From Rebecca billardiae RCC1528 (lineage: Eukaryota > Protista > Haptophyta): a stretch of DNA of 64,000 nucleotides. Below are positions 1 through 64,000 of this stretch, one piece after another (the first letter of the stretch is position 1; each line of letters starts with the position of its first letter). The DNA lies in the NCBI GenBank assembly GCA_965240325.2, contig OZ251229.1, positions 2,170,001 through 2,234,000 of the forward strand, in the 5' to 3' direction. The notes beneath the pieces are model-generated. The model did no database searches. It worked only from the letters and a program-made list of their open reading frames with translations, and was not told the DNA's origin. The translations under genes were made by a program, and so were the position numbers.

Positions 1-346
1 GCTTGCCATGGGTGTCAGCAATGGCGGCGAGGAGCGAGGTGCGATCCGCCTCCGCGGTGATGTCAGCCACGACCGCGCGGCATGTGCCGGGCCCGCGGCG
101 CGTCAGTTCGGCCGCAAGCGCTCCCGCGTCCTTGCGGCCGCACACCCAGACGATGCAGTTGGAGGCGCACAGGCCGGCGGCAATCATCGCGCCGATGCCC
201 GAGCCGCCGCCCGTGACGAGGCAGATCTTGCCGCGCACGTCGAAGAGCGCCGGTGCCGCAAACTCAGCCGCGGGGGGCAGGACGTAGCCGTTCGCAGCGG
301 CGAAGGCACGATCATCGAATGCTCTCGCGCCTGGAGGAGCCGCCAT
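1..346 (-). CDS. Short-chain dehydrogenase/reductase, 5' part (runs off the window)
   Basis: Not in the ORF track. Manual minus-strand translation from ATG 346 gives MAAPPGARAFDDRAF...LFDVRGKICLVTGGGSGIGAMIAAGLCASNCIVWVCGRK, with the classical SDR TGxxxGIG Rossmann motif. Confidence 0.85.
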   Translation of the reverse strand, partial: MAAPPGARAFDDRAFAAANGYVLPPAAEFAAPALFDVRGKICLVTGGGSGIGAMIAAGLCASNCIVWVCGRKDAGALAAELTRRGPGTCRAVVADITAEADRTSLLAAIADTHGK

Positions 347-484
347 CGTGCTTGGAACAAGGTGCGGCCGGACCGCCCGGACCGCAATTTTGTTTGCACG
401 CGGCGGCAACGCCGCCGTCGTGTCGATGCGAATCTTGCGCTGATCGCCGGGCACCCTTCCGCTCGCGACGCCGCGTCTCCCAGC

Positions 485-2615
485 ATGGTTGATCCGGTGA
501 CCGTGTGCACGAGCCTCGCCGCGGCGGCGCTGATCCTCCCGGCGGCGTACTATCTCTTCATCATGATGATTGCACCAGGCGTGCCCACTATCCGCGTCGA
601 GGTGCGCACGGGCTGCGCGCGCGCATGTCGCGCATGGCCGTCGGCTGATCGTGCTCGCGCGAGCGCGCCTGGCGCGCGCGCAGGTGACCGAGGAGGAGAC
701 GAAGGACACTCTCGGCGATGGGTATCCAACGATCGACCCCACCACCGCGCCAAAGGGCGTGGTGAACTGCTGGGATCCGAGCACGATGAAGTCCCTCGGC
801 ACGTTGCCCGCGATGGGCCGCGAGGAGGTGGTCGCGCGCATCGAGCGCTCGCGCCGCGCGCAGGCGACGTGGGCCAAGTCAAGCTTCGCGCAGCGGCGGC
901 TCCTGCTGAAGACGATCCTTAAGTACATTATCGACCACCAGGACACGATTGCGCGTGTCTCCGCTCGCGACTCGGGGAAGTCGAAGGTGGACGCGGCGAT
1001 GGGAGAGATCATGGTCACGTGTGAGAAGCTCAGGTGGACGATCAACCGCGGCGAGCAGTACCTGCTGCCAGAGTCGCGCGAGTCGGGGACGCTGATGCCG
1101 CACAAGCGCGTGTGGCTGGAGTACGTGCCGGTGGGCGTGGTCGGCGCCATCGTCCCGTGGAACTACCCCTTCCACAACGTGTTCAACCCGCTGATTGCCG
1201 CGCTCTTCAGCGGCAACGGCTTTGTGGTCAAGGTGTCCGAGTACTCGTCGTGGTCGACGCGGTACTACGGGCGCATCATCGAGGAGTGCCTCAAGGCGGT
1301 GGGCGCGCCGGTCGATCTGGTGCAGATCGTCACTGGCTTCGGCGAGACCGGCCACGCCCTCGTCACCGGCGGCATCAACAAGCTCATCTTTGTCGGCTCG
1401 CCCGAGATCGGCGCCAAGGTGATGGAGTCGGCAGCCACCACGTTCCACCCGACGCCGGTGATCCTCGAGCTCGGCGGCAAGGACCCGTTCATCGTGTGCG
1501 AGGACTACAAGGTGACCGACGACCTCGTCCAGGTCGCCGTGCGCGGCGTGTACATCCACATGGGCCAGAACTGCGCCGGGCCCGAGCGCTTCTTCGTGTA
1601 CGAGTCAATCTACGACGACTTTGTCTCCCGCTGCGAGCGACTGATCAAGCAGCTCGAGCTGGGCGACCCGCTGTCGAGCTGCACGGTGGACTGCGGCGCG
1701 GTGGTGATGGGCGATCGCACCAAGGTGCGCGCCCGCCGCTGCGGCCCGCGGCGGCGTGCGGTAGCGCCGCGGAGGCGCGGCGCATGCGCGGCCGGCCTCA
1801 CCACCGCCCGCCCGCCGGACGCGCCCCCGCGCGCCTGCGCGCGCGCGCGCGCGCTGCGCAGGCGGCGATGCAGAAGCTGGTCGACGACGCGGTGCAGAAG
1901 GGCGCGCGCTGCCTCGCTGGTGGGTACATCCCGCCCAAGGACACCGCGATCGGCCGCGGCTCGTTCTACCCGCCGACGCTGCTGGTGGACGTGCCGGAGC
2001 ACGCGCTGATCCGCAAGCAGGAGATCTTTGGGCCCATCATGTGCGTCATCAAGGTGCCGGCCGACTCGGACGCGGAGGTGGTGCGCATGGTGAACGACAA
2101 CGACTTCGCGCTCGGCTCGTGCGTGTGGTCGGGCTCGCAGAAGCGCGCGCGCGCCATCGCGCGCCAGCTCGACGCGGGCATGTCCGCGATCAACGACCTC
2201 GGCGGCACCACGTACATGTCGCAGTCGCTGCCGTTCGGCGGCTGCAAGCGCTCGGGCTTCGATCGCTTCGCCGGGCCTGAGGGCCTGCGCGGTCTGTGCT
2301 ACCCCCACGTCTACTCGGAGGACCGGTTGCCGTTCATGAAGACGGCGCTGCCGCCGCTGTTGCAATACCCCAGCTCGGGCAAGGGCTTCGAGTTCGCATC
2401 CAGCCTCATCTCCATGACCTATGGTCCGTCGCCGCTGCGCCGCGGGCGCGCGCGGGCCCGCCACGCACGCCGCGCGCAAGCGCTCACGCGCGCGGCGGCT
2501 CCGTGCGTGCGCGGTGCGCGCAGGCGTGACGATGGGCCAGAAGTTGCGCGGCCTGAAAGACCTGCTCGCGCTCGTCATGTTCCCGCCGAAGAAGCCCGCC
2601 GCCAAGCAGCTTTGA
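485..2615 (+). CDS. Membrane-anchored aldehyde dehydrogenase, ALDH22A1/MSC7-like; exons 485-601, 684-1724, 1862-2423, 2524-2615
   Basis: Motifs PWNYP, KVSE, FVGS, LELGGKD (catalytic Glu), GQNCAG (catalytic Cys), EIFGP and LPFGG. N-terminal hydrophobic anchor. Three GT-AG introns join the frames of the ORF-track pieces. Confidence 0.92.
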
Positions 2616-3305
2616 CTGCGACAAGGGAGCGGGCCGCAGCACTTACCAGTGGCGCTGCTCTAGAGTCTAGCTGAATAAGCTTCGCGCTGATTCCAGTAAG
2701 TTGAGTAACTACTACTAACTACTACTACCACACTGCTGACATACAGCCAACGTATGTCTCTGCTCCGCCGCCGTGCCTGAGACTGCATGCCTGATGGTGC
2801 GCCATATCATATCAGCATGATGACGATTCAGTAAGCAGTAGCTGTCGAGGTTGGCGAAAACGTAGCATCAACCGACCCATCCGACCTCAAAGGTATTAGT
2901 CTGTCATGTGCAGTCGTCATCAGCATTCATTCACGATATAATGCGCCGCCCGATTAATAATTTATAAAAAAATATATAATAATAACGTGCGGGCCCCGCG
3001 GTCGACAGCTCAGTCGTCCGCGGAATCCGGCACTCATGACTCAAAGTTCGCATCCGCATCGGCGGAGTCTGCGCTGCGCGACGCTGCTAAGCTGGTACGA
3101 CTTTTAAGTATCTGCTAGTAGCTAACGACTGCTCGTATAGTACGTGTGTGATATGGTGGTCATCAGCAGTGCTGCTGAGACGAGCCACGCGAGGGGCGGA
3201 GGGCGCCCGGGGGCCGTGCGGCCCGGTGACGCCGGTGAGTCCGTGAGTCACAGCATCTGGGACAGCCAGTGCTGCCTGACGAGAGCCACGCTGCACCGCC
3301 GCACC

Positions 3306-4196
3306 CTAGCCTGGAGGTCGCGTGTATGGCTGGTAGTGGTAGTACTTGGGCCGAATGTCCAGCCGAACATGCAGCCACGAGACTCCCGACCCCTCGGTGC
3401 TGACCCAGGTAGGTGCTGCCCCGCGCGTGCGCAAGGTGGCATCGACTGCATTGCCCACAGCCGACCAGAACGCCTCTGCTTGGTCGTCCGTGCACGAGCG
3501 CACGAACACGGCAATGTGCGCGTACATGCCCAGCGCGTCTGGCGCGCCGCCACGGCGCACAGCCGCCTCATCCTCGCACGGCGCCACGAGGTGCGCATCG
3601 CCGCCCAAATTGTCGAATGCAACGGCACCTCCCGTGCCCCGCGCGGGGCCGATAAAGCGCGAGAAGGGCTCGGGATCGGCGGAAATGCCGGCGAGGTTGC
3701 GGCTGGGCACAGCCACACACTCGAACAGGATCGCGTCCCGCTGTGCGAGCGTCAGCGGCGGCGTCTCCCAGAAGAAGGCGGGGTGTGGCGCGGCTGCGAG
3801 GGCCTTTGAGAACTGCAGCTGGAAGCTGCGGTCTGTGCGCCACAGGTCGATCACGTTCGCCCAGGTGAGCTGCGTGGGCGGATCGGCCGAGAAGAAGCGC
3901 AGGCGCCACACGCCACCATCAAGCGTGTCGGTCTTCGTGACGATACCACCGGTAGGCAGAGCCTCCGAGGGGATGGCCCCGTCTGCCCGACCACTTCCCA
4001 TCTCCTGCACGAAGGCGGCTGCGGGAGAGTGGAAGCAAGGGCAGAAGCGCGTGTATGCGACCGCGGTGGCGAGCACGAGCACGACGCCTACGCTAGTGCA
4101 CGCGATGACAGGCCGCCGGTACGGGTCCGCCTCCAGCACGTGCCGCCCCAAGCGGCTCCGGCGGAGGAGAGCCGACTCCTCAGATGCGGGCGCCAT
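3306..4196 (-). CDS. Single-exon protein with N-terminal TM segment, DUF6940-like
   Basis: 296 aa ORF with FFWETPP, FDNLGGDAHLVAP, YAHIAVFVR and WVSTEGSGVSWLHVRLDIRPKYY motifs, which I recall from a mostly bacterial uncharacterised family. Confidence 0.7.
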   Translation of the reverse strand: MAPASEESALLRRSRLGRHVLEADPYRRPVIACTSVGVVLVLATAVAYTRFCPCFHSPAAAFVQEMGSGRADGAIPSEALPTGGIVTKTDTLDGGVWRLRFFSADPPTQLTWANVIDLWRTDRSFQLQFSKALAAAPHPAFFWETPPLTLAQRDAILFECVAVPSRNLAGISADPEPFSRFIGPARGTGGAVAFDNLGGDAHLVAPCEDEAAVRRGGAPDALGMYAHIAVFVRSCTDDQAEAFWSAVGNAVDATLRTRGAAPTWVSTEGSGVSWLHVRLDIRPKYYHYQPYTRPPG

Positions 4197-4521
4197 TCAC
4201 GTTCACGTGAGCCATCGTGCGAAGAGCGAGTTGCGCGGGAATTTGTAGTTTTTATAGTTTTTATTCGCGCGGTTCCTGCCTGCACAGCAGGAGGCTGCAG
4301 GCGCAGCACCCTCGGTCCCTCCGGGCCGTGTGGTGTTAGAGCGCGCTGCTCGAGCGCGCGCGCCTCCGAGCGCGGGCGGCCGTTCTTGCTGCAATGGCCG
4401 CCTCGATGAGGTGCGTCAACGCGCCACTCACCTGTTGCGCCGGTCTGTTTTGTGGCGGTGTCTTTGATGTGTCACAGTGTTATGGCGGACTGTCGTAGTG
4501 CCGTTGGCGGATATTATTATT

Positions 4522-4526
<5 letters not shown>

Positions 4527-4574
<48 letters not shown>
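4527..4574. repeat. (AT)n microsatellite, about 24 units
   Basis: Direct reading. Confidence 0.98.
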
Positions 4575-4576
<2 letters not shown>

Positions 4577-4979
4577 TGATACACAATAATATATATGGCG
4601 TCAATCACTCGCCTGACTGAAGGTCTGCTCTAGGCCAAGTCTAGTATCTACAGCTGCCTATACAGTGGCGGGCTACGACAGCAGTCTCGGCTCACTCTTA
4701 GCAATCTCACGTCCTCACGACACGTGACGATAGCAGCCTACTCTACTCTCTAGTCTCTACTGATTGGACGATACTCCGATCCGATACTCGGGCGATGCCA
4801 CTGCGTCGACAGTACTCGGTCTTACTCAGATTAGGCCTGATGCTTGGCGCCAGTGCCCACTGTGCCCAGTTCAAGTTATAATATTGATGGCAGTTGGCGA
4901 CAGCCGGATAAGACACGCCACCGCGTCTTGCATCGATATTATTCGATTCCGCACGACGAGCCGAAGTCGTATCATGGCG

Positions 4980-7900
4980 TCATGCATATTCTGAGTCATC
5001 AGCTGTCGTCGCAGCGGATGCTGCCGACGGTGCGGCCAGCCAGCCAGGCACCGTGTCGCCGAGCGGCACCCAGCCCACGCCAGCGCACTCGACACCCCGG
5101 CCGCGCGTGTCGCCGTCGGCAACGGACGGCGGCGGCGCGCGCGCGTTGAGCGCATGCGTGTTCAGTGTCGCCGCCTTGAGGCACAGGTGGGCCATCGCGG
5201 CCATCACGTTGGCGGCGTCGACGTGCGGCACTGGCTCGAGCTGGTGGTGCCACGCGCCGCTCACCAGCGCGACGGGCTGCAGCCCGAAGAGCGGCGTCGC
5301 GCACGAGCGCTGCGCGACCGCAAGCAGCGCGACAGGTCCATACGCCGGCAGGTAGGACACCGCCTGCCAGCCATCGCTCGCACACGCGGTGGACGCGCCG
5401 AACTCGCGCACGTGCCAGCCCGGCTGCAGCCGCCCCGCGCCGGGCGCTGTGCTCGTCAGGGCAGCCTCCACCTTGGCTCGCACGCGCGCGTGCATCCTCT
5501 GCCCAAAGTCGCCCGACAGTCTGAGCAGCGCGTCCACGACCGAGCGCGGGAGCGCGCACGCGCGCACGAGCGCGGCGGGCGCGCCGACGACGGGCACGCC
5601 AAGCCGCGCGCACTGCGAGCTGAATTGCTCGCCAGGCGCGCTTGGGTAGATTGACGGCTCCGGCGGGACCAGCGCGATCGGCGCCGCGCGCTCGCGCCCC
5701 GCGCCCGCGGCGGCCAGGGCTGGCGAGCCGCGCGTGCCAGACGTCGCCATGGCAATGGTGGCCTGCTCGGACGCAGAAGCGGACGCCGAGAGGCGCTCTG
5801 CGTGCGCCGCGATCTCCGCCAGCCTGGCTGCTGACGTGCGCTGCTCGCCGCTCGCTGCAATCTGCGGCAGGCTGGGCGGAGGCGGACGGCGCCGGCCGGC
5901 GTGCGCCCACGGCGGCAGTGGGAATCTGCCCGGGGCGGCTGGAGGAGAGGCCGCGCTCGAGCGGCTCGTACGGCTCGTGAGTGTCGTGCGGGTCTTGCTG
6001 CTCCGCGACGCCGAGGAACGTCCGAATGGGACCGCGACCGGAGCGCCGGCGATGCCTGGGGCGCTCTGTCGGAGGGGGCGGGCCTTGAAGCTGTGCGCGC
6101 GAGCCGGCAACGGCGCGTTTGGGGGGTCGTCGCGCCGCCTGCCCGCATCGTCAGACCTGCTGCTGGTTTCGACCGCGCCCGGCTCGACGGCGCCTCTGCG
6201 GAAGCGCTCCAGAGCCAACTCCCACTCCGTCGCGGCGCTGGCCGAGCGCACGAGCGCCGGGGCGGCGCGCGTCGGAAGCGAGGACGGCTGCGGCGTGACA
6301 CTGCCAGCGTTCAGTCGCACACGGAGCTGCTGCCGAGCTCGCCGGTCCGGTGAGCGCCCGGACTCGGCCGCGCCCGCGGCCGGTTGCGTGTCCAGGGCCC
6401 CAAGCAGCTCGGGCGCGAGCGGCGCCGGCTCCGCGACCACGCCCACCACCTCCGCCACCTTCTCGCGCAGCAGCTTGGCGTGCACGCGCCCAAAGCGCGC
6501 CAGCAGCCGGGGCACGCCTGCGGGCACGACCAGCCGGACGCCGCCCGCTCGCAGCTGCTCGAAGCGCGTGACGAGCGCGTCCATCGCGCCACCTTCGCCG
6601 CGCTCGTCGTCGTCCGCGAGCAGCAGCGAGCCCGCCGTGACGATGCCGAGCTCGCTTGCCGTCTCGAGCGTCATCGAAGGCACGGCGGCGGCCGCCGCGT
6701 CGGGCGCGCACGACGGCGACGCGGCACAGCCGGGCTCGGCCGAGGGCGCGCGCTCGGCTGAGTCCGCGCTGGCGGTGGCGGGCACCCGTTCACGCACGAC
6801 GAGCAGCGCGGCGCAGTCGAGCGCGTTGAACTCCAGTAGCGCGCGCAGCGTGAGCAGCGTGAGCGCGGTGCCGTGCGTCGAGCAGCCCAGCGAGTCCTCG
6901 CGCAGCACGACCACCACCGCCTCCTTCCTACCGCCGCTGCCCACGCCCGCGCCGACCGAGGCGGCGATGCGCGTCTGCATGTACTCGCCAAGGGCGCGGC
7001 CATCGCACACGCCGGGAGCGGCGGCCGACTCGCCGATCAGCTCGGCGTGGCCGAGGCTGCTGGCGTCCCCGGTGTGGACCTTGAGCGACCCGAACGAGCG
7101 CGCCATTGCGCCCAGCGCCTTCCTGCCCGCGCGGCGGCCCGATCGCGAGAAGTCTCGGCCGCCGCTGCTTGTGTCCCGCTCCGTGACACTGTCACTCTCC
7201 GAGACGGCGGAGAGCCGGCCCTGGTGGATCGGGGCGGGGAGCTCCGGCGAGGGCGTCGCGCCGAGCGCGAGCGGCTCGAACAGCTCCGTGCACAGGCCTG
7301 GCACGCACGCGAGCAGCGCGACCACGTCGTACAGGTTGAAGCCGACCACCAGATCCCAGATCGGGTCCTCCGCCGAGCGCGCCTCCGCCTCGACGCGGCC
7401 GCTGCAGAACGTCTTCGAGAACCACGCGGCGTCGCAGCGCTCGGGAAGGCCGCGCCGCTCGGCCGAGCCCGGCGGCGCGGCCGCGCGGCGCCACAGCCCC
7501 TCGATCGAGTCGCGCTGCGCCTTGCGCAGCCGCCAGCCGATCGGGTTGCCCGACTGCGCGAGCTGGTCGTAGATGACGCGCGGCACGGGCGCCGCGTACG
7601 CAGCGTGCCGCGAGACGACGGTCACCGGGATGGCGAGCGCGCTGCAGCCGCGGTAGAAGTACTCGGCGGCGCCGAGGTCGAAGGTGTTGTTGTGCGCGGA
7701 GTCGGGCACGAGCGTGCGCTCCGCGCGGCTCTGCTCGACGTCGACGCCGCCCATCACGACCGCGCGCGCCAGCTTGTCCTTGCACAGCGCCGCGTCGTCG
7801 CGCAGCAGCAGCGCCGCGTCCTTGAGCGAGGAGATGCACAGCAGCGTGACGGACTTGGGCGGCGCGGCGGAGAGCACGCGGTAGAGCAGCGCGCGGCCGG

Positions 7901-10900
7901 GCTCGAGCTGCCGCGCGCGCTCCGACGACACCGGCGTCGCGTACTCCGCGCTCTCGAGGAAGCCCGCGCCGTGCGCCATGCTGCCGCCGTCCGTGCCAAT
8001 GCCCACGGGCACGTGCTGCAGCCCCAGCACGTCCAGCGTGCCGCGCACGAGCCGCGCGCGCTCGTACGCGGGGGTGAGGTTGGCGATCACGCCGAGCAGC
8101 TCGATGCGGCCCTCCATCTGCAGCGCGTGCGCCATCAGCAGCGCCATCTCGTCGTCCAGGTCCTCGCCCGCGTCGCAGATCACGAGCAGCGGCACGGGCG
8201 GCGGCGCGCGCTCCGCCGCGCCCTCGAGCCTGCGCTTGGCCGCGCGGTACCGCAGCCAGAGAAGCAGCGTGGCGAAGGCGGCGGCGACGATGGCGATCGT
8301 CGCGACGGCGGTGACGAGGACACTGGAGCTGTCCACGACCACCACCGTCGTGACGACGCTCTTCCCGTCGCCGTCGTCGCCGTCGCCGCCGTCGCCGCCG
8401 CCATCAGACGCAGCCTCCGCCGCCCCCGCGCGATCGGCCGGTGGCACGCGCTGCCCGGAGGCGAAGACGACGGGCAGGTGGAAGCGCCACGCGCCGTCGA
8501 CGAAGGAGCCGCGCACGGAGACGTCGAGGTGCGGCGTGCCGGGCATGAAGCCGCGCACCGTGAAGCGCGACGACTCCATCGAGCGGTCGCCGCTCTGCGC
8601 GTCGAAGCGCACGGCGCCAGTGATGCTCTCAAAGCCGGCGGCGAGCGCGCCGTGCCGCCACCACGCCTGGCGCGGCAGCACGGGCCAGCCGTTGGGGTCG
8701 CGCTCGGAGCGGCACGCGAGGAGGCCCATCGCGGCGACCGCGTCGTACGTGAGCGCGTCGATGTCGTTCGGCTCGTCCGCCTCCCACCACGCCGCGCCGA
8801 GCTGCCCCTCGGGCGGCAGGTACGCGTTGAGCTCGGCGGCGGGCGCGAGCTCGCCCGCCGCCCACTGCGCGCGGAACCGCTCCCACGCGGGCGCGCCCCA
8901 GCCGCCGGCGGCCTCGATCTGTACGCTGCCCAGCAGCGGCAGCGCGACGTCCGGCTCGGCGAGCGCGCCGTACTCGCTCGGGCCGATCATGTCCGTGAAG
9001 ATCCAGTGCTGCCTCGCCGTGAACAGACCGAGCGCAGTGCCGTTGCGCACGATCGACGGCAGGTCCGCCAAAAAAGTGAGGCACACGAGGATGCGGTGGT
9101 CCGCGCGGCGGAGCACGCCGAGCGCGTCGGCGATCGAGGCGGCGTCTCCCTCGGCGAACGGCACGTTTGCGAACGAGACGCCCGCCTCGGCGCCGTGCCG
9201 CTGCAGCGCCTGCGCGTACGCCGCGCCCGCGACGTCGTTCACGTGCAGCACGGCCGCGCGCGTCCATCCCCACTGCCGCACGTAGCCCACCACCAGCCGC
9301 GCGATGTTGTAGTCGCTCGGGATGGTGCGGCCGAAGGTGGGGTAGACCTGCGCGTCGGAGAGGCTCGGCGCGGTGCTCCAGTAGCTCACCATCGGCAAGC
9401 TGTGGATCCGAGCAAGCGTCGCCACCGGCTCGGACACGGCCGAGCGCGCCGCGCCCACGAGCACGTCCCAGCCAGATGCGTGGCCCCGCAGGTACTGCTC
9501 GACGCCGACGGTGGGCTGGCCCTCCGAGTGCAGCGGGCGTGGGTCGAGGACGACGTCGCAGCCCTCGTCGCGCAGCGTGTCGAAGACGGGCGCGAACGTG
9601 CCGTTCCGCGCGTTGAAGTGCGACACCGCGAGCAGCGCCGTCGCGAGCTTGCTGCGCTCGCCGCGGCGCGTCGGCTCGCCCCAGAAACGGCCGAGCAGCC
9701 CGACGCGGATGAGCACGGCCGCCTGCCCGTCGGCCGGCGGCTCCGTGCCGTCGTTGGCGAAGAGCAGCGGCGCAACGGCCGGGCTGTAACCCTCCGTGCC
9801 GAACGTGGCGATGCGCACCACGCTCGGCACGCTCGAGCCGCCGCCGAACCGCACGTTGGCAAGGACGACGGGCGCGGAGCCGAGCGCGCGGGCGCCGTGC
9901 TCGTCAAATCGGACCGGTCCCGTTGCGCCCTCGAAGCGCAGCGCGCGCAGCGAGGCGATCAGCGCGTCGGCGGTGGGTGTGGAGACGGCATCGGCGCTCG
10001 CGTGGCAGGCCGCGCGGCCGAGCGCCTCCACCGCCTCGTCCGCGAACATCACCGTCGCGGGCGGCGTGCCGCGCTCAATCAGCGCGCTCACGTTGGACGC
10101 CGACGCGGCGGCCGGCGGAAGCATCGCGCTCACGTTCGCCGCGTGGATGCGGCGCCAGGTCTCGTTGATGTAGCGCTCGTAGCGGCCGGAGCCGTCGTCG
10201 CCCGACGCCTCGATCACCACGCTGCCGTGCAGCAGCCGCCGCTCGTTGAGCGACGTCGCCGTCTCGAGCTCGATGCTCTCCGGGCCGTTCAGGATGACGT
10301 GACCCGTCAGCCCCGCCACACCGGCGGCGGCGGCGCCGTCGGCCAGCTGGCGGATATGGCGGCCGAACGCGATGACAACGACGATACGCAGTGGTTCGCC
10401 GTCGAGACCGACCATCTGCCCGATCGCGCCGCTCACCTCGCCGTCATCGCCGTCGAATGCAAAGCCCTTGCGGACGAGCGTGAGGCGTCGCGCCGCGCCC
10501 TCGCGCTCGATCGCGTCGGCGAGACCGCGGCCGAACGCGTCGTCCACGTGGACGAGGCCGATGTGGCGCCAGTTGTGATCGGTGATGTGCGCCACGATCG
10601 CCAGCGCCGTCAACTCATCCGAAGGTACCGTGCGCGCGAAGTGCGGCAGCTCCGCTGCGTTGGAGAGCTCGGGCGCCGTCGAGCGCGGCGACACGAGCAC
10701 GACAGGCAGGTGGGTTGCTGCGCGCGCCATGGCGAGCGTGACAGCCGATCGATAGGCACCAATGAGTGCAACAGCACCGGAGGCACGCGCCGTGATCAGC
10801 GCACTGAGGCCCGTGCCCTCCTCGCCGCGCGTGTCAGCCACGCCCCCCTCCACGAGCTCCAGGTGCACCGCGCACGGCGGCGCACGGTTCCATGTCTCGA

Positions 10901-11042
10901 TAGCGCCGAGGGTGGCGATAGCCAGCTCAGGCGTCTCACCGATGGGCAGGGCCACCCCCACACGGAGCACGATGTCGCCCACCGCTGTTTGGGGAGACAT
11001 GACTGCAGCCAGCAGCGCGGCGGCGGTAACAAGGCGAGTCAT
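4980..11042 (-). CDS. Single-pass receptor-like protein: signal peptide + 2 ANF-receptor/Venus-flytrap (PBP1) domains + TM + HopQ1/XopQ-like nucleoside hydrolase domain + degenerate second hydrolase domain
   Basis: Intronless 2020 aa ORF. VFT1 about 10970-9740 (LIGAYRSAVT, FARTVPSD, WRHIGLVHVDDAFG, FEGATGPVRFD). VFT2 about 9715-8430 (VGAARSAVS, FGRTIPSD, WTRAAVLH, YDAV, FESITGAVRFD). TM about 8323-8254 followed by RYRAAKRR. Hydrolase about 8190-6970 (ICDAGEDLDDEM, GIGTDGG, VVMGG, PDSAHNNTFD, SRHAAY, FNLYDVVALLACVP). Confidence 0.85.
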   Translation of the reverse strand: MTRLVTAAALLAAVMSPQTAVGDIVLRVGVALPIGETPELAIATLGAIETWNRAPPCAVHLELVEGGVADTRGEEGTGLSALITARASGAVALIGAYRSAVTLAMARAATHLPVVLVSPRSTAPELSNAAELPHFARTVPSDELTALAIVAHITDHNWRHIGLVHVDDAFGRGLADAIEREGAARRLTLVRKGFAFDGDDGEVSGAIGQMVGLDGEPLRIVVVIAFGRHIRQLADGAAAAGVAGLTGHVILNGPESIELETATSLNERRLLHGSVVIEASGDDGSGRYERYINETWRRIHAANVSAMLPPAAASASNVSALIERGTPPATVMFADEAVEALGRAACHASADAVSTPTADALIASLRALRFEGATGPVRFDEHGARALGSAPVVLANVRFGGGSSVPSVVRIATFGTEGYSPAVAPLLFANDGTEPPADGQAAVLIRVGLLGRFWGEPTRRGERSKLATALLAVSHFNARNGTFAPVFDTLRDEGCDVVLDPRPLHSEGQPTVGVEQYLRGHASGWDVLVGAARSAVSEPVATLARIHSLPMVSYWSTAPSLSDAQVYPTFGRTIPSDYNIARLVVGYVRQWGWTRAAVLHVNDVAGAAYAQALQRHGAEAGVSFANVPFAEGDAASIADALGVLRRADHRILVCLTFLADLPSIVRNGTALGLFTARQHWIFTDMIGPSEYGALAEPDVALPLLGSVQIEAAGGWGAPAWERFRAQWAAGELAPAAELNAYLPPEGQLGAAWWEADEPNDIDALTYDAVAAMGLLACRSERDPNGWPVLPRQAWWRHGALAAGFESITGAVRFDAQSGDRSMESSRFTVRGFMPGTPHLDVSVRGSFVDGAWRFHLPVVFASGQRVPPADRAGAAEAASDGGGDGGDGDDGDGKSVVTTVVVVDSSSVLVTAVATIAIVAAAFATLLLWLRYRAAKRRLEGAAERAPPPVPLLVICDAGEDLDDEMALLMAHALQMEGRIELLGVIANLTPAYERARLVRGTLDVLGLQHVPVGIGTDGGSMAHGAGFLESAEYATPVSSERARQLEPGRALLYRVLSAAPPKSVTLLCISSLKDAALLLRDDAALCKDKLARAVVMGGVDVEQSRAERTLVPDSAHNNTFDLGAAEYFYRGCSALAIPVTVVSRHAAYAAPVPRVIYDQLAQSGNPIGWRLRKAQRDSIEGLWRRAAAPPGSAERRGLPERCDAAWFSKTFCSGRVEAEARSAEDPIWDLVVGFNLYDVVALLACVPGLCTELFEPLALGATPSPELPAPIHQGRLSAVSESDSVTERDTSSGGRDFSRSGRRAGRKALGAMARSFGSLKVHTGDASSLGHAELIGESAAAPGVCDGRALGEYMQTRIAASVGAGVGSGGRKEAVVVVLREDSLGCSTHGTALTLLTLRALLEFNALDCAALLVVRERVPATASADSAERAPSAEPGCAASPSCAPDAAAAAVPSMTLETASELGIVTAGSLLLADDDERGEGGAMDALVTRFEQLRAGGVRLVVPAGVPRLLARFGRVHAKLLREKVAEVVGVVAEPAPLAPELLGALDTQPAAGAAESGRSPDRRARQQLRVRLNAGSVTPQPSSLPTRAAPALVRSASAATEWELALERFRRGAVEPGAVETSSRSDDAGRRRDDPPNAPLPARAHSFKARPLRQSAPGIAGAPVAVPFGRSSASRSSKTRTTLTSRTSRSSAASPPAAPGRFPLPPWAHAGRRRPPPPSLPQIAASGEQRTSAARLAEIAAHAERLSASASASEQATIAMATSGTRGSPALAAAGAGRERAAPIALVPPEPSIYPSAPGEQFSSQCARLGVPVVGAPAALVRACALPRSVVDALLRLSGDFGQRMHARVRAKVEAALTSTAPGAGRLQPGWHVREFGASTACASDGWQAVSYLPAYGPVALLAVAQRSCATPLFGLQPVALVSGAWHHQLEPVPHVDAANVMAAMAHLCLKAATLNTHALNARAPPPSVADGDTRGRGVECAGVGWVPLGDTVPGWLAAPSAASAATTADDSEYA

Positions 11043-12172
11043 AGCGACACGCCAGTGTGTGTATTGTCGTGGGCGAGTTGGGGCGTGGTCGCTCGGTGGG
11101 CCCGGGGTCGCTCGGTGGGAGAGAGATTCACCAGCAGATTCCCGCCCCCAACTTGCATCATGGTTGCTTTCGTCGATGATGAGGTACAGTACTACCCTAC
11201 CACCAAGTCTATCTTCTATTACTACATACAGTACTATCTAGTATCATAAAGTAAATCCAGTACTTGATGAATATTGTACCGTACTATCATACTGAAAAAA
11301 GTAGGTATCTCCGCATCATCTCCTACGCCGCCTACAAGCTCTAAAAATCCTTGCCTGACGGCCGTCCACGCACGACGTCCTTCTCCGGCTCGTCGTCCCC
11401 GACACGGCAAGCTAAACGCGACCGCGATCGGCCAAGGCGTTCGCGATCTAGACCATTGAGAAGCTACACACCTATGATATGGCCCACCTCATGCGCACTG
11501 GACCCCCCTTTGGGAACGGGGAAGGGAACGCCACCGCGCGCGCGCAGTGCGAGCAGCGCAGAGGAGTGGCTCCCTAGTCCCTGCTCAAGTGCCAGGCAGG
11601 GAAGTTGCCCTCCATCGCGAATGATCGCTGCATGCGCGGCGCTATAGTGCGAGCGTTCTGCCAGCTCTGCAGCGTAACTCCGAGCTCGCGCGAGTCGTGG
11701 GCACGTCGCAGGGGCCATGCCAGGCGAGGGTGCGTACGCGTGTGCACCACCACAATCAAGATGGCAGTCGATCGCCCTCGAGTGCTGAGGACGACAGCGA
11801 GGGTGCCTTCGCGTGCGCACCAGACGTGCGCGACCCAGGACTATGAACGAATGGTGGGGTTTGATCCGCAGCGAAGTGCCGTCATACGGTAGGCCGTCGG
11901 ACGCTGGCCAGCTCGTGCTTCTGCACGGGAATCTATCTCATATCTGCAGCCACGCGAGTCACGCCGGCATGATGATAGCTCATTCGCTTATTAGCTGCGG
12001 CGGGCATGGATGAGTAGCGGTGCATGAGTAGCGGCAGACTCATGCTCATGAGCAGCGGCAGACTTACCCATCGTGATCATATGATGCTCGTCCGATAATG
12101 CGCAGTCACACCCAGTCACACACTGCCTGCGGCACGCGGCGGCAGGACTCGTGACACTGACTGATAGAGACT

Positions 12173-12207
12173 AATTCTATGATTTAAAGACACAGGCACG
12201 AGGGCGC
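12173..12207 (+). repeat. 35 bp dispersed repeat, copy 1 (AATTCTATGATTTAAAGACACAGGCACGAGGGCGC)
   Basis: Identical to 62402-62436. Confidence 0.9.
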
Positions 12208-12568
12208 GCATGATCATCATCGTAGTATATATATTCATATATATTCTCGTCATATATCCTACTGGCGACTACGAGGCGGGGGGGGGGCGACGGCGAGGAG
12301 CGCTGATCCTGATGTTTGTCCCTGCTGCTGCTCGATCCGATGCTGCTACCGAAATTGCTGACTCTTCAGAGTTCAGACGGCCGCGTCGTGGCCTGCGCGC
12401 GCCCGAGTTGTGCAGTAGTATGCATGCCATCACGCGAATATATATATAGTACATATATATATTATTTGCGATGACGGTCGTCAGTAATATATACATATTT
12501 AGTAGAGTAAGCCCGCCGCTGCTAGCGGCTGCTGCCAGTGCCATCGTCGTCGTCCGCGGCCGGACTAG

Positions 12569-15500
12569 CTACACGAGCGGCAAGACTTGGCGCGAGGATG
12601 GCTGCTGAGAGCCGCAGTGCGGGTGCCTGCAGCCCACGCCGCCGTCAGCCCCGCTCGCATGGCCGTGGTGATGGACATGATGATGCTCGCCCCGCACGCC
12701 GCCCAGCCCGAGCCCGTGGACGTGGATGGCGTGGTGCGAGAGCCGCGGCGGCGGCGGCCGAAGTGGCGCCAGCACGTCATCCTCGTCCCTCGGCTCGTCG
12801 GCGGGCGCCGCCACGGCGCCCCCCGCCGCCACCGCGCCCCCCGCCGCCACCGCGGCCTTCCGCGGCAGCGTCGGCGTCGGCGGGGGCCCGTGGCGGTCGG
12901 CCGTGTCGAGCTGAGCGCTCGAGCCGCCATCCGCCGAGGTCGCGGCCGAGGTGGGCGAGACTGCGCCGAGCCCCACGGGCGGCGGCGGCGAGCACTCGGC
13001 GGGCGGCGCAGCCGGAGGGCGCTCCACGTCGGGCGGCGGCCCCGACTCCCAGTCCACGGGCACGCCCGCCGCGGTCGCGAAGAGCTCGGGCGGGAACGCG
13101 TGCACCGGCACCACCTCGTACTCGGAGTGCTCGATCGCCACGTCCCGAGCGAGCACGGCCGCGCCGACGCAGACCAGCCCGAGGCTGATGAGGAGCAGCG
13201 GCAGCGCGGGCACGCGGCCGTGGCGCGTGACGGCGTCCGCGTAGACGCGCCAATCGTGCACGTACGAGGCGGCGGTTGTGCCGAGCAGCGCGAGGAGCGC
13301 GAGGTACAGCCAGAACGAGACCATCAGCGCGCAGTTGCGCACCTCGCGCCGCACGCACTTGTGCGGCTCGCGCCGTGCCGCCTCCTCCGCCACCCGCACC
13401 GCGCGGCACCAGCCGACGCACGCGCCGAGCGGCAGCGCGAGGAAGACGCCGCCGATGCACGCGAGCACGGGCCCAAAGCAGATGATCACGATGGGCACGC
13501 TCGGCTCGGCCGCGCGGTCGATCGCCACCGCGGCGAAGCCGAGCACGGTGAGCGCGTAGCACACGAGCGTGCCGCCGCACGTCCGGCAGTCCTGCTCGCC
13601 CGCGGCGGAGTCCGCAGCCACCAGGTCATGAAGCTGCCGGCCCGGCAGAGAACTCGGCCACTGGAAGGCGCAGACGGAGCCCAGGGTCAGGGAGAGGCCG
13701 AGCACGAGGAACAGGTTGTCGATCGAGAGCGCGCCGGTCTGCACGCGCCGGGCGCGGTGAGCGGCCGCCGAGAGCAAGCGGCGCCGGAGGCGCGTGCAGC
13801 GCGGTGAGCAACCCGCAGCGCGTGGCCGGCGCGCGGGTTTGAGGCACTCGGCGCGCGCGCGACGCGGAGAAGACGCGCGGCGCACGGCGCGCACAGCGCG
13901 CGCGGGCGCGCGCGCTCGAGAGAGAGGGAGCGCACACGCACGCGCGGCGGGCGTACTTCGTCCGAGCCGCGCCCCGCGAGGTACGTCCAGCGCGCGTACA
14001 CGCTGCCGCAGAGCGCCGCGCTCGCGCCCGTGTACACGATCACGCGCGTCGCCCAGATCGTGCGCGAGTGCGTGTCGACGTACTCGCTCGCGGCGTGCGA
14101 GCACTCGGCCTTGCGGATGACGCGCGAGAGCACGACGCAGAGCGCGACGCAGAGCAGCAGCGTGCCGCACAGCCACAGGTCGAAGCCCGCGCCTAACGCG
14201 TCCACGTCCGCCGCACTCAGCACTGACCCTAGCGTCCAATAAACGAACGGCGCCGGCGGCGCCTCACCCAGCGCCGACATTTCGGAGTAGGCGCTCGGCG
14301 CTGGCTGGCCGGTAGCGCGCACGTGCGTCGCGGTCAGCGTGAGAGGGAAGGGCGTGCTCGCCGGGTCGAGCCAGACGGGCTGCGTGTGCAGCAAAGCCCT
14401 GCGCCGCGCAGTGCACCGGGAGCATCCATGCCGCGAGGGGCGGAGGCGGGACCGTCAGTAGGCGGCGCGGCGCGCGCTCGCGCGCGCCGCGCGCGCGCGC
14501 GACGCTGCAGGGTCGGAGGCTCGCCGCCGCGCGCGCGCGCGCACCGGTCGAGCGGCACGGCGACGCGCACGCGGTTCGTCCAGCCCTCCTTGAGCGAAGC
14601 GGCGAACTGCTGCTCGCGCACGAACACACGGCCGGCCTTGCCGCTGTCGAGCGGCGTGCCGGCACGGAGCGTCGCGGGCGCGCCCACGCCGAACACCTGC
14701 CGCGCGGCCGTGAGCGCGTGGAGCGTGCGCCGGGGGTCGTGGCCGCCCCGCGCGAGCAGCTCGGCGCGCGTGGGCGCGTATCCGCGCTCCGACGCCTCGC
14801 GCACGGCGTCGAGCCAGTGAGCGTACTCCCCGGAGCACGAGCTTAGATTCGCCACCTCGGTCGGACTATGCCCGAATCTGGATACACCTGCCGAGCTGAG
14901 CCGCCACGGGATGCCACTGCCCGCGCGCGGCCGCCCGGGCTGCTGCCGCGACGCGACCGAGGCGGGCAGGCCGAGGAACGGCGACGCGCCCGCCGCCGCC
15001 TCCTCCTCGCTCGGCGGCCTCGGCACCTGCAGCGGCCCGGCGCGCGAGACTCGAGTGTAGAAACCCGTGCCATCTCCACTGTCACGCTCGCCGCCGAGAG
15101 TAAACGCGCCGCCCTTCAGCTGACGGCCGCCGTGCCGGCGCGAGCGACGGCGCCCGCGCCGGCTGCCGCCGCGCGCGTCCTCGGGGGGCGCGGCGGGCGG
15201 CGCGCTCGGCGGCGGCGCGCTCGGCGGTGGCGGCGCCGCCGACAGCGGCCCTGCGTCGGCGGACGGCTGCGCCGCGCCCTCGGCTGCGCTCTCAGCCGCC
15301 GTGGCAGAGGCGTTGTGAGCGGCCCCGAGGAGCGGCGCACGCGCGCCCTCGGCAGCCCAGCTCGCGTCGGCGTCGGCGTCGGCGTCCGCACCCTCCACCT
15401 CGCCCGCCGCGACCACCTCCTCCTCCACCTCCGCCGGCAGCGGCGACACGCGCGTCTCGTGCGCCAGCTCGAAACTGCCGAGCAGCCGACCGCTCGCGTC

Positions 15501-16394
15501 GTGGAGATTGTATCTCAACTCGAGCCGGGTCGCAAACGGGGCGTAGAGGACGAGGGCGTACGGGCCCGCGCGCGGGAGCGAGAGGCGCGAGGCCTCGAGG
15601 GTGAACGTCTGCGCCGTGCCCGTCACGTTGCCCCGCGGGCACGCGCCGCTCGGCGCGCCCTCCGCCTCGGCCGCCGCCGAGCCGCTGCCGTCGGCGCTAT
15701 CGCCACCGCCTGCGCCGCCCGCGCGGTCGCCGCCGCCGCCGTCCATCACCGCGGACACGACGTCTCCGGCGTCAAAGTCGTCGCGGCCAACGAGCTCGGT
15801 GCACCACTCCTCCCCGCCCCCGCCCTCCTCCGCGCCGCCGCCCACCTCCAGCCGGCAGAAGCTCGAGCAGCACATGCCCAGCTGCCACAGCGGCGCCGCC
15901 TCGAACGCGCCGTGACGCGCCTCGAGCAGCCGGCCGATGAGGACGAGCGCGCCGCCGAGGACGAATGCGCCGACGGTGAACGGGTGGGCGAGGACCATCT
16001 TCAGCAGCCGCCGCGCCACGTGCACGCGCGCGCGTCGTCGCGGCGGCTTGCGCGGCGTGCGCGGCCGGTCAGGCAATGGCTGCGCGGCGCTCGCGGGCGC
16101 GGCAGCGGCGAGCTCCCTCTCGAGGAGGTTTGCGAGCGACTGGCGCCCGCTGGCGGGCTCCGAGGGCGGCGCAATCACCTGCACCGGCGTGCCCGCGCCC
16201 GCGCCCGGCGGCACCGTCACGCACATCACCGCCTCGCCCACGAGCGCGTAGAATGTGTCGCCCTGCCGCAGACCGTCTGGGACGTAAACGAGGTGCGGCA
16301 CGCCGGCGGGCTCGGGCGCGTCGGAGCCGATGGCGTCGAAGGAGAGGTAGCTCGGGACGGAGAGCATCGACGCGGTGCGCGACGGCATCGGCAT
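12569..16394 (-). CDS. Multi-pass membrane protein of unknown function; exons 16394-14545, 14398-13957, 13738-12569
   Basis: Three ORF pieces joined in frame by two GT-AG introns. One N-terminal TM, a large Pro/Ala-rich loop, about 7 C-terminal hydrophobic segments and a His-containing tail. Confidence 0.7.
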
Positions 16395-16978
16395 CGCACC
16401 GGGCGCCCGCGCGCGGCCGGCCTGGTCGCCGCGCGGCGGGAATGAGCAGCCGGGTCGTCACTTGCTTGCAGGAGCAGCTGTGGCCGGTGCGATTCCTCCG
16501 GCTTCGGCTTCGTGAGAACGGTGCCACGGGCCAAGCAAGACCACGAAGCTGAAAGGCCAAGGCCGCTGCTCACATTTCGAGCCGAGTCGCGAGTTTCTAT
16601 GTGCTGAGCGCACATATCTCCCGCGCTATCTCTCGGCGTTCTGATCAGCTTGGCGATGATGGGATGCTGTATCTGTAGTCCGAGGACGGTAAGCTACGGT
16701 CACCCCCTGTACACTCTGCTATGATACATGCACATGCTCCTCAGTCTCACCTGGCGCGCGCGAGCCGGCGACCCGAGTCAGCACCTGGGCCAGTGAGCAG
16801 TACTGGCAAGTGGCATCCTGGGAAGTAGTGGGAGGTGCCGCGCGAGTCACGAGATACGATGCCACGGCCACTATGACGAGCGAGCGCGGGGGCTGCGGCG
16901 TGTGCGCCCGCTGCGAGCACACGCTTCCCATGGCGGCTCAGACACGTGCGTGTGACGCGCCGCGTGCCGTCCCAGGCC

Positions 16979-19900
16979 TTAGGGGCGGAGCTCGAGCTCA
17001 AGGCGCGCGGGCAGCGGCGCGCCGGGCTCAGCATTCTGAATGCACTCGGCGAGCGCGCCCGCCATGGCCTTGCGCGGCGCCGCGCGGCCCGTCCACAGCT
17101 CAAACTGCGCCACGCCCTGCTCGAAGAGCATCTCCGAGCCGTACACGAGCGCGCAGCCCGCGGCGGCCGCGCCCTCGAGCAGCGGCGTCAGTCGCGGCAG
17201 GTACGCCGCGTCCATGACGGCGGGGCGATGCTGCTGCAGCAGGGGCGCGGGCACGCGCACGCCCGCGCTGCCCGGGACCGTGCCGACGACGAGCGTGAGG
17301 CGCGGCGGCGAGAACGTCGCAAGGTCCTCGACGAGCTGTGGGCACGCGGGTGCGTGGCGGCGGGAGCGTGCGTGAGCGAGGGCGGCGCTCGCTGGCTGGC
17401 GCCCACGCCGCAGGGGTGCCGTGCCGTGCGTGGTAGCGCGCACCTCGGCACTAAACTCCTCCGCCAGCGCCTTAGCCTTGCTCGTGGTCCGGTTCCAGAC
17501 GTAGAGCGGCGAGGCGCCGAGCTGGGCGAGCGCGAACAGCGCGGCGCGCGCCGTGCCCCCGCCGCCGAGCACGAGCCCGGCGTCCGCGCCGCCGTCGGCT
17601 GCGGCGCCCGCCGCGCGCGCGCCGCGCGCGTGCGGCTGCAGGCTGCGCGCAATCCCGATCCAGTCCGTGTTGTCGCCGAGCGTGCGCCCGTCGTCTGTGC
17701 GGATCAGCGTGTTGACGGCGCCTGCACACCGCGCGCGCGCGCGCGCAAGCCGCCGAGGCCGCGCCGCAGGTGCCGCGCCGCAGGTCGGGTGTGCGTGAGC
17801 GCAGCGTGCGCCGGGCGATGGCCGGCCCGGCGCGGCGCGCGGCGCGCGGCGGGCGCGCGGTGGGCGCGCGGCGCGCGGCGCGCGAGGCGGCGGCGGCTGC
17901 GTTGTCGGGCGCGCACCGATCTTCGCGGCCGCCGCCGTCTGGGCGTCGAGCAGCGCGTCGAGCTGCTCCTTCAGCGGGATCGTCACCGACGCGCCGCCGA
18001 AAGGTGGGGCTGAGCCCGCCTCGCCGGCGCCCGTCGCCGCAGCGCCGTCGGCGCCCGTTGGCGCGCCGTCGGCCGCGCCGTGCACAATCGCGCGGACGGC
18101 ATCGACGCTCTGTGCGTCCACAGCCTCGTATTCGTGCGGCAGCGAGTGCGCGGCGAAGGCGGCGTTGTGCATCGCCGGCGACGGGCTGCGGCCCACCGGG
18201 CTGCCAAAGATGGCGAACCGGCGCGCCCGCTGCGCAAAGCCCTGCGCCGCGCGCAGGCGAACGAGCTCGGCCACGCTCAGCTGGCCGGGCGCACCGGCGA
18301 CAAGCAGAGGATGCGTCACCGGCGTCATCGTGAGGTTGAGGACACGCGAGAGCTTGCCTGCGCGCCACGCGCGCGCGGCGGGGGGCCGAGGCGTGCGTGC
18401 GTGGGCGCGCGAGCGTGCCGGTGCCTCAGAGCAGACTCGCGCGGCACGGGGCGCGGCCGCAGCACTGGGCGCGCCACGCGCCGCGCGGAGGCAGGCCTCG
18501 CGCGCGCGCGCGGCGCGGCCGCGCGGCTCACCGGCGTCGCCGACACAGATGCAGATGACAGCGGCGTCCGAGCGCTTCTGCCGCAGCTTGCCCAGCATGC
18601 GGTCCGCGAGCGCGCGCATCGCGAGCGAGTCCGCCGCGGACTCCGCGCGCAGCACGAGCTTGGCGATCGCCTGCCACGCACCGAGGCACAAGCGGGCGCA
18701 GCAGACGCGGGCGGGCGGCGCGCGCCGGGCGCACGCACGCGTCGGTACACGCACGGGGGGGCACAGCACACGTTGGGAGAAGTGGCGTCGTGAGGCGGAG
18801 GCGCAGGCTCGGGCTCGGCGCGGTCCGCCCGGCGGCGCGCCCGCCCGCGGCCCCGCCGGCACCGCCGTGACGCGCGCGCGCGCGCACCGCCTTCCCGTCC
18901 AGCGCGCACGCCGTCAGCAGCTTCTCTGGGTCGAGCTCGCCGCCGGTCGGCGTGCGATGGAAGTCGTGCGTGGAGCCGATCACCGCGGTCACCGCGCCGC
19001 ACGCGGCGACGACGGCGTTGACGAGGTGCTTGGTGCGGCCGACCTCGACGTCGAGGAGCTCGACGGCCGCGCGGCTCGCCACCGCGCACGCGCCCTTGTA
19101 CGCCTCCTCCGACCCGTCGAACTTGCCGCCCTCGCCCTTGGAGCGCAGAGTGAACACGAGATTGCATCTCGTGTGCCGCCGGAGCGTCGCGATGGCCTCG
19201 CCGTGCGCGCGCGCCGACGTGTCGGCGAGGAGGTCGGCGCGGAGCTCGAGGGCGTCGACGCCGAGCGTGAGCTGCGGGAGCTTGGGCACGAGCTCCGCCA
19301 CCGTCGGCGCCGAGAGCGTGAGGAAGAACGAGTGCTCGCGCGGCACCGGCGGCGGCACGTCGCCGGTCACGCGCCGCACGAATCTTACGAAATCGTCCGT
19401 GACCGCCGCCCATTCCTCGTCGCCCTCGCGGATGACGAAGTCGTGCGAGGAGACGGCGGCGTAGAGCGGCGCGCGGCGCTTGAGCACGTCGAGCGTGGAC
19501 TCGCCGTACGCCGGGCGCTGCGCCGTCGAGCCCTCGCCGTCGAGCGTGCGCACGATGTCCGCCGCGGACTTGTCGATGTGAACGACGATGGCGCCCGAGC
19601 CGGCAAGCAGCGCGCGACTCGCCTCCGACTCGACGACGCCGCCGCCCGTCGAGATGACGGCGGCGGTGGCGTGCTCCTCGAGCACGCCGCCGAGCAGCGC
19701 GCACTCGGCCGCGCGAAACCCCGCCCAGCCGTGCTGCTCCACGTACGCCGACACCGCGCCGTGCCGCGCGACGAAGCGCTCGTCAAGGTCGACGAACACG
19801 CGCCCGAGCGCGCGCGCGGCCGCGGTGCCGAGTGACGTCTTGCCCGAGGCGCGCATGCCGACGAGGACGAGCGAGGCGGCGGAGGCGGCGGAGGCGACGG

Positions 19901-22463
19901 CGGCGGAGGCGGCGGCGGTCGCGGGCGCCGCCGCCTCCACGCCCACGCCCATCTTCGTCGCCAGGTCCGACCAGAACTCCGGGTACGTCTTGTCGACGCA
20001 CGCGGCGTCGAGCAACGTGACGCCGGGCACGGCGCAGCCGAGCGTTGCAAAGGACATCGCAATCCGGTGGTCCTTGTAGCAGTGGATGCGCGCGGGGCGG
20101 AAGGCGGAGGGGTGCATGCCGGTGACGCGCACGCCGTCCGCCGTCTCCTCGCACTTCACGCCCAGCTTGCGCAGCTCCGTCACCGTCGCCTCGATCCGGT
20201 TGCACTCCTTCACGCGCTGGTTTGCCACGCCGGAGATTGTCGAGGTGCCGTCCGCGACCGCGGCGAGCGCCGCGGCCGTCATGAACGCGTCAGTCATCGA
20301 CTCCATGTCCAGGTCGAAGGGCTTGAGGCGCACGCCGGCGGGCGGGCCCGTGACGCGCGTCTCGCGCTCGGTCTGCTCCACCTTGCACCCCATCGTCTCG
20401 CACAGCGAGTAGAACGCCGCGTCGCCCTGCGTCGACTTGGAGCCGATCGCCTCGGCGACGACGGTGCCCCCGGAGATGGCGGCGATCGCAAGCGGGTACG
20501 TTGCGCTGGAGGCGTCGGCCTCGACCTCGACGAGGGGCGGGTTGACGTAGGTGCCCTTGGGCACGCGGTACGTCGTGCTCCCCTCGCGCTCCACCTGCAC
20601 GCCGAACTCCGCCATCAGCTGCACCGTCATCTCGATGTACTGCTGCGAGACTGGCGCCTCGGGAAGGCTTAGCACGACGGGCGCGCGCGCGTACGGCGCC
20701 GACAGCAGTACTGATGAGACGAACTGCGACGAGACCTTGCCCGAGAGGCTGACCTGCCCGCCGGGGAGGCCGCGCGCGCGCACGACGATCGGCAGCGAGT
20801 TCGACGACTCGAGGTGCTCGATGTCGCACCCGATCGCGCGCAGCGCCGACGTGAGGTCGCCAATCGGCCGCTCCTTCATACGAGGGTCACCCGTGAGAGT
20901 CGTGCCAGGCGCGCCCTTCGCCTCGATCAGCGCGCACGTGGAGGTGAGGAAGCGCGAGGCGGTGCCCGCGTTGCCCAGGTACAGCGGCTTGTCCGTCGAC
21001 GGGCGCAGCCGCCCGCCGCACCCGTCCACGCGCAGCACCTCGCCGCCCTCCTCCCATGCAAATTTGGCGTCGGAGATGAGCTGCAGCGCGGTCAGCATCA
21101 CGTGAGTGTCGTCCGAGTGGAGCAGCCCGCGCAGGCGGCACGGCCCCTTGCCGAGGGCGGCCATGAGGAGCACGCGGTTCGAGATGGACTTGGAGCCGGG
21201 CACGCGCACGCGGAAGTCGAGCGAGCCGTACGCCGGCGGCACCACCGTCAGCGCGCTCGCCAGCAGCCGCTCGAGGTGCGCGATGGCCACGGGCTGAGGC
21301 GTGTCGTGTGAGCTGCCGATACCCGTCACAATCGTGCAGCGCACGGCGCCCGCGGCGTTCTTCTTGTCGAGCTTCATCTTGTCGAGCAGCGCGCTCACCT
21401 CGAGCCCCGGCGGCAGCGCGGTGGGCAGCCCCAGCGCCTTGAGGCACCGCGTGATCCGCCCCACCGCCGCGGTGGTCAGCTCGCCCAGGTCGCGCGCGAG
21501 CGCCGCCTCGATCACCATGCCGATCGACACGCACTCGCCGTGCAGCAGCGCGGGCGACATGAGCGCCTCGATGGCGTGGCCGACGGTGTGCCCGAAGTTG
21601 AGGGTGGAGCGCAGCCCCGTCTCCTTCTCGTCGAGCGCCACCACCTCCGCCTTCAGCCGGATCGCCTCGCCCGTCGCGTGCGCCACCGCGTCCGGCTCCA
21701 GCTCAAGCAGCTCCTTGGCCGCCGCCTCCACAGCCTCAAAGAGGGGCGCGCAGCGGATGACGCCCATCTTGACGACCTCGGCGAGGCCCTCTGCGACCTC
21801 GCGCCTGCCGAGCGAGCGCAGCAGGTCGACGTCCGCGAAGACGCGCCGCGGCTGATGGAACGCGCCGATCAGGTTCTTGCCCGCGGGCACGTTGACGGCC
21901 GTCTTACCGCCGACGGACGAGTCTACGATGGCCATCATCGAGGTGGGCACCTGGAAGACGGGCACGCCGCGGAGGTAGGTTGCGCTGACGAAGCCGCTCA
22001 GGTCGCCCACCACGCCGCCGCCCAGCGCCACCACGCACGTGTCGCGCACGCAGCGGTTGGCGAGCATGAAGTCCTCGACCGCCTCCTTCACGCGCCGGTC
22101 CTTGGACTTCTCGCCGGGCGCGATGGCGTAGTGCAGCGGCGTGATGCCGCGCTTGGCGAACGCGGCAACGAGCTGCTCGCCGTACAGCCCCCACACCGTC
22201 TCGTCGCTCAGGATCACGTACTTGCTCGCCTTGAAGCCGTCCGCCTCGAGCGCGGCCGCAATCTCGTCCGGCACGCGCGCAAACAGCCCGCGGCCGACGA
22301 CCACCTCGCTGCCGCCCACGACGGGGATGCGGCGGAGGCCGTCGGAGCCCACGGTGGCGCGTGGCTGCTTGGCGCTCGGGCCCTCCTCCGATGTCGACGG
22401 GCCTGCCGCCGCCTTGGGCGGCGTCGCGCCCTTGCGCGGCGACACGCGGCGCTTGGGAGCCAT
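16979..22463 (-). CDS. ARO1: Pentafunctional AROM polypeptide (DHQ synthase-EPSP synthase-shikimate kinase-type I DHQase-shikimate dehydrogenase); exons 22463-18888, 18670-18532, 18357-17917, 17721-17444, 17335-16979
   Basis: DHQS: LGGGVVGDLSGF, DSSVGGKTAVN, LNFGHTVGHAIE. EPSPS: PGSKSISNR, LGNAGTASRFL, SSQFVS, RVKECNRI, DHRIAMSF. SK: GMRASGKT, STGGGVVE. DHQase: LELRAD, FTLRSKGEGG, APGQL. SDH: SPSPAMHN, SVTIPLK, GAVNT, GDNTDWIG, LGGGGTARA. Confidence 0.96.
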
Positions 22464-22756
22464 GATGACGAGCACAGGGCAGGCAATCAGCCGACGACGG
22501 CCAGCGGGCCACGCGCCCAGCTCGCGAGGGAGAGCCGCACGGGTGCGCAGGATCGGGATGTCGGAGCGCAAATCTGAATGCAGCGCTTGTGACCTTGTCG
22601 ACCGACTGTTTGCGGTGGTCCGGACCACCCGTTCCCGGATTCTCACCGCTCCCACGACTCACGAGCCCAGAAAGGGCGGGACCCTGACGTTTGAGGCCCC
22701 AATCCGCCCCGCCCACGGAGCCCTCCCGCCCTTCCCGCCGCCGCGCACCACACACC

Positions 22757-25011
22757 ATGGTGACGGCGAGCCAGCTGCTCGCGGCACCGTCGGCGAGCGA
22801 CCGGAGCTCGGCGGCCAGCATTCCCGCTGACCGCACCTCGAACCTCTCCTCCACCCCCTCGCGCTCGAGCCGCTTGTCCGTCACGCGCGCGTCGGTCGCA
22901 TCCAACGTCAAGCGCGCGAGCACGACCGCGCGGATGACGCTGCTGGACACCGCGCGCAGCTCGCTGCTGTACGCGGTGTCCGCGCTGGGCTGGGCGATCC
23001 TCATGTGCCTCCCCTCCCTCGCGCTCATCGGCGCGCGCTACCCGCTGCTCAATGCGTGGGGGTGGTCGCTCATCAAGCACGACCCACTGCTGGAGCACCC
23101 GCCCAACCCGGAGTACCACCTCGGCGGCGCGCCCGCGTCAGCCGCGGACATCCCAAGCGAGCACTTCACGCTGGGCTGGCTCGCGCACCTCGAGGAGGGC
23201 GTCGAGGTCAACACGCAGCTCCTCGCCGCCCTCATGTTCGTCGTGCTGCACGTGACGCTCACGCACGCGAAGGCGGCCGAGCAGGAGTTTCGGTCGGTGC
23301 GCAAGCTCGTGCTGATGTCGGCGGCGCCGCTGATGGTCACGCAGATGGTCGGCCGCGTGCTCTCGTTCTCAAGCCCCATGCTCGCCACCGCGCTCATCTG
23401 GCTCCCCGCGTGGTTCGTCCTTGTGATGGTCGGCCGGCGGTGCAGCGAGCCGCTCGGGTGCAACAACTTCTTCTGGTGCCTGAGTTTCGAGCACGCGGGC
23501 TTCTGGCTGCTCGGCATCTGCTACATGTACGTGCTCGTGCCGCTCGTGATGGTCTCGCAGCCCGGCCGGCAGGTGGTCTACCTCGTCATCGCCCTCCCCG
23601 TGATCAAGACCGCGGCGACCATGACCTCCCGCTTCGGCGGCTTCTGCGCGACCGGGCTGCCCGCAGAGCACAAGATGGTCTTCGGCCTGATCGTGCCCTG
23701 TGCGCGCACGGGGCCAGCGCGGCGAGGGGCGGGGGGGGGGGGCGAGAGTGGGGGGCGTGGCGGCGGGGCGATACGCGAGGGCGACACCACTCACGCACCC
23801 AGTGCATTGCCACGTACACCCTGCTGCGCACGCTCCCGCGCTGACACGCGCCCCGGCGCGCCCGCGGCGCGGCGCGCGCGGCTGTGCCCGCCTGCCTACA
23901 GGTGTGTCTGGCTTCACCGGCCGCATGCTCATCGCCACCGTGCCCTCGCGGACGGCGCGTGGCATCACCGTGTTGCTCACTGCCGCAACGGCCGTGCTGA
24001 TGCGCGTGCAGGAGTCCGTCCGGTGCGGCCGCGCTCTACGCCCGCCGCCGCCGCGCGCGCGCGCGCACATCAAGGCTCATGTGCGCCGGGTGTCGCCGCG
24101 CGCCGCCGCACGCGCGCGTGCACCCGCACACCTGCACACGCGCAGCGAGAAGAACATCGGCAAGTACAAGATCGCCATCCGCTCGTGGCTCGAGCGGCAC
24201 ACGGCCAAGCACCAGGCGGCGCGCGCGGCCAAGCGCGGGCTGAAGCCGCCCAAGCAGCAGCTGCCGGGCTCGCCCGCCACCCTGCCCACGCTCGTCATGT
24301 CCTCCGCCAAGGTGGCTGACGTGGAGAGCGCCCCAACTGCCGGCGCGCCGGCGGGGGCTGGCTCCGCCGAGGCCGTGGACGGTGCCAGCACGCCTACGGC
24401 CGACAGCGCCGGTGCACAGATCGCGCTCCCGGAGCCAGCCGCGCCGGACGCGACCGCCGCCAAGCCCAAGCCTGCGCCCAACCCGTGAGCGCCGCGCCGC
24501 GCCCGTGCGCACACGGCTGCGCGCGCCCGCTCGCGGCCAATGCGCCCGCGCGCGTGCGCTGACGCGCCCCGCCCCCACGTCGCCCCCTTCTGCCGCGCGC
24601 GCCCCGCTCCGCAGCAAGCTGATGGTGCACCAGTTCTTCATGGTGGAGAGTGAGTGCGAGATCGCCAATATTATCCTCGCCACCGTGGCCATGTACTTGT
24701 ACCGGATTGGGCACTCGCCCGAGCAGGTGGCGGATACGTCGGTGCCGCTGCTGCTGCTCGAGCTCTTCCTCACGCTCTCCATCGAGGTCGGCGTCGACGC
24801 GGTCAACGCCTCGTGGATGTACTTCTACGAGGGCTTCCGCTTCGAGCACAAGCACCTTGACACGTCGCACCGCATCACAATCACGGCGTTTATCATGATC
24901 GGCGTGACGGTGATGGCGCGCTTCACCTCGCCGTACACCGTCTGGTCAGCGCAGGGCATCAAGCCCGTCGTCTACCAGGGCGAGCTCTACTGGCAGTGGG
25001 CGTACGAGTGA
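22757..25011 (+). CDS. Multi-pass membrane protein of unknown function; exons 22757-23699, 23902-about 24022, 24146-24484, 24615-25011
   Basis: Hydrophobic ORF segments joined in frame by three GT-AG introns. The donor of intron 2 is ambiguous (24014 or 24023). Confidence 0.72.
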
Positions 25012-25401
25012 GTGTGTGGGCCCTCCAGCCGCCAGCGACCGCCATTGCGCCGCGCGCGCTCTGTGCTCGCGCCGCTGGCGATCGCCTTCGCGCCGCACGC
25101 GCGCTCACGCACAGTCGCGGCGCAGCCCAGCCCGTCACGGAATGGGTCGCGCACACTCTGAAGATGCACCCTGCTGAGCATGACGTGTGCAGCCCGAGTT
25201 GCCCGCAGCCTCGCCCCGCCATGATATTGAGGAAGCCGGCGGCCATTGAATATCCGGCTATCGCGTGGAAGTGGCTCTGAATGTGCCAGGATGGCGGTCT
25301 TCCCGCGCGAGCCGCTCATTGGCTGCGGCGCGAGGATGAAGCTGCACCCTGAACTCTCGGCGGTCTCGAAGGCCCGCGCCCGGCCTCCGCTGGACGCCGC
25401 G

Positions 25402-28400
25402 ATGAGCCGCGCCGTCGCATCGACCCTGCTGCTCGCGTGCGGCGTGTGCGGGCTACATGCGGCGTCGCCCTGGGCGCGTCTGCATCCTGTCGTGCCGCGC
25501 ACGCCGCTCGGCTCGCGCCTGCGCTCGCGCGTCACTCTGTCGACCGTAGAGCGCACAGCTGCCGCGGAGCCCACACGCGCTGCCACCGCACCAGAGGGCG
25601 ATGACGGCGAGCAGCGCATCGTGCTCATCTCAGGCTTCGAGTCGTTCAACGTCGAGCTCTACCGCCAGTGCGCCGCCGAGCTCGCCGAGGCCATCCCGGG
25701 CGTGCGCGTCGACGTGTTCAGCGACCGCGACCTCACGGCACGCCGGGCGGAGGTTGAGACGGCGCTCGAGCGCGCGGACGCGTTCGTCGGTGCGCGCGCG
25801 CGCGCGCGCGCGATCGCGGCCGAGCGCCAGCATGCTGGCACGCCTGACCCGCGCCTGTGCGCCGCCTCTGCCTCTGCACGCCGCTGCGCCGCGTGCGCGG
25901 CGCTGCGCGCTGCGCGCGGCCGTGCGTCCTCGCGCGCCGCGGTGCGCTCCGGCGCAGGCTCGCTCCTGTTCGACTATGACGACGTCGAGTTCCTGCTGCC
26001 GCGCGTGGAGGCGGTGCGTGGCCCACGGCTGGTCTTCGAGTGCGCGACCGAGCTCATGGCCGCGAACCGAGTCGGCTCGTTCGAGATGGCGGGCTCGGAC
26101 GGCGCGTCGGCCGGCCCTCCGCCCGCCGTCAAGGCCGTCCTGAGCAAGTTCGGCTCCGGCAAGGAGGAGGACAAGCTGGCGGGGTACCTCAAGCTGCTCA
26201 AGGTGGGCCCGGAGCTGCTGTCGCTCGTGCCCGGCGAGAAGGCGTCGGACCTGCGCTCGTGGCTCACGGCCTACCGCTACTGGAACCAGGGCGGCAAGTC
26301 GAACGTGCGCGCCATGCTGACGATGCTGGCCCAGCAGCACTTGCTGCCTGCGAAGCGCGCGCAAGCGCCGCACGGGGGCGGCTCGGCCGACGGCGGCGGC
26401 GTGGAGGCGGCGCTGGCGGAGGTGGAGCTGCCCGCGCTGGTGGAGACGCCGGCGCTCGGGCTGCTCCACCCGCTCGCGCGGGGGCGCTACTTCGCCACGC
26501 CCGCGGAGTACGTGCGCTGGCGCGAGTCGGACGCGTGCGCGGCAGAGGCGGAGCGCGCTCGGTTCTCGCTCGCGCCGCCGGGCGCGCCGCGCGTCGCGGT
26601 GCTGCTGTTCCGCAAGCACGTGATCACGGAGCAGCCGTACATCCCGGCGCTGCTCGCGCAGCTCGAGGCCGAGGGCCTCTGCCCCGTCCCGATCTTCATC
26701 AACGGCGTAGAGGCTCACACGGTCGTGAGAGACCTTCTCACCTCCGAGCGCGAGCGCGAGGCGGTGCGCGCGGGCCGCGCGCGGTACGAGCCGAGCTTCG
26801 ACGCGGCGGGCGCGGCGACGGTCGACGCGGTGGTGAACACGATCGGCTTCCCGCTCGTCGGCGGCCCGGCCGGCTCGATGGAGGCCGGCCGCAACGTGCC
26901 CGTGGCCCAGCAGTTACTCTCGCAGCTTGATGTCCCATACATCGTCGCCGCGCCGCTGCTGCTGCAGGATCTGGTCTCGTGGAAGCGCGACGGCGTGCAG
27001 GGGCTGCAGTCGGTGGTGCTGTACGCGCTGCCCGAGCTCGACGGCGCGATCGACACGGTCGTGCTCGGCGGGCTGGCGGGCGACCGGATCGGACTGGTTC
27101 CGGAGCGCGTGCGCAAGCTGGCCGCGCGGCTCAAGGCTTGGGTCCGCCTTCGGCGCACGCCCAAGCAGGAGCGAAAGGTGCGGCGCTGCGCCCGCCGCGC
27201 TGCCCTCGGCGTGTCCTCCGCGCGGGCGCGTGCACTGGCCCGTGCTTGCGCCGCGCCGTGCACGCGACAAGCGCGCGGTTTGTGCGTGTGCCGCGCGCGC
27301 GCACGCGCACCCCTGGGCAGCGTCAACACGCGCGCCCGCACTGCGCGCGCGCACTCTCGCCTGCCTATGTTTGCTGCCCGCGGCCCGCGCGTGCGTGTGT
27401 TCCGCGCGCGTGGCCCGCTGCGACGCGCGCCGCAGCTCTCGGTCCTGCTGTACGGCTTCCCGCCCAACGTGGGCGCGGTCGGGACGGCGGCGCTGCTCAA
27501 CGTGCCGGCCTCACTCGAGCAACTGCTCGGCGGGCTTCACGCTGAAGGCTACGACCTCGGCGGCTGGGCAGACGACCCCGCGGCCAGCGGCGAGGCGCTC
27601 GTGGCGGCGCTCGCGCTGCTCACGCGCGACGACGCGATCGCGGCCGGCCCGTCGCGCATGGAGCAGCTGCTCGAGGCGGCGGCCGAGCGCGCGCGCGCGG
27701 GCGACAAGACAGTCAGCGCGGCGCTCGGCACGGACGGCGCCGGCCTGGGCGGCGCGCGCGTGCGCGCGGTCGAGCTGCGCGGCGCCGAGCTGCGGTCAGC
27801 GCTCGGGCCGACGCGGGCGGCGCAGCTCGAGAAGTGCTGGGGCGACCTCCGCGACCGCTCGCCCGGGCCCGGCGTGTCCGCGGACGGCGGGCTCGTGGTG
27901 GCAGGGCTTCAGATTGGCAACGTTTGGATCGGCGCGCGCGCGCCGCCCGACCACGGCCGCGGGTCGGCGTTTGCGCGCGCGCGCGCGCGGCAGCCGTCTT
28001 CGCCGCGGCCTGACGCCGCCGGCGCCCCGCGCCCCCGCCCGCCCGCCCTCGCGCGCGCGCGCGCGCGTGCAGGCGTGCAGCCGCTGCTCGGGCTGGAGGG
28101 CGACCCGATGCGGCTGCTCTTTGAGCGCGACCTCACGCCGCACCCGCAGTACGTAGCGTTCTACCACTGGCTGCGCTCGCCCCCGGAGCAGGGCGGGCTG
28201 GGCTCGCAGGCGCTGGTGCACTTTGGGATGCACGGTGCGGCGCGGCGGGGGCCGGAGAGGGTGCCACCCGGCGCCGAGCGAGCGCGCGAGCACAGCGCGC
28301 GCGCGCGGTGACGCGCACCCGCCATCTCCCCCACACACGCGCGCCCGGCGCGCGCGCGCGCGCGCGCGCTTGCGACCAGGCACTGTCGAGTGGCTGCCGG

Positions 28401-30613
28401 GGCAGCCGCTGGGCAATGACGCTCGCTCGTGGCCAGACACGCTGCTCGGCGACACGCCCAACCTGTACATCTACGCCGCCAACAACCCGAGCGAGTCCAC
28501 GCTGGCGAAGCGGCGCGGGTACGGCACGCTCGTCTCCCACAACGTGCCGCCGTACGGCCGCGCGGGACTGTACCTCGAGCTCGCGCAGCTGCGGGAGCTG
28601 GTGGACGAGTATCGGGCGGCGCGCGCGGCGGGCGGCGAGCAGGACGAGGCGGGCGCTGCGCTGCGCGCGCCGATCGCGAGCGCGGCGGCGCGCGCCGGGC
28701 TGCTCACGGAGGTGCCGTGGGAGGCGCCGGACGGCGCGGACGGCGCGCACGAGGCCGTAGCGCCGGCCGCGCTCTCCGCCGACGCCGACCCCGCCGACGC
28801 CGAGGACGAGTCGGAGCGGATCGCGGCCGCGCCGGGGTCGCAGTTTGACGCCTGGCTCGGCCGGCTGCTGGCCTATCTCGCCGAGCTGCAGAATCGGCTC
28901 TTCTCGAGCGGCCTGCACACGCTCGGGGCGACGCCGGGCGCGGAGGCGCTCGAGTGTTACCTGGAGGCGTACTGCGCGGGCAAGCTCTCACACGCCGCGG
29001 TGCGGGCGATCGCGGCGCTGCCGGCGGACGCGCCGCTCGGCGAGGCCGCGCGCGCCGAGGGCCTCACCGCGATTGAGGCGGAAGCGCTCCGTCAGGAGGC
29101 GGCCGCCGCCGCGCCGCCCAATGCGCTACAGTGGCTCATGGAGCAGCTGCAGGCATGGCAGCGAACGCTGGCGCCGGCTGACTCGGCCGACGCGGCCGAC
29201 GCCGGCGCGCCGCCCGCCGACGCCGACGCCGACGCCGTCTCCGACGCGAGGCGCGCGCTCGCGGACGCGCACGCGGTCCGCGCCCTCCTCGGCCGCTCGG
29301 CGGAGGAGCTCGGCTCGCTGCTCCGGGGGCTCGACGGCGGGTACGTGCCCGCCGCGCCGGGCGGCGACCTGCTGCGCGACGGCGCGGGCGTGCTGCCGAC
29401 CGGGCGCAACATCCACTCGCTCGATCCGTACCGCATGCCCTCCGAAGGCGCGTGGGCGCGCGGCCGGCTCGCCGCGCAGCGCATCCTCGAGCAGCACCGC
29501 GCGGCCAACCGCGGCGCCTACCCGGAGACGGTCGCGGTCACGATGTGGGGCCTCGACGCGATCAAGACGCGCGGCGAGTCGGTCGCGATCGCGCTCGAGC
29601 TCGTCGGCGCGCGGCCTGTGAAGGAGGGTACCGGCCGCGTCGTGCGCTTCGAGCTCGTCCCGCTCGCGGAGCTCGGCCGGCCGCGCGTCGACGTGCTCGC
29701 CTCCCTCTCCGGCATCTTCCGCGACTCCTTTGCCAACGTGGTCGACCTACTGGACGACCTGTTCGAGCGCGCGGCCGCGGCGGATGACGAGCCGGCCGAG
29801 CAGAACTTCGTCAAGAAGCACGCGGACGAGCTGCGCGCGCAGGGCGTGGAGCGGCCGGCCGCGCGGCTCTTCTCCAACCCGCCCGGCGACTACGGCTCAA
29901 TGGTCAACGAGCGCGTCGGCTCGGGCGAGTGGGAGCAGGCGGCCGAGCTGGGCGACACGTGGGCGTCGCGCAACGCCTACTCGTATGGCCGCGCCGAGCG
30001 CTCGGCCGACGGAACGGCGCGCGCGCCCGGCGCCGCGCGCCCCGAGGTGCTCGACAAGCTGCTCTCGACGACCGAGCGCGTCGTGCAGGAGGTCGACTCC
30101 GTCGAGTACGGGCTGACGGACATCCAGGAGTACTACGCCAACACGGGCGCGCTCAAGGTGGCGGCGGAGCAGCGCGGCGGGCGCGAGCGCGTCGCCGTCT
30201 CGATCGTCGAGGCGTTCGCCGGCGGCGACGACGTGCGCCCGCGCGACCTCGAGCAGACGCTGCGCCTCGAGTACCGCTCGAAGCTGCTCAACCCGAAGTG
30301 GGCGGAGGCGATGGCGGCGCAGGGCGCGGGCGGCGCGTACGAGGTGTCTCAGCGCATGACGGCGATGGTCGGCTGGGCCGCCACCTCGCGCGTCGACAAG
30401 TTCGTCTTCGACGGCGCCGCGGAACGGTACGCGCTCGACGCGGAGATGGCCGCGAGGCTGCAGCGCGCCAACCCGGAGGCCTTCAAGAACGTCGTGCGCC
30501 GGCTGCTCGAGGCGGCCGGCCGCGGGCTGTGGGACGCGGAGGAGGACGTTGTCGACCGCCTCAAGGAGCTGTATGAGGAGGCCGACGACCTCGTCGAGGG
30601 CGTCGGCACGTAA
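25402..30613 (+). CDS. chlH: Magnesium chelatase H subunit (CobN/ChlH family, second 'ChlH2/BchH-like' type) with plastid-targeting presequence; exons 25402-25789, 25958-27177, 27436-27931, 28073-28234, 28380-30613
   Basis: Motifs RIVLISGFESFN, TIGFPLVGGPAG, LPELDGAID, YGFPP, GVQPLLGLEGDPMRLLF, HFGMHGTVEWLPG, YAANNPSE, LPTGRNIH, LSGIFRD and RSKLLNPKW. N-terminal signal peptide MSRAVASTLLLACGVCG. Confidence 0.94.
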
Positions 30614-30806
30614 GCCTCGCGCAGCTGTTTCTTACTACTCTGCCGATTTGTGGCACCGCGCGGCGGTGCCATCAATCAGAGTCGTCAGGATCAGAATCAC
30701 GGTTCATGCCGTGTGACGACGCGCCACGTCGTCTGCTACCCCATTCTCTCATCCGTCATGCATCCGTGGCACTCATGGCACCACTGTGATTGCTCATCGT
30801 CATTAG

Positions 30807-32180
30807 TTAGTAGACGGCGCGGAGCAGCGCGTCGCCCGCAGTATCAGCAGCGTCATCGTCGTACAGGTCCAACAAGGTGTACTCCCGTGCGGGCGCATAC
30901 CTGCCCGCAGCACCGATCGCTACGCACAGCTCGCGATGCGAGGCCGGGCCGGGGAGTGCGCCGCACAGCTCGGCCAGCTTGGCTCGACGATCGATGCCCG
31001 GTGCAGATACCATGATGCCGCGTCGCGTGGCGTAGCCGTCGACGCAGGCGAGGCGGGAAGCGACGGTGGGCGCAAGAGCGCACTGCCGCCCGTCAGAGTG
31101 CAACACGGAGCTCGGCCCGTTCCCCACATACTGGCCCAGCATATTCCAGCAGCTGGTGACCGCGGCCGCCGTCGCTGCAAACGTGGCTTCTGCGCACAGG
31201 TCCGCGAGCGTGTGCGCATCCAGCGGATCGGGGCGCGCCACAGCATCCCCGGGCTCGCAGCGCACCACCGCGCCGATCGGCGTGCGCAGGCAGGCGGGCG
31301 CCAGGCCACACTTGGCGCAGCGCGCCCACCGACGCGCGACGCCATAGAAGAAGCAGCTTCGCCGCGCGAGTGCGTGCATCGGCGCGCGCGCGCAGAGCTG
31401 CACCGCCTCGTCGTACGTGAGCTTTGCAGCGCTGATCGCGCGACCGTCGGGCGCATGTGCGGCACCGTGGCGGACCTGAGGGTGGAAGGCCTCCATCAGC
31501 ACGCCGCTGGCACACGCGGTCGTCATCGAGCGCGGCGTTGGGAGCCGGGATGCGAGCGGACCGGCGCACAGCTCGATCGCGCCCATGAACGAAAACCGTC
31601 CCGACTGCAGCAGCCCGTGGCCGACTGCGTGCATCACGCCGATCTGCGAGTACAGCGCGAGCGCGGGGATTCGCTCGTCGAGGACGAAAGCGGCGAGTGA
31701 GTCTGCCAAGTGGCTGAGCGCCGAGAGCGACGAGCCATTCGGCGAGGCGGCCTCAAGGAGCGCTCGGATGTGCGCGCTCGCAACCCCGTGGAAGCAGCCG
31801 GCTGCGCACCGCCAGCCACATGCGCCCAGCGCGGCATCGAGGCTACCGCCGGCCTCGTGGTACACGCGGCGGCCGACGGCGTGAAGCTCGTCGTGGCAGT
31901 CCGGCTTCTGCCACTGCACGAAGCCCAGCACGTGCCGCGCGCCGCCGAGCGCACGCTCGGCATGCAGGATGCGCATGTCCGTCGTGTGCGGCACCCGGTC
32001 GAGCCCAAGCTGGTGCCAGCGCGCGCGCTCGGCGCTGGTGGGCGTGGCGTAGCCGCGCGTCGTCGCGCGACGCGCCTCGAGCTCCGCTTCGAGCTTCGAG
32101 TCATTCAGCATCGCCGCAGTCGTGAGCGCAACAAAGGTCGTCCAGCTCCGAGGCTTGGAAGGCATCGTCTGCGAGTTCAC
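30807..32180 (-). CDS. Single-exon secreted or anchored Cys/His-motif protein of unknown function
   Basis: 457 aa ORF with a hydrophobic N-terminus and motifs DCHDELHAVGR, CAAGCFHGV, MHAVGHGL and CASGVLME. Confidence 0.7.
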   Translation of the reverse strand: MNSQTMPSKPRSWTTFVALTTAAMLNDSKLEAELEARRATTRGYATPTSAERARWHQLGLDRVPHTTDMRILHAERALGGARHVLGFVQWQKPDCHDELHAVGRRVYHEAGGSLDAALGACGWRCAAGCFHGVASAHIRALLEAASPNGSSLSALSHLADSLAAFVLDERIPALALYSQIGVMHAVGHGLLQSGRFSFMGAIELCAGPLASRLPTPRSMTTACASGVLMEAFHPQVRHGAAHAPDGRAISAAKLTYDEAVQLCARAPMHALARRSCFFYGVARRWARCAKCGLAPACLRTPIGAVVRCEPGDAVARPDPLDAHTLADLCAEATFAATAAAVTSCWNMLGQYVGNGPSSVLHSDGRQCALAPTVASRLACVDGYATRRGIMVSAPGIDRRAKLAELCGALPGPASHRELCVAIGAAGRYAPAREYTLLDLYDDDAADTAGDALLRAVY

Positions 32181-32725
32181 GCGAGCGAGCTGGCTCTCTG
32201 CAGCGGAGCTGGCGTGCTACGTGCACACTCGGCTCACGCGCTACGACTCGTCGCCTGCCCACCCACCAGCCGGCGTTGACGACGTCAAGAGCGATTGCCG
32301 CCGCCACTTTCCGCCACAACACAAGGCTTCTATCATAACCACGCCAAACAATTTCGACCCTACGGGGGCATACCCGTAACTTATACACACTCGTCGGGAG
32401 ATCAGTGAATAGATGATAGAGGATCCACACGGGACTGGCCTGACCGCCTGATTATGAGGGTTTAAATAAGGCCCTCCGATTAATATGGCTACCTCAGCCG
32501 AGTGTGCGCATTATTATGAAACTCGGAGAGTAGAATGTGATTGTGAATCATCATATGAACAGATTCAGTGTCAAATTAGTCGCCATCAAAACTTGGTCAC
32601 GAGGTAGTTCTCGATCGCCACCGGCGCGGCACCGGCGCGCCGGTTCGGCCATCGGAATTGGAACCGCTGTATGGACAGTTTGGAAGCCGCATCTCCCCCT
32701 GCCCCGTGGCAAGTTGCCCGTGGTC

Positions 32726-33678
32726 ATGCCGCGCTCTCCGATCGCGCTTGTCGCGACACTGCTGCTACAGCTGCCGGCATTCGTCAGCGCGACCTGCGAC
32801 GTCAGCCAGTTGGCGCCACAGGTGTTGGCGCTGACGAGCGACCCGACCGTCTACCACGAGTGCCCACCATCATCTGGGTGCTGGTACGAGTGCGACGGGA
32901 GCAGCTGCACGGAGATGGTCGGATCAACGTGTTCCAATCGGCGCGTGCTGACGGAAGAGACTGAGAGCGAGGAGCGAGCGTCGTCTCTCGGTCCGCACGG
33001 TCGCCGGCTTGGGACCGTCACATGCTCAGCGACCTGCACCGAGCCCAGTCTTGGCGGCTCATACATGTACGGCTACTACATCGGCTACTACATGCGTCGA
33101 CGCCTCACGAGTGAGGAGAGTTTCGAGTGTGCTGCATCGTGGGCATGTGCGGACATCGGCTGCGATGGCTTTCGAGTCTCTGATTGCAGTGCGCTGTCTC
33201 CGCCGCCACCGTCACCCTCGCCGCCGCCCTCGCCGCCGCCGCCGCCCTCGCCGTCGCCGCCCCCATCTTCTCCACCGACCTCATCGCAAGTCATATGCGG
33301 CCCAGTCTGCTTCTTCACGGTGCGTACCGCGTGCGCGGCGGGCCTTGCACGCGCAGTGCTCCACCCCCGGGCGCCCTCGCACGCTGAACGCTCACCATCC
33401 GCATGCTACGGTCCGTGTCCCGCTGACCTTACTCGCCCGCGCAGGTGGCTTTCTCGGCCCGACGGGCGATCAAGCTGATCTGCAAGGTGCTCTTTGATCG
33501 CGGCGACAATGGGTCCGGACACTCGCGCTTCTTGTTGGTCGGTGATGATGCCGGGCCAGTCGTGGCCACCGCTGTGCTCGCTGGACTTGCTGTTGTGGTG
33601 ATTGCCACTTTGGCCGCGACAGGATTCGTTTGGACTCGCGCTCGCGCTCGGCACCAGGCCCAGCTCAGCCAGTGTTAG
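32726..33678 (+). CDS. Cys-rich cell-surface protein with SPPP stalk and C-terminal TM; exons 32726-33319, 33445-33678
   Basis: Signal peptide MPRSPIALVATLLLQLPAFVSA, Cys-rich segments, SPPPPSP repeats at about 33197-33280, one GT-AG intron, and TM VVATAVLAGLAVVVIATLAATGFVW. Confidence 0.7.
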
Positions 33679-34967
33679 CGGGTCCATGCCGATGAGCGCC
33701 CTGGATCGGTACCGTTCCGACTTCGGGTCCGGGCTGCCAATGGCAACGAGCTGTCGGAGCTGCCTCCGCTGGCTGCTGCCCGTGGCCCTCGCTCGAGGCG
33801 GCAGCCCGTGCCCTCACCACTCTGCAGCGACATCACGGCAGGGCGGCGGCAGCGAGCGGCGCGGGCGCCAGACGCCGCCCGTGTCGGGCTGCAACGGCGG
33901 CCCGTCCGCGGGCCGTCCGGCGCCCGTCCGCGGCCATCCACCGGCGGCCGAACCGCGAGTGATAACGGACGAAGTGAAAATGCTCAGTACGCGTAGTCAG
34001 AGAGCGCCGGCGGCGCATCTAACTAGTCTGCGCCGCCGACTGCCAGGCCTAACGACTGATTATGAGTCCGAAGTCCGAATATGATTCGGAGTGGCACAGG
34101 CACAGCTGTCAGCAGTGTCAGTCCGTCACGCCACGGTTCGGGTCGGCCTGAGTAGATTGTAATGGTCGGCTGAATCCATGGCTGGCTGATCAGTGTCAGC
34201 GGCACCCGCTGGCAGCGCGCACTGCGACTGCGACTGCCGTGACTAGTCAGCAGTGCCTGGCTACGACTCTACTGTGAGTGCGAGTCAGCGTGAGGCGAGA
34301 CTGTGAGAGAAGTATCGTCACGCATCGCGATCTCCGACGGGCAGCCTACTTGCTGTCTCCCTCCCACCGGAGTACGAGTTGCTCACCCGTAGCTACTGCT
34401 CTTGGCCGCACGGCGGCAGTGTGGACGAGGCCATGGAGGCGGGTTGCGACGAGATGGGCGCCTCGCCATGGCATGTGAGCATGTCAACACGTCCGACTCT
34501 GACGAGTATGACAGCCAACTCTCATACTCTCGTCAACTGCCAGATCCGCCGGAATCTGATGCATCTGGCGAAAACGACGCGGCCTCAGATGCCGTGGACG
34601 CCTGAGTGCAGTAGCCCGTTGACAGCTGCAGGCAACCTGGCCGTCACACGTAGCGCACTACTTTAGTTAGCCGGAGGACCGACGCACACCGCCTCGCGCG
34701 GCGGGCGCGGCGCGGCGCGACACGTGGCGGCACCCGAGAGCGCACGTGCATCTTTGGCCGGTTTGCGCATCTGAAGGAGGTACGTAGCGGGTGGGCCGCA
34801 GGCACTCGACCGAGCGGAAGACAGTGGTGTTGACCTCCCCCTCCCAACGCGTCACCCTCATCCGGGTCCCTACCTTTTGCCCACCCGCGATCCGGCCGCC
34901 TCCATGCTGAGTCCGGTCTCGCGAGTCGGACAGTCGGACAGTCGGTGCCCCCCACGCGACCAGGCCC

Positions 34968-36560
34968 ATGGCGTCGTCGGCGCCTACGAGACGCGCCGTG
35001 CTCGCGCTGAGCGTGTGCTCCGCGCTGCTTCGACCGCTGCCCTGCGTGGCGCAGGGCGCGGCCCTCGACACGCGCGCGGCGTGTCGGCCGAACGCGCCTC
35101 GGCCACGTGTGCACATCTACGCGCTCCCTGAGCGGTATCAGAAGCCGCCAAACACGTGGCGGCTGGCAAACGTCTTCGGCCAGCGGCTGCGCCGCTCGCC
35201 CTTCTACGAGCCCAACCCAGCGTGCGCGGAGTACTTCTACATCAACCACTTTGCTGGCGCCGACCAGCCGAAGGCCGAGCGAATGTTCGCCTACATCGCC
35301 ACGCGCTGGCCATACCTGAACGAATCGATTACGCGCAACGTCGCGACGCACATTGTCTACCTGCCGTGCGACCACGGGCCGGGCGACTGCATGTTCTGGA
35401 AGCCGCTGCGCGGGGCGAATCCAAGGCTCGACCGGCTGCGCATCAACCCCGCCTCGCGCTCACGGCTCACGATCTTCCTCGTCCTCAACGGCATGGACGA
35501 TCGGCACGGCCCGGGCGCCGCCATGCGCTGCCGCTCCTGCTTCCTGCCGGGGGTCGACATCCGGCTGCCCACGCCGCACCGCCACCTGTGCGGCCCGCTG
35601 TGCGGGTACTCGCTCGACGAGCTCCGCGCCAAATCGCCCTGGGCGTTGCCCCGGCGTGCGGGTGACGAGCTCCTGCGCCAGCCGCGGCCAGTCAAGTTCT
35701 TCTGGGCCGGCAAACACAAGGGCCGAAACCAAGCGCGCGCGCAGCTCGTTCGGCACTTCGGCGGCGCGCGGCACCCGGGCTTCCGGGTGCTCAACCTCGA
35801 GCCGCCGCGGCTGCAAGCCGGCAAGCCACCGCCGCCGAAGCCACCCAGGCCCGTCACCAGCACGGAGATGCTGCAGGCTGACTTCTGCGGCTCGCCGCCC
35901 GGCTGGGACGACGGCGACTCGGACCGGTACCTGCCGGCCGTGCTGTTCGGCTGCATCCCGGTCTTCTTCTCGAAGCACGAGTCGCGCCCGCTGGAGGAGC
36001 TGCCCGAGATGCAGTGGGCGAACGTCTCGGTGCGCGTGGACGTGGGGCAGATCGCGCGGCTGCACACCATCCTCGAGGCCATCCCGACCGCGCGCGTCGT
36101 GCAGATGCGGCTGGCGATGCGCAGCGCGTGGCAGCGGCTGCTCTTCTCCAGCTACCCCATGGCGAGCGTGCGCGGCGGCAAGAAGGATTGGAAGGTGCTG
36201 GGCTCCGGCGCAAGCGCAAAGTACCTCGACGAGGATGGCCAGCACGATGCATTCGACGGCGTGATCGCCATCCTGCGACGCCGGCTCGAGCAGCGCGCCT
36301 CGACGACGCCCCGGGCCCCGGCAACACCTGACGATCAGCCCAGCGGCGCGGGGCCACCTTGGCCACATTCGGCGCGCGATCTCGCCGGCCCCAGTGACAT
36401 GGAAGGTGCGGGGCTCGTGCATCCGCACCGCTGGCAGCGCCGCCGCCGGCTGTGGGCTCGGCGCTCCCGGACGTCTCAACAAGCACCACTTCGCGCCTAT
36501 GGCCAGCGCAGCGCGGTGGCGTACGGCATCGCGGGCGGAGACGATAAATTCGCTCGATAA
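34968..36560 (+). CDS. Exostosin-family glycosyltransferase (GT47), single exon
   Basis: N-terminal signal/anchor; motifs VHIYALP, PCDHG, FFWAG and FCGSPPG...RYLPAVLFGCIPVF. Confidence 0.85.
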   Translation: MASSAPTRRAVLALSVCSALLRPLPCVAQGAALDTRAACRPNAPRPRVHIYALPERYQKPPNTWRLANVFGQRLRRSPFYEPNPACAEYFYINHFAGADQPKAERMFAYIATRWPYLNESITRNVATHIVYLPCDHGPGDCMFWKPLRGANPRLDRLRINPASRSRLTIFLVLNGMDDRHGPGAAMRCRSCFLPGVDIRLPTPHRHLCGPLCGYSLDELRAKSPWALPRRAGDELLRQPRPVKFFWAGKHKGRNQARAQLVRHFGGARHPGFRVLNLEPPRLQAGKPPPPKPPRPVTSTEMLQADFCGSPPGWDDGDSDRYLPAVLFGCIPVFFSKHESRPLEELPEMQWANVSVRVDVGQIARLHTILEAIPTARVVQMRLAMRSAWQRLLFSSYPMASVRGGKKDWKVLGSGASAKYLDEDGQHDAFDGVIAILRRRLEQRASTTPRAPATPDDQPSGAGPPWPHSARDLAGPSDMEGAGLVHPHRWQRRRRLWARRSRTSQQAPLRAYGQRSAVAYGIAGGDDKFAR

Positions 36561-36640
36561 AACCGCGCGGTGAAAATCAAAAACATCGCGTCTCGCGCGA
36601 TCGACGATTTTCGGAATAAATCGGCGATCGACGATCTGCG

Positions 36641-37030
36641 ATGGCGGCGGTGGCATCGCCTGCGAGCAAGAAGGAGCCCACTACACCGATTGCGAGCGCG
36701 CCAGCCGCTGAGGTTGACAGAGGCGCCGATGGCATCATGGTCATTGCTGCTAGTTGGGTTCTCTTCCTCATGGGCATGCTGCCCGTCGTACTTGCGTCCA
36801 TCATCGCCTTGCCGTCGATGATGTATGCGCCGCCCTTTCCAGGGATGGAGCGCGTACGTGCAGCCCTGGCCGACGGGACACTACTCAACGAGGCGACCTG
36901 GCCGTACCTCACAACCACCCTCGCGATTGCAGGCGCTGGCGCCGCTCTCGCTCTCGGTGTTTCACGCGCTACCGCGCCGAGGCGCACACCGGACAACCAA
37001 AGAGCAAGTGCCCCAGCTGCGAGCAGGTGA
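36641..37030 (+). CDS. Possible small two-TM membrane protein
   Basis: 129 aa ATG ORF with two hydrophobic stretches after an AT-richer spacer. No recognisable family. Confidence 0.35.
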   Translation: MAAVASPASKKEPTTPIASAPAAEVDRGADGIMVIAASWVLFLMGMLPVVLASIIALPSMMYAPPFPGMERVRAALADGTLLNEATWPYLTTTLAIAGAGAALALGVSRATAPRRTPDNQRASAPAASR

Positions 37031-37866
37031 AGATCAGATGAGTGAGCACTACTTGGCTCTGACACTCGATCGAGAGTGGCTGACTGACGAGCCACTCACT
37101 CAGACGAGTGTCAGATGTCGCGGCCGCGGCTGGACACACGCCGGACCCGCCTCAGGCACGGACGGCAGCACGCAGTCACTCTGACTTCTCGGGCTACTAG
37201 GAGTCATCTGAGTCAGATTGCGGCGCGTCGCGCGACCGTCACCGGCCCGCCCGGCGACACGGATCACAGATCACCTAGACAGTAGTTAGACACAGACACA
37301 GTGCCCAGTCACGGCACAGAGGCACCGTCCGGTCATCAGAGACAGAGTCTACTGCGACAGTGACTACGCCTACGGTGAGTCCGGGACTGGGTGCCCAGCC
37401 AAGACTGCCCGGCGCGCCCGACGCGGTCTAGTAAGTAGTATAACTACTCAAACTAGGCTAGAGTTAAGAGTGACGAGTTGACCACTACCGTACTGCTACT
37501 AACTGATGAGACTGAGTCAGCAGCCCAGCCACAGACCGGCCCACGGCCCAGGACTTCCGCTGGCTTCAGAGTCCGTCGTCGGCCTCCGCCCGCTCCGGGC
37601 CGCGGTCCGCCGGCCCGGGGCCGGGGCCGGCGGGGCCGGGGCGCTAGGCGCGCCGGGTCCGCGGGCTCCGCCGCGTGGCCGGCGCAGGCGCAGTCCGCTC
37701 CGCGCCTCGGATTGTTGGCGCTCCGTGTCCCGCGGTGTCCGTGCATACGCGGCACCTGTAGACTGTAGTGCCTCGTAACGGCCTGGTCTGAAGACTGCCC
37801 ACCCCGGTGATGATAACAAGGCACCTGATGGTGATGCCACGTTGCGACAACGCCGAAGCGGCAGCG

Positions 37867-39026
37867 TCACTCCGTTGGTGTGCGGAAGACGCCAACCTGC
37901 TGCTGAGCGCTGGCGTAGACCGCGTTGATGTCTGGCCGATTCTGCGGGTCGACCTGAATCATCTGGTCAACCAACTCGCGCAGCTGCGCTCGAACGCAGG
38001 AGCGGGGCGGCCGCCGGCAAGGGCGACACGCTGGTGAGGGGCCACGCACGGCAGACACGAGGCGCCTGCGGCGCAACGCGCGGCGCTGTGCGCTCGCACC
38101 TCTGGCGAGTAGCTGTCACTGATCGGGTCGAAGATACGCTTGTTGATCTTCTTGCCGAGGGTGTAGTAGTTCAGGCCGTCCGAGTAGAACGGCGAGCGCA
38201 GCGTGGCGAGCTCGTACAGCAGGCAGCCGAGGGACCAAATGTCAGACTTCCTGCGCGCCCCCCGCCGCCGGCGCGGGCGCACAGCCGTCAGCCGCAGACC
38301 ATGGTAGCGCAACCGTGTCTGGAGCTGCGCCCCACATGCTCACCAGTCGTAAAACGTGCCCTGGATGCACTCCGGGGACATGTAGAATGGCGTGCCGACT
38401 GTCGAGTGCACCATATTCGTCTTGGAGCTGAAGTACCTCCCGAGCCCTGCGCTCGCGCGCACAGCGGGCAGTCCGCGCACACACGGCACTCAGTGTGCGC
38501 GCGCGCGCGCGCGCATGGCGGGAGCGCACGCGGGCGTGCAGCGCGTGCCTAGGTCGCCGAGCTTGAGGATGCCCGAGTCCATGATGAACACGTTCGCCGG
38601 CTTGATGTCGCGGTGCATCACGCGCTGGCCATGCATGTACTTGAGTGCTGAGCAGATCTGCTCGAAAAACTCCCACACGCGACCCTCGGGCAGCGGCTCC
38701 CCGGCCTGCTGCTTGAGCAGCCGGCCGAGGTCGCCGCGCTCAGCAAGCTCCATGACCACGTGGAGCTCGTTGTCCTCAATGAACGCGTCCAGGTACTGCA
38801 CAATGTGCGGGTGGCCGGGCGACTGCAACAGCTTGATCTCGTTGAGGCACTCGTTCCGACACTTCGCATCCATCATCTCGAAGACCTGAATCTTCTTGAG
38901 CGCGACGGGCTTGCCATCGCGTCTTCGTCGCGTGCGGTGGACGACCGAGAGCTTGCCTCGGCCGATCAGCTCCGCCGCCTCCATGTCATAGTCCGCGAGA
39001 GTCGAGCCGGTGTTGAATTCCTCCAT
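37867..39026 (-). CDS. NIMA-related kinase, NEK6/NEK7-like; exons 39026-38549, 38446-38344, 38250-38100, 37983-37867
   Basis: Motifs IGRG, VALKKIQVFEMMDAKCRNECLNEI, HRDIKPANVF, KLGDLGLGRYFSS, GTPFYMSPE and KSDIWSLGCLLYE. The ATG follows a CAG, so an upstream exon is possible. Confidence 0.92.
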
Positions 39027-40179
39027 CTGCCCGCACGGCAGCGCGGCGGTTGGGCTTCGTCCTTCCACCTCCGCCGCGATGAACGATGGCTGCCCTGGGC
39101 AGCCGGCAGCCGGCACTTGCACTATTGCAATACCCGTACAGCGCCGAGATTACGCGGGCTCTGCGATCCATGGCGAGCTTGTGACTTGGGGCGGCGACTC
39201 GCGCAGCAGTTTGGCCGCTCGATGTACGAGTTCGCGTCCGGACGAGTACGCGCGGCATGCAGGCTGCCGCCAGTGGGTACTGGCTACGAGTCCAAGCCCG
39301 CATGACCCTCACATCTCGAGTCTGCACCCTGCCGTTCGCTGTGTCAAAGCAGTCGCAACGCACAAGCGTCGTTGAGTGTCGATCGGCTGCGCGAGCGCGG
39401 TCTCGCCCCGCCCAACCCAAGTGTGTGCGAGTGAGCATGTGTCTTGAGCATGTGGCGTGCGTTGACGCCATCCGCGACGGCCGACATGGCCATGGAGCGC
39501 CCGCATCACTCGCCTGCACCGTGCCCTTCATAGCCTACGGGAAGCTCCGCAAATCTGTTGATTTAGCTCTTTTTTGCCCGTTGGAGTCATGTTCTTCGCT
39601 TGGTTCTTCGTGCACTGAAAACCCTATTTTAAAGAATGAATTTTAGCGCGCGCGGGCGGCAGCGGAGCGCAACCAACCCGCGGAGTGTCCGAAGGAGATC
39701 TCCGAGACGCTAAATGTGAGCCAATTCTTGTCGCCTGCGCACCAACCTTGCGCCCGGGACCGACCATTAAAGTTGAGTGAGTCTCCCGTGAGTCTCCCGG
39801 CGCTGTACGGATACGACTATTGTCTGATGTCTCTGCTGCGGCACGTCAGGCGCCGTGTGCAAGTTGTTTCGGTGCTCGTCTCGTCGACGGTTACGATGAC
39901 TCAAGCTCACTGTGACCCGTCCGCCCGCCGGCTGCCCACCCAGGTTGGACCACTCACGGACCCGCAGTCCGTGTCGGTCTCGCGCACTCTCTGAGTCTCG
40001 CAGTCCGGCTCTCAGGGCCAGGCGCTGCGCCGATGTGAATCGGATGATGATGATCACTCGCACACCCCAGGTCCAGGATCGGCTCGCGGCGCCAGCACAG
40101 CGCACACTGTGCCACGCAGCACTCGCCGCACGCGTGGCTGCACCGCGACCGCGTGGCCGTCACGGCGTCACCATCGTCG

Positions 40180-41388
40180 TCAGCGCGTGACGGGCGTGTA
40201 GTAGAAGGGAGCGCTCTCCCCGCCGCGCAGGCTGCCGGCGTTCGGCGCAGGCCCAAGGGCGCACGTGCGCTTCGCGCTGCCGCCAAAGCCGCGCGGCGCC
40301 GGCGGCGCGGCGTGCACGCGACGGCGCGGGCGCAGCAGCTGGTACGGCAGCAGCTGCGCGCCTGCACCCCGGCGCGCGTCCGCGCGCTCGGCGGGCTGCA
40401 GCGTGTGCCCGTGCTGCACCTCGCCCGGCAAATACCGGAAAGTCCCGGTCGGCTTGAATGGGTGTCCACGCGCGGCGGCCGTGCCCCAGACCTTTGGCGG
40501 CGGGTGGCGCGCCGTGTGCAGACCCTGCACCGTCGGTGCGTACGGCGCGACCGCGCGGTGGCGCATCATCCCGGAGCCGTAACGGTCCGGGGCTGGCTCT
40601 GAGGCGCGTCGCTTGGCGGCCGCCTCCCACGCCGCCTCGCGAGGCTGGCGAGGGAAGCGCGGCGCGGGTGCCGTCTCGCGCGCGGAGAGCGGCTGGTCGC
40701 CGAACGCGGACCAGCCTCTGTGGAAGAGCGCCTCGCCACGCCGGGGTGCGTACACGTCGCGCGGCGGGCGCAGGTCGATGCGCGCGCGTGCCAGCTCGTT
40801 GGCCGTGGGCGGGCGTGTGGGCACCGCACCTGGCACCCCGCGACGCGCCGTGGCGAACGGGTAGGCAGGCGAGGACGGGCGAAGCGGGTGGTCGAGGACC
40901 TTGGGCACGGGGTCGTTCCTCGTGAGCGGGAAGCGCTGCGCGGGCGGCGCCACGCGTGACGGCAGTGGGCGCGCGAGCGCGTCGATGCTGCGCGTGCGCG
41001 CCGCCACGTCGTCCGAGCGCAACCTTGCCGTCGACGCCGTGCCGGGAGGCCCGGCCGAGCGCGGGCGGGAGTCGGGCGCCGGTGTGCCTGGGGCGAAGCT
41101 GACGGTGCGGGCATGCGACGCCACGCCCGCCGAGTGCGGGCGCGCGCTCGTGCCGTCAGGGCTTGCCCCTGCCGGCAGTGGCGTACCGCCGCCGCCGTTG
41201 TCGCCCCCGACCGGCGGCGCCCGCGGGTCGGTGCTGGCCGAGGACGCGCGCGCACGCTGCCGTCGCTGCTCGTCGAGTGCTGCCCACGCGTCATCACCGG
41301 TGTAGTCGGCGCCAGCAGCGGCGCTGAGCGGCGCGTTGGCCGCGGGCGGCGTCGCGTGCTGCGCGGACGGCGTCTCCGCGCCCGTCAT
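40180..41388 (-). CDS. Pro/Ala/Arg-rich protein with SHIPPO/ODF3-like (PGP-repeat) flagellar features
   Basis: 402 aa ORF with PSSPAYPF, AFGDQPLSARETAPAPRF, PAPDRYG and GPAPNA, which resemble SHIPPO-type repeats. Confidence 0.5.
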   Translation of the reverse strand: MTGAETPSAQHATPPAANAPLSAAAGADYTGDDAWAALDEQRRQRARASSASTDPRAPPVGGDNGGGGTPLPAGASPDGTSARPHSAGVASHARTVSFAPGTPAPDSRPRSAGPPGTASTARLRSDDVAARTRSIDALARPLPSRVAPPAQRFPLTRNDPVPKVLDHPLRPSSPAYPFATARRGVPGAVPTRPPTANELARARIDLRPPRDVYAPRRGEALFHRGWSAFGDQPLSARETAPAPRFPRQPREAAWEAAAKRRASEPAPDRYGSGMMRHRAVAPYAPTVQGLHTARHPPPKVWGTAAARGHPFKPTGTFRYLPGEVQHGHTLQPAERADARRGAGAQLLPYQLLRPRRRVHAAPPAPRGFGGSAKRTCALGPAPNAGSLRGGESAPFYYTPVTR

Positions 41389-41520
41389 CTCCTCGGCGCA
41401 GCCTTTGAACGGCTACAGCTTTGGCCTGGGCGTAAAGTGACAGTACCGGTAGGTACGTCCGGCTGAGGCCAGCGCAGTAGCGTGCTCCCGGACCCACTTG
41501 CGCCCACTGCGCTTTCAACA

Positions 41521-42319
41521 ATGTCGTCCAAGCCAGCTGGCAACGCAGCGCTCGGCGCGGTGCGCAAAACATGGGACAAGGAGGCGTTCGAGAAGCGCGC
41601 GCGCGAACGAGTGGAGCGCGAGCTGGAGGAGGAGCGCGAGGCGGCCAAGGCCAAGGCGCCGCCGCGCGTCGTCGTCCAGCGCGCGCCGCTCGATCGCGAG
41701 AAGGCACGCGCTGACCAGAACCTCAACATCTCGGGCGAGGTCGGGAAGAAGACGGTGCGCGCGCGCTCCCCGATGCGCGCACGAGCACACGCGCGTGTGC
41801 CGCCCCTAATCCTCGTCGGCGGCGCCCGCTGCTCCCCGTGCGCCGGAGCAGGTGATCAACACAAAGCAGCCGGAGCTCGGCAAGTCACCCTTCTTCTGTA
41901 CTGTGTGCAACTGTGAGCTGCGCGACTCGGCGAACTGGCTGGCGCACCTGAACGGCAAGAACCACGTGCGGAATCTGGGGATGAACATGCGCGCCGAGCG
42001 CTCGACCGTGGAGGGCGTCAAGTCCAAGCTCGCGAGCACGCGCGCGCAGACGGCCGCGCCGGTGTCGCGCGACGAGGCCGCGGCGCGCTTCCGCGCAGAA
42101 TTTGACGAGCGCGTCCGCCAGCAGGATGAGGTGGCGCGGCTTGAGCGGCAGCAGAAGCGCGCGGCGGAGCGCGAGCGCAAGAAGCAGCAGGGCGATCCCG
42201 GCGGCCGCACCGCCGACCCCGCCGCGGATGGCGACGACGGCGCCGCCGCTGCTGACCCCATGATGGCTGCCATGGGCTTCGACTTTGGCAGCTTCGGCTC
42301 GAGCAAGCAGAAGAGGTGA
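41521..42319 (+). CDS. ZMAT2: Spliceosomal zinc-finger protein ZMAT2/Snu23; exons 41521-41754, 41852-42319
   Basis: RKTWDKE, matrin-type finger FFCTVCNCELRDSANWLAHLNGKNH, and C-terminal MAAMGF..FGSSK. Confidence 0.92.
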
Positions 42320-43054
42320 GGCGTCGACCCGCGCTGGTGTGGCCGCGCTCGGAGCGGCATCGACCATGCTGGCGACTTTGGGCCATCTGCATGTCGCGGC
42401 GACGTCCGAGGTCTCCATGCTGCCGAATAAATCAACACGACGCTTCACCTTGGATGATGGTTGCGAATCAATGTTGTGGTGCCGTGCAGCCTGCACTCTC
42501 CCGGTTACTAGCAGCACAGCCTGCAGGACCGTGGCCGTGCGCCTGTGCCACCCTGTGCGGATCATATATATAGATCAAACTGTCGAAGCATGTCGTCATC
42601 GATATATCGTGGCAACGCGCATCCGCCGCCAGGCCATATATATCGTCTATGTTTTTACTTTTAAAATAAAATCTTCTGATGAACATCGTGACTGACGAGT
42701 CTGACGACCGCGCGGCCTAGTCCGACAGCGGGCGGGTGGTCCGACTCCGTAGTATCTGTATCGTCAGCCGTCGGCGTCTCAGCCGCCGCCACGGTCATGT
42801 CCGTCATGCGCCGGGAACTCGTAGCCAGCGGACCATGTAGGACCCGAGTCCGAGTCCGACACTCGAATCTCGATCCACCGCGCCCAGCATCGGCCCAGGC
42901 TCGGCGTTCGCCGCCGCGGGCCCCCGCGTGATCGCGGACTCGCAAAGGATATGCTCCTTGTGTCAGTCACTTGTCGTCGCGGCGAAGGTCCTGAGGATCG
43001 GCCACACCGGGATGCCATGCCTGATACTGTCAGAGTCGCACTTGTGCACGAGCG

Positions 43055-43732
43055 TCACTCGGCCTCGAGCTCCGACGGAGGGGTCCACGAGGCCCCCAGC
43101 AGCGTGGCAGCTGGCATCTGGCAGACCACCAGGCCCTCCGCCTCCCACCGGCCAGGGCTCTCGTTCGGTGCGACAAAGATGCGCACACCCTCGTCCCCAT
43201 ACAGCACGCGCGCCCGGCCAGGGCCGCGGATGGGAAGCGTGAGGCGCGGCAGGCCACCCAGCTGAATGGACGCAGAGGTGATGAGCACCTCGAAATCCTT
43301 TGGGCACCGCTTCACGGATGGCTCCGCCTCTGACACCTCCCCACGGGCAACAAGGCGCACACGCCCGCCGAGCGCCTCGGCGTAGTTGACCGCACGGCCA
43401 TTGTCGAGATCGTATAGCTGGCCGGCGAGGTTACTAGAGCCATCGCGTTGCCAGCGAGGTCGCTCACCGGATGTGTACGCCACAGTCCACAGGCCACCGC
43501 GCAACGCGCGCTCATTGTAGCGCGCGCGTGCGCCCGCGAGCTGTGCGATCAGAGAGTCAATCTCAGCGCGCTCGGCGGAGGTCCATCCAGTCGCGCCGGA
43601 GCGGGAGTATCCGTCGACGAGGCGAGTGCGCAGCGTCTGGGATGCCGTGCGCACGGACAGCGCGCGCGCCGACGCCAACATCATCAGCACACACAGCATC
43701 TGCTGCATCCGATGCCACGCGGATGCCGCCAT
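43055..43732 (-). CDS. Plastid lipid-associated protein (PAP/fibrillin family)
   Basis: Signal peptide; motifs RAEIDSLIAQL, GLWTVAYTS and VLYGDEGVRIF. Confidence 0.72.
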   Translation of the reverse strand: MAASAWHRMQQMLCVLMMLASARALSVRTASQTLRTRLVDGYSRSGATGWTSAERAEIDSLIAQLAGARARYNERALRGGLWTVAYTSGERPRWQRDGSSNLAGQLYDLDNGRAVNYAEALGGRVRLVARGEVSEAEPSVKRCPKDFEVLITSASIQLGGLPRLTLPIRGPGRARVLYGDEGVRIFVAPNESPGRWEAEGLVVCQMPAATLLGASWTPPSELEAE

Positions 43733-44131
43733 CGCTGCTACAGTTTACTCAGAATAAGAGACGCACACAGCTCAGGCAGGCGAGATTACAGTCATCGCAC
43801 GCCAACCGCTCACTGCTCGAGCGCTCGCCGCTCGCGGCGGCGGCGGCTCGTCGAGGCCGGACATCGACTTCATTTCTTTTCCCGATGATTTGTTTTTCGC
43901 ATGCGAGTCATCCGTAACAGCGCATCTCGGAGCTCCGGAGACCTGCCCCTGCCGGCATCCTGATCGCTCCACGCGCGGTCATCTGGAGCTCCCCCTGGTC
44001 GCTCGGCCGCGGGCGCGCGAGCGCCCCGTCGAGCGCGTGCTGGGGCCGGCGGCGCGTGGGCTGGTGCACGGGCGTGCGCGCCGCGCGCACAGCCTCGCCT
44101 CCCCCGTCGGGCAGGCCGACGGCCATCGTGG

Positions 44132-45893
44132 ATGTCTCCTCCGACCTGCATTCCGGTCGTCCGCTCGACGAAGCCGAGTACGAGCGCAGGCTCGACCATG
44201 TTTGCGCGGTGGCGCGAGAAGCCCAAGGCGCAGCAGGAGGTGCCGGTGCAGCCCGTCCAGACCACCGTGCAGGTGCACTGGCCGCTCTCCTCGCCGCCGG
44301 ACACGCCCAAGCGCTGCGCTCTCGTTCTGTACGGCCTCCCAAAGTTCTTCGCGGCGCGCAGCTTCCCGAGCCTGCAGGCGCGCGTGATCTCGCGGCTGCC
44401 CATGCCCGTGGACGTATTCGTGCACACGTACGACCTCCACGAGACCACAAACTCGCGAAATGGCGAGGTCGCCTGCCCGCTTGACCCGAGCGAGGTCATG
44501 GTCGCCAAGCCGAAGCGCGTCGAAACGACTTCGCAGGACATTGCCGACAAGGAGTTTCAGCCGCACTTCTCCGAGCTGAAGCGGTACGGGGACGCGTGGT
44601 TCAACCACTTCGTCTCGCTGCGCAACGTGCTGCGGCAGTACAACTCGCTGCAGCAGGTGCGCGCCCGCCGCGCGCCGCGCGCCGCAAGCGCGCGCGCGCG
44701 GCGCCGAGCGCCGACTGAGCGCGCAATGCCCCCGATGGGCCGGCCCGCGCCACCGTGTGCCACAGGCGTACGCGCTCGTGGAGGCGGAGCAGAAGCGCTC
44801 GGGCGTGCAGTACGCCATCGTGTGCTGCTCGCGCATGGACGTGCTCTACCTCGACGACCTGCCCTCCGAGGTGGTCGCCGCCCTCGACAGCCTCACCCCC
44901 GGCACCCTGTACGCACCCAACTTCCATGAGTGGGAGCTGCGGGCTGACAACCTCATCTACCCAACGGGCGGCATGAACGACCGGTTCGCGATCGGCTGCC
45001 GGCACGCGATGAGCGTGTACGCGAATAGGATACCGCACGCGCTGCAGGTGCGCGGGCCGCGCCGCGGGCGCGCGGCGCCTCCCTGCCGCGCGGTGCCGCG
45101 CCGACCAGCCGGCCGACTGCATTCCCGAGCGCGGCGCACTGCGCGCACCCTGCTCACCTGTGCCTGCGCTGCGCGCCCGGCGCGCGCGCGCGGCCCTTCC
45201 ACGCAGTACTGCCGCACGGTGCGCCGCATGTTCCACACCGAGACGTTCCTCAAGTGGCACCTCACGCAGGCGCAGGTCGAGGTGCGCAAGATGCGCTTCC
45301 GCTTCCAGCGCATCCGCGCCAACGGCGAGGTGCACGACACGGACCGCGAGCTGCAGACTGCCGCCGAGCGTGCGGCGGCGCAGGCGGCGGCGCGAGCCGC
45401 GCCAAGCCGGCACGCGCTCGCGGCGCACACGCCGGCCTGCGCCGCGGCGGGCGGCGCCTCGGCGGTGACGCCGGCCTCGGCGGTGACGCCGGCCTCGGTG
45501 GTGACGCCGCTGGTGCCGGTGGCGCGAGGCACGCCGGTGCCGGCGCGGCAGCCCGCGAGGGCAGCGGCGCCGCCCCCGGTGGCTGGTGCGACCGCAGCCT
45601 GCGTTGTCGCTGCACTGCCTGGTGCAGTCTGCGCCACACTGCCCGGCGCGGTCTGCGCGCCGCCGCAGCGACCCGCTGCTGCCACCTCGCCTGCGCACGG
45701 CACATCGAGCAGCGCTGGCAGCTGTGCGTCTATGAGCACAGCCTCGGCTGCGGCCGCAGCACGCCCGGGCAGGGCTGCGGGCGCGGGCGCGGCACGGCCC
45801 GCTCCCGCCCTCTGCCGCGTGCCGTCCTCGACGACTACCGCGACGACAGCATCGGCAGGGACGACTCGGTCCGCGCGGCGAGGGCCGCAATGA
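44132..45893 (+). CDS. Putative glycosyltransferase-like protein with Ala/Pro/Thr-rich tail; exons 44132-44656, 44766-45047, 45207-45893 (start uncertain)
   Basis: Motifs ALVLYGLPK, DVFVHTYD, QYNS, SRMDVLY, GGMNDRFAIG...MSVYANR and HTETFLKWHL, a pattern I recall from uncharacterised GT-like proteins of bacteria and large DNA viruses. Two GT-AG introns join the frames. Confidence 0.65.
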
Positions 45894-46520
45894 CGCGGCG
45901 GCCGGCAGCCGCGGACTGCGGTGCGCGCTGAGCTCGACGCGGGGGCTCTGCTCGGCGCACGAGACCCCTTCGATGCCACGGCGTCAGGAGGCGCGCTGGT
46001 GCTACATCTGCTGAATAAGGCGTTGCGTACGCCCTGATCCCCCGTGCACCCTTACGTGCATCCCACAGTGGCGTGCCTTGGCAGCAGACGAGTCTGCGGA
46101 CACAGTGCAGTCTGCTGCCCGAGGCGAGATACTACTACTATATACGAGTTCATCTGTCTAGAGAGTTCGGCGGAACTAGTAGTGACGATCAAGCATCATC
46201 GATCCGTGATCCACTACTAACCGCTATACTCTGTATAACTCACAATACTGTGATAGCAATACCGTGTCCCGACTGTCCGTCCTCGGTCTCGGACGAGGCT
46301 CGCGGTAGTCGGTGACGAGAGACTACATGATGTTAGCTGTGCAGCCGCGGTGGCCCTGGGGCGCGCGACGCCGACTCCCGCGACTCGGCGGGCGCGGCGC
46401 GCGTCAGCCGTCACCTACTCACTCACCTCGCGCCTTGCTGGCTAGCTGCTTTAAGTTATATATATATAAAAAACCGGGCGGAATAATAAACCGACGTACT
46501 TTACGACGACGACTGACTCG

Positions 46521-47894
46521 TCAGTGTGATGCCGAAGCCCCCACGGGCGACGACTCGGACGAGAGCCACAGCAGGCAGAGCGGCGGCACCGCGAGCGCGC
46601 ACAGCCGCTGCGCCAGCCGTCTCGGCTGCACGGGCGGCGCGAGCGCCTCCCCGTACACCACGATCCCGACGAACGCCAGCCCGAGCCCCGCCAGCTTGCG
46701 CGTGTCCAGAGCGTCCTTGAAGAAGATTCCGGACACCGTGATAATGAAAATGCGCTTGAACGCGTTGGCGACCGCGTGGCTGACCGCGTCGACCGTGCGC
46801 AGCACCGAGAGGCTGGCGAGCATGTACGTGTTGAGCGCGATGGCGGAGGTGAAGAAGCGACGGTCGATATGCGGCGTGCCGTGCAACGCGTGCACGTACC
46901 CGGCGCACGCCAGCGCCGGCAGAGCGGGCAGGGCGTTCAGTGCGAGTAGCGTGTGCGCGCCTCCGCCCAGCAGCACGCGCAGGCGGTCCGTCTTCGTCAG
47001 GATGCGCATCAGCGGGAGCGAGATGCACGCGAGGGTGACGGGCAGCGCCGCGAGGGCCACGCCTGGGCCGCCGTGCGCCGCGTCCGCGCGCGCCGTCTTG
47101 AGGGAGATCAGTGCGCAGCCACTGGCGATGAGCGTGAGCGCTCCGAGCGCGGTGTGCGAGGAGGAGGAGCGGAGAATGAGCCACTTGAGTAATGCGGTGT
47201 AGATGGGCTCGGAGGCCTTGAGCACCTGCGTGTGCGTTGAGCCGAGGAGCACCATCGAGGCGTTGGTCCCGCCGATCCCCACCGTGTTGCACGCCGACGC
47301 CGCCGCGAGCAGTGCGAGCGTCCCTGCGTCGAGCCACTGTGTGCAGCCTGACGTGCGCGCCAGCGCACCGCCCGCCTCGGCCTCGGTGATGTCGTCCGTC
47401 ATGTCGAGCGGTGTTTCCGTGTCGGCGTCGGAGGCTTTCAGCCCGAGCCGCTCATCCCCCGATGAGGCTGGCGGCGCCCATGCCTCCCCGCATAGCCGGG
47501 TGCTCACGGCGAGGTATCCAAGCGCAGCCAGCACCCCGACGTTCAGCTGGACGGCCGTCAGCGTCACGTGCGCGTACGGGTAGCTGGCGTGTAGGTCGCG
47601 GAGCAGCCGCGCGCTCTCGACGACAGAGTGCGCGTGCGCACCGTACCACACGCACACGGTGACGCCGAGCCACGCCACCTGCGCCGCCGACGCGTGCGCC
47701 ACTGCCTGATCCTCGCTCGCTCTGCCCTCCTCGTCTACCTGCTCGCTCGAATCGGCCGTAACGGATCTGCTGAGCAGGATGTCCGCCTCATCGTCGTCGG
47801 ACAGCGCATTGCCACCGCGCGCGTGGGCGCTTGCGTGGTGGGGCTCGCCGTCTGAGAGCTCATCCCTACGATCTCCATGGTCACGAGCCGCCAT
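46521..47894 (-). CDS. Triose-phosphate/nucleotide-sugar transporter family (TPT/SLC35) protein
   Basis: About 9-10 TM segments; motifs TQVLKASEPIYT and DAVSHAVANAFKRIFII. Confidence 0.85.
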   Translation of the reverse strand: MAARDHGDRRDELSDGEPHHASAHARGGNALSDDDEADILLSRSVTADSSEQVDEEGRASEDQAVAHASAAQVAWLGVTVCVWYGAHAHSVVESARLLRDLHASYPYAHVTLTAVQLNVGVLAALGYLAVSTRLCGEAWAPPASSGDERLGLKASDADTETPLDMTDDITEAEAGGALARTSGCTQWLDAGTLALLAAASACNTVGIGGTNASMVLLGSTHTQVLKASEPIYTALLKWLILRSSSSHTALGALTLIASGCALISLKTARADAAHGGPGVALAALPVTLACISLPLMRILTKTDRLRVLLGGGAHTLLALNALPALPALACAGYVHALHGTPHIDRRFFTSAIALNTYMLASLSVLRTVDAVSHAVANAFKRIFIITVSGIFFKDALDTRKLAGLGLAFVGIVVYGEALAPPVQPRRLAQRLCALAVPPLCLLWLSSESSPVGASASH

Positions 47895-48131
47895 ACTGTA
47901 CGATGTGACAGCGATATCTGCTGCATTCTTCTGATGCGACGATCAATGCGATCAGCATGCATCTTCATGATTCCGGATTCTTGAAGTCCGGGTGGTCGCT
48001 CACTGTCAGCATTGTCACCGCACTCCGTAGCGACCTGTGGCTGTAAGGCGCTCGCCAGTCTCAAGTGGCGAGCATCATCCGACGAACGATGAAGAAGCTC
48101 CTCTGGCTCTACAGAGTCGACGTTGTCACTG

Positions 48132-49805
48132 TTATGCGCGCCGCAGCGCCCGGAGGACCTGCCGACGGGGCTGCTGCTGGTTTGACACTCGTCCAGCCAT
48201 GCTCATGCCGCCGCCGCTGCCCGTCCGCCGCAGCGCCCTCGGCGCGGCCGCCACCGGCCGCTGGTGCTCGCCGCTCCCGTGCTCGCCGCCGCTGCCAGCG
48301 CTGCCAGAGCCGCCACGCTGAGCCCCCACGATGGCATCGAGGCTGTTCACCGCGCCGAGCACGGCCTCCACGTCCACGACGGCGTCGAACGAGGCCTTCG
48401 CCTTCCACAGCGGGCACTCGGCGCGCGGCACTGTCGCGGCGCGCGGCGCGCCGAGCACGCGATACCTCGACCGAAATCGCATGGACGAGCGGTCGGCGGT
48501 GGCGCACGGCGCGGATCGGAGCTCGAGGATCGCGCCGTCGTGCGGCAGGAACTTGCCGAGCGCCAGGCCGGCGCCGTGCACGCCGATCAGCGTCGACGAG
48601 TTCGAGACGAGCGCGAGCTGCACCTCGATCGGGACGCATTCAAACGACGCCACCGTCACGTCTGCGCCGAGCGCTTTCAGCGCGGCCGTGAGGAAGCCGA
48701 GGTTGGCGATGCGGCGCGTCTTCAGCCTGTGCACGACGGTGATCCGCGGGCGCGGCCACAGCCCGCCGACCTCGCGCGGCGCGGGCGGGAGGCCGAGCGC
48801 GCGCCGCGCGGCGCCCACCAGGTCGACGCCCTCGCTCGATGCAGCGCGCGGCTGCTCCATGGGCGCGCGCGAGCACGCGCCGCCCTCAGCCGCGCGCGCG
48901 CCGTCGTGCGCCACGTCCATGCGCAGATCGGCGAAGCAGACGGTCACGCCGCGCGCCACGTGGAACGCCTGGCGCGGGCCGTTCGCGAGCGCCCAGAGCT
49001 TCCCCGTCACGTCGTCGTGCAGCATGTCGCGCGGCTGCACGAGCAGCGCGCGCGTTTCGTTGGCCGCGACCCGCGCCGCGCGCGCGACAGCGTCCAGGTA
49101 GTGGATGGACTCGGTCAGCGCGTGGAACAGGTTGCGCGTGCCGAAGCGGAAGCGCGGCGAGAGCGCGAGCCACACGCCGCCCACCCAGTGGTACGGGCCG
49201 GGCGGCGCGTGCTCGGCCGTGCTCCACTCCGCGAGCTGCACGCGCGTCACGTGCGGATGGTCTGCCGGCCCAAAGCTTGCATTCCATACGCTGAGCGGAG
49301 GGCGATCGGCCGAGGTGCGCAGGAAGAGGGTCCCGTCGCGCAGGCACGCGTTGCGCACGAAGAGCATCGCGCGCGTGCCCATGCGCACGGCGCACGCGGA
49401 GCTGTCCGGATCGGCCGGCGGCGCGCGCAGGCCGCGCGCCGCTCGCGCATCGAGAGCCCTCTGCTCGATGCGCGCTGTCGGCCGCCCGGGTGCGGGCGTC
49501 TCGGCGTCGCCGCTCGGCGCGCAGGTTGCCGCGCGCGCGTCTACGCCGGGTGGCACGTAGCGCACGCCCTCGCGCAGATCGCTGGCGAGCGCGGCGGTGG
49601 CATCGAAGGAGGCGCCGGCCGCGTGTGATGGCACGTCACCCGCAAGCCAGCCGCGGCTGCGCGCGGCGGCGGCGAGCGCGCCTGCGCAGACCAAGAGCGC
49701 AGCCGCGCCCAGCAGGCTGGTCGCGATGCAACGCCCGCGCGGAGGGCTCGGGCGTGCTGCCTCGGTGGGCGGGCCGACCAGGGGGTGGTCCTCCTCGTCA
49801 TGCAT
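48132..49805 (-). CDS. Glycosyltransferase family 61 (DUF563), type II membrane protein
   Basis: N-terminal TM; motifs NLFHALTE, VVHRLKTRRIAN and QLALVSNSSTLIGVHGAGL. Confidence 0.88.
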   Translation of the reverse strand: MHDEEDHPLVGPPTEAARPSPPRGRCIATSLLGAAALLVCAGALAAAARSRGWLAGDVPSHAAGASFDATAALASDLREGVRYVPPGVDARAATCAPSGDAETPAPGRPTARIEQRALDARAARGLRAPPADPDSSACAVRMGTRAMLFVRNACLRDGTLFLRTSADRPPLSVWNASFGPADHPHVTRVQLAEWSTAEHAPPGPYHWVGGVWLALSPRFRFGTRNLFHALTESIHYLDAVARAARVAANETRALLVQPRDMLHDDVTGKLWALANGPRQAFHVARGVTVCFADLRMDVAHDGARAAEGGACSRAPMEQPRAASSEGVDLVGAARRALGLPPAPREVGGLWPRPRITVVHRLKTRRIANLGFLTAALKALGADVTVASFECVPIEVQLALVSNSSTLIGVHGAGLALGKFLPHDGAILELRSAPCATADRSSMRFRSRYRVLGAPRAATVPRAECPLWKAKASFDAVVDVEAVLGAVNSLDAIVGAQRGGSGSAGSGGEHGSGEHQRPVAAAPRALRRTGSGGGMSMAGRVSNQQQPRRQVLRALRRA

Positions 49806-49966
49806 CGCGTCCCGCCGGCACGGCCGCCTTGGAAGTCGACGCCGAGGCGACGCTGTGGACCGCTGCGGGAAGACAAAGAAAAAGCAGTCCGGGGCCGCCG
49901 CGCGCCCGCGCATGGAGGCGGAGCGGTACCGGGCGAAGGCTAACCGCTCAGCTCACAACGGAGCCC

Positions 49967-50722
49967 ATGGGGGAGCCAGCTGCGCGCGTCGTGCCCGCCG
50001 CGCTTGACCGCACCGCGCTGTACGACAAAATGTACACCGAGCACGCGTACAACAAGAAAGGCGTCACCCACTCGAAGCCGATCATCTACGGCCCACTGCT
50101 CCGAGCGTATCCCAAATCGGTGCGTGGCCAGTACGAAAAAAACGTGCTGGACGTGGGGTGCTCGTACGGCGTGGCAGTGCGGATGCTGTGGACTCTGGGC
50201 TTCTGCGCGTCAGGCACTGACCTGTCATCTGTGCCGATCGTCCAGAACAACGCCATGATCAAAATACCGCAGCCGGTGCTCGACAAGTGCGGCCCGCTGC
50301 CGCGCTTCAAGCAGGGCTCCGCCGCGGCACTGCCTTGGCCGAGCGCGCACTTCCACGCGATCATCAGCACGGACGTGATGGAGCACGTCCCCAGCGATCT
50401 CGTGCCTGCCGTCGCGACCGAGTTCACCCGCGTCGCACGAGAGTATCTCATGCTCAACATCGCGACGCAGCCCGACTTCACGGAGCGCGTGATGGGCGGG
50501 AGGAACGGCACGTTCCTCAAGATGCACGAGAACGTGCACGGGGTGAAGTGGTGGCGGGATCAGTTCGAGGGCACCGGCGCGTGGTTCTGCACGGCATCCT
50601 TCACGAAGAAGAGGGGGCCGCCCAAGTGGCCGGGCGAGGTCGTGGGGCAGGATGAGCAGGGGAACCACATCTCTGAAATGCGGCTCATATGCAAGCGGCG
50701 CTCTGCGACACGACCAGCCTGA
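49967..50722 (+). CDS. Class I SAM-dependent methyltransferase
   Basis: Motifs VLDVGCSYG, GTDLS, GSAAALPW and STDVMEHVP; ATG at 49967. Confidence 0.88.
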   Translation: MGEPAARVVPAALDRTALYDKMYTEHAYNKKGVTHSKPIIYGPLLRAYPKSVRGQYEKNVLDVGCSYGVAVRMLWTLGFCASGTDLSSVPIVQNNAMIKIPQPVLDKCGPLPRFKQGSAAALPWPSAHFHAIISTDVMEHVPSDLVPAVATEFTRVAREYLMLNIATQPDFTERVMGGRNGTFLKMHENVHGVKWWRDQFEGTGAWFCTASFTKKRGPPKWPGEVVGQDEQGNHISEMRLICKRRSATRPA

Positions 50723-51052
50723 GCCGGGTGCGACCACGCCGTGGCCGTGCGCCCGCGGTGCGGTGCACAGTCGCGCAGCGGCGTGCGCAGCTTGGAGCTC
50801 GCCGGGATGCCCACGGAGCCCCTTCGCCTGCGGACGACTCGTCCGCGTGAGCCTCCCCGGCCTCCAAGGCCGCATCGGCTGAGCTGCCAGCTGGGCGCTA
50901 CAGTAGCTGCGCCCGGCCGCCCGGGGGTGGGCGGCCGCGGGCCTGACAGTCTCCGCCTGTCTCCGGGCCCGGCGGGGCGGTGAGCGCGGGATCGGAGATG
51001 AGTCGGTCTCACGTAGTGGCCATCTGAACTGCTGACTGTACGCTACTGTATG

Positions 51053-51055
<3 letters not shown>

Positions 51056-51101
<46 letters not shown>
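51056..51101. repeat. (AT)n microsatellite
   Basis: Direct reading. Confidence 0.97.
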
Positions 51102-51104
<3 letters not shown>

Positions 51105-51342
51105 ATATATATCGTGCTGCTGGTGCGGCACTGCTGACCGTCGATGACCGATCCGACGAGTCCGGTAGTTAGACCGAGTCCGAGAGGCGCGGGCCGCCTA
51201 AAACGGCCCACGGTTTCGGAGTTATTATTGGCGCACGCGGACGGTCTCGGGCGCGACTCGGGCTCGGCCGAGCCCGATAGTACTTGCAACGACTCGTCAC
51301 GGAATACTCACGTCATCAGATGTCGTCGTCGATTATTCACCG

Positions 51343-51963
51343 TATATATTTAACGACGTGGTATGCAACGGGCAAGCGTCAGGCTCAGAGTGCAGCAGAC
51401 ACATATAGAATGCGTCCGCGCCTTCCGACCAGGTCAGGCAGTGCGCCACCCGCAGCCCTGCCCCCCTACGGGAGCGGGGGCGGGATGGAGCACCGCCTCG
51501 GCCTGGGGCACGCGGCGGCGACGGCAGATGCCGCCGCGGCCGAGCGCCTTCCGGTGAAGCACTTGGATGAGGCTGAGGTCGTAGTCGATGTCGCCGCCTG
51601 CCGACCTAGCGGCGTGCAGCTGCGGGAAGCGACAGCCGCGGCTGTCGCCCCCGGGCGCCCGCGTGGGCGCCTGGATGAAGATGAGGTCGTAGTACACGTC
51701 GCCGCGCACCGGCCTAGCGGCGCGCAGCTGCAGAAGAGGGGCTTGGAGAGTGAGCGCGCCGCCTAGCGCGCTCAGGTCGATGAAGCGGATGAGGGTGTAG
51801 TCGACGTCGCAGCCCGGCCCGCCGGCGGGCTGCTGCAGGGAAATGTAGAAAGCGTCGTCGTCAGCAACGCGTGTCACCGGCTCAGGCGCGCTCGCATCCG
51901 CCAACACCGCCCGCCCGAGCGACGAGATGAGCAAGAGTTTATATATATGTCGTTAAATATATA
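51343..51963. mobile_element. Putative non-autonomous TIR element (MITE-like), about 620 bp
   Basis: Perfect 15 bp inverted repeat TATATATTTAACGAC (51343-51357) / GTCGTTAAATATATA (51949-51963), with internal degenerate direct repeats. Confidence 0.45.
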
Positions 51964-52145
51964 TATATATTATAAATTTCACCAACTCATCACTGAATAT
52001 GACTGAGTCTGATTCACTCAGAATGGGCATGGCCATGGCGCGGCCGAGCAGCGCCGGGGCACATCGCACATCAAGTCGTCAGTCGGGTCGCCCCGGCCAT
52101 CCCGGCGAGACGAGCACCCCCGTCCGGCCGTCCGAGCAGCCGACG

Positions 52146-55100
52146 CTAGATGATCATACGCGGCGCGATCTGCATCGCCATCAGCTCCTGGAAGAGCAGC
52201 TTGCACGCGTACGGCATGAAGACCTGGCACGTCTCCGCGCTCTGGCAGCCCTTCACGTTGCACCTGAAGTTCTGCTTGCGCAGGTTGGCTATTGACATCA
52301 GGCCGCACTTCTCGCAGACGTGCACGCGGAAGCGATCACTCTGGTCGAAGAGCCGCTCCTGTGCGCGCCCGAGCCCGCCGCGCGTGGGCGCGTGGGCGCG
52401 TCAGGCGGGCCGACAGCCGCGCGCGGGCGCGCTCGCGCGCGCCGCCGGCGCTCGGCCGCGGCCGGGCGGCGCACGCACGGCGCGCGGCGCTTGGGCGTGC
52501 GGCGCCCACCTTGAGCATCGCCGCGACGCCGTGTGAGATCATGCAGTCGCGCTCCATCTCGCCGAAGCGCAAGCCGCCGTCCTTCGCGCGGCCCTCGACC
52601 GGCTGGCGCGTGAGCGTGGTCGTCGGCCCGCGCGCGCGCGCGTGGATCTTGTCGTCGACCATGTGCTTGAGCCGCTGGTAGTACGTAGGCCCGAGGAAGA
52701 TGTAAGCGTTTTGGCGCCGCCCCGTGTGCCCGTTGTACATGCGCTCGAAGGCGCGGCACTGGTAGCCGCGCTTCTGCAGCTCGGCGGAGATCTCGTCGAC
52801 CGTCACCTTGCAGAACGGCGTCGCGTCGCCCTCCTGCCCCGTCAGCGTCGCCACCTTGGACAGCAGGCATTCGATGAGGTGGCCGATCGTCATGCGCGAC
52901 GGAATGGCATGCGGGTTGACGATGATGTCGGGTGTGATGCCCTCGCTCGAGAAGGGCATGTCCTCCTGCCGGTACATGATGCCGATGGTGCCCTTCTGCC
53001 CGTGGCGCGAGGCGAACTTGTCGCCGATCTGCGGGATCCGGATCGAGCGCACGCGCACCTTGCAGAACTTGAGCCCCTTCTCGTTGGTGGTGAGCATCAC
53101 CTGGTCGACGATGCCAGACTCCGCCTCGCGCATGCGCGTCGACGTGTCGCGCCGCGTGAACTTGGCCTGCAGGGGGTCGAGGTCCTCCTCGGTGCTGCGC
53201 GCGCGGCGCGAGGGAGGGAGGCACGAGCGCGCGTGGGCGCGCGCCCGGCCAGCGAGCACCGTGAGCCGGCGACGTGTGCGCGCGCGCGAGCGCGCGGCGC
53301 GGCGGCGGCGGCAGCTACCGCCCCCACCGCGCGGCCGTCGCGGCCCGCGCACCGCGCGCGCGCGCGAGCGCGCGCGCGCGCACCGCTCGAGCGGCGTGGT
53401 CTTGCCGATGATGACGTCGCCCCCGGAGACGCGCAGCCCGGGCGAGACGAGCCCGTCGTCGTCGATCTTGTCGTAGTTCGCGTGCTTGATCCCCTGGCAC
53501 ACGTCCCGCTGCGGACGCTCGAACGTCTCCGAGTCGTCCAGCCCGACCTTCTGCACCTCGTCCTTGTATGAGCGGTAGAAGACGGAGCGGAAGAAGCCGC
53601 GGTCGATGGCGGACTGGTTCATGATCACCGAGTCCTCCTGGTTGTATCCCGAGTAGCACGCGATCGCGACGATCGCGTTGATCCCCGACGGCAGCTCGCG
53701 GAAGTGCAGGTACTTCATCGCCTGCGTGCACGCGAGCGGCTTCTGCGGGTAGTACAGGACGTTGGCCATCGTGTCCATGCGCGTCTGGTAGTTGGTGATG
53801 TACACGCCCATCGCCTGCTTGCCCATCGCGGACTGGTACGTGTTGCGCGGCGACTGGTTGTGGTCGGGGAACGGGATGATCGACGCGCACACGCCGAGGA
53901 TCATCGACGGGTGGATCTCGGCGTGCGTGTTGGTCACCATGCCGCCCGAGTGCGCGAGGTCGGTGATGAACATGGCGATCATCACCGTCTCCTCCTCCTC
54001 CGTGTCGATGAACTCGACGAGGCCGTTGCGCACGAGCCACTCCCAGTCGACGCCGGTGGTCTCGTGCTCGCGGAGCAGCTTGATGTGGTGCTTCTTGATC
54101 ACGAGCGACTGGTTCTCCACGACGAACAGCGGGCGCGAGATCCGGCCGGCGTCCGTGTTGAGTCGGAGCTCGCGCTCGCCGATGTCGCGCACGACCGAGG
54201 TCTCCGCGTCGATCGTGACGGAGCGGCGGAGCTCGCGCAGCGTCGAGACGAGCTGGTCGGGGTCGCGGTGGATCCCGATCCACGCGCCGTTGCAGAACAC
54301 CTTCGTCGCGTGCGGGATCGTCGACGGCGAGATCTCCTCCAGGTTCTCCACGCCCCACTCGTCGAGGAACTCGATGATCGGCTTGGCCGGCTTGCCGACC
54401 GTGATGTACGACATGAGCGCGAGGTTCTTGACGAGGCCGACGGCCTGGCCCTCGGGCGTCTCGGCGGGGCAGACCATGCCCCAGTGCGTGTTGTGCAGCT
54501 GCCGCGGCTTCGCCAGCTTGCCCTCGCGCCCGATCGGCGTGTTCAGCCGGCGCAGGTGCGAGAGCGTCGACGCGAACGCGAGCCGGTTGAGCACCTGCGC
54601 GACGCCCGCGCGGTTCGTGCCCGGCGCGGCCTTCGAGTCGCCCCAGTTGCCCGTGGCGAGGGCGTACTTGAGGCCTCGCGAGATGGTCGAGGCGGAGACC
54701 GCCTTGGACAGCGCGATCTCCTTGTTCGCGTCCACCGCCTTCTGCAGCACCGTCTTCATCTCCTTCTTCAGCTTGGCAAACAGCTTCCGGAAAAGTCCGG
54801 AGAGGAGCGGGCCCGAGAGCTCAAGCCGCTTCTGCGCAAAGTGGTCGCGGTCGTCCTCCTTGCGCCCGCCGAGGGAGGCGACGAGCACCTTGTGGATCAT
54901 GTACCCGAGGAAGAACGCCTTCTTCGACTCGCAGTGCTCGTTGATCCCCACGTGCGGCAGCATCTCCTTGACGAGCAGCTCGCGCGCGTGCTGCATGCGC
55001 GCCTTGCGCTGCGCGCCGGGCTGCGCGCCGCGCGTGCCGATGAAGTCGAGCGCCATCTCCGTCGTGTGGATCGACTGCGAGTCCTCGAGCGAGGGCTTGA

Positions 55101-56135
55101 GGAGCTGCATCAGCTGCATGTCGTTGATGTCGTACACGATGTGCTGCGCGTGCGTGCGTGCGCGCGTGCGAGACAGAGGGAGGCCGCGGCGCGCGGCGCG
55201 CGGCGCGTGCCCGAGCTCAGCCCGGCGCGGCCGCCGGGCGTGGCCGCAGGGCGCGCCCGGGCGGGCCCGCACGGCGCGCGCACCTCGAGCACGTTGCGGT
55301 CCGCCTGGAACCCCTCGCCGAGCGCCCTGAAGACGATCATGCACGGCACGTCCTCGCGCACAAGAGGCACGGTGCACACGATCGAGCCGGCCGAGGCGGT
55401 CTTGTACCGCGAGCGCAGCAGCTTCATGAAGAGCGCGGAGGGCGGGCGGTTGCCGAGCTCGGGCGCCGAGCGGATCTCCGAGATCCACGCGAACTTGCTC
55501 GGCTCGCGCTTGTGGAAGACGTACACCATGTTGTTGGTCATCTTCTCCTGGCCGATGAGAACCTTCTCCGAGCCGTTGATCACAAAGTAGCCGCCCGGGT
55601 CGAGCGGGCACTCGCCGAACTCGGTGAGGTCCTTGTCGCTCGCGTCGCGCAGCAGGCAGAACTTGGAGCGCAGCATCATCGGCACGCGCCCCACGTACAG
55701 CTTCGGGATCGCAAACTCCTGCGCGTCCTCCTCGCCGTCTGGCCGGAGCTCGATCGTCTGGTGGGTGACGTCGATGTAGAGAGGGCAGGCGTACGTCAGG
55801 TTGCGCAGCCGCGCCTCGTTCGGGAAGAGGGTGGCGTTCTTGCCGTCCGGCTCGGCGACGGACGCGCGCGACAGGTACGTCTGCGAGAAGGTGATCACGT
55901 GCCTCACGTCCGCGCCCGCCGCGTGCGTCGGGTTGTGCTGCATGCCCGCGCGCACCTCGACCGTGGGGCTCTCGTCGATGATCTGCTGCATCGTCGTCTC
56001 GAGGAACTCGTCGAAGGAGTTGAGCTGCTGCTGCACCAGCCCCTTCTCCGCGAAATAGGCGGAGATCACATCCCACGCGTCGTCCTGCGTGATGTCGTCA
56101 AACTCGTCCTCCTCCGCTGTCATGTCGATCTCCAT
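52146..56135 (-). CDS. RPB2: DNA-directed RNA polymerase II second largest subunit; exons 56135-55284, 55143-53384, 53194-52510, 52358-52146
   Basis: Motifs [74 protein letters not shown] and [12 protein letters not shown]. Confidence 0.98.
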
Positions 56136-56613
56136 GGCGACCCGCGGGCCGCACGCAGCGGCGGGCCTGCCGAGACGCAGCTAGCGCGGTGCCCGCCCAC
56201 TCGCACCGCGGGCACGACCCTGCGGCTCGGCCTGGCTGGCGCGCACTCCGGCCTCCGGCGGCGGGCGCGGCACGAGACCGCGCGTGTCTGTGTCCTCGCG
56301 AGCCGAACACGATGGAGTCGTCGATCCGGGAAAGCGCGCAAACCTTTTTTTGGCGGATATAAAATCGCTTAAATCGTATTTCAAGGTTTTCGGGGAGAAG
56401 ATCCGCCGGAGAATCGCCGGGCGTCCTACAAGACGGGTACGGCGGGTTCGTTGATTGATCAGTTGGTTCATCAGCCCATCAATTATTCAGTCTGCTTTCT
56501 ATCCCTCAAGGACTAATGAATACAGAATAGTCGAATACATACCCGGCTGACTTTGAAAATGTTGGTCACTTCATACAGAAGGCAGAGGCGCGCGCGCCTG
56601 ATCCCCGACTGAG

Positions 56614-58318
56614 ATGACGTCGCCCGTCCCCGCCTGGCGCGCCCTCGCGCTGCTCGCGCTCGCGCCGTTGGCGGCGCTGGCGCGCGGCACGGGTGACGGC
56701 TCATCTGCGGAGAACGCCTGCGCCGCCACGTGCACCGGCTCTGGCTTGGCGCGCAAGTGCTCCTTCACGGCCAAGCTGGACGTCTTCACCGGCGCGACTG
56801 GTTACTTTGTCTTCGAGGAGTGCGGCTCGACGCCGCAGCCCGTGCTCGAGATGGAGCGCGATGTGGAGTACACGTTCGTGCAGAACGAACCGAGCAACTG
56901 GAATCACCCGCTCGGCTTCGCGTACGGCCCCGACGGCGTGCACAAGGGCGAGGACGAGCTGTCACCGGGCATCTCCAAGACGGACGGCATGTGCGCCACG
57001 CACAACACGTGCCAGTCGCCCATGTACTACCACGGCATGTCGTTCCTCGGCGGCTCGACCCCCGCCGCGTACCCCGCCATGGGCAACGACGGCAACAACG
57101 GCGTGCACCACTACCACGGCGCGTTTGACATCAGCCGCGCCGACTGGCTCGAGAACAGGTTCGACATGGGGGCGACGGGCTACACGGTGAAGCTCACGCT
57201 CACAGACGACGAGTACGACAAGGACCTCTTCTACTTCTGCCACGTGCACAACTGGATGAGCGGGCGCATCAAGATCGTCCACCCCGACGGCGGCCTCGCG
57301 CACCCGATGGACATGCCCGCGCTCGGCTACACGATCCAGACGCCCACCGGGCTGGACACCAAGTGCGGCTCGTACGGCCTCGAGCCATACGCGGGCACCA
57401 AGGTGTGCCACGAGGGGATGTTCCTGTGCGGCACGTCGAAGAACAAGAAGCAGATGCAGTTCGGCGAGTGCCTGCACGCGATGGACTGCGCGATGCACGA
57501 GGAGATGCGCGTCGACCTGCACGAGGATGACCCACTCACCACGTTTGTGAGCACACGCGCCCCGCGCGCGCTCAGGGCGCGGCCCGGCGCCGTGATGCGC
57601 GTGCCGCGGCGGGGCGCCGCGCGCCCCCCTGAGCCGGCGCGCGCCACCCTCCCGCGTGCGCGACGCGGCTGCTCAGATGCACCAAATGATCCCCCACCAC
57701 GAGAACGCGGTCAACATGGCCAAGTCGATCCTTAAGCTCGACGTGCTCACCGCCGAGAACGATCCGAACGGCGAGCTGCAGGACATGTTCTGGTCGATCA
57801 TCAACGGGCAGAACAAGCAGATCCACCTGATGCAGCACTACCTCGCGAACGCGGAGCGCGGCACGCACTACGACGCGCACTGCAAGTTCAACAACCACGC
57901 CGCGCACAGCTGCCCGGCCGGCTGCAAGCCTGCGCCGCACAGCGCCGCGGAGCTGCTCGACCCGAGCCCACACCACCACGAGCTCTCGCTGCAGCACGCA
58001 GGCCACGGCGGCGGGCACGGCGGCCATGGCGGCGGCGGAGACGATGGCGGCGGCCACATGAACCACCGGCGGCGGCAGCGCCGCCGCCGCCGCCTGCTCT
58101 TCGGCTCGTTCAACAGCTGCCCAGCGGGCTGTGTGCCCGACGACCACACGGACATGGGCCACGGCATGGAGCACTCGGACGACGGCATGAACATGGACAC
58201 GGGCGACCACGGCGGCGGTGATCACGGTGGCGATCACAATGGCGACGACGGCATGGACATGGGCGACGGCATGGACATGGGCGACCACGGCGGCCACTCC
58301 ATGCACCGTGCGCGCTAG
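56614..58318 (+). CDS. Secreted cupredoxin-like + DUF305 (CopM-like) protein with His/Met/Gly/Asp-rich tail; exons 56614-57546, 57677-58318
   Basis: Signal peptide; NHPLGF...YFCHVHNWMSG (type-1 Cu ligand pattern); splicing restores FMHQMIPHHENAVNMAK (DUF305 signature); tail rich in GDHGG and GMDMG repeats. Confidence 0.8.
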
Positions 58319-59420
58319 CGTGGCCCTTGAGCGGGCCACATGGGACGGGCCGGTCCGCCGGTGGCGCGGACTGTGACAGGCGGTCCCGTGATCGGCGATG
58401 ATTGACACGGACGGATGAGTCTCTGCGCCTGCGGTCAGCGACAGCAGCGGCGATTCACGCGCGATGCCAACGATTTTTTTTAATAATTATTTATATTGCC
58501 GACGAGCCTCAGACTCCTGTAATCGAATGACCGAGAACGATCAACGATGAGTTACGATGAATCGAACTTGAAGCCTCTCCGTCGCCCTCTCCGCGACGAC
58601 TGCGGGTATAAATCGTCCGGTCCGGTCACACTCACTGGCACGGCGGCGCTGATGATTAAACCGTTAAACGATCCGCGCCCTAACACCACTGGTCGTCTCG
58701 CATGAATTACTACGACTAGGCATTATATATATTGAGTGAAGCCCGCCCGCGGCCGCGCGGCCGCGCCGGGCGCGCGGGCGCGGTTCTGTCTTCTTTATTA
58801 TAAGAATGAGCCGGGCCCGCGACTGCGAGCGGGTCGGACTCGGGACTGTGACTTTAAGATATATCAGAGTGTGACTATCAGTGTGAGCCCGCGCCAGCGA
58901 GTCCGACTCACGTGAGACCGCTCGCGCGGCTCGCGTCGGACCGGCCAGTCCGGACCAGGCGGACCAGTCGATTGATTGCGCCTAGCGTCTGACTGACAGC
59001 AGAGCCCAGCGGCAGCGCAGCGGATCTATACGACGACGCGGAGTTGATTGTGAGTATTATTCATAAGCTAAGCTACGGCTGAGGCCCTGACCGCGGCGCT
59101 GGTCTACGGCACGCGCCCGGAGCCCCGCGGCCAAATGTCCAATTCCGCGCGTGGCAGCGCGGACTGCAGCGGGACGACAGTCCGACGGGTTGGATGACGC
59201 CGACGGTACCGTAATCCGGAGCCGAACACCGATGAATGCGTTGCAGTCGTCGCGTCACGGCGGGCTAGCGCGACGGCCGGCTGCCCGCCTGCCAGCACGG
59301 CGCCTGGACGGCTGGACGCGCCCGCGGCGCCTGCCCACGCGCGAGTTGTCACATCAGTAAAATTGCCGCGAACATCATCGGCTGTCAGCGATGTGGGCGC
59401 GAGCCGCATCGCCGCGAGCA

Positions 59421-59699
59421 TCATCGGCGGTCAGCGATGTACATGTCCGCAAAGATCTGGCCCATGCCCATGCTCAGCGAATAGTACTTGAGCGCGCACG
59501 CCTTCAAGCACGCCTCCTCTCCGGGCAAGATGTGCTTGGTGAACGCCATGGAGTGCACGCACTCGTCGAAGCACACACGTGTGATGCGATGGTACATCTC
59601 TCGCAGCTCCTTCTCCCTGAGCGCCTCCGCCTGCTGTTGCATCCGCTGTTCAGCCGCGCGCAGCTCTTCGGGCGACGGCCCGCGGGAGAATACACCCAT
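59421..59699 (-). CDS. Mitochondrial small Tim chaperone (Tim9/Tim10/DDP family)
   Basis: Twin CX3C motif in MYHRITRVCFDECV...EEACLKACALKY. Confidence 0.85.
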   Translation of the reverse strand: MGVFSRGPSPEELRAAEQRMQQQAEALREKELREMYHRITRVCFDECVHSMAFTKHILPGEEACLKACALKYYSLSMGMGQIFADMYIADRR

Positions 59700-59804
59700 G
59701 GCTTCCCGCTTCACCGTGCTTCACGAGGAGGGTGGCACCGGACGCAAGGCCTCCGGACCTGGACGGCAAAATAATGACGACCACAAACACCGAACACGAC
59801 GAGG

Positions 59805-62201
59805 ATGCTCGCGATCCGGCGGCTGGCGCCGCGCGGCGCGCGCGCCCTGAGCGGCGGCGCATCGCCGGCGGTGTTCTGCGTGGGCACGATGGACACCAAG
59901 GCCGATGAGCTCGCCTACGTGGCCGCGCGGCTCCGTGCGCTCGGCACGAAGGAGGTGCGGCTCGTGGACGTGTCGACTCACCGCGAGGCCGCCGCGCATG
60001 CGCCCGACGTGCGCATGGCCGACATCCTAGCGCAGCACCCCCGCGCGCCCGTGACGCCGGCCGAGGTTTCGGCGATGTCGCGCGCCGACGGGATCGCCAC
60101 CATGTCCGCCGCGCTCCGCGAGTACCTCGCCGCCGCTTGCGCATCGGGCGGCGTGGCAGGCGTTCTCGGCATCGGCGGCTCGGGTGGCACCTCTCTGATC
60201 AGCGCGGCGCTGCGCGAGCTCCCCGTCGGCGTGCCCAAGCTATTGGTCTCAACGGTCGCCGCAGGCAACGTCGCGCCGTACGTCGGCCACTCGGACCTCG
60301 CCATGCTCCCGTCGGTCGTCGACGTCGCCGGACTGAACGCCGTGTCCAAGGCGGTTCTCGGGAACGCGGCGGGCGCGCTGCACGGCATGGTGAAGGCGGC
60401 GGAGGCGCGCGCGGCCGAGGGCGCGGGGGCCGCGCGCTCGACGGTCGGGCTCACCATGTTTGGCGTGACCACGCCGTGCGTCGACGCCGTGCGCGCCAAG
60501 CTCGAGGCAGACGGCATCGAAGCGCTCGTCTTCCACGCCACCGGCACGGGCGGACGTGCGATGGAGAGCCTCGTGCGAAGCGGGCTGCTCGGAGGCGTGC
60601 TCGACCTCACCACGACCGAGGTGGCGGACGAGCTGGTCGGCGGCGTGATGGCCGCCGGGCCGCAGCGGCTCGAGGCCGCCATCCGCGCGGCGCTGCCGCT
60701 CGTGCTCTCCGTCGGCGCGGTCGACATGGTGAACTTTGGCGCGCGCGACACCGTGCCGAAGCGTTTTGGAGATCGGCAGCTGTACGAGCACAACGCGGAG
60801 GTGACGCTGATGCGCACGTCCGTCGAGGAGAACGAGGCGATCGGCGCGTTCATCGGCTCGAAGCTGTGCGCGGCGTCGGCGCCCGTGGCGGTGCTGCTCC
60901 CGGAGAAGGGCGTCTCCGCGCTCGACGCGGAGGACATGCCGTTTCACGACCCGCGCGCGACGGCAGCGCTCTTCAGCTCGCTCGAGGGCGCGCTCGCTCG
61001 CGCCGGGCCCAACGCGCACGTGAGTGTGGAGCGGCTGCCGCTGCACATCAACGACCCGGAGTTCGCTGAGGCGGCGGTGCGCGCATTCGCGCGCGTCGGG
61101 GGCGGCGTCGAGAAGAGCGCGCGCGCGAGCGCACCCGCCTCATCGCAGTCCTCGCGGAGCACCGCCGCCGGCCGCCGCGCGGCGCCGGGCCCGCCCGCCG
61201 ACCTTGATCCGTCGAGCCCGCGCGGCGCGATCCTTCCGAGACTGCACGCGCTCGTCGGCCGCGGCGAGCCGATCATCGGCGCGGGCGCGGGCACGGGGAT
61301 CAGCGCGAAGGCGGAGGAGGCCGGTGGCGCGGACCTGATCGTGATCTATAACTCAGGACGCTTCCGGATGGGCGGCCGCGGCAGCCTCGCGGGCCTGCTC
61401 CCCTTCGACGACGCCAACCGCGTCGTCGAAGAGATGGCGGCAGAGGTGCTGCCGGTCGTGCGGCGCGCGCCCGTGCTCGCGGGCGTGTGCGGCACCGACC
61501 CCTTCCGCGACATGCCGCGCTTCCTCGAGCGGCTACGAGGCATGGGCTTCGCCGGCGTGCAGAATTTCCCGACGGTGCGCGCGCCGCGCCCGGCGCGCGC
61601 GCGCGAGGGTGCGCCGGCAGGGCGGCGGCGGTCCGGAGGGCCGCGGCGCCCCGCCTGAGAGCTCGCGCGCGCGCCGCGCCGCGCTCGGCTGTGCACGCCC
61701 GCGCGTGCGCGTCCATGCGCGCAGGTGGGGCTGTACGACGGCAAGTTTCGTCAGAACCTGGAGGAGACGGGGATGGGCTTTGGGCTCGAGGTGGAGATGA
61801 TCCGTCAGGCGCGAGCGCTCGGGCTGCTCACGACGCCCTACGCGTTCGACGCCGACGAGGCGGCGGCGATGGCGGAGGCGGGCGCAGACGTCGTCGTCGC
61901 CCACGTTGGCCTCACCACGTCTGGCACCATCGGCGCGTCCACGGCGATGAGCCTGGAGGCGGCGGCGGGCGCGATCCAGCGCATGGCCGACGCCGCGCGC
62001 CGCGCGAACCCGCACTGCCTCGTGCTCTGCCACGGCGGGCCCGTGGCGCTGCCCGCCGACGCGCGCTGGGTCCTCGCCAACACGCGCGGCGTGCACGGCT
62101 TCTACGGCGCGTCCTCGATGGAGCGGTTGCCGGTCGAGACCGCGATCGCCGAGTGCGTGCGCGAGTTCAAGGCCATTCAGCTGCCGCCGGACGAGGCTTG
62201 A
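59805..62201 (+). CDS. Tm-1-like fusion protein (UPF0261 ATP-binding domain + TIM-barrel PEP-hydrolase-like domain); exons 59805-61574, 61725-62201
   Basis: N domain: [60 protein letters not shown] domain: [52 protein letters not shown]. Confidence 0.93.
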
Positions 62202-62401
62202 GCCGGCGGGACTGCGTCGTGGTCCGGGCGCAGCAGCCACGGAACCTTCACGCACGCTCTGACAATGAGCGAAGCGATATGCTGCAGCGTGACAGTCACG
62301 AGTCGGACATAACTTTACTAGCCCCACGCTAGTAGTCGTACCTTACTGCTTACTAATAAGGATAAGAGACGCACACCGTTAGTAGAGCTCAGGCTCGGAC
62401 A

Positions 62402-62436
62402 AATTCTATGATTTAAAGACACAGGCACGAGGGCGC
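62402..62436 (+). repeat. 35 bp dispersed repeat, copy 2
   Basis: Identical to 12173-12207. Confidence 0.9.
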
Positions 62437-62739
62437 AGCTCTCCTGATTCGTCTGTAGTGGTACTGGTCGAAGCTTGCAGCAGTGGCAGTGGTGTGAGCG
62501 CGTTGATGTTGGTCCCCATGGCGCATGTCGTTGTTGTCGTCGTCCGGACGTCGTCAGGCCCACCAGGAAGTGCATGGGTACGAAATCAAAGGCGAGTGAG
62601 CATGTTGGCGTCGGCCAGGCCGTCCCCTACTTGGTCAGCAGCTGGTGCGGATGATGTCGTCGCCTACTTGGTCAGTGGCAGGTCATGGTGGACGATGGTG
62701 TAGCCTGTTCTTGGTCAGCAGCTGGTGGATGATGTTGTG

Positions 62740-63678
62740 GCCGAAGTTAGTAGTAGTTGGACTCGATCGCCTGATTTGGTAGTAGTTGGACTCGCCGAAG
62801 TTGGTAGTAGTTGGACTCGCCGAAGTTAGTAGTAGTTGGACTCGATCGCCTGAGTTAGTAGTAGTTGGACTCGCCGAAGTTGGTAGTAGTTGGACTCGCC
62901 GAAGTTAGTAGTAGTTGGACTCGCCTGAGTTAGTAGTAGTTGGACTCGCCGAAATTGGTAGTAGTTGGATTCGCCGAAGTTAGTAGTAGTTGGACTCGCC
63001 GAAGTTAGTAGTAGTAGTTGGACTCCCCGAAGTTAGTAGTAGTTGGACTCGCCGAAGTAGTAGTTGGACTCGCCGAAGTTAGTAGTAGTTGGACTCGCCG
63101 AAGTTAGTAGTAGTTGGACTCACCGAAGTTAGTAGTAGTTGGACTCGCCGAAGTTAGTAGTAGTTGGACTCGCTGAAGTTAGTGGTAGTTGGACTCGCCG
63201 AAGTTAGTAGTAGTTGGACTCGCCGAAGTTAGTAGTAGTTGGACTCGCCGAGGTTAGTAGTAGTTGGACTCGCTGAAGTTAGTGGTAGTTGGACTCGCCG
63301 AAGTTAGTAGGAGTTGGACTCGCCGAAATTGGTATAGTAGTTGGACTCGCCGAAGTTAGTAGTAGTTGGACTCGCCGAAGTTAGTAGTAGTAGTTGGACT
63401 CCCCGAAGTTAGTAGGAGTTGGACTCGCCGAAGTAGTAGTTGGACTCGCCGAAGTTAGTAGTAGTTGGACTCGCCGAAGTTAGTAGTAGTTGGACTCGCC
63501 GAGGTTAGTAGTAGTTGGACTCGCCGAGGTTAGTAGTAGTTGGACTCGCCGAAGTTAGTAGTAGTTGGACTCGCCGAGGTTAGTAGTAGTTGGACTTGCC
63601 GAAGTTAGTAGTAGTCATGGACTCGCCGAAGTTAGTAGTAGTTGGACTCGCCGAAGTTAGTAGTAGTTGGACTCGCCG
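62740..63678. repeat. 25 bp tandem minisatellite, consensus GCCGAAGTTAGTAGTAGTTGGACTC, about 37 copies
   Basis: Head-to-tail units with small variants (extra or missing AGT, TTGG vs TTAG, GATC insertions) and no unique spacers. Confidence 0.97.
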
Positions 63679-63757
63679 TCGGGGACTGGTTCCGGTACTT
63701 GTGGGGGATGGTCGTGTCTCTGCTGGGCCTGGTGGTTCTGGTTGAGCTCGTCCTCCT

Positions 63758-63780
63758 CCCCCCCCCCCCCCCCCCCCCCC
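63758..63780. repeat. Poly-C homopolymer (23 nt)
   Basis: Direct reading. Confidence 0.95.
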
Positions 63781-64000
63781 GGCGCTTGGGCAGTTCCCCC
63801 ACCCTCCCCAGCAGGGGCCTCTGGCCAGCCTGAGTTCTGCCTGCGGGCCTGTGGCCTCAGTGGGCCTGACCTGGCCGTGCCCTTGGGACTGTGGTCCTGT
63901 AATGGCCTCTCCAGTGAGAGATGACCCTGGTCTGTCCGAGTGCGCCCGCTGCCAGCCTGGTGGCCACTTGGGGCCAGGGTAGCACCTCAATGTGCAGCGG

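What the first reader, a model, noticed from the sequence alone, without database searches (positions are those of the whole stretch)
4980..11042. Candidate new signalling system: Venus-flytrap receptor coupled to a HopQ1/XopQ-type nucleoside/nucleotide hydrolase
Seen: one uninterrupted 2020-codon ORF with a signal peptide, two complete ANF-receptor/PBP1 domains, one TM helix followed by basic residues (type I topology) and a cytoplasmic hydrolase domain. Known: VFT ectodomains normally drive class C GPCRs, iGluRs or receptor cyclases/kinases. The cytoplasmic motifs (DAGEDLDD with DxxxDxDD spacing, PDSAHNNTFD, SRHAAY, NLYDVVALLACVP) match my recollection of the HopQ1/XopQ/RipB effector branch of the IU-nucleoside hydrolase fold, rather than classical DxDxxxDD enzymes. 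Those effectors are reported to act on cytokinin nucleotides and 2',3'-cyclic nucleotides. Inference: a ligand-gated receptor enzyme that makes or destroys a nucleotide-derived messenger. I know of no described receptor with this architecture.
Basis: partly seen in the sequence, partly recalled or inferred. Interest (0 to 1): 0.93.

Follow-up and report, generated by a model that had tools for sequence, protein, structure and literature searches.

The report
Algal receptor with XopQ-like hydrolase output
A high-GC alga encodes a single-pass surface receptor whose two Venus-flytrap sensor domains are joined through one membrane helix to an intact XopQ-like enzyme, the type that plant pathogens use to destroy the immune messenger 2'cADPR, which suggests that algae regulate such nucleotide signals from the cell surface.

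Summary
Window 4980-11042 (minus strand) is one 2020-codon ORF with coding-type GC3 from start to stop. It encodes a signal peptide, two ANF_receptor Venus-flytrap (VFT) domains, an acidic stalk, one TM helix followed by RYRAAKRR, and a cytoplasmic XopQ/HopQ1-like (HLP) domain. That domain matches XopQ by sequence (PDB 7jlu, E 1.8e-40) and by fold (AF2 pLDDT 95; 4p5f, TM 0.80). It keeps the DxxxDxDD motif and both aspartates whose mutation inactivates XopQ. A second, colinear but degenerate HLP copy follows; it has lost these residues and carries a ~260-residue disordered insert.

Two kin share the TM-HLP1-degenerate-HLP2 cytoplasmic module but have other ectodomains: Diacronema lutheri KFE25_002800 and one environmental protein. 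Elsewhere the domain is fused to cyclase-STAND-TPR, kinase, sulfotransferase, ankyrin or Nudix modules.

A 2026 preprint shows that XopQ is a specific 2'cADPR hydrolase and does not cleave 2',3'-cNMPs. My best reading is therefore a ligand-regulated eraser of an ADPR-type messenger. Activity, ligand and transcript are untested, and no RNA run was listed.

I found no paper describing this architecture. The scan's first-stage notes report several paralogues elsewhere in this genome; none of them has been checked.

The parts
4980..11042 (-). Whole coding sequence, 2020 codons plus stop, apparently a single exon
   Evidence: ORF listing and translation. GC3 is 0.75-1.0 throughout, against 0.57-0.60 in the flanks.
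10977..11042 (-). Signal-peptide-like N-terminus (aa 1-22, MTRLVTAAALLAAVMSPQTAVG)
   Evidence: Read from the translation: a basic n-region, a 12-residue hydrophobic core and an A-x-G cleavage-type end. No predictor was run.
9723..10970 (-). Venus-flytrap domain 1 (aa 25-440; ANF_receptor/type I periplasmic-binding fold)
   Evidence: Pfam PF01094 6.7e-28, covering profile positions 29-341 of 353. Best PDB matches are mGluR6/4/8, CaSR and bacterial 4mlc.
8463..9722 (-). Venus-flytrap domain 2 (aa 441-860)
   Evidence: Pfam PF01094 1.9e-25 and PF13458 2e-14. It is 31% identical to VFT1 over 331 aa. PDB matches are mGluR6/8 and GABA-B1 at up to 5.8e-12, sharing the GAxxSxVS...SYxSTAPxLSD...IPSD signature.
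8325..8462 (-). Acidic Gly/Asp-rich stalk (aa 861-906)
   Evidence: Sequence. There is no Cys-rich domain.
8253..8324 (-). Single transmembrane helix (aa ~907-930)
   Evidence: It is the only segment with a Kyte-Doolittle 19-mer mean above 1.9 (peak 2.46).
8229..8252 (-). Basic stop-transfer stretch RYRAAKRR (aa 931-938)
   Evidence: Sequence. By the positive-inside rule the C-terminal part is cytoplasmic.
7233..8210 (-). HLP1: intact XopQ/HopQ1-like hydrolase domain (aa 945-1270). It carries D957/D961/D963/D964, N1118, D1122, R1145, Y1238 and D1239.
   Evidence: XopQ 7jlu_B 1.8e-40. AF2 pLDDT 95.4, pTM 0.93. Foldseek 4p5f_A E 6e-22, TM 0.80. These residues are 92% or more conserved in 119 family domains.
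6927..7232 (-). Ser/Arg-rich disordered linker (aa 1271-1324), followed by the conserved C-terminal helix region of HLP1 (aa ~1325-1364)
   Evidence: In the AF2 model of aa 935-2020, pLDDT is below 50 for model residues 331-391 and 68-95 for residues 391-430. The family consensus continues past the core domain.
6435..6926 (-). HLP2, N-terminal half of the degenerate copy (aa ~1373-1536). The Asp motif is replaced by REDSLGCSTHGT.
   Evidence: It aligns colinearly to the second HLP of tandem proteins. hhalign E 1.1e-4 to family positions 102-158. AF2 core segments have pLDDT 80-91 and the same strand/helix order as HLP1.
5643..6434 (-). Disordered Ala/Pro/Ser/Arg-rich insertion of ~260 residues (aa 1537-1800), sitting where the catalytic PDxAxNNxFD loop should be
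   Evidence: AF2 pLDDT 25-45. Composition A57 P35 S33 R33 of 265 residues. Alignment A4.
5253..5642 (-). HLP2, C-terminal half of the degenerate copy (aa 1801-1930). NxYD is replaced by PAYG.
   Evidence: BLASTP to HLP1 E 4e-5, 28% over 137 aa. hmmsearch 6.6e-5 to HMM positions 183-306. hhalign 92.7%.
4983..5252 (-). C-terminal tail (aa 1931-2020), partly helical and then disordered
   Evidence: AF2 model. No family match.

Best explanation
This is a real type I single-pass receptor enzyme.

Architecture (supported by tool results; topology and disorder are predictions): two extracellular class-C-like Venus-flytrap domains are joined by an acidic stalk and one TM helix to a membrane-proximal module. 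The first catalytic-motif residue (D957) lies about 26 residues after the helix. The module consists of an intact XopQ/HopQ1-like Ca2+-dependent glycohydrolase domain (HLP1) and a degenerate, non-catalytic copy of the same fold (HLP2) that carries a long disordered insert.

Mechanism (inferred): a small extracellular ligand closes the flytraps. An amino-acid-like ligand is likely, because the Ser/Thr/Asp signature is kept. Closure changes the dimer or pseudo-dimer geometry of the cytoplasmic module and so switches HLP1 on or off. By homology to XopQ, HLP1 most likely cleaves the ribose-linked bond of an ADP-ribose-derived messenger, meaning 2'cADPR or a related product of TIR-type NADases, and yields ADPR. 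The receptor would then work as a surface-controlled eraser of a nucleotide signal. Its logic resembles natriuretic-peptide receptors (VFT-TM-pseudoenzyme-enzyme), but the output removes a messenger rather than making one. HLP2 and its insert would serve as the regulatory or docking part.
For: Architecture and reading frame.

XopQ-branch membership by sequence and fold.

Active site: WIN D961 and D1239 align to XopQ D120 and D399. The 7jlu_B chain index minus 13 fits both residues. These are the two residues whose D-to-N change abolishes 2'cADPR hydrolysis (the mutated residues are described). The whole Ca2+/ribose motif set is present, and each residue is at least 92% conserved in 119 family domains.

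XopQ biochemistry: XopQ is a specific 2'cADPR-to-ADPR hydrolase with kcat/Km 1.4e7 M-1 s-1. It is inactive on nucleosides, 3'cADPR, cADPR, pRib-AMP and 2',3'-cNMP. XopQ crystallises with ADPR in the site equivalent to the nucleoside hydrolase catalytic site (4p5f is the top fold match).

The module recurs as a receptor output. D. lutheri P0005 has a PBP_like_2 ectodomain and P0006 a LamG plus cadherin-like ectodomain. Both have one TM helix directly before HLP1 and a degenerate HLP2. Their HLP1 domains form one clade with this protein (support 0.998).

The partners of the domain elsewhere are of signalling or immunity type: cyclase-AAA16/NACHT-TPR STAND proteins, kinases, ankyrin and Nudix.

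Haptophytes are reported to have receptors built as a leucine-binding-like ectodomain, a TM helix and a catalytic-Glu TIR, induced early in virus infection (PMC12489294). A plausible producer of such signals with the same receptor layout therefore exists.
Against: - No enzymatic, ligand, localisation or expression data exist.
- No RNA run was listed. The only run found holds a few tiny exact contigs.
- Identity to XopQ is only about 30%. The position of XopQ Y279 is His here and is variable in the family, so the substrate may differ.
- None of about 88 family proteins scanned with Pfam carries a TIR domain. The TIR link therefore rests on homology, one paper on another haptophyte, and unverified first-stage notes.
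- No VFT-HLP orthologue from another species was found. Two database searches were blank, and the metagenome scan gave nothing closer than 58%.
- The XopQ activity comes from a preprint.
Confidence: 0.45

Rival explanations
1. Nucleotide-depleting or N-glycosidic effector. HLP1 cleaves an abundant nucleotide or nucleotide precursor (NAD+, ATP/AMP or cytokinin-type riboside monophosphates). Ligand binding would then trigger growth arrest, cell death or a metabolic shift, in the way nucleosidase effector domains act on STAND/NLR-like immune proteins.
For: - The same domain sits at the end of cyclase-AAA16/NACHT-TPR STAND proteins, where effector domains usually sit.
- HopQ1 was once reported to hydrolyse the cytokinin precursor iPRMP in vitro (cited in PMC6019455).
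- The residue at the XopQ Y279 position varies across the family, which suggests different substrates.
Against: - Purified XopQ and HopQ1 were inactive on standard nucleosides and nucleotides in several studies.
- XopQ retains no residues to activate a leaving nitrogenous base (review PMC8910321).
- A constitutively expressed receptor family with such an output would be hazardous to the cell.
Confidence: 0.2
2. Non-catalytic module. HLP1 binds an ADPR-like molecule or a protein partner without turning it over. The receptor would then signal by scaffolding, as adaptor TIR domains do, or would integrate an intracellular nucleotide cue with the extracellular ligand.
For: - XopQ was long considered an inactive ADPR-binding protein that closes around its ligand.
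- Degenerate copies are common in the family. HLP2 is one here, and the first copy is degenerate in P0026, P0004, P0039 and P0106. Binding-only roles therefore exist in the family.
Against: HLP1 keeps every residue of the Ca2+/ribose site, including both aspartates needed for XopQ catalysis. The neighbouring HLP2 has lost them, which is the pattern expected if catalysis is selected for in HLP1.
Confidence: 0.12
3. Nutrient-linked salvage enzyme. A membrane-tethered nucleoside hydrolase releases ribose and base from imported nucleosides, and the flytraps sense nutrients such as amino acids.
For: - Pfam assigns the domain to IU_nuc_hydro.
- VFT domains of this type often bind amino acids or other nutrients.
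Against: - The domain lies far from the classical enzymes: E 5e-4 against 1.8e-40 for XopQ, and TM 0.5-0.6 against 0.8.
- It has the non-canonical DxxxDxDD motif, not DxDxxxDD.
- The fusion partners of the family are signalling proteins, not transporters or salvage enzymes.
Confidence: 0.08
4. Gene-model artefact. The long ORF joins two genes, contains unrecognised in-frame introns, or is an unexpressed pseudogene.
For: - High-GC DNA gives long ORFs by chance, as the 1458-codon antisense ORF shows.
- No transcript evidence could be obtained.
- No database gene model has exactly this product.
Against: - The coding GC3 signal is continuous from ATG to stop and drops in both flanks.
- The signal peptide, VFT1, VFT2, TM, HLP1 and HLP2 are all in one frame without a stop.
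- A TM helix directly before HLP1 is also seen in P0005, P0006, P0033, P0041 and P0153.
- The catalytic residues are intact.
Confidence: 0.05

Closest known systems
XopQ / HopQ1 / RipB type III effectors of Xanthomonas, Pseudomonas syringae and Ralstonia (PDB 4kl0, 4p5f, 7jlu); 2'cADPR hydrolases according to bioRxiv 10.64898/2026.06.15.732069
   Same: Same fold (TM 0.76-0.80) and about 30% identity. They share the non-canonical DxxxDxDD Ca2+ motif, the AxNN and NxYD motifs, and both aspartates required for 2'cADPR cleavage.
   Different: The effectors are soluble monomers with an N-terminal secretion and 14-3-3-binding region, injected by bacteria. Here the domain is the cytoplasmic output of a eukaryotic membrane receptor and is followed by a degenerate twin. 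The XopQ Y279 position is His. The substrate is untested.
Algal clade of HopQ1-like proteins (HLPs) defined by Piechocki et al. 2018 (PMC6019455)
   Same: The domain fits the family consensus DPGxDLDDE ... PDxAHNNxFD ... SRxAAYA ... FNxYD. It nests among algal sequences.
   Different: I found no mention of receptor fusions in the passages of that paper returned by a term search. Most relatives found here are soluble tandem HLP-HLP proteins of about 1150 aa with both copies intact.
Natriuretic peptide receptors A/B (ANF_receptor ectodomain, one TM, kinase-homology pseudoenzyme, guanylyl cyclase); established knowledge
   Same: Both have an ANF_receptor-type flytrap outside, a single TM helix, and a cytoplasmic pair made of a pseudoenzyme and an enzyme acting on a nucleotide messenger.
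   Different: This protein has two flytraps instead of one and no kinase-homology or cyclase domain. The enzyme comes before the pseudoenzyme. The output is probably hydrolytic, ending a signal rather than producing one.
Haptophyte ectodomain-TM-TIR receptors (Gephyrocapsa huxleyi cogent1101_i1; PMC12489294)
   Same: They come from the same algal phylum (probable for this window) and have the same layout: a leucine-binding-like ligand domain, one TM helix and a cytoplasmic NAD/ADPR-type signalling enzyme.
   Different: Their output is a TIR domain, a likely producer of the signal. Here it is an XopQ-like hydrolase, a likely degrader. No direct link between the two was tested.
Class C GPCRs (mGluR, GABA-B, CaSR, T1R)
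   Same: They are the best solved-structure matches of both flytraps. The GxxxS / S-x-x-S-T-A-P-x-L-S / PSD lobe-1 signature is conserved.
   Different: This protein has no 7TM domain and no Cys-rich domain, and has only one TM helix.
CD38/BST1 ADP-ribosyl cyclase/cADPR hydrolases and BvgS-type tandem-flytrap sensor kinases (both from my own knowledge)
   Same: CD38 is a membrane-anchored enzyme that hydrolyses a cyclic ADPR messenger. BvgS has two flytraps in tandem that control a cytoplasmic enzyme through one TM helix.
   Different: CD38 has an unrelated fold and no ligand-sensing ectodomain. The BvgS flytraps are type II binding proteins and its output is a histidine kinase.

Membership tests
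HopQ1/XopQ-like (HLP) clade of the IU-nucleoside hydrolase superfamily (PF01156) | Sequence is closer to XopQ/HopQ1 than to classical nucleoside hydrolases | tested here: met
   PDB phmmer gives XopQ 7jlu_B 1.8e-40 and 4kl0/4p5f ~1e-38. The best classical enzyme, 1mas, scores 5e-4.
HopQ1/XopQ-like (HLP) clade of the IU-nucleoside hydrolase superfamily (PF01156) | Non-canonical Ca2+-binding motif DxxxDxDD instead of DxDxxxDD | tested here: met
   D957-A-G-E-D961-L-D963-D964. Each Asp is conserved in 109-111 of 119 family domains.
HopQ1/XopQ-like (HLP) clade of the IU-nucleoside hydrolase superfamily (PF01156) | XopQ-type fold | tested here: met
   AF2 pLDDT 95.4. The four top Foldseek PDB matches are XopQ chains, E 6e-22 to 4e-21, TM 0.74-0.80. 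Classical enzymes give TM 0.5-0.6.
HopQ1/XopQ-like (HLP) clade of the IU-nucleoside hydrolase superfamily (PF01156) | Both aspartates needed for XopQ catalysis (D120, D399) | tested here: met
   They align to D961 and D1239 (alignment; the XopQ D120N/D399N mutant is named).
HopQ1/XopQ-like (HLP) clade of the IU-nucleoside hydrolase superfamily (PF01156) | Hydrolysis of 2'cADPR to ADPR | not testable with these tools
   This needs an enzyme assay or at least ligand co-folding. Only homology is available.
Type III secreted effector (XopQ/HopQ1 sensu stricto) | Soluble protein with an N-terminal secretion signal and 14-3-3-binding region, encoded by a plant-pathogenic bacterium | tested here: not met
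   The domain follows a signal peptide, two flytraps and a TM helix in a eukaryotic nuclear gene. The neighbouring genes are the AROM protein, Mg-chelatase ChlH and other ordinary genes.
ANF_receptor / type I periplasmic-binding-protein Venus flytrap (PF01094) | Profile match above the curated threshold for each of the two copies | tested here: met
   98.2 and 90.1 bits against a cut-off of 25.4. The two copies are 31% identical over 331 aa.
Class C GPCR | 7TM_3 domain after the flytrap | tested here: not met
   There is no PF00003 match and only one hydrophobic segment.
Receptor guanylyl cyclase (natriuretic peptide receptor type) | Kinase-homology domain and class III cyclase domain in the cytoplasmic part | tested here: not met
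   There is no Pkinase or Guanylate_cyc match in this protein. The cytoplasmic part consists of HLP1 and a degenerate HLP2.
Classical IU-nucleoside hydrolase (group I-III NHs) | DxDxxxDD motif and close sequence or fold similarity to IU-NH, RihA or YeiK | tested here: not met
   The motif is DxxxDxDD. The sequence match is only marginal (5e-4) and the fold match is weaker (TM 0.5-0.6).

The most novel reading that the evidence does not exclude
Haptophyte-type algae run a receptor-level writer/eraser system for TIR-type ADP-ribose messengers. Flytrap-TM-TIR receptors would make the signal. Flytrap-TM-HLP receptors such as this one would erase it under the control of extracellular ligands, with the degenerate HLP2 as the regulatory half. 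The bacterial XopQ/HopQ1 effectors would then be mimics or descendants of an endogenous eukaryotic class of 2'cADPR-type signal terminators.
Probability: 0.25. Interest if true: 0.92.

Novelty: new variant of a known kind. Interest (0 to 1): 0.8.

Why it matters
XopQ/HopQ1 has only just been shown to be a near diffusion-limited 2'cADPR hydrolase that shuts down plant TIR immunity. That work treats it as a pathogen invention.

This gene and its relatives show that a large eukaryotic family of the same enzyme type exists. The search found 1339 clusters at E<=1e-3. In algae the domain is wired into surface receptors, STAND/NLR-like proteins, kinases and cyclases.

If HLP1 acts on a cyclic ADPR isomer, three things would follow.
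- It would be the first receptor enzyme whose output is hydrolysis of such a messenger.
- It would be evidence that TIR-type nucleotide signalling is native to, and regulated in, marine phytoplankton.
- It would give a lead to the evolutionary source of a major class of plant-pathogen effectors.

It also gives a directly testable entry point: one soluble domain, two point-mutant controls and a short substrate panel.

Tried and rejected
1. Protein-database searches with the whole protein and with VFT2 returned nothing. Low-complexity words probably swamped the candidate list. These blanks say nothing about orthologues.
2. RNA evidence: no RNA run was listed. The single run found (X1) holds only eight small contigs, four of them at least 99% alike to the stretch, so it says nothing about transcript structure.
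3. An exact look-up of the product in public gene calls found nothing.
4. The ESM Atlas search returned only generic ANF_receptor clusters, with scores of 0.74 or lower.
With the close alignment it gave 36 loci, none closer than 58% identity. The nine long ORFs that I scanned with Pfam showed at most IU_nuc_hydro and no other family.
6. The search for a TIR domain fused to the HLP domain failed. About 88 family proteins or ORFs scanned with Pfam had none. PDB searches of the unexplained parts of P0024 and P0021 gave a kinase-like match and nothing, respectively.
7. Genomic context of the cyclase-STAND-TPR-HLP gene and of P0006 was uninformative.
8. The Nudix domain fused to tandem HLPs in P0004 best matches the ADP-sugar pyrophosphatase NUDT5, but only at E 0.009. 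I treat this as a faint hint.
9. Rejected readings: class C GPCR (no 7TM), receptor cyclase (no cyclase domain), classical nucleoside hydrolase (wrong motif and distant), and operon-type context (the neighbours are unrelated housekeeping genes).

Full report
**1. The observation**

Window 4980-11042 holds one ORF of 2020 codons on the minus strand. The DNA is 65-75% G+C, so long ORFs arise easily. A 1458-codon ORF on the opposite strand (6873-11249) shows this. Length alone is therefore not evidence.

Two results fix the frame.
- GC3 is 0.75-1.0 in each of the 33 successive 60-codon blocks, including the low-complexity tail. It falls to 0.57-0.60 in the 900 bases on either side.
- Recognisable protein domains lie in this single frame from the first to the last tenth of the ORF.

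The ATG at 11042 is the first possible start after the upstream in-frame stop. It is followed at once by a signal-peptide-like segment. I found no sign of an intron, but I could obtain no transcript data. No RNA run was listed, and the one run holding the sequence has only a few short exact contigs.

**2. Anatomy**

Pfam finds ANF_receptor (3.5e-52, two stretches), Peripla_BP_6 and IU_nuc_hydro.

The ectodomain:
- Scanned apart, aa 25-440 and aa 441-860 each pass the ANF_receptor threshold by a wide margin.
- The two halves align to each other over 331 residues at 31% identity, so there are two complete Venus-flytrap domains.
- Their best solved relatives are class C GPCR flytraps (mGluR6/8/4, GABA-B1, CaSR, T1R) and a bacterial solute-binding protein.
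- Both copies keep the lobe-1 signature G-A-x-R-S-A-V-(S/T) ... S-(Y/P)-x-S-T-A-P-x-L-S ... (V/I)-P-S-D, which aligns with mGluR6 GASASSVS ... SYASTAPELSD ... VPPD.
- From my own knowledge of mGluR1, these columns hold the Ser, Thr and Asp that bind the alpha-amino-acid moiety (S165, T188, D208). I therefore suspect an amino-acid-like ligand, but that is inference.

The membrane region:
- An acidic Gly/Asp stalk (aa 861-906) leads to the only strongly hydrophobic segment, aa ~907-930.
- RYRAAKRR follows it.
- With the signal peptide, this gives a type I topology with everything after aa 931 in the cytoplasm.
- Five of the seven N-x-S/T sequons lie in the ectodomain. The two cytoplasmic ones sit in conserved HLP1 segments, one of them (N1118) in the catalytic AHNN motif.

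**3. The cytoplasmic enzyme domain (HLP1, aa 945-1270)**

Against all PDB sequences the best matches are XopQ chains: 7jlu_B at 1.8e-40 and 4kl0/4p5f at ~1e-38. The best classical nucleoside hydrolase reaches only 5e-4.

An AlphaFold2 model built on a 105-sequence family alignment is very confident (pLDDT 95.4, pTM 0.93). Its top four Foldseek matches in the PDB are XopQ chains, led by the ADP-ribose complex 4p5f_A (E 6e-22, TM 0.80). Classical enzymes follow ten orders of magnitude behind, with TM 0.5-0.6.

The motif is D957-x-x-x-D961-x-D963-D964, the non-canonical arrangement that defines HopQ1-like proteins (PMC6019455). In the HMMER alignment to 7jlu_B, D961 and D1239 fall on chain positions 133 and 412. 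A single offset of 13 turns both into XopQ D120 and D399.

**4. What XopQ does**

A June 2026 preprint (Roth et al., 10.64898/2026.06.15.732069) reports the following.
- XopQ and HopQ1 cleave the 1''-2' O-glycosidic bond of the TIR-made messenger 2'cADPR and give ADPR.
- Km is 336 nM and kcat/Km is 1.4e7 M-1 s-1.
- There is no activity on 3'cADPR, canonical cADPR, pRib-AMP, 2',3'-cAMP or 2',3'-cGMP.
- The inactive control is D120N/D399N.

Earlier structural work had shown ADPR bound through its ribose to the Ca2+ site, with lid closure (review PMC8910321).

Both aspartates required for XopQ catalysis are therefore present in HLP1. In an HMM alignment of 119 full-length domains of the family, D957, D961, D963, D964, N1118, D1122, R1145, Y1238 and D1239 are each conserved in 92% or more, and this protein has all of them. 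The position of XopQ Y279 is His here and is variable in the family (H 35, A 23, Q 20, N 15, Y 13). It may be a specificity determinant.

**5. The second, degenerate copy (HLP2)**

The region after HLP1 is not featureless.
- Its C-terminal part (aa 1801-1930) matches HLP1 by BLASTP (E 4e-5), the family HMM (6.6e-5, positions 183-306) and hhalign (92.7%).
- Its N-terminal part (aa ~1475-1533) matches family positions 102-158 (hhalign E 1.1e-4).
- In a MAFFT alignment with proteins that have two intact HLP domains in tandem, the whole region aligns colinearly to their second domain.

The catalytic features are gone. The Asp motif reads REDSLGCSTHGT, NxYD reads PAYG, and the PDxAxNNxFD loop is replaced by about 260 Ala/Pro/Ser/Arg-rich residues.

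An AF2 model of aa 935-2020 gives confident HLP1. The HLP2 core pieces score pLDDT 70-95 and have the same order of strands and helices as HLP1. The insert and the tail are disordered. I could not read inter-domain contacts from the output.

A FastTree of the 119 domains puts HLP1 of this protein, P0005 and P0006 in one clade (support 0.998). That clade lies inside a 27-member clade (0.991) containing the first domains of the tandem proteins, apart from their second domains. The ancestor was thus probably a tandem HLP-HLP protein, and in the receptor lineage the second copy decayed into a pseudo-enzyme. In other tandem proteins (P0026, P0004, P0039, P0106) it is the first copy that has lost aspartates. 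One-active, one-inactive pairs recur in the family.

**6. Relatives and partners**

An exhaustive HMMER search of 1.84 billion representatives with HLP1 found 1339 clusters at E<=1e-3 and 300 at E<=1e-30.

The closest full-length kin share a single TM helix directly before HLP1 and a degenerate HLP2, but have different ectodomains.
- Diacronema lutheri KFE25_002800 (P0005, 2408 aa, 63% identity in HLP1) has PBP_like_2.
- An environmental protein (P0006, 2341 aa) has Laminin_G_3 plus cadherin-like repeats.

Three further fragments (P0033, P0041, P0153; 60-65% identity) also have a TM helix just upstream of the domain. The cytoplasmic module is therefore a reusable receptor output.

Elsewhere the domain is joined to the following:
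- class III cyclase, AAA_16/NACHT and TPR, in STAND-type proteins;
- TPR alone;
- protein kinase;
- ankyrin repeats (a Polykrikos transcript);
- sulfotransferase;
- Nudix;
- VanZ;
- TerB.

None of about 88 proteins or ORFs scanned has a Pfam TIR domain.

The neighbours in the window are ordinary nuclear genes of a photosynthetic eukaryote: pentafunctional AROM, Mg-chelatase ChlH, aldehyde dehydrogenase and a triose-phosphate-type transporter. There is no second HLP or flytrap gene in the window. Its closest database relative is the pavlovophyte D. lutheri.

**7. Mechanism**

Shown by analysis, or predicted from the sequence: the domain order, the topology, the intact active site of HLP1, the decay of HLP2, and the reuse of the module behind three kinds of ectodomain.

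Inferred:
- Ligand-driven flytrap closure is transmitted through the single helix to the membrane-proximal HLP1/HLP2 pair.
- HLP1 hydrolyses an ADPR-type messenger, by homology to XopQ.
- HLP2 and its insert are regulatory.

Supporting context comes from a 2025 paper on Gephyrocapsa huxleyi. It describes receptors with a leucine-binding-like ectodomain, one TM helix and a TIR domain with the catalytic Glu, induced within 0.5 h of virus addition (PMC12489294). That is the same layout with a likely producer domain.

First-stage notes of this scan list several more flytrap-TM-HLP genes, and also HLP-TM-TIR-like and flytrap-TM-HET/TIR-like genes, elsewhere in this genome. I could not check them and do not count them as evidence.

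**8. Rivals**

- The domain could be a nucleotide-depleting effector, given its STAND partners and the old iPRMP report.
- It could be a binding-only module.
- It could be a salvage enzyme.
- The ORF could be mis-modelled.

The evidence for and against each is given in the rival entries. None is excluded without an assay and a transcript.

**9. Novelty**

HopQ1-like proteins in algae were reported in 2018, and the XopQ activity in 2026. I found no description of a receptor with this output. No paper in the library holds both 'nucleoside hydrolase' and 'Venus flytrap'. The papers mentioning XopQ together with algae do not treat it. The D. lutheri relative is annotated only as a hypothetical or 'PBP domain-containing' protein.

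I class it as a new variant of known kinds: a single-pass receptor enzyme and an HLP family member. There is a fair chance that it marks a new signalling axis.

Nothing was done to any effector sequence beyond comparison.

Noticed in passing
window 6873-11249 (+): A 1458-codon ORF lies antisense to the receptor gene. It did not pass the coding-type GC3 filter used and looks like a shadow ORF of the high-GC3 gene. It is a reminder that ORF length is not evidence in this genome.
   Followed up: partly
window 18531-22658 (-): A pentafunctional AROM-type shikimate pathway gene (DHQ synthase, EPSP synthase, shikimate kinase, dehydroquinase) lies in one 1376-codon ORF.
   Followed up: no
window 25231-30610 (+): Mg-chelatase subunit H (CobN/ChlH) is split over two overlapping ORFs, 25231-28308 and 28157-30610. 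This implies a short intron or a frame change near 28157-28308.
   Followed up: no
window 62001-64000: G+C drops to 0.57 and GC skew rises to +0.16, unlike the rest of the window. The cause was not examined.
   Followed up: no
P0104/P0187 (locus L001 1530-6443), P0139, P0020, P0022, P0023: Environmental and transcriptome proteins combine a class III cyclase, AAA_16/NACHT, TPR repeats and a C-terminal XopQ-like domain. This is a STAND/NLR-like architecture with this hydrolase in the place where effector domains usually sit.
   Followed up: partly
P0099, P0122, P0123, P0128; P0106, P0024; P0004: Tandem XopQ-like domains are fused to a sulfotransferase, to protein kinase or kinase-like domains, or to an N-terminal Nudix domain. 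The Nudix domain's best, weak PDB match is the ADP-sugar pyrophosphatase NUDT5 (E 0.009).
   Followed up: partly
Alignment A4 (P0026, P0004, P0039, P0106 first domains): In several tandem HLP-HLP proteins the first copy has lost aspartates of the Ca2+ motif while the second keeps them. This is the reverse of the receptor lineage, so active/inactive pairing seems to have evolved repeatedly.
   Followed up: partly
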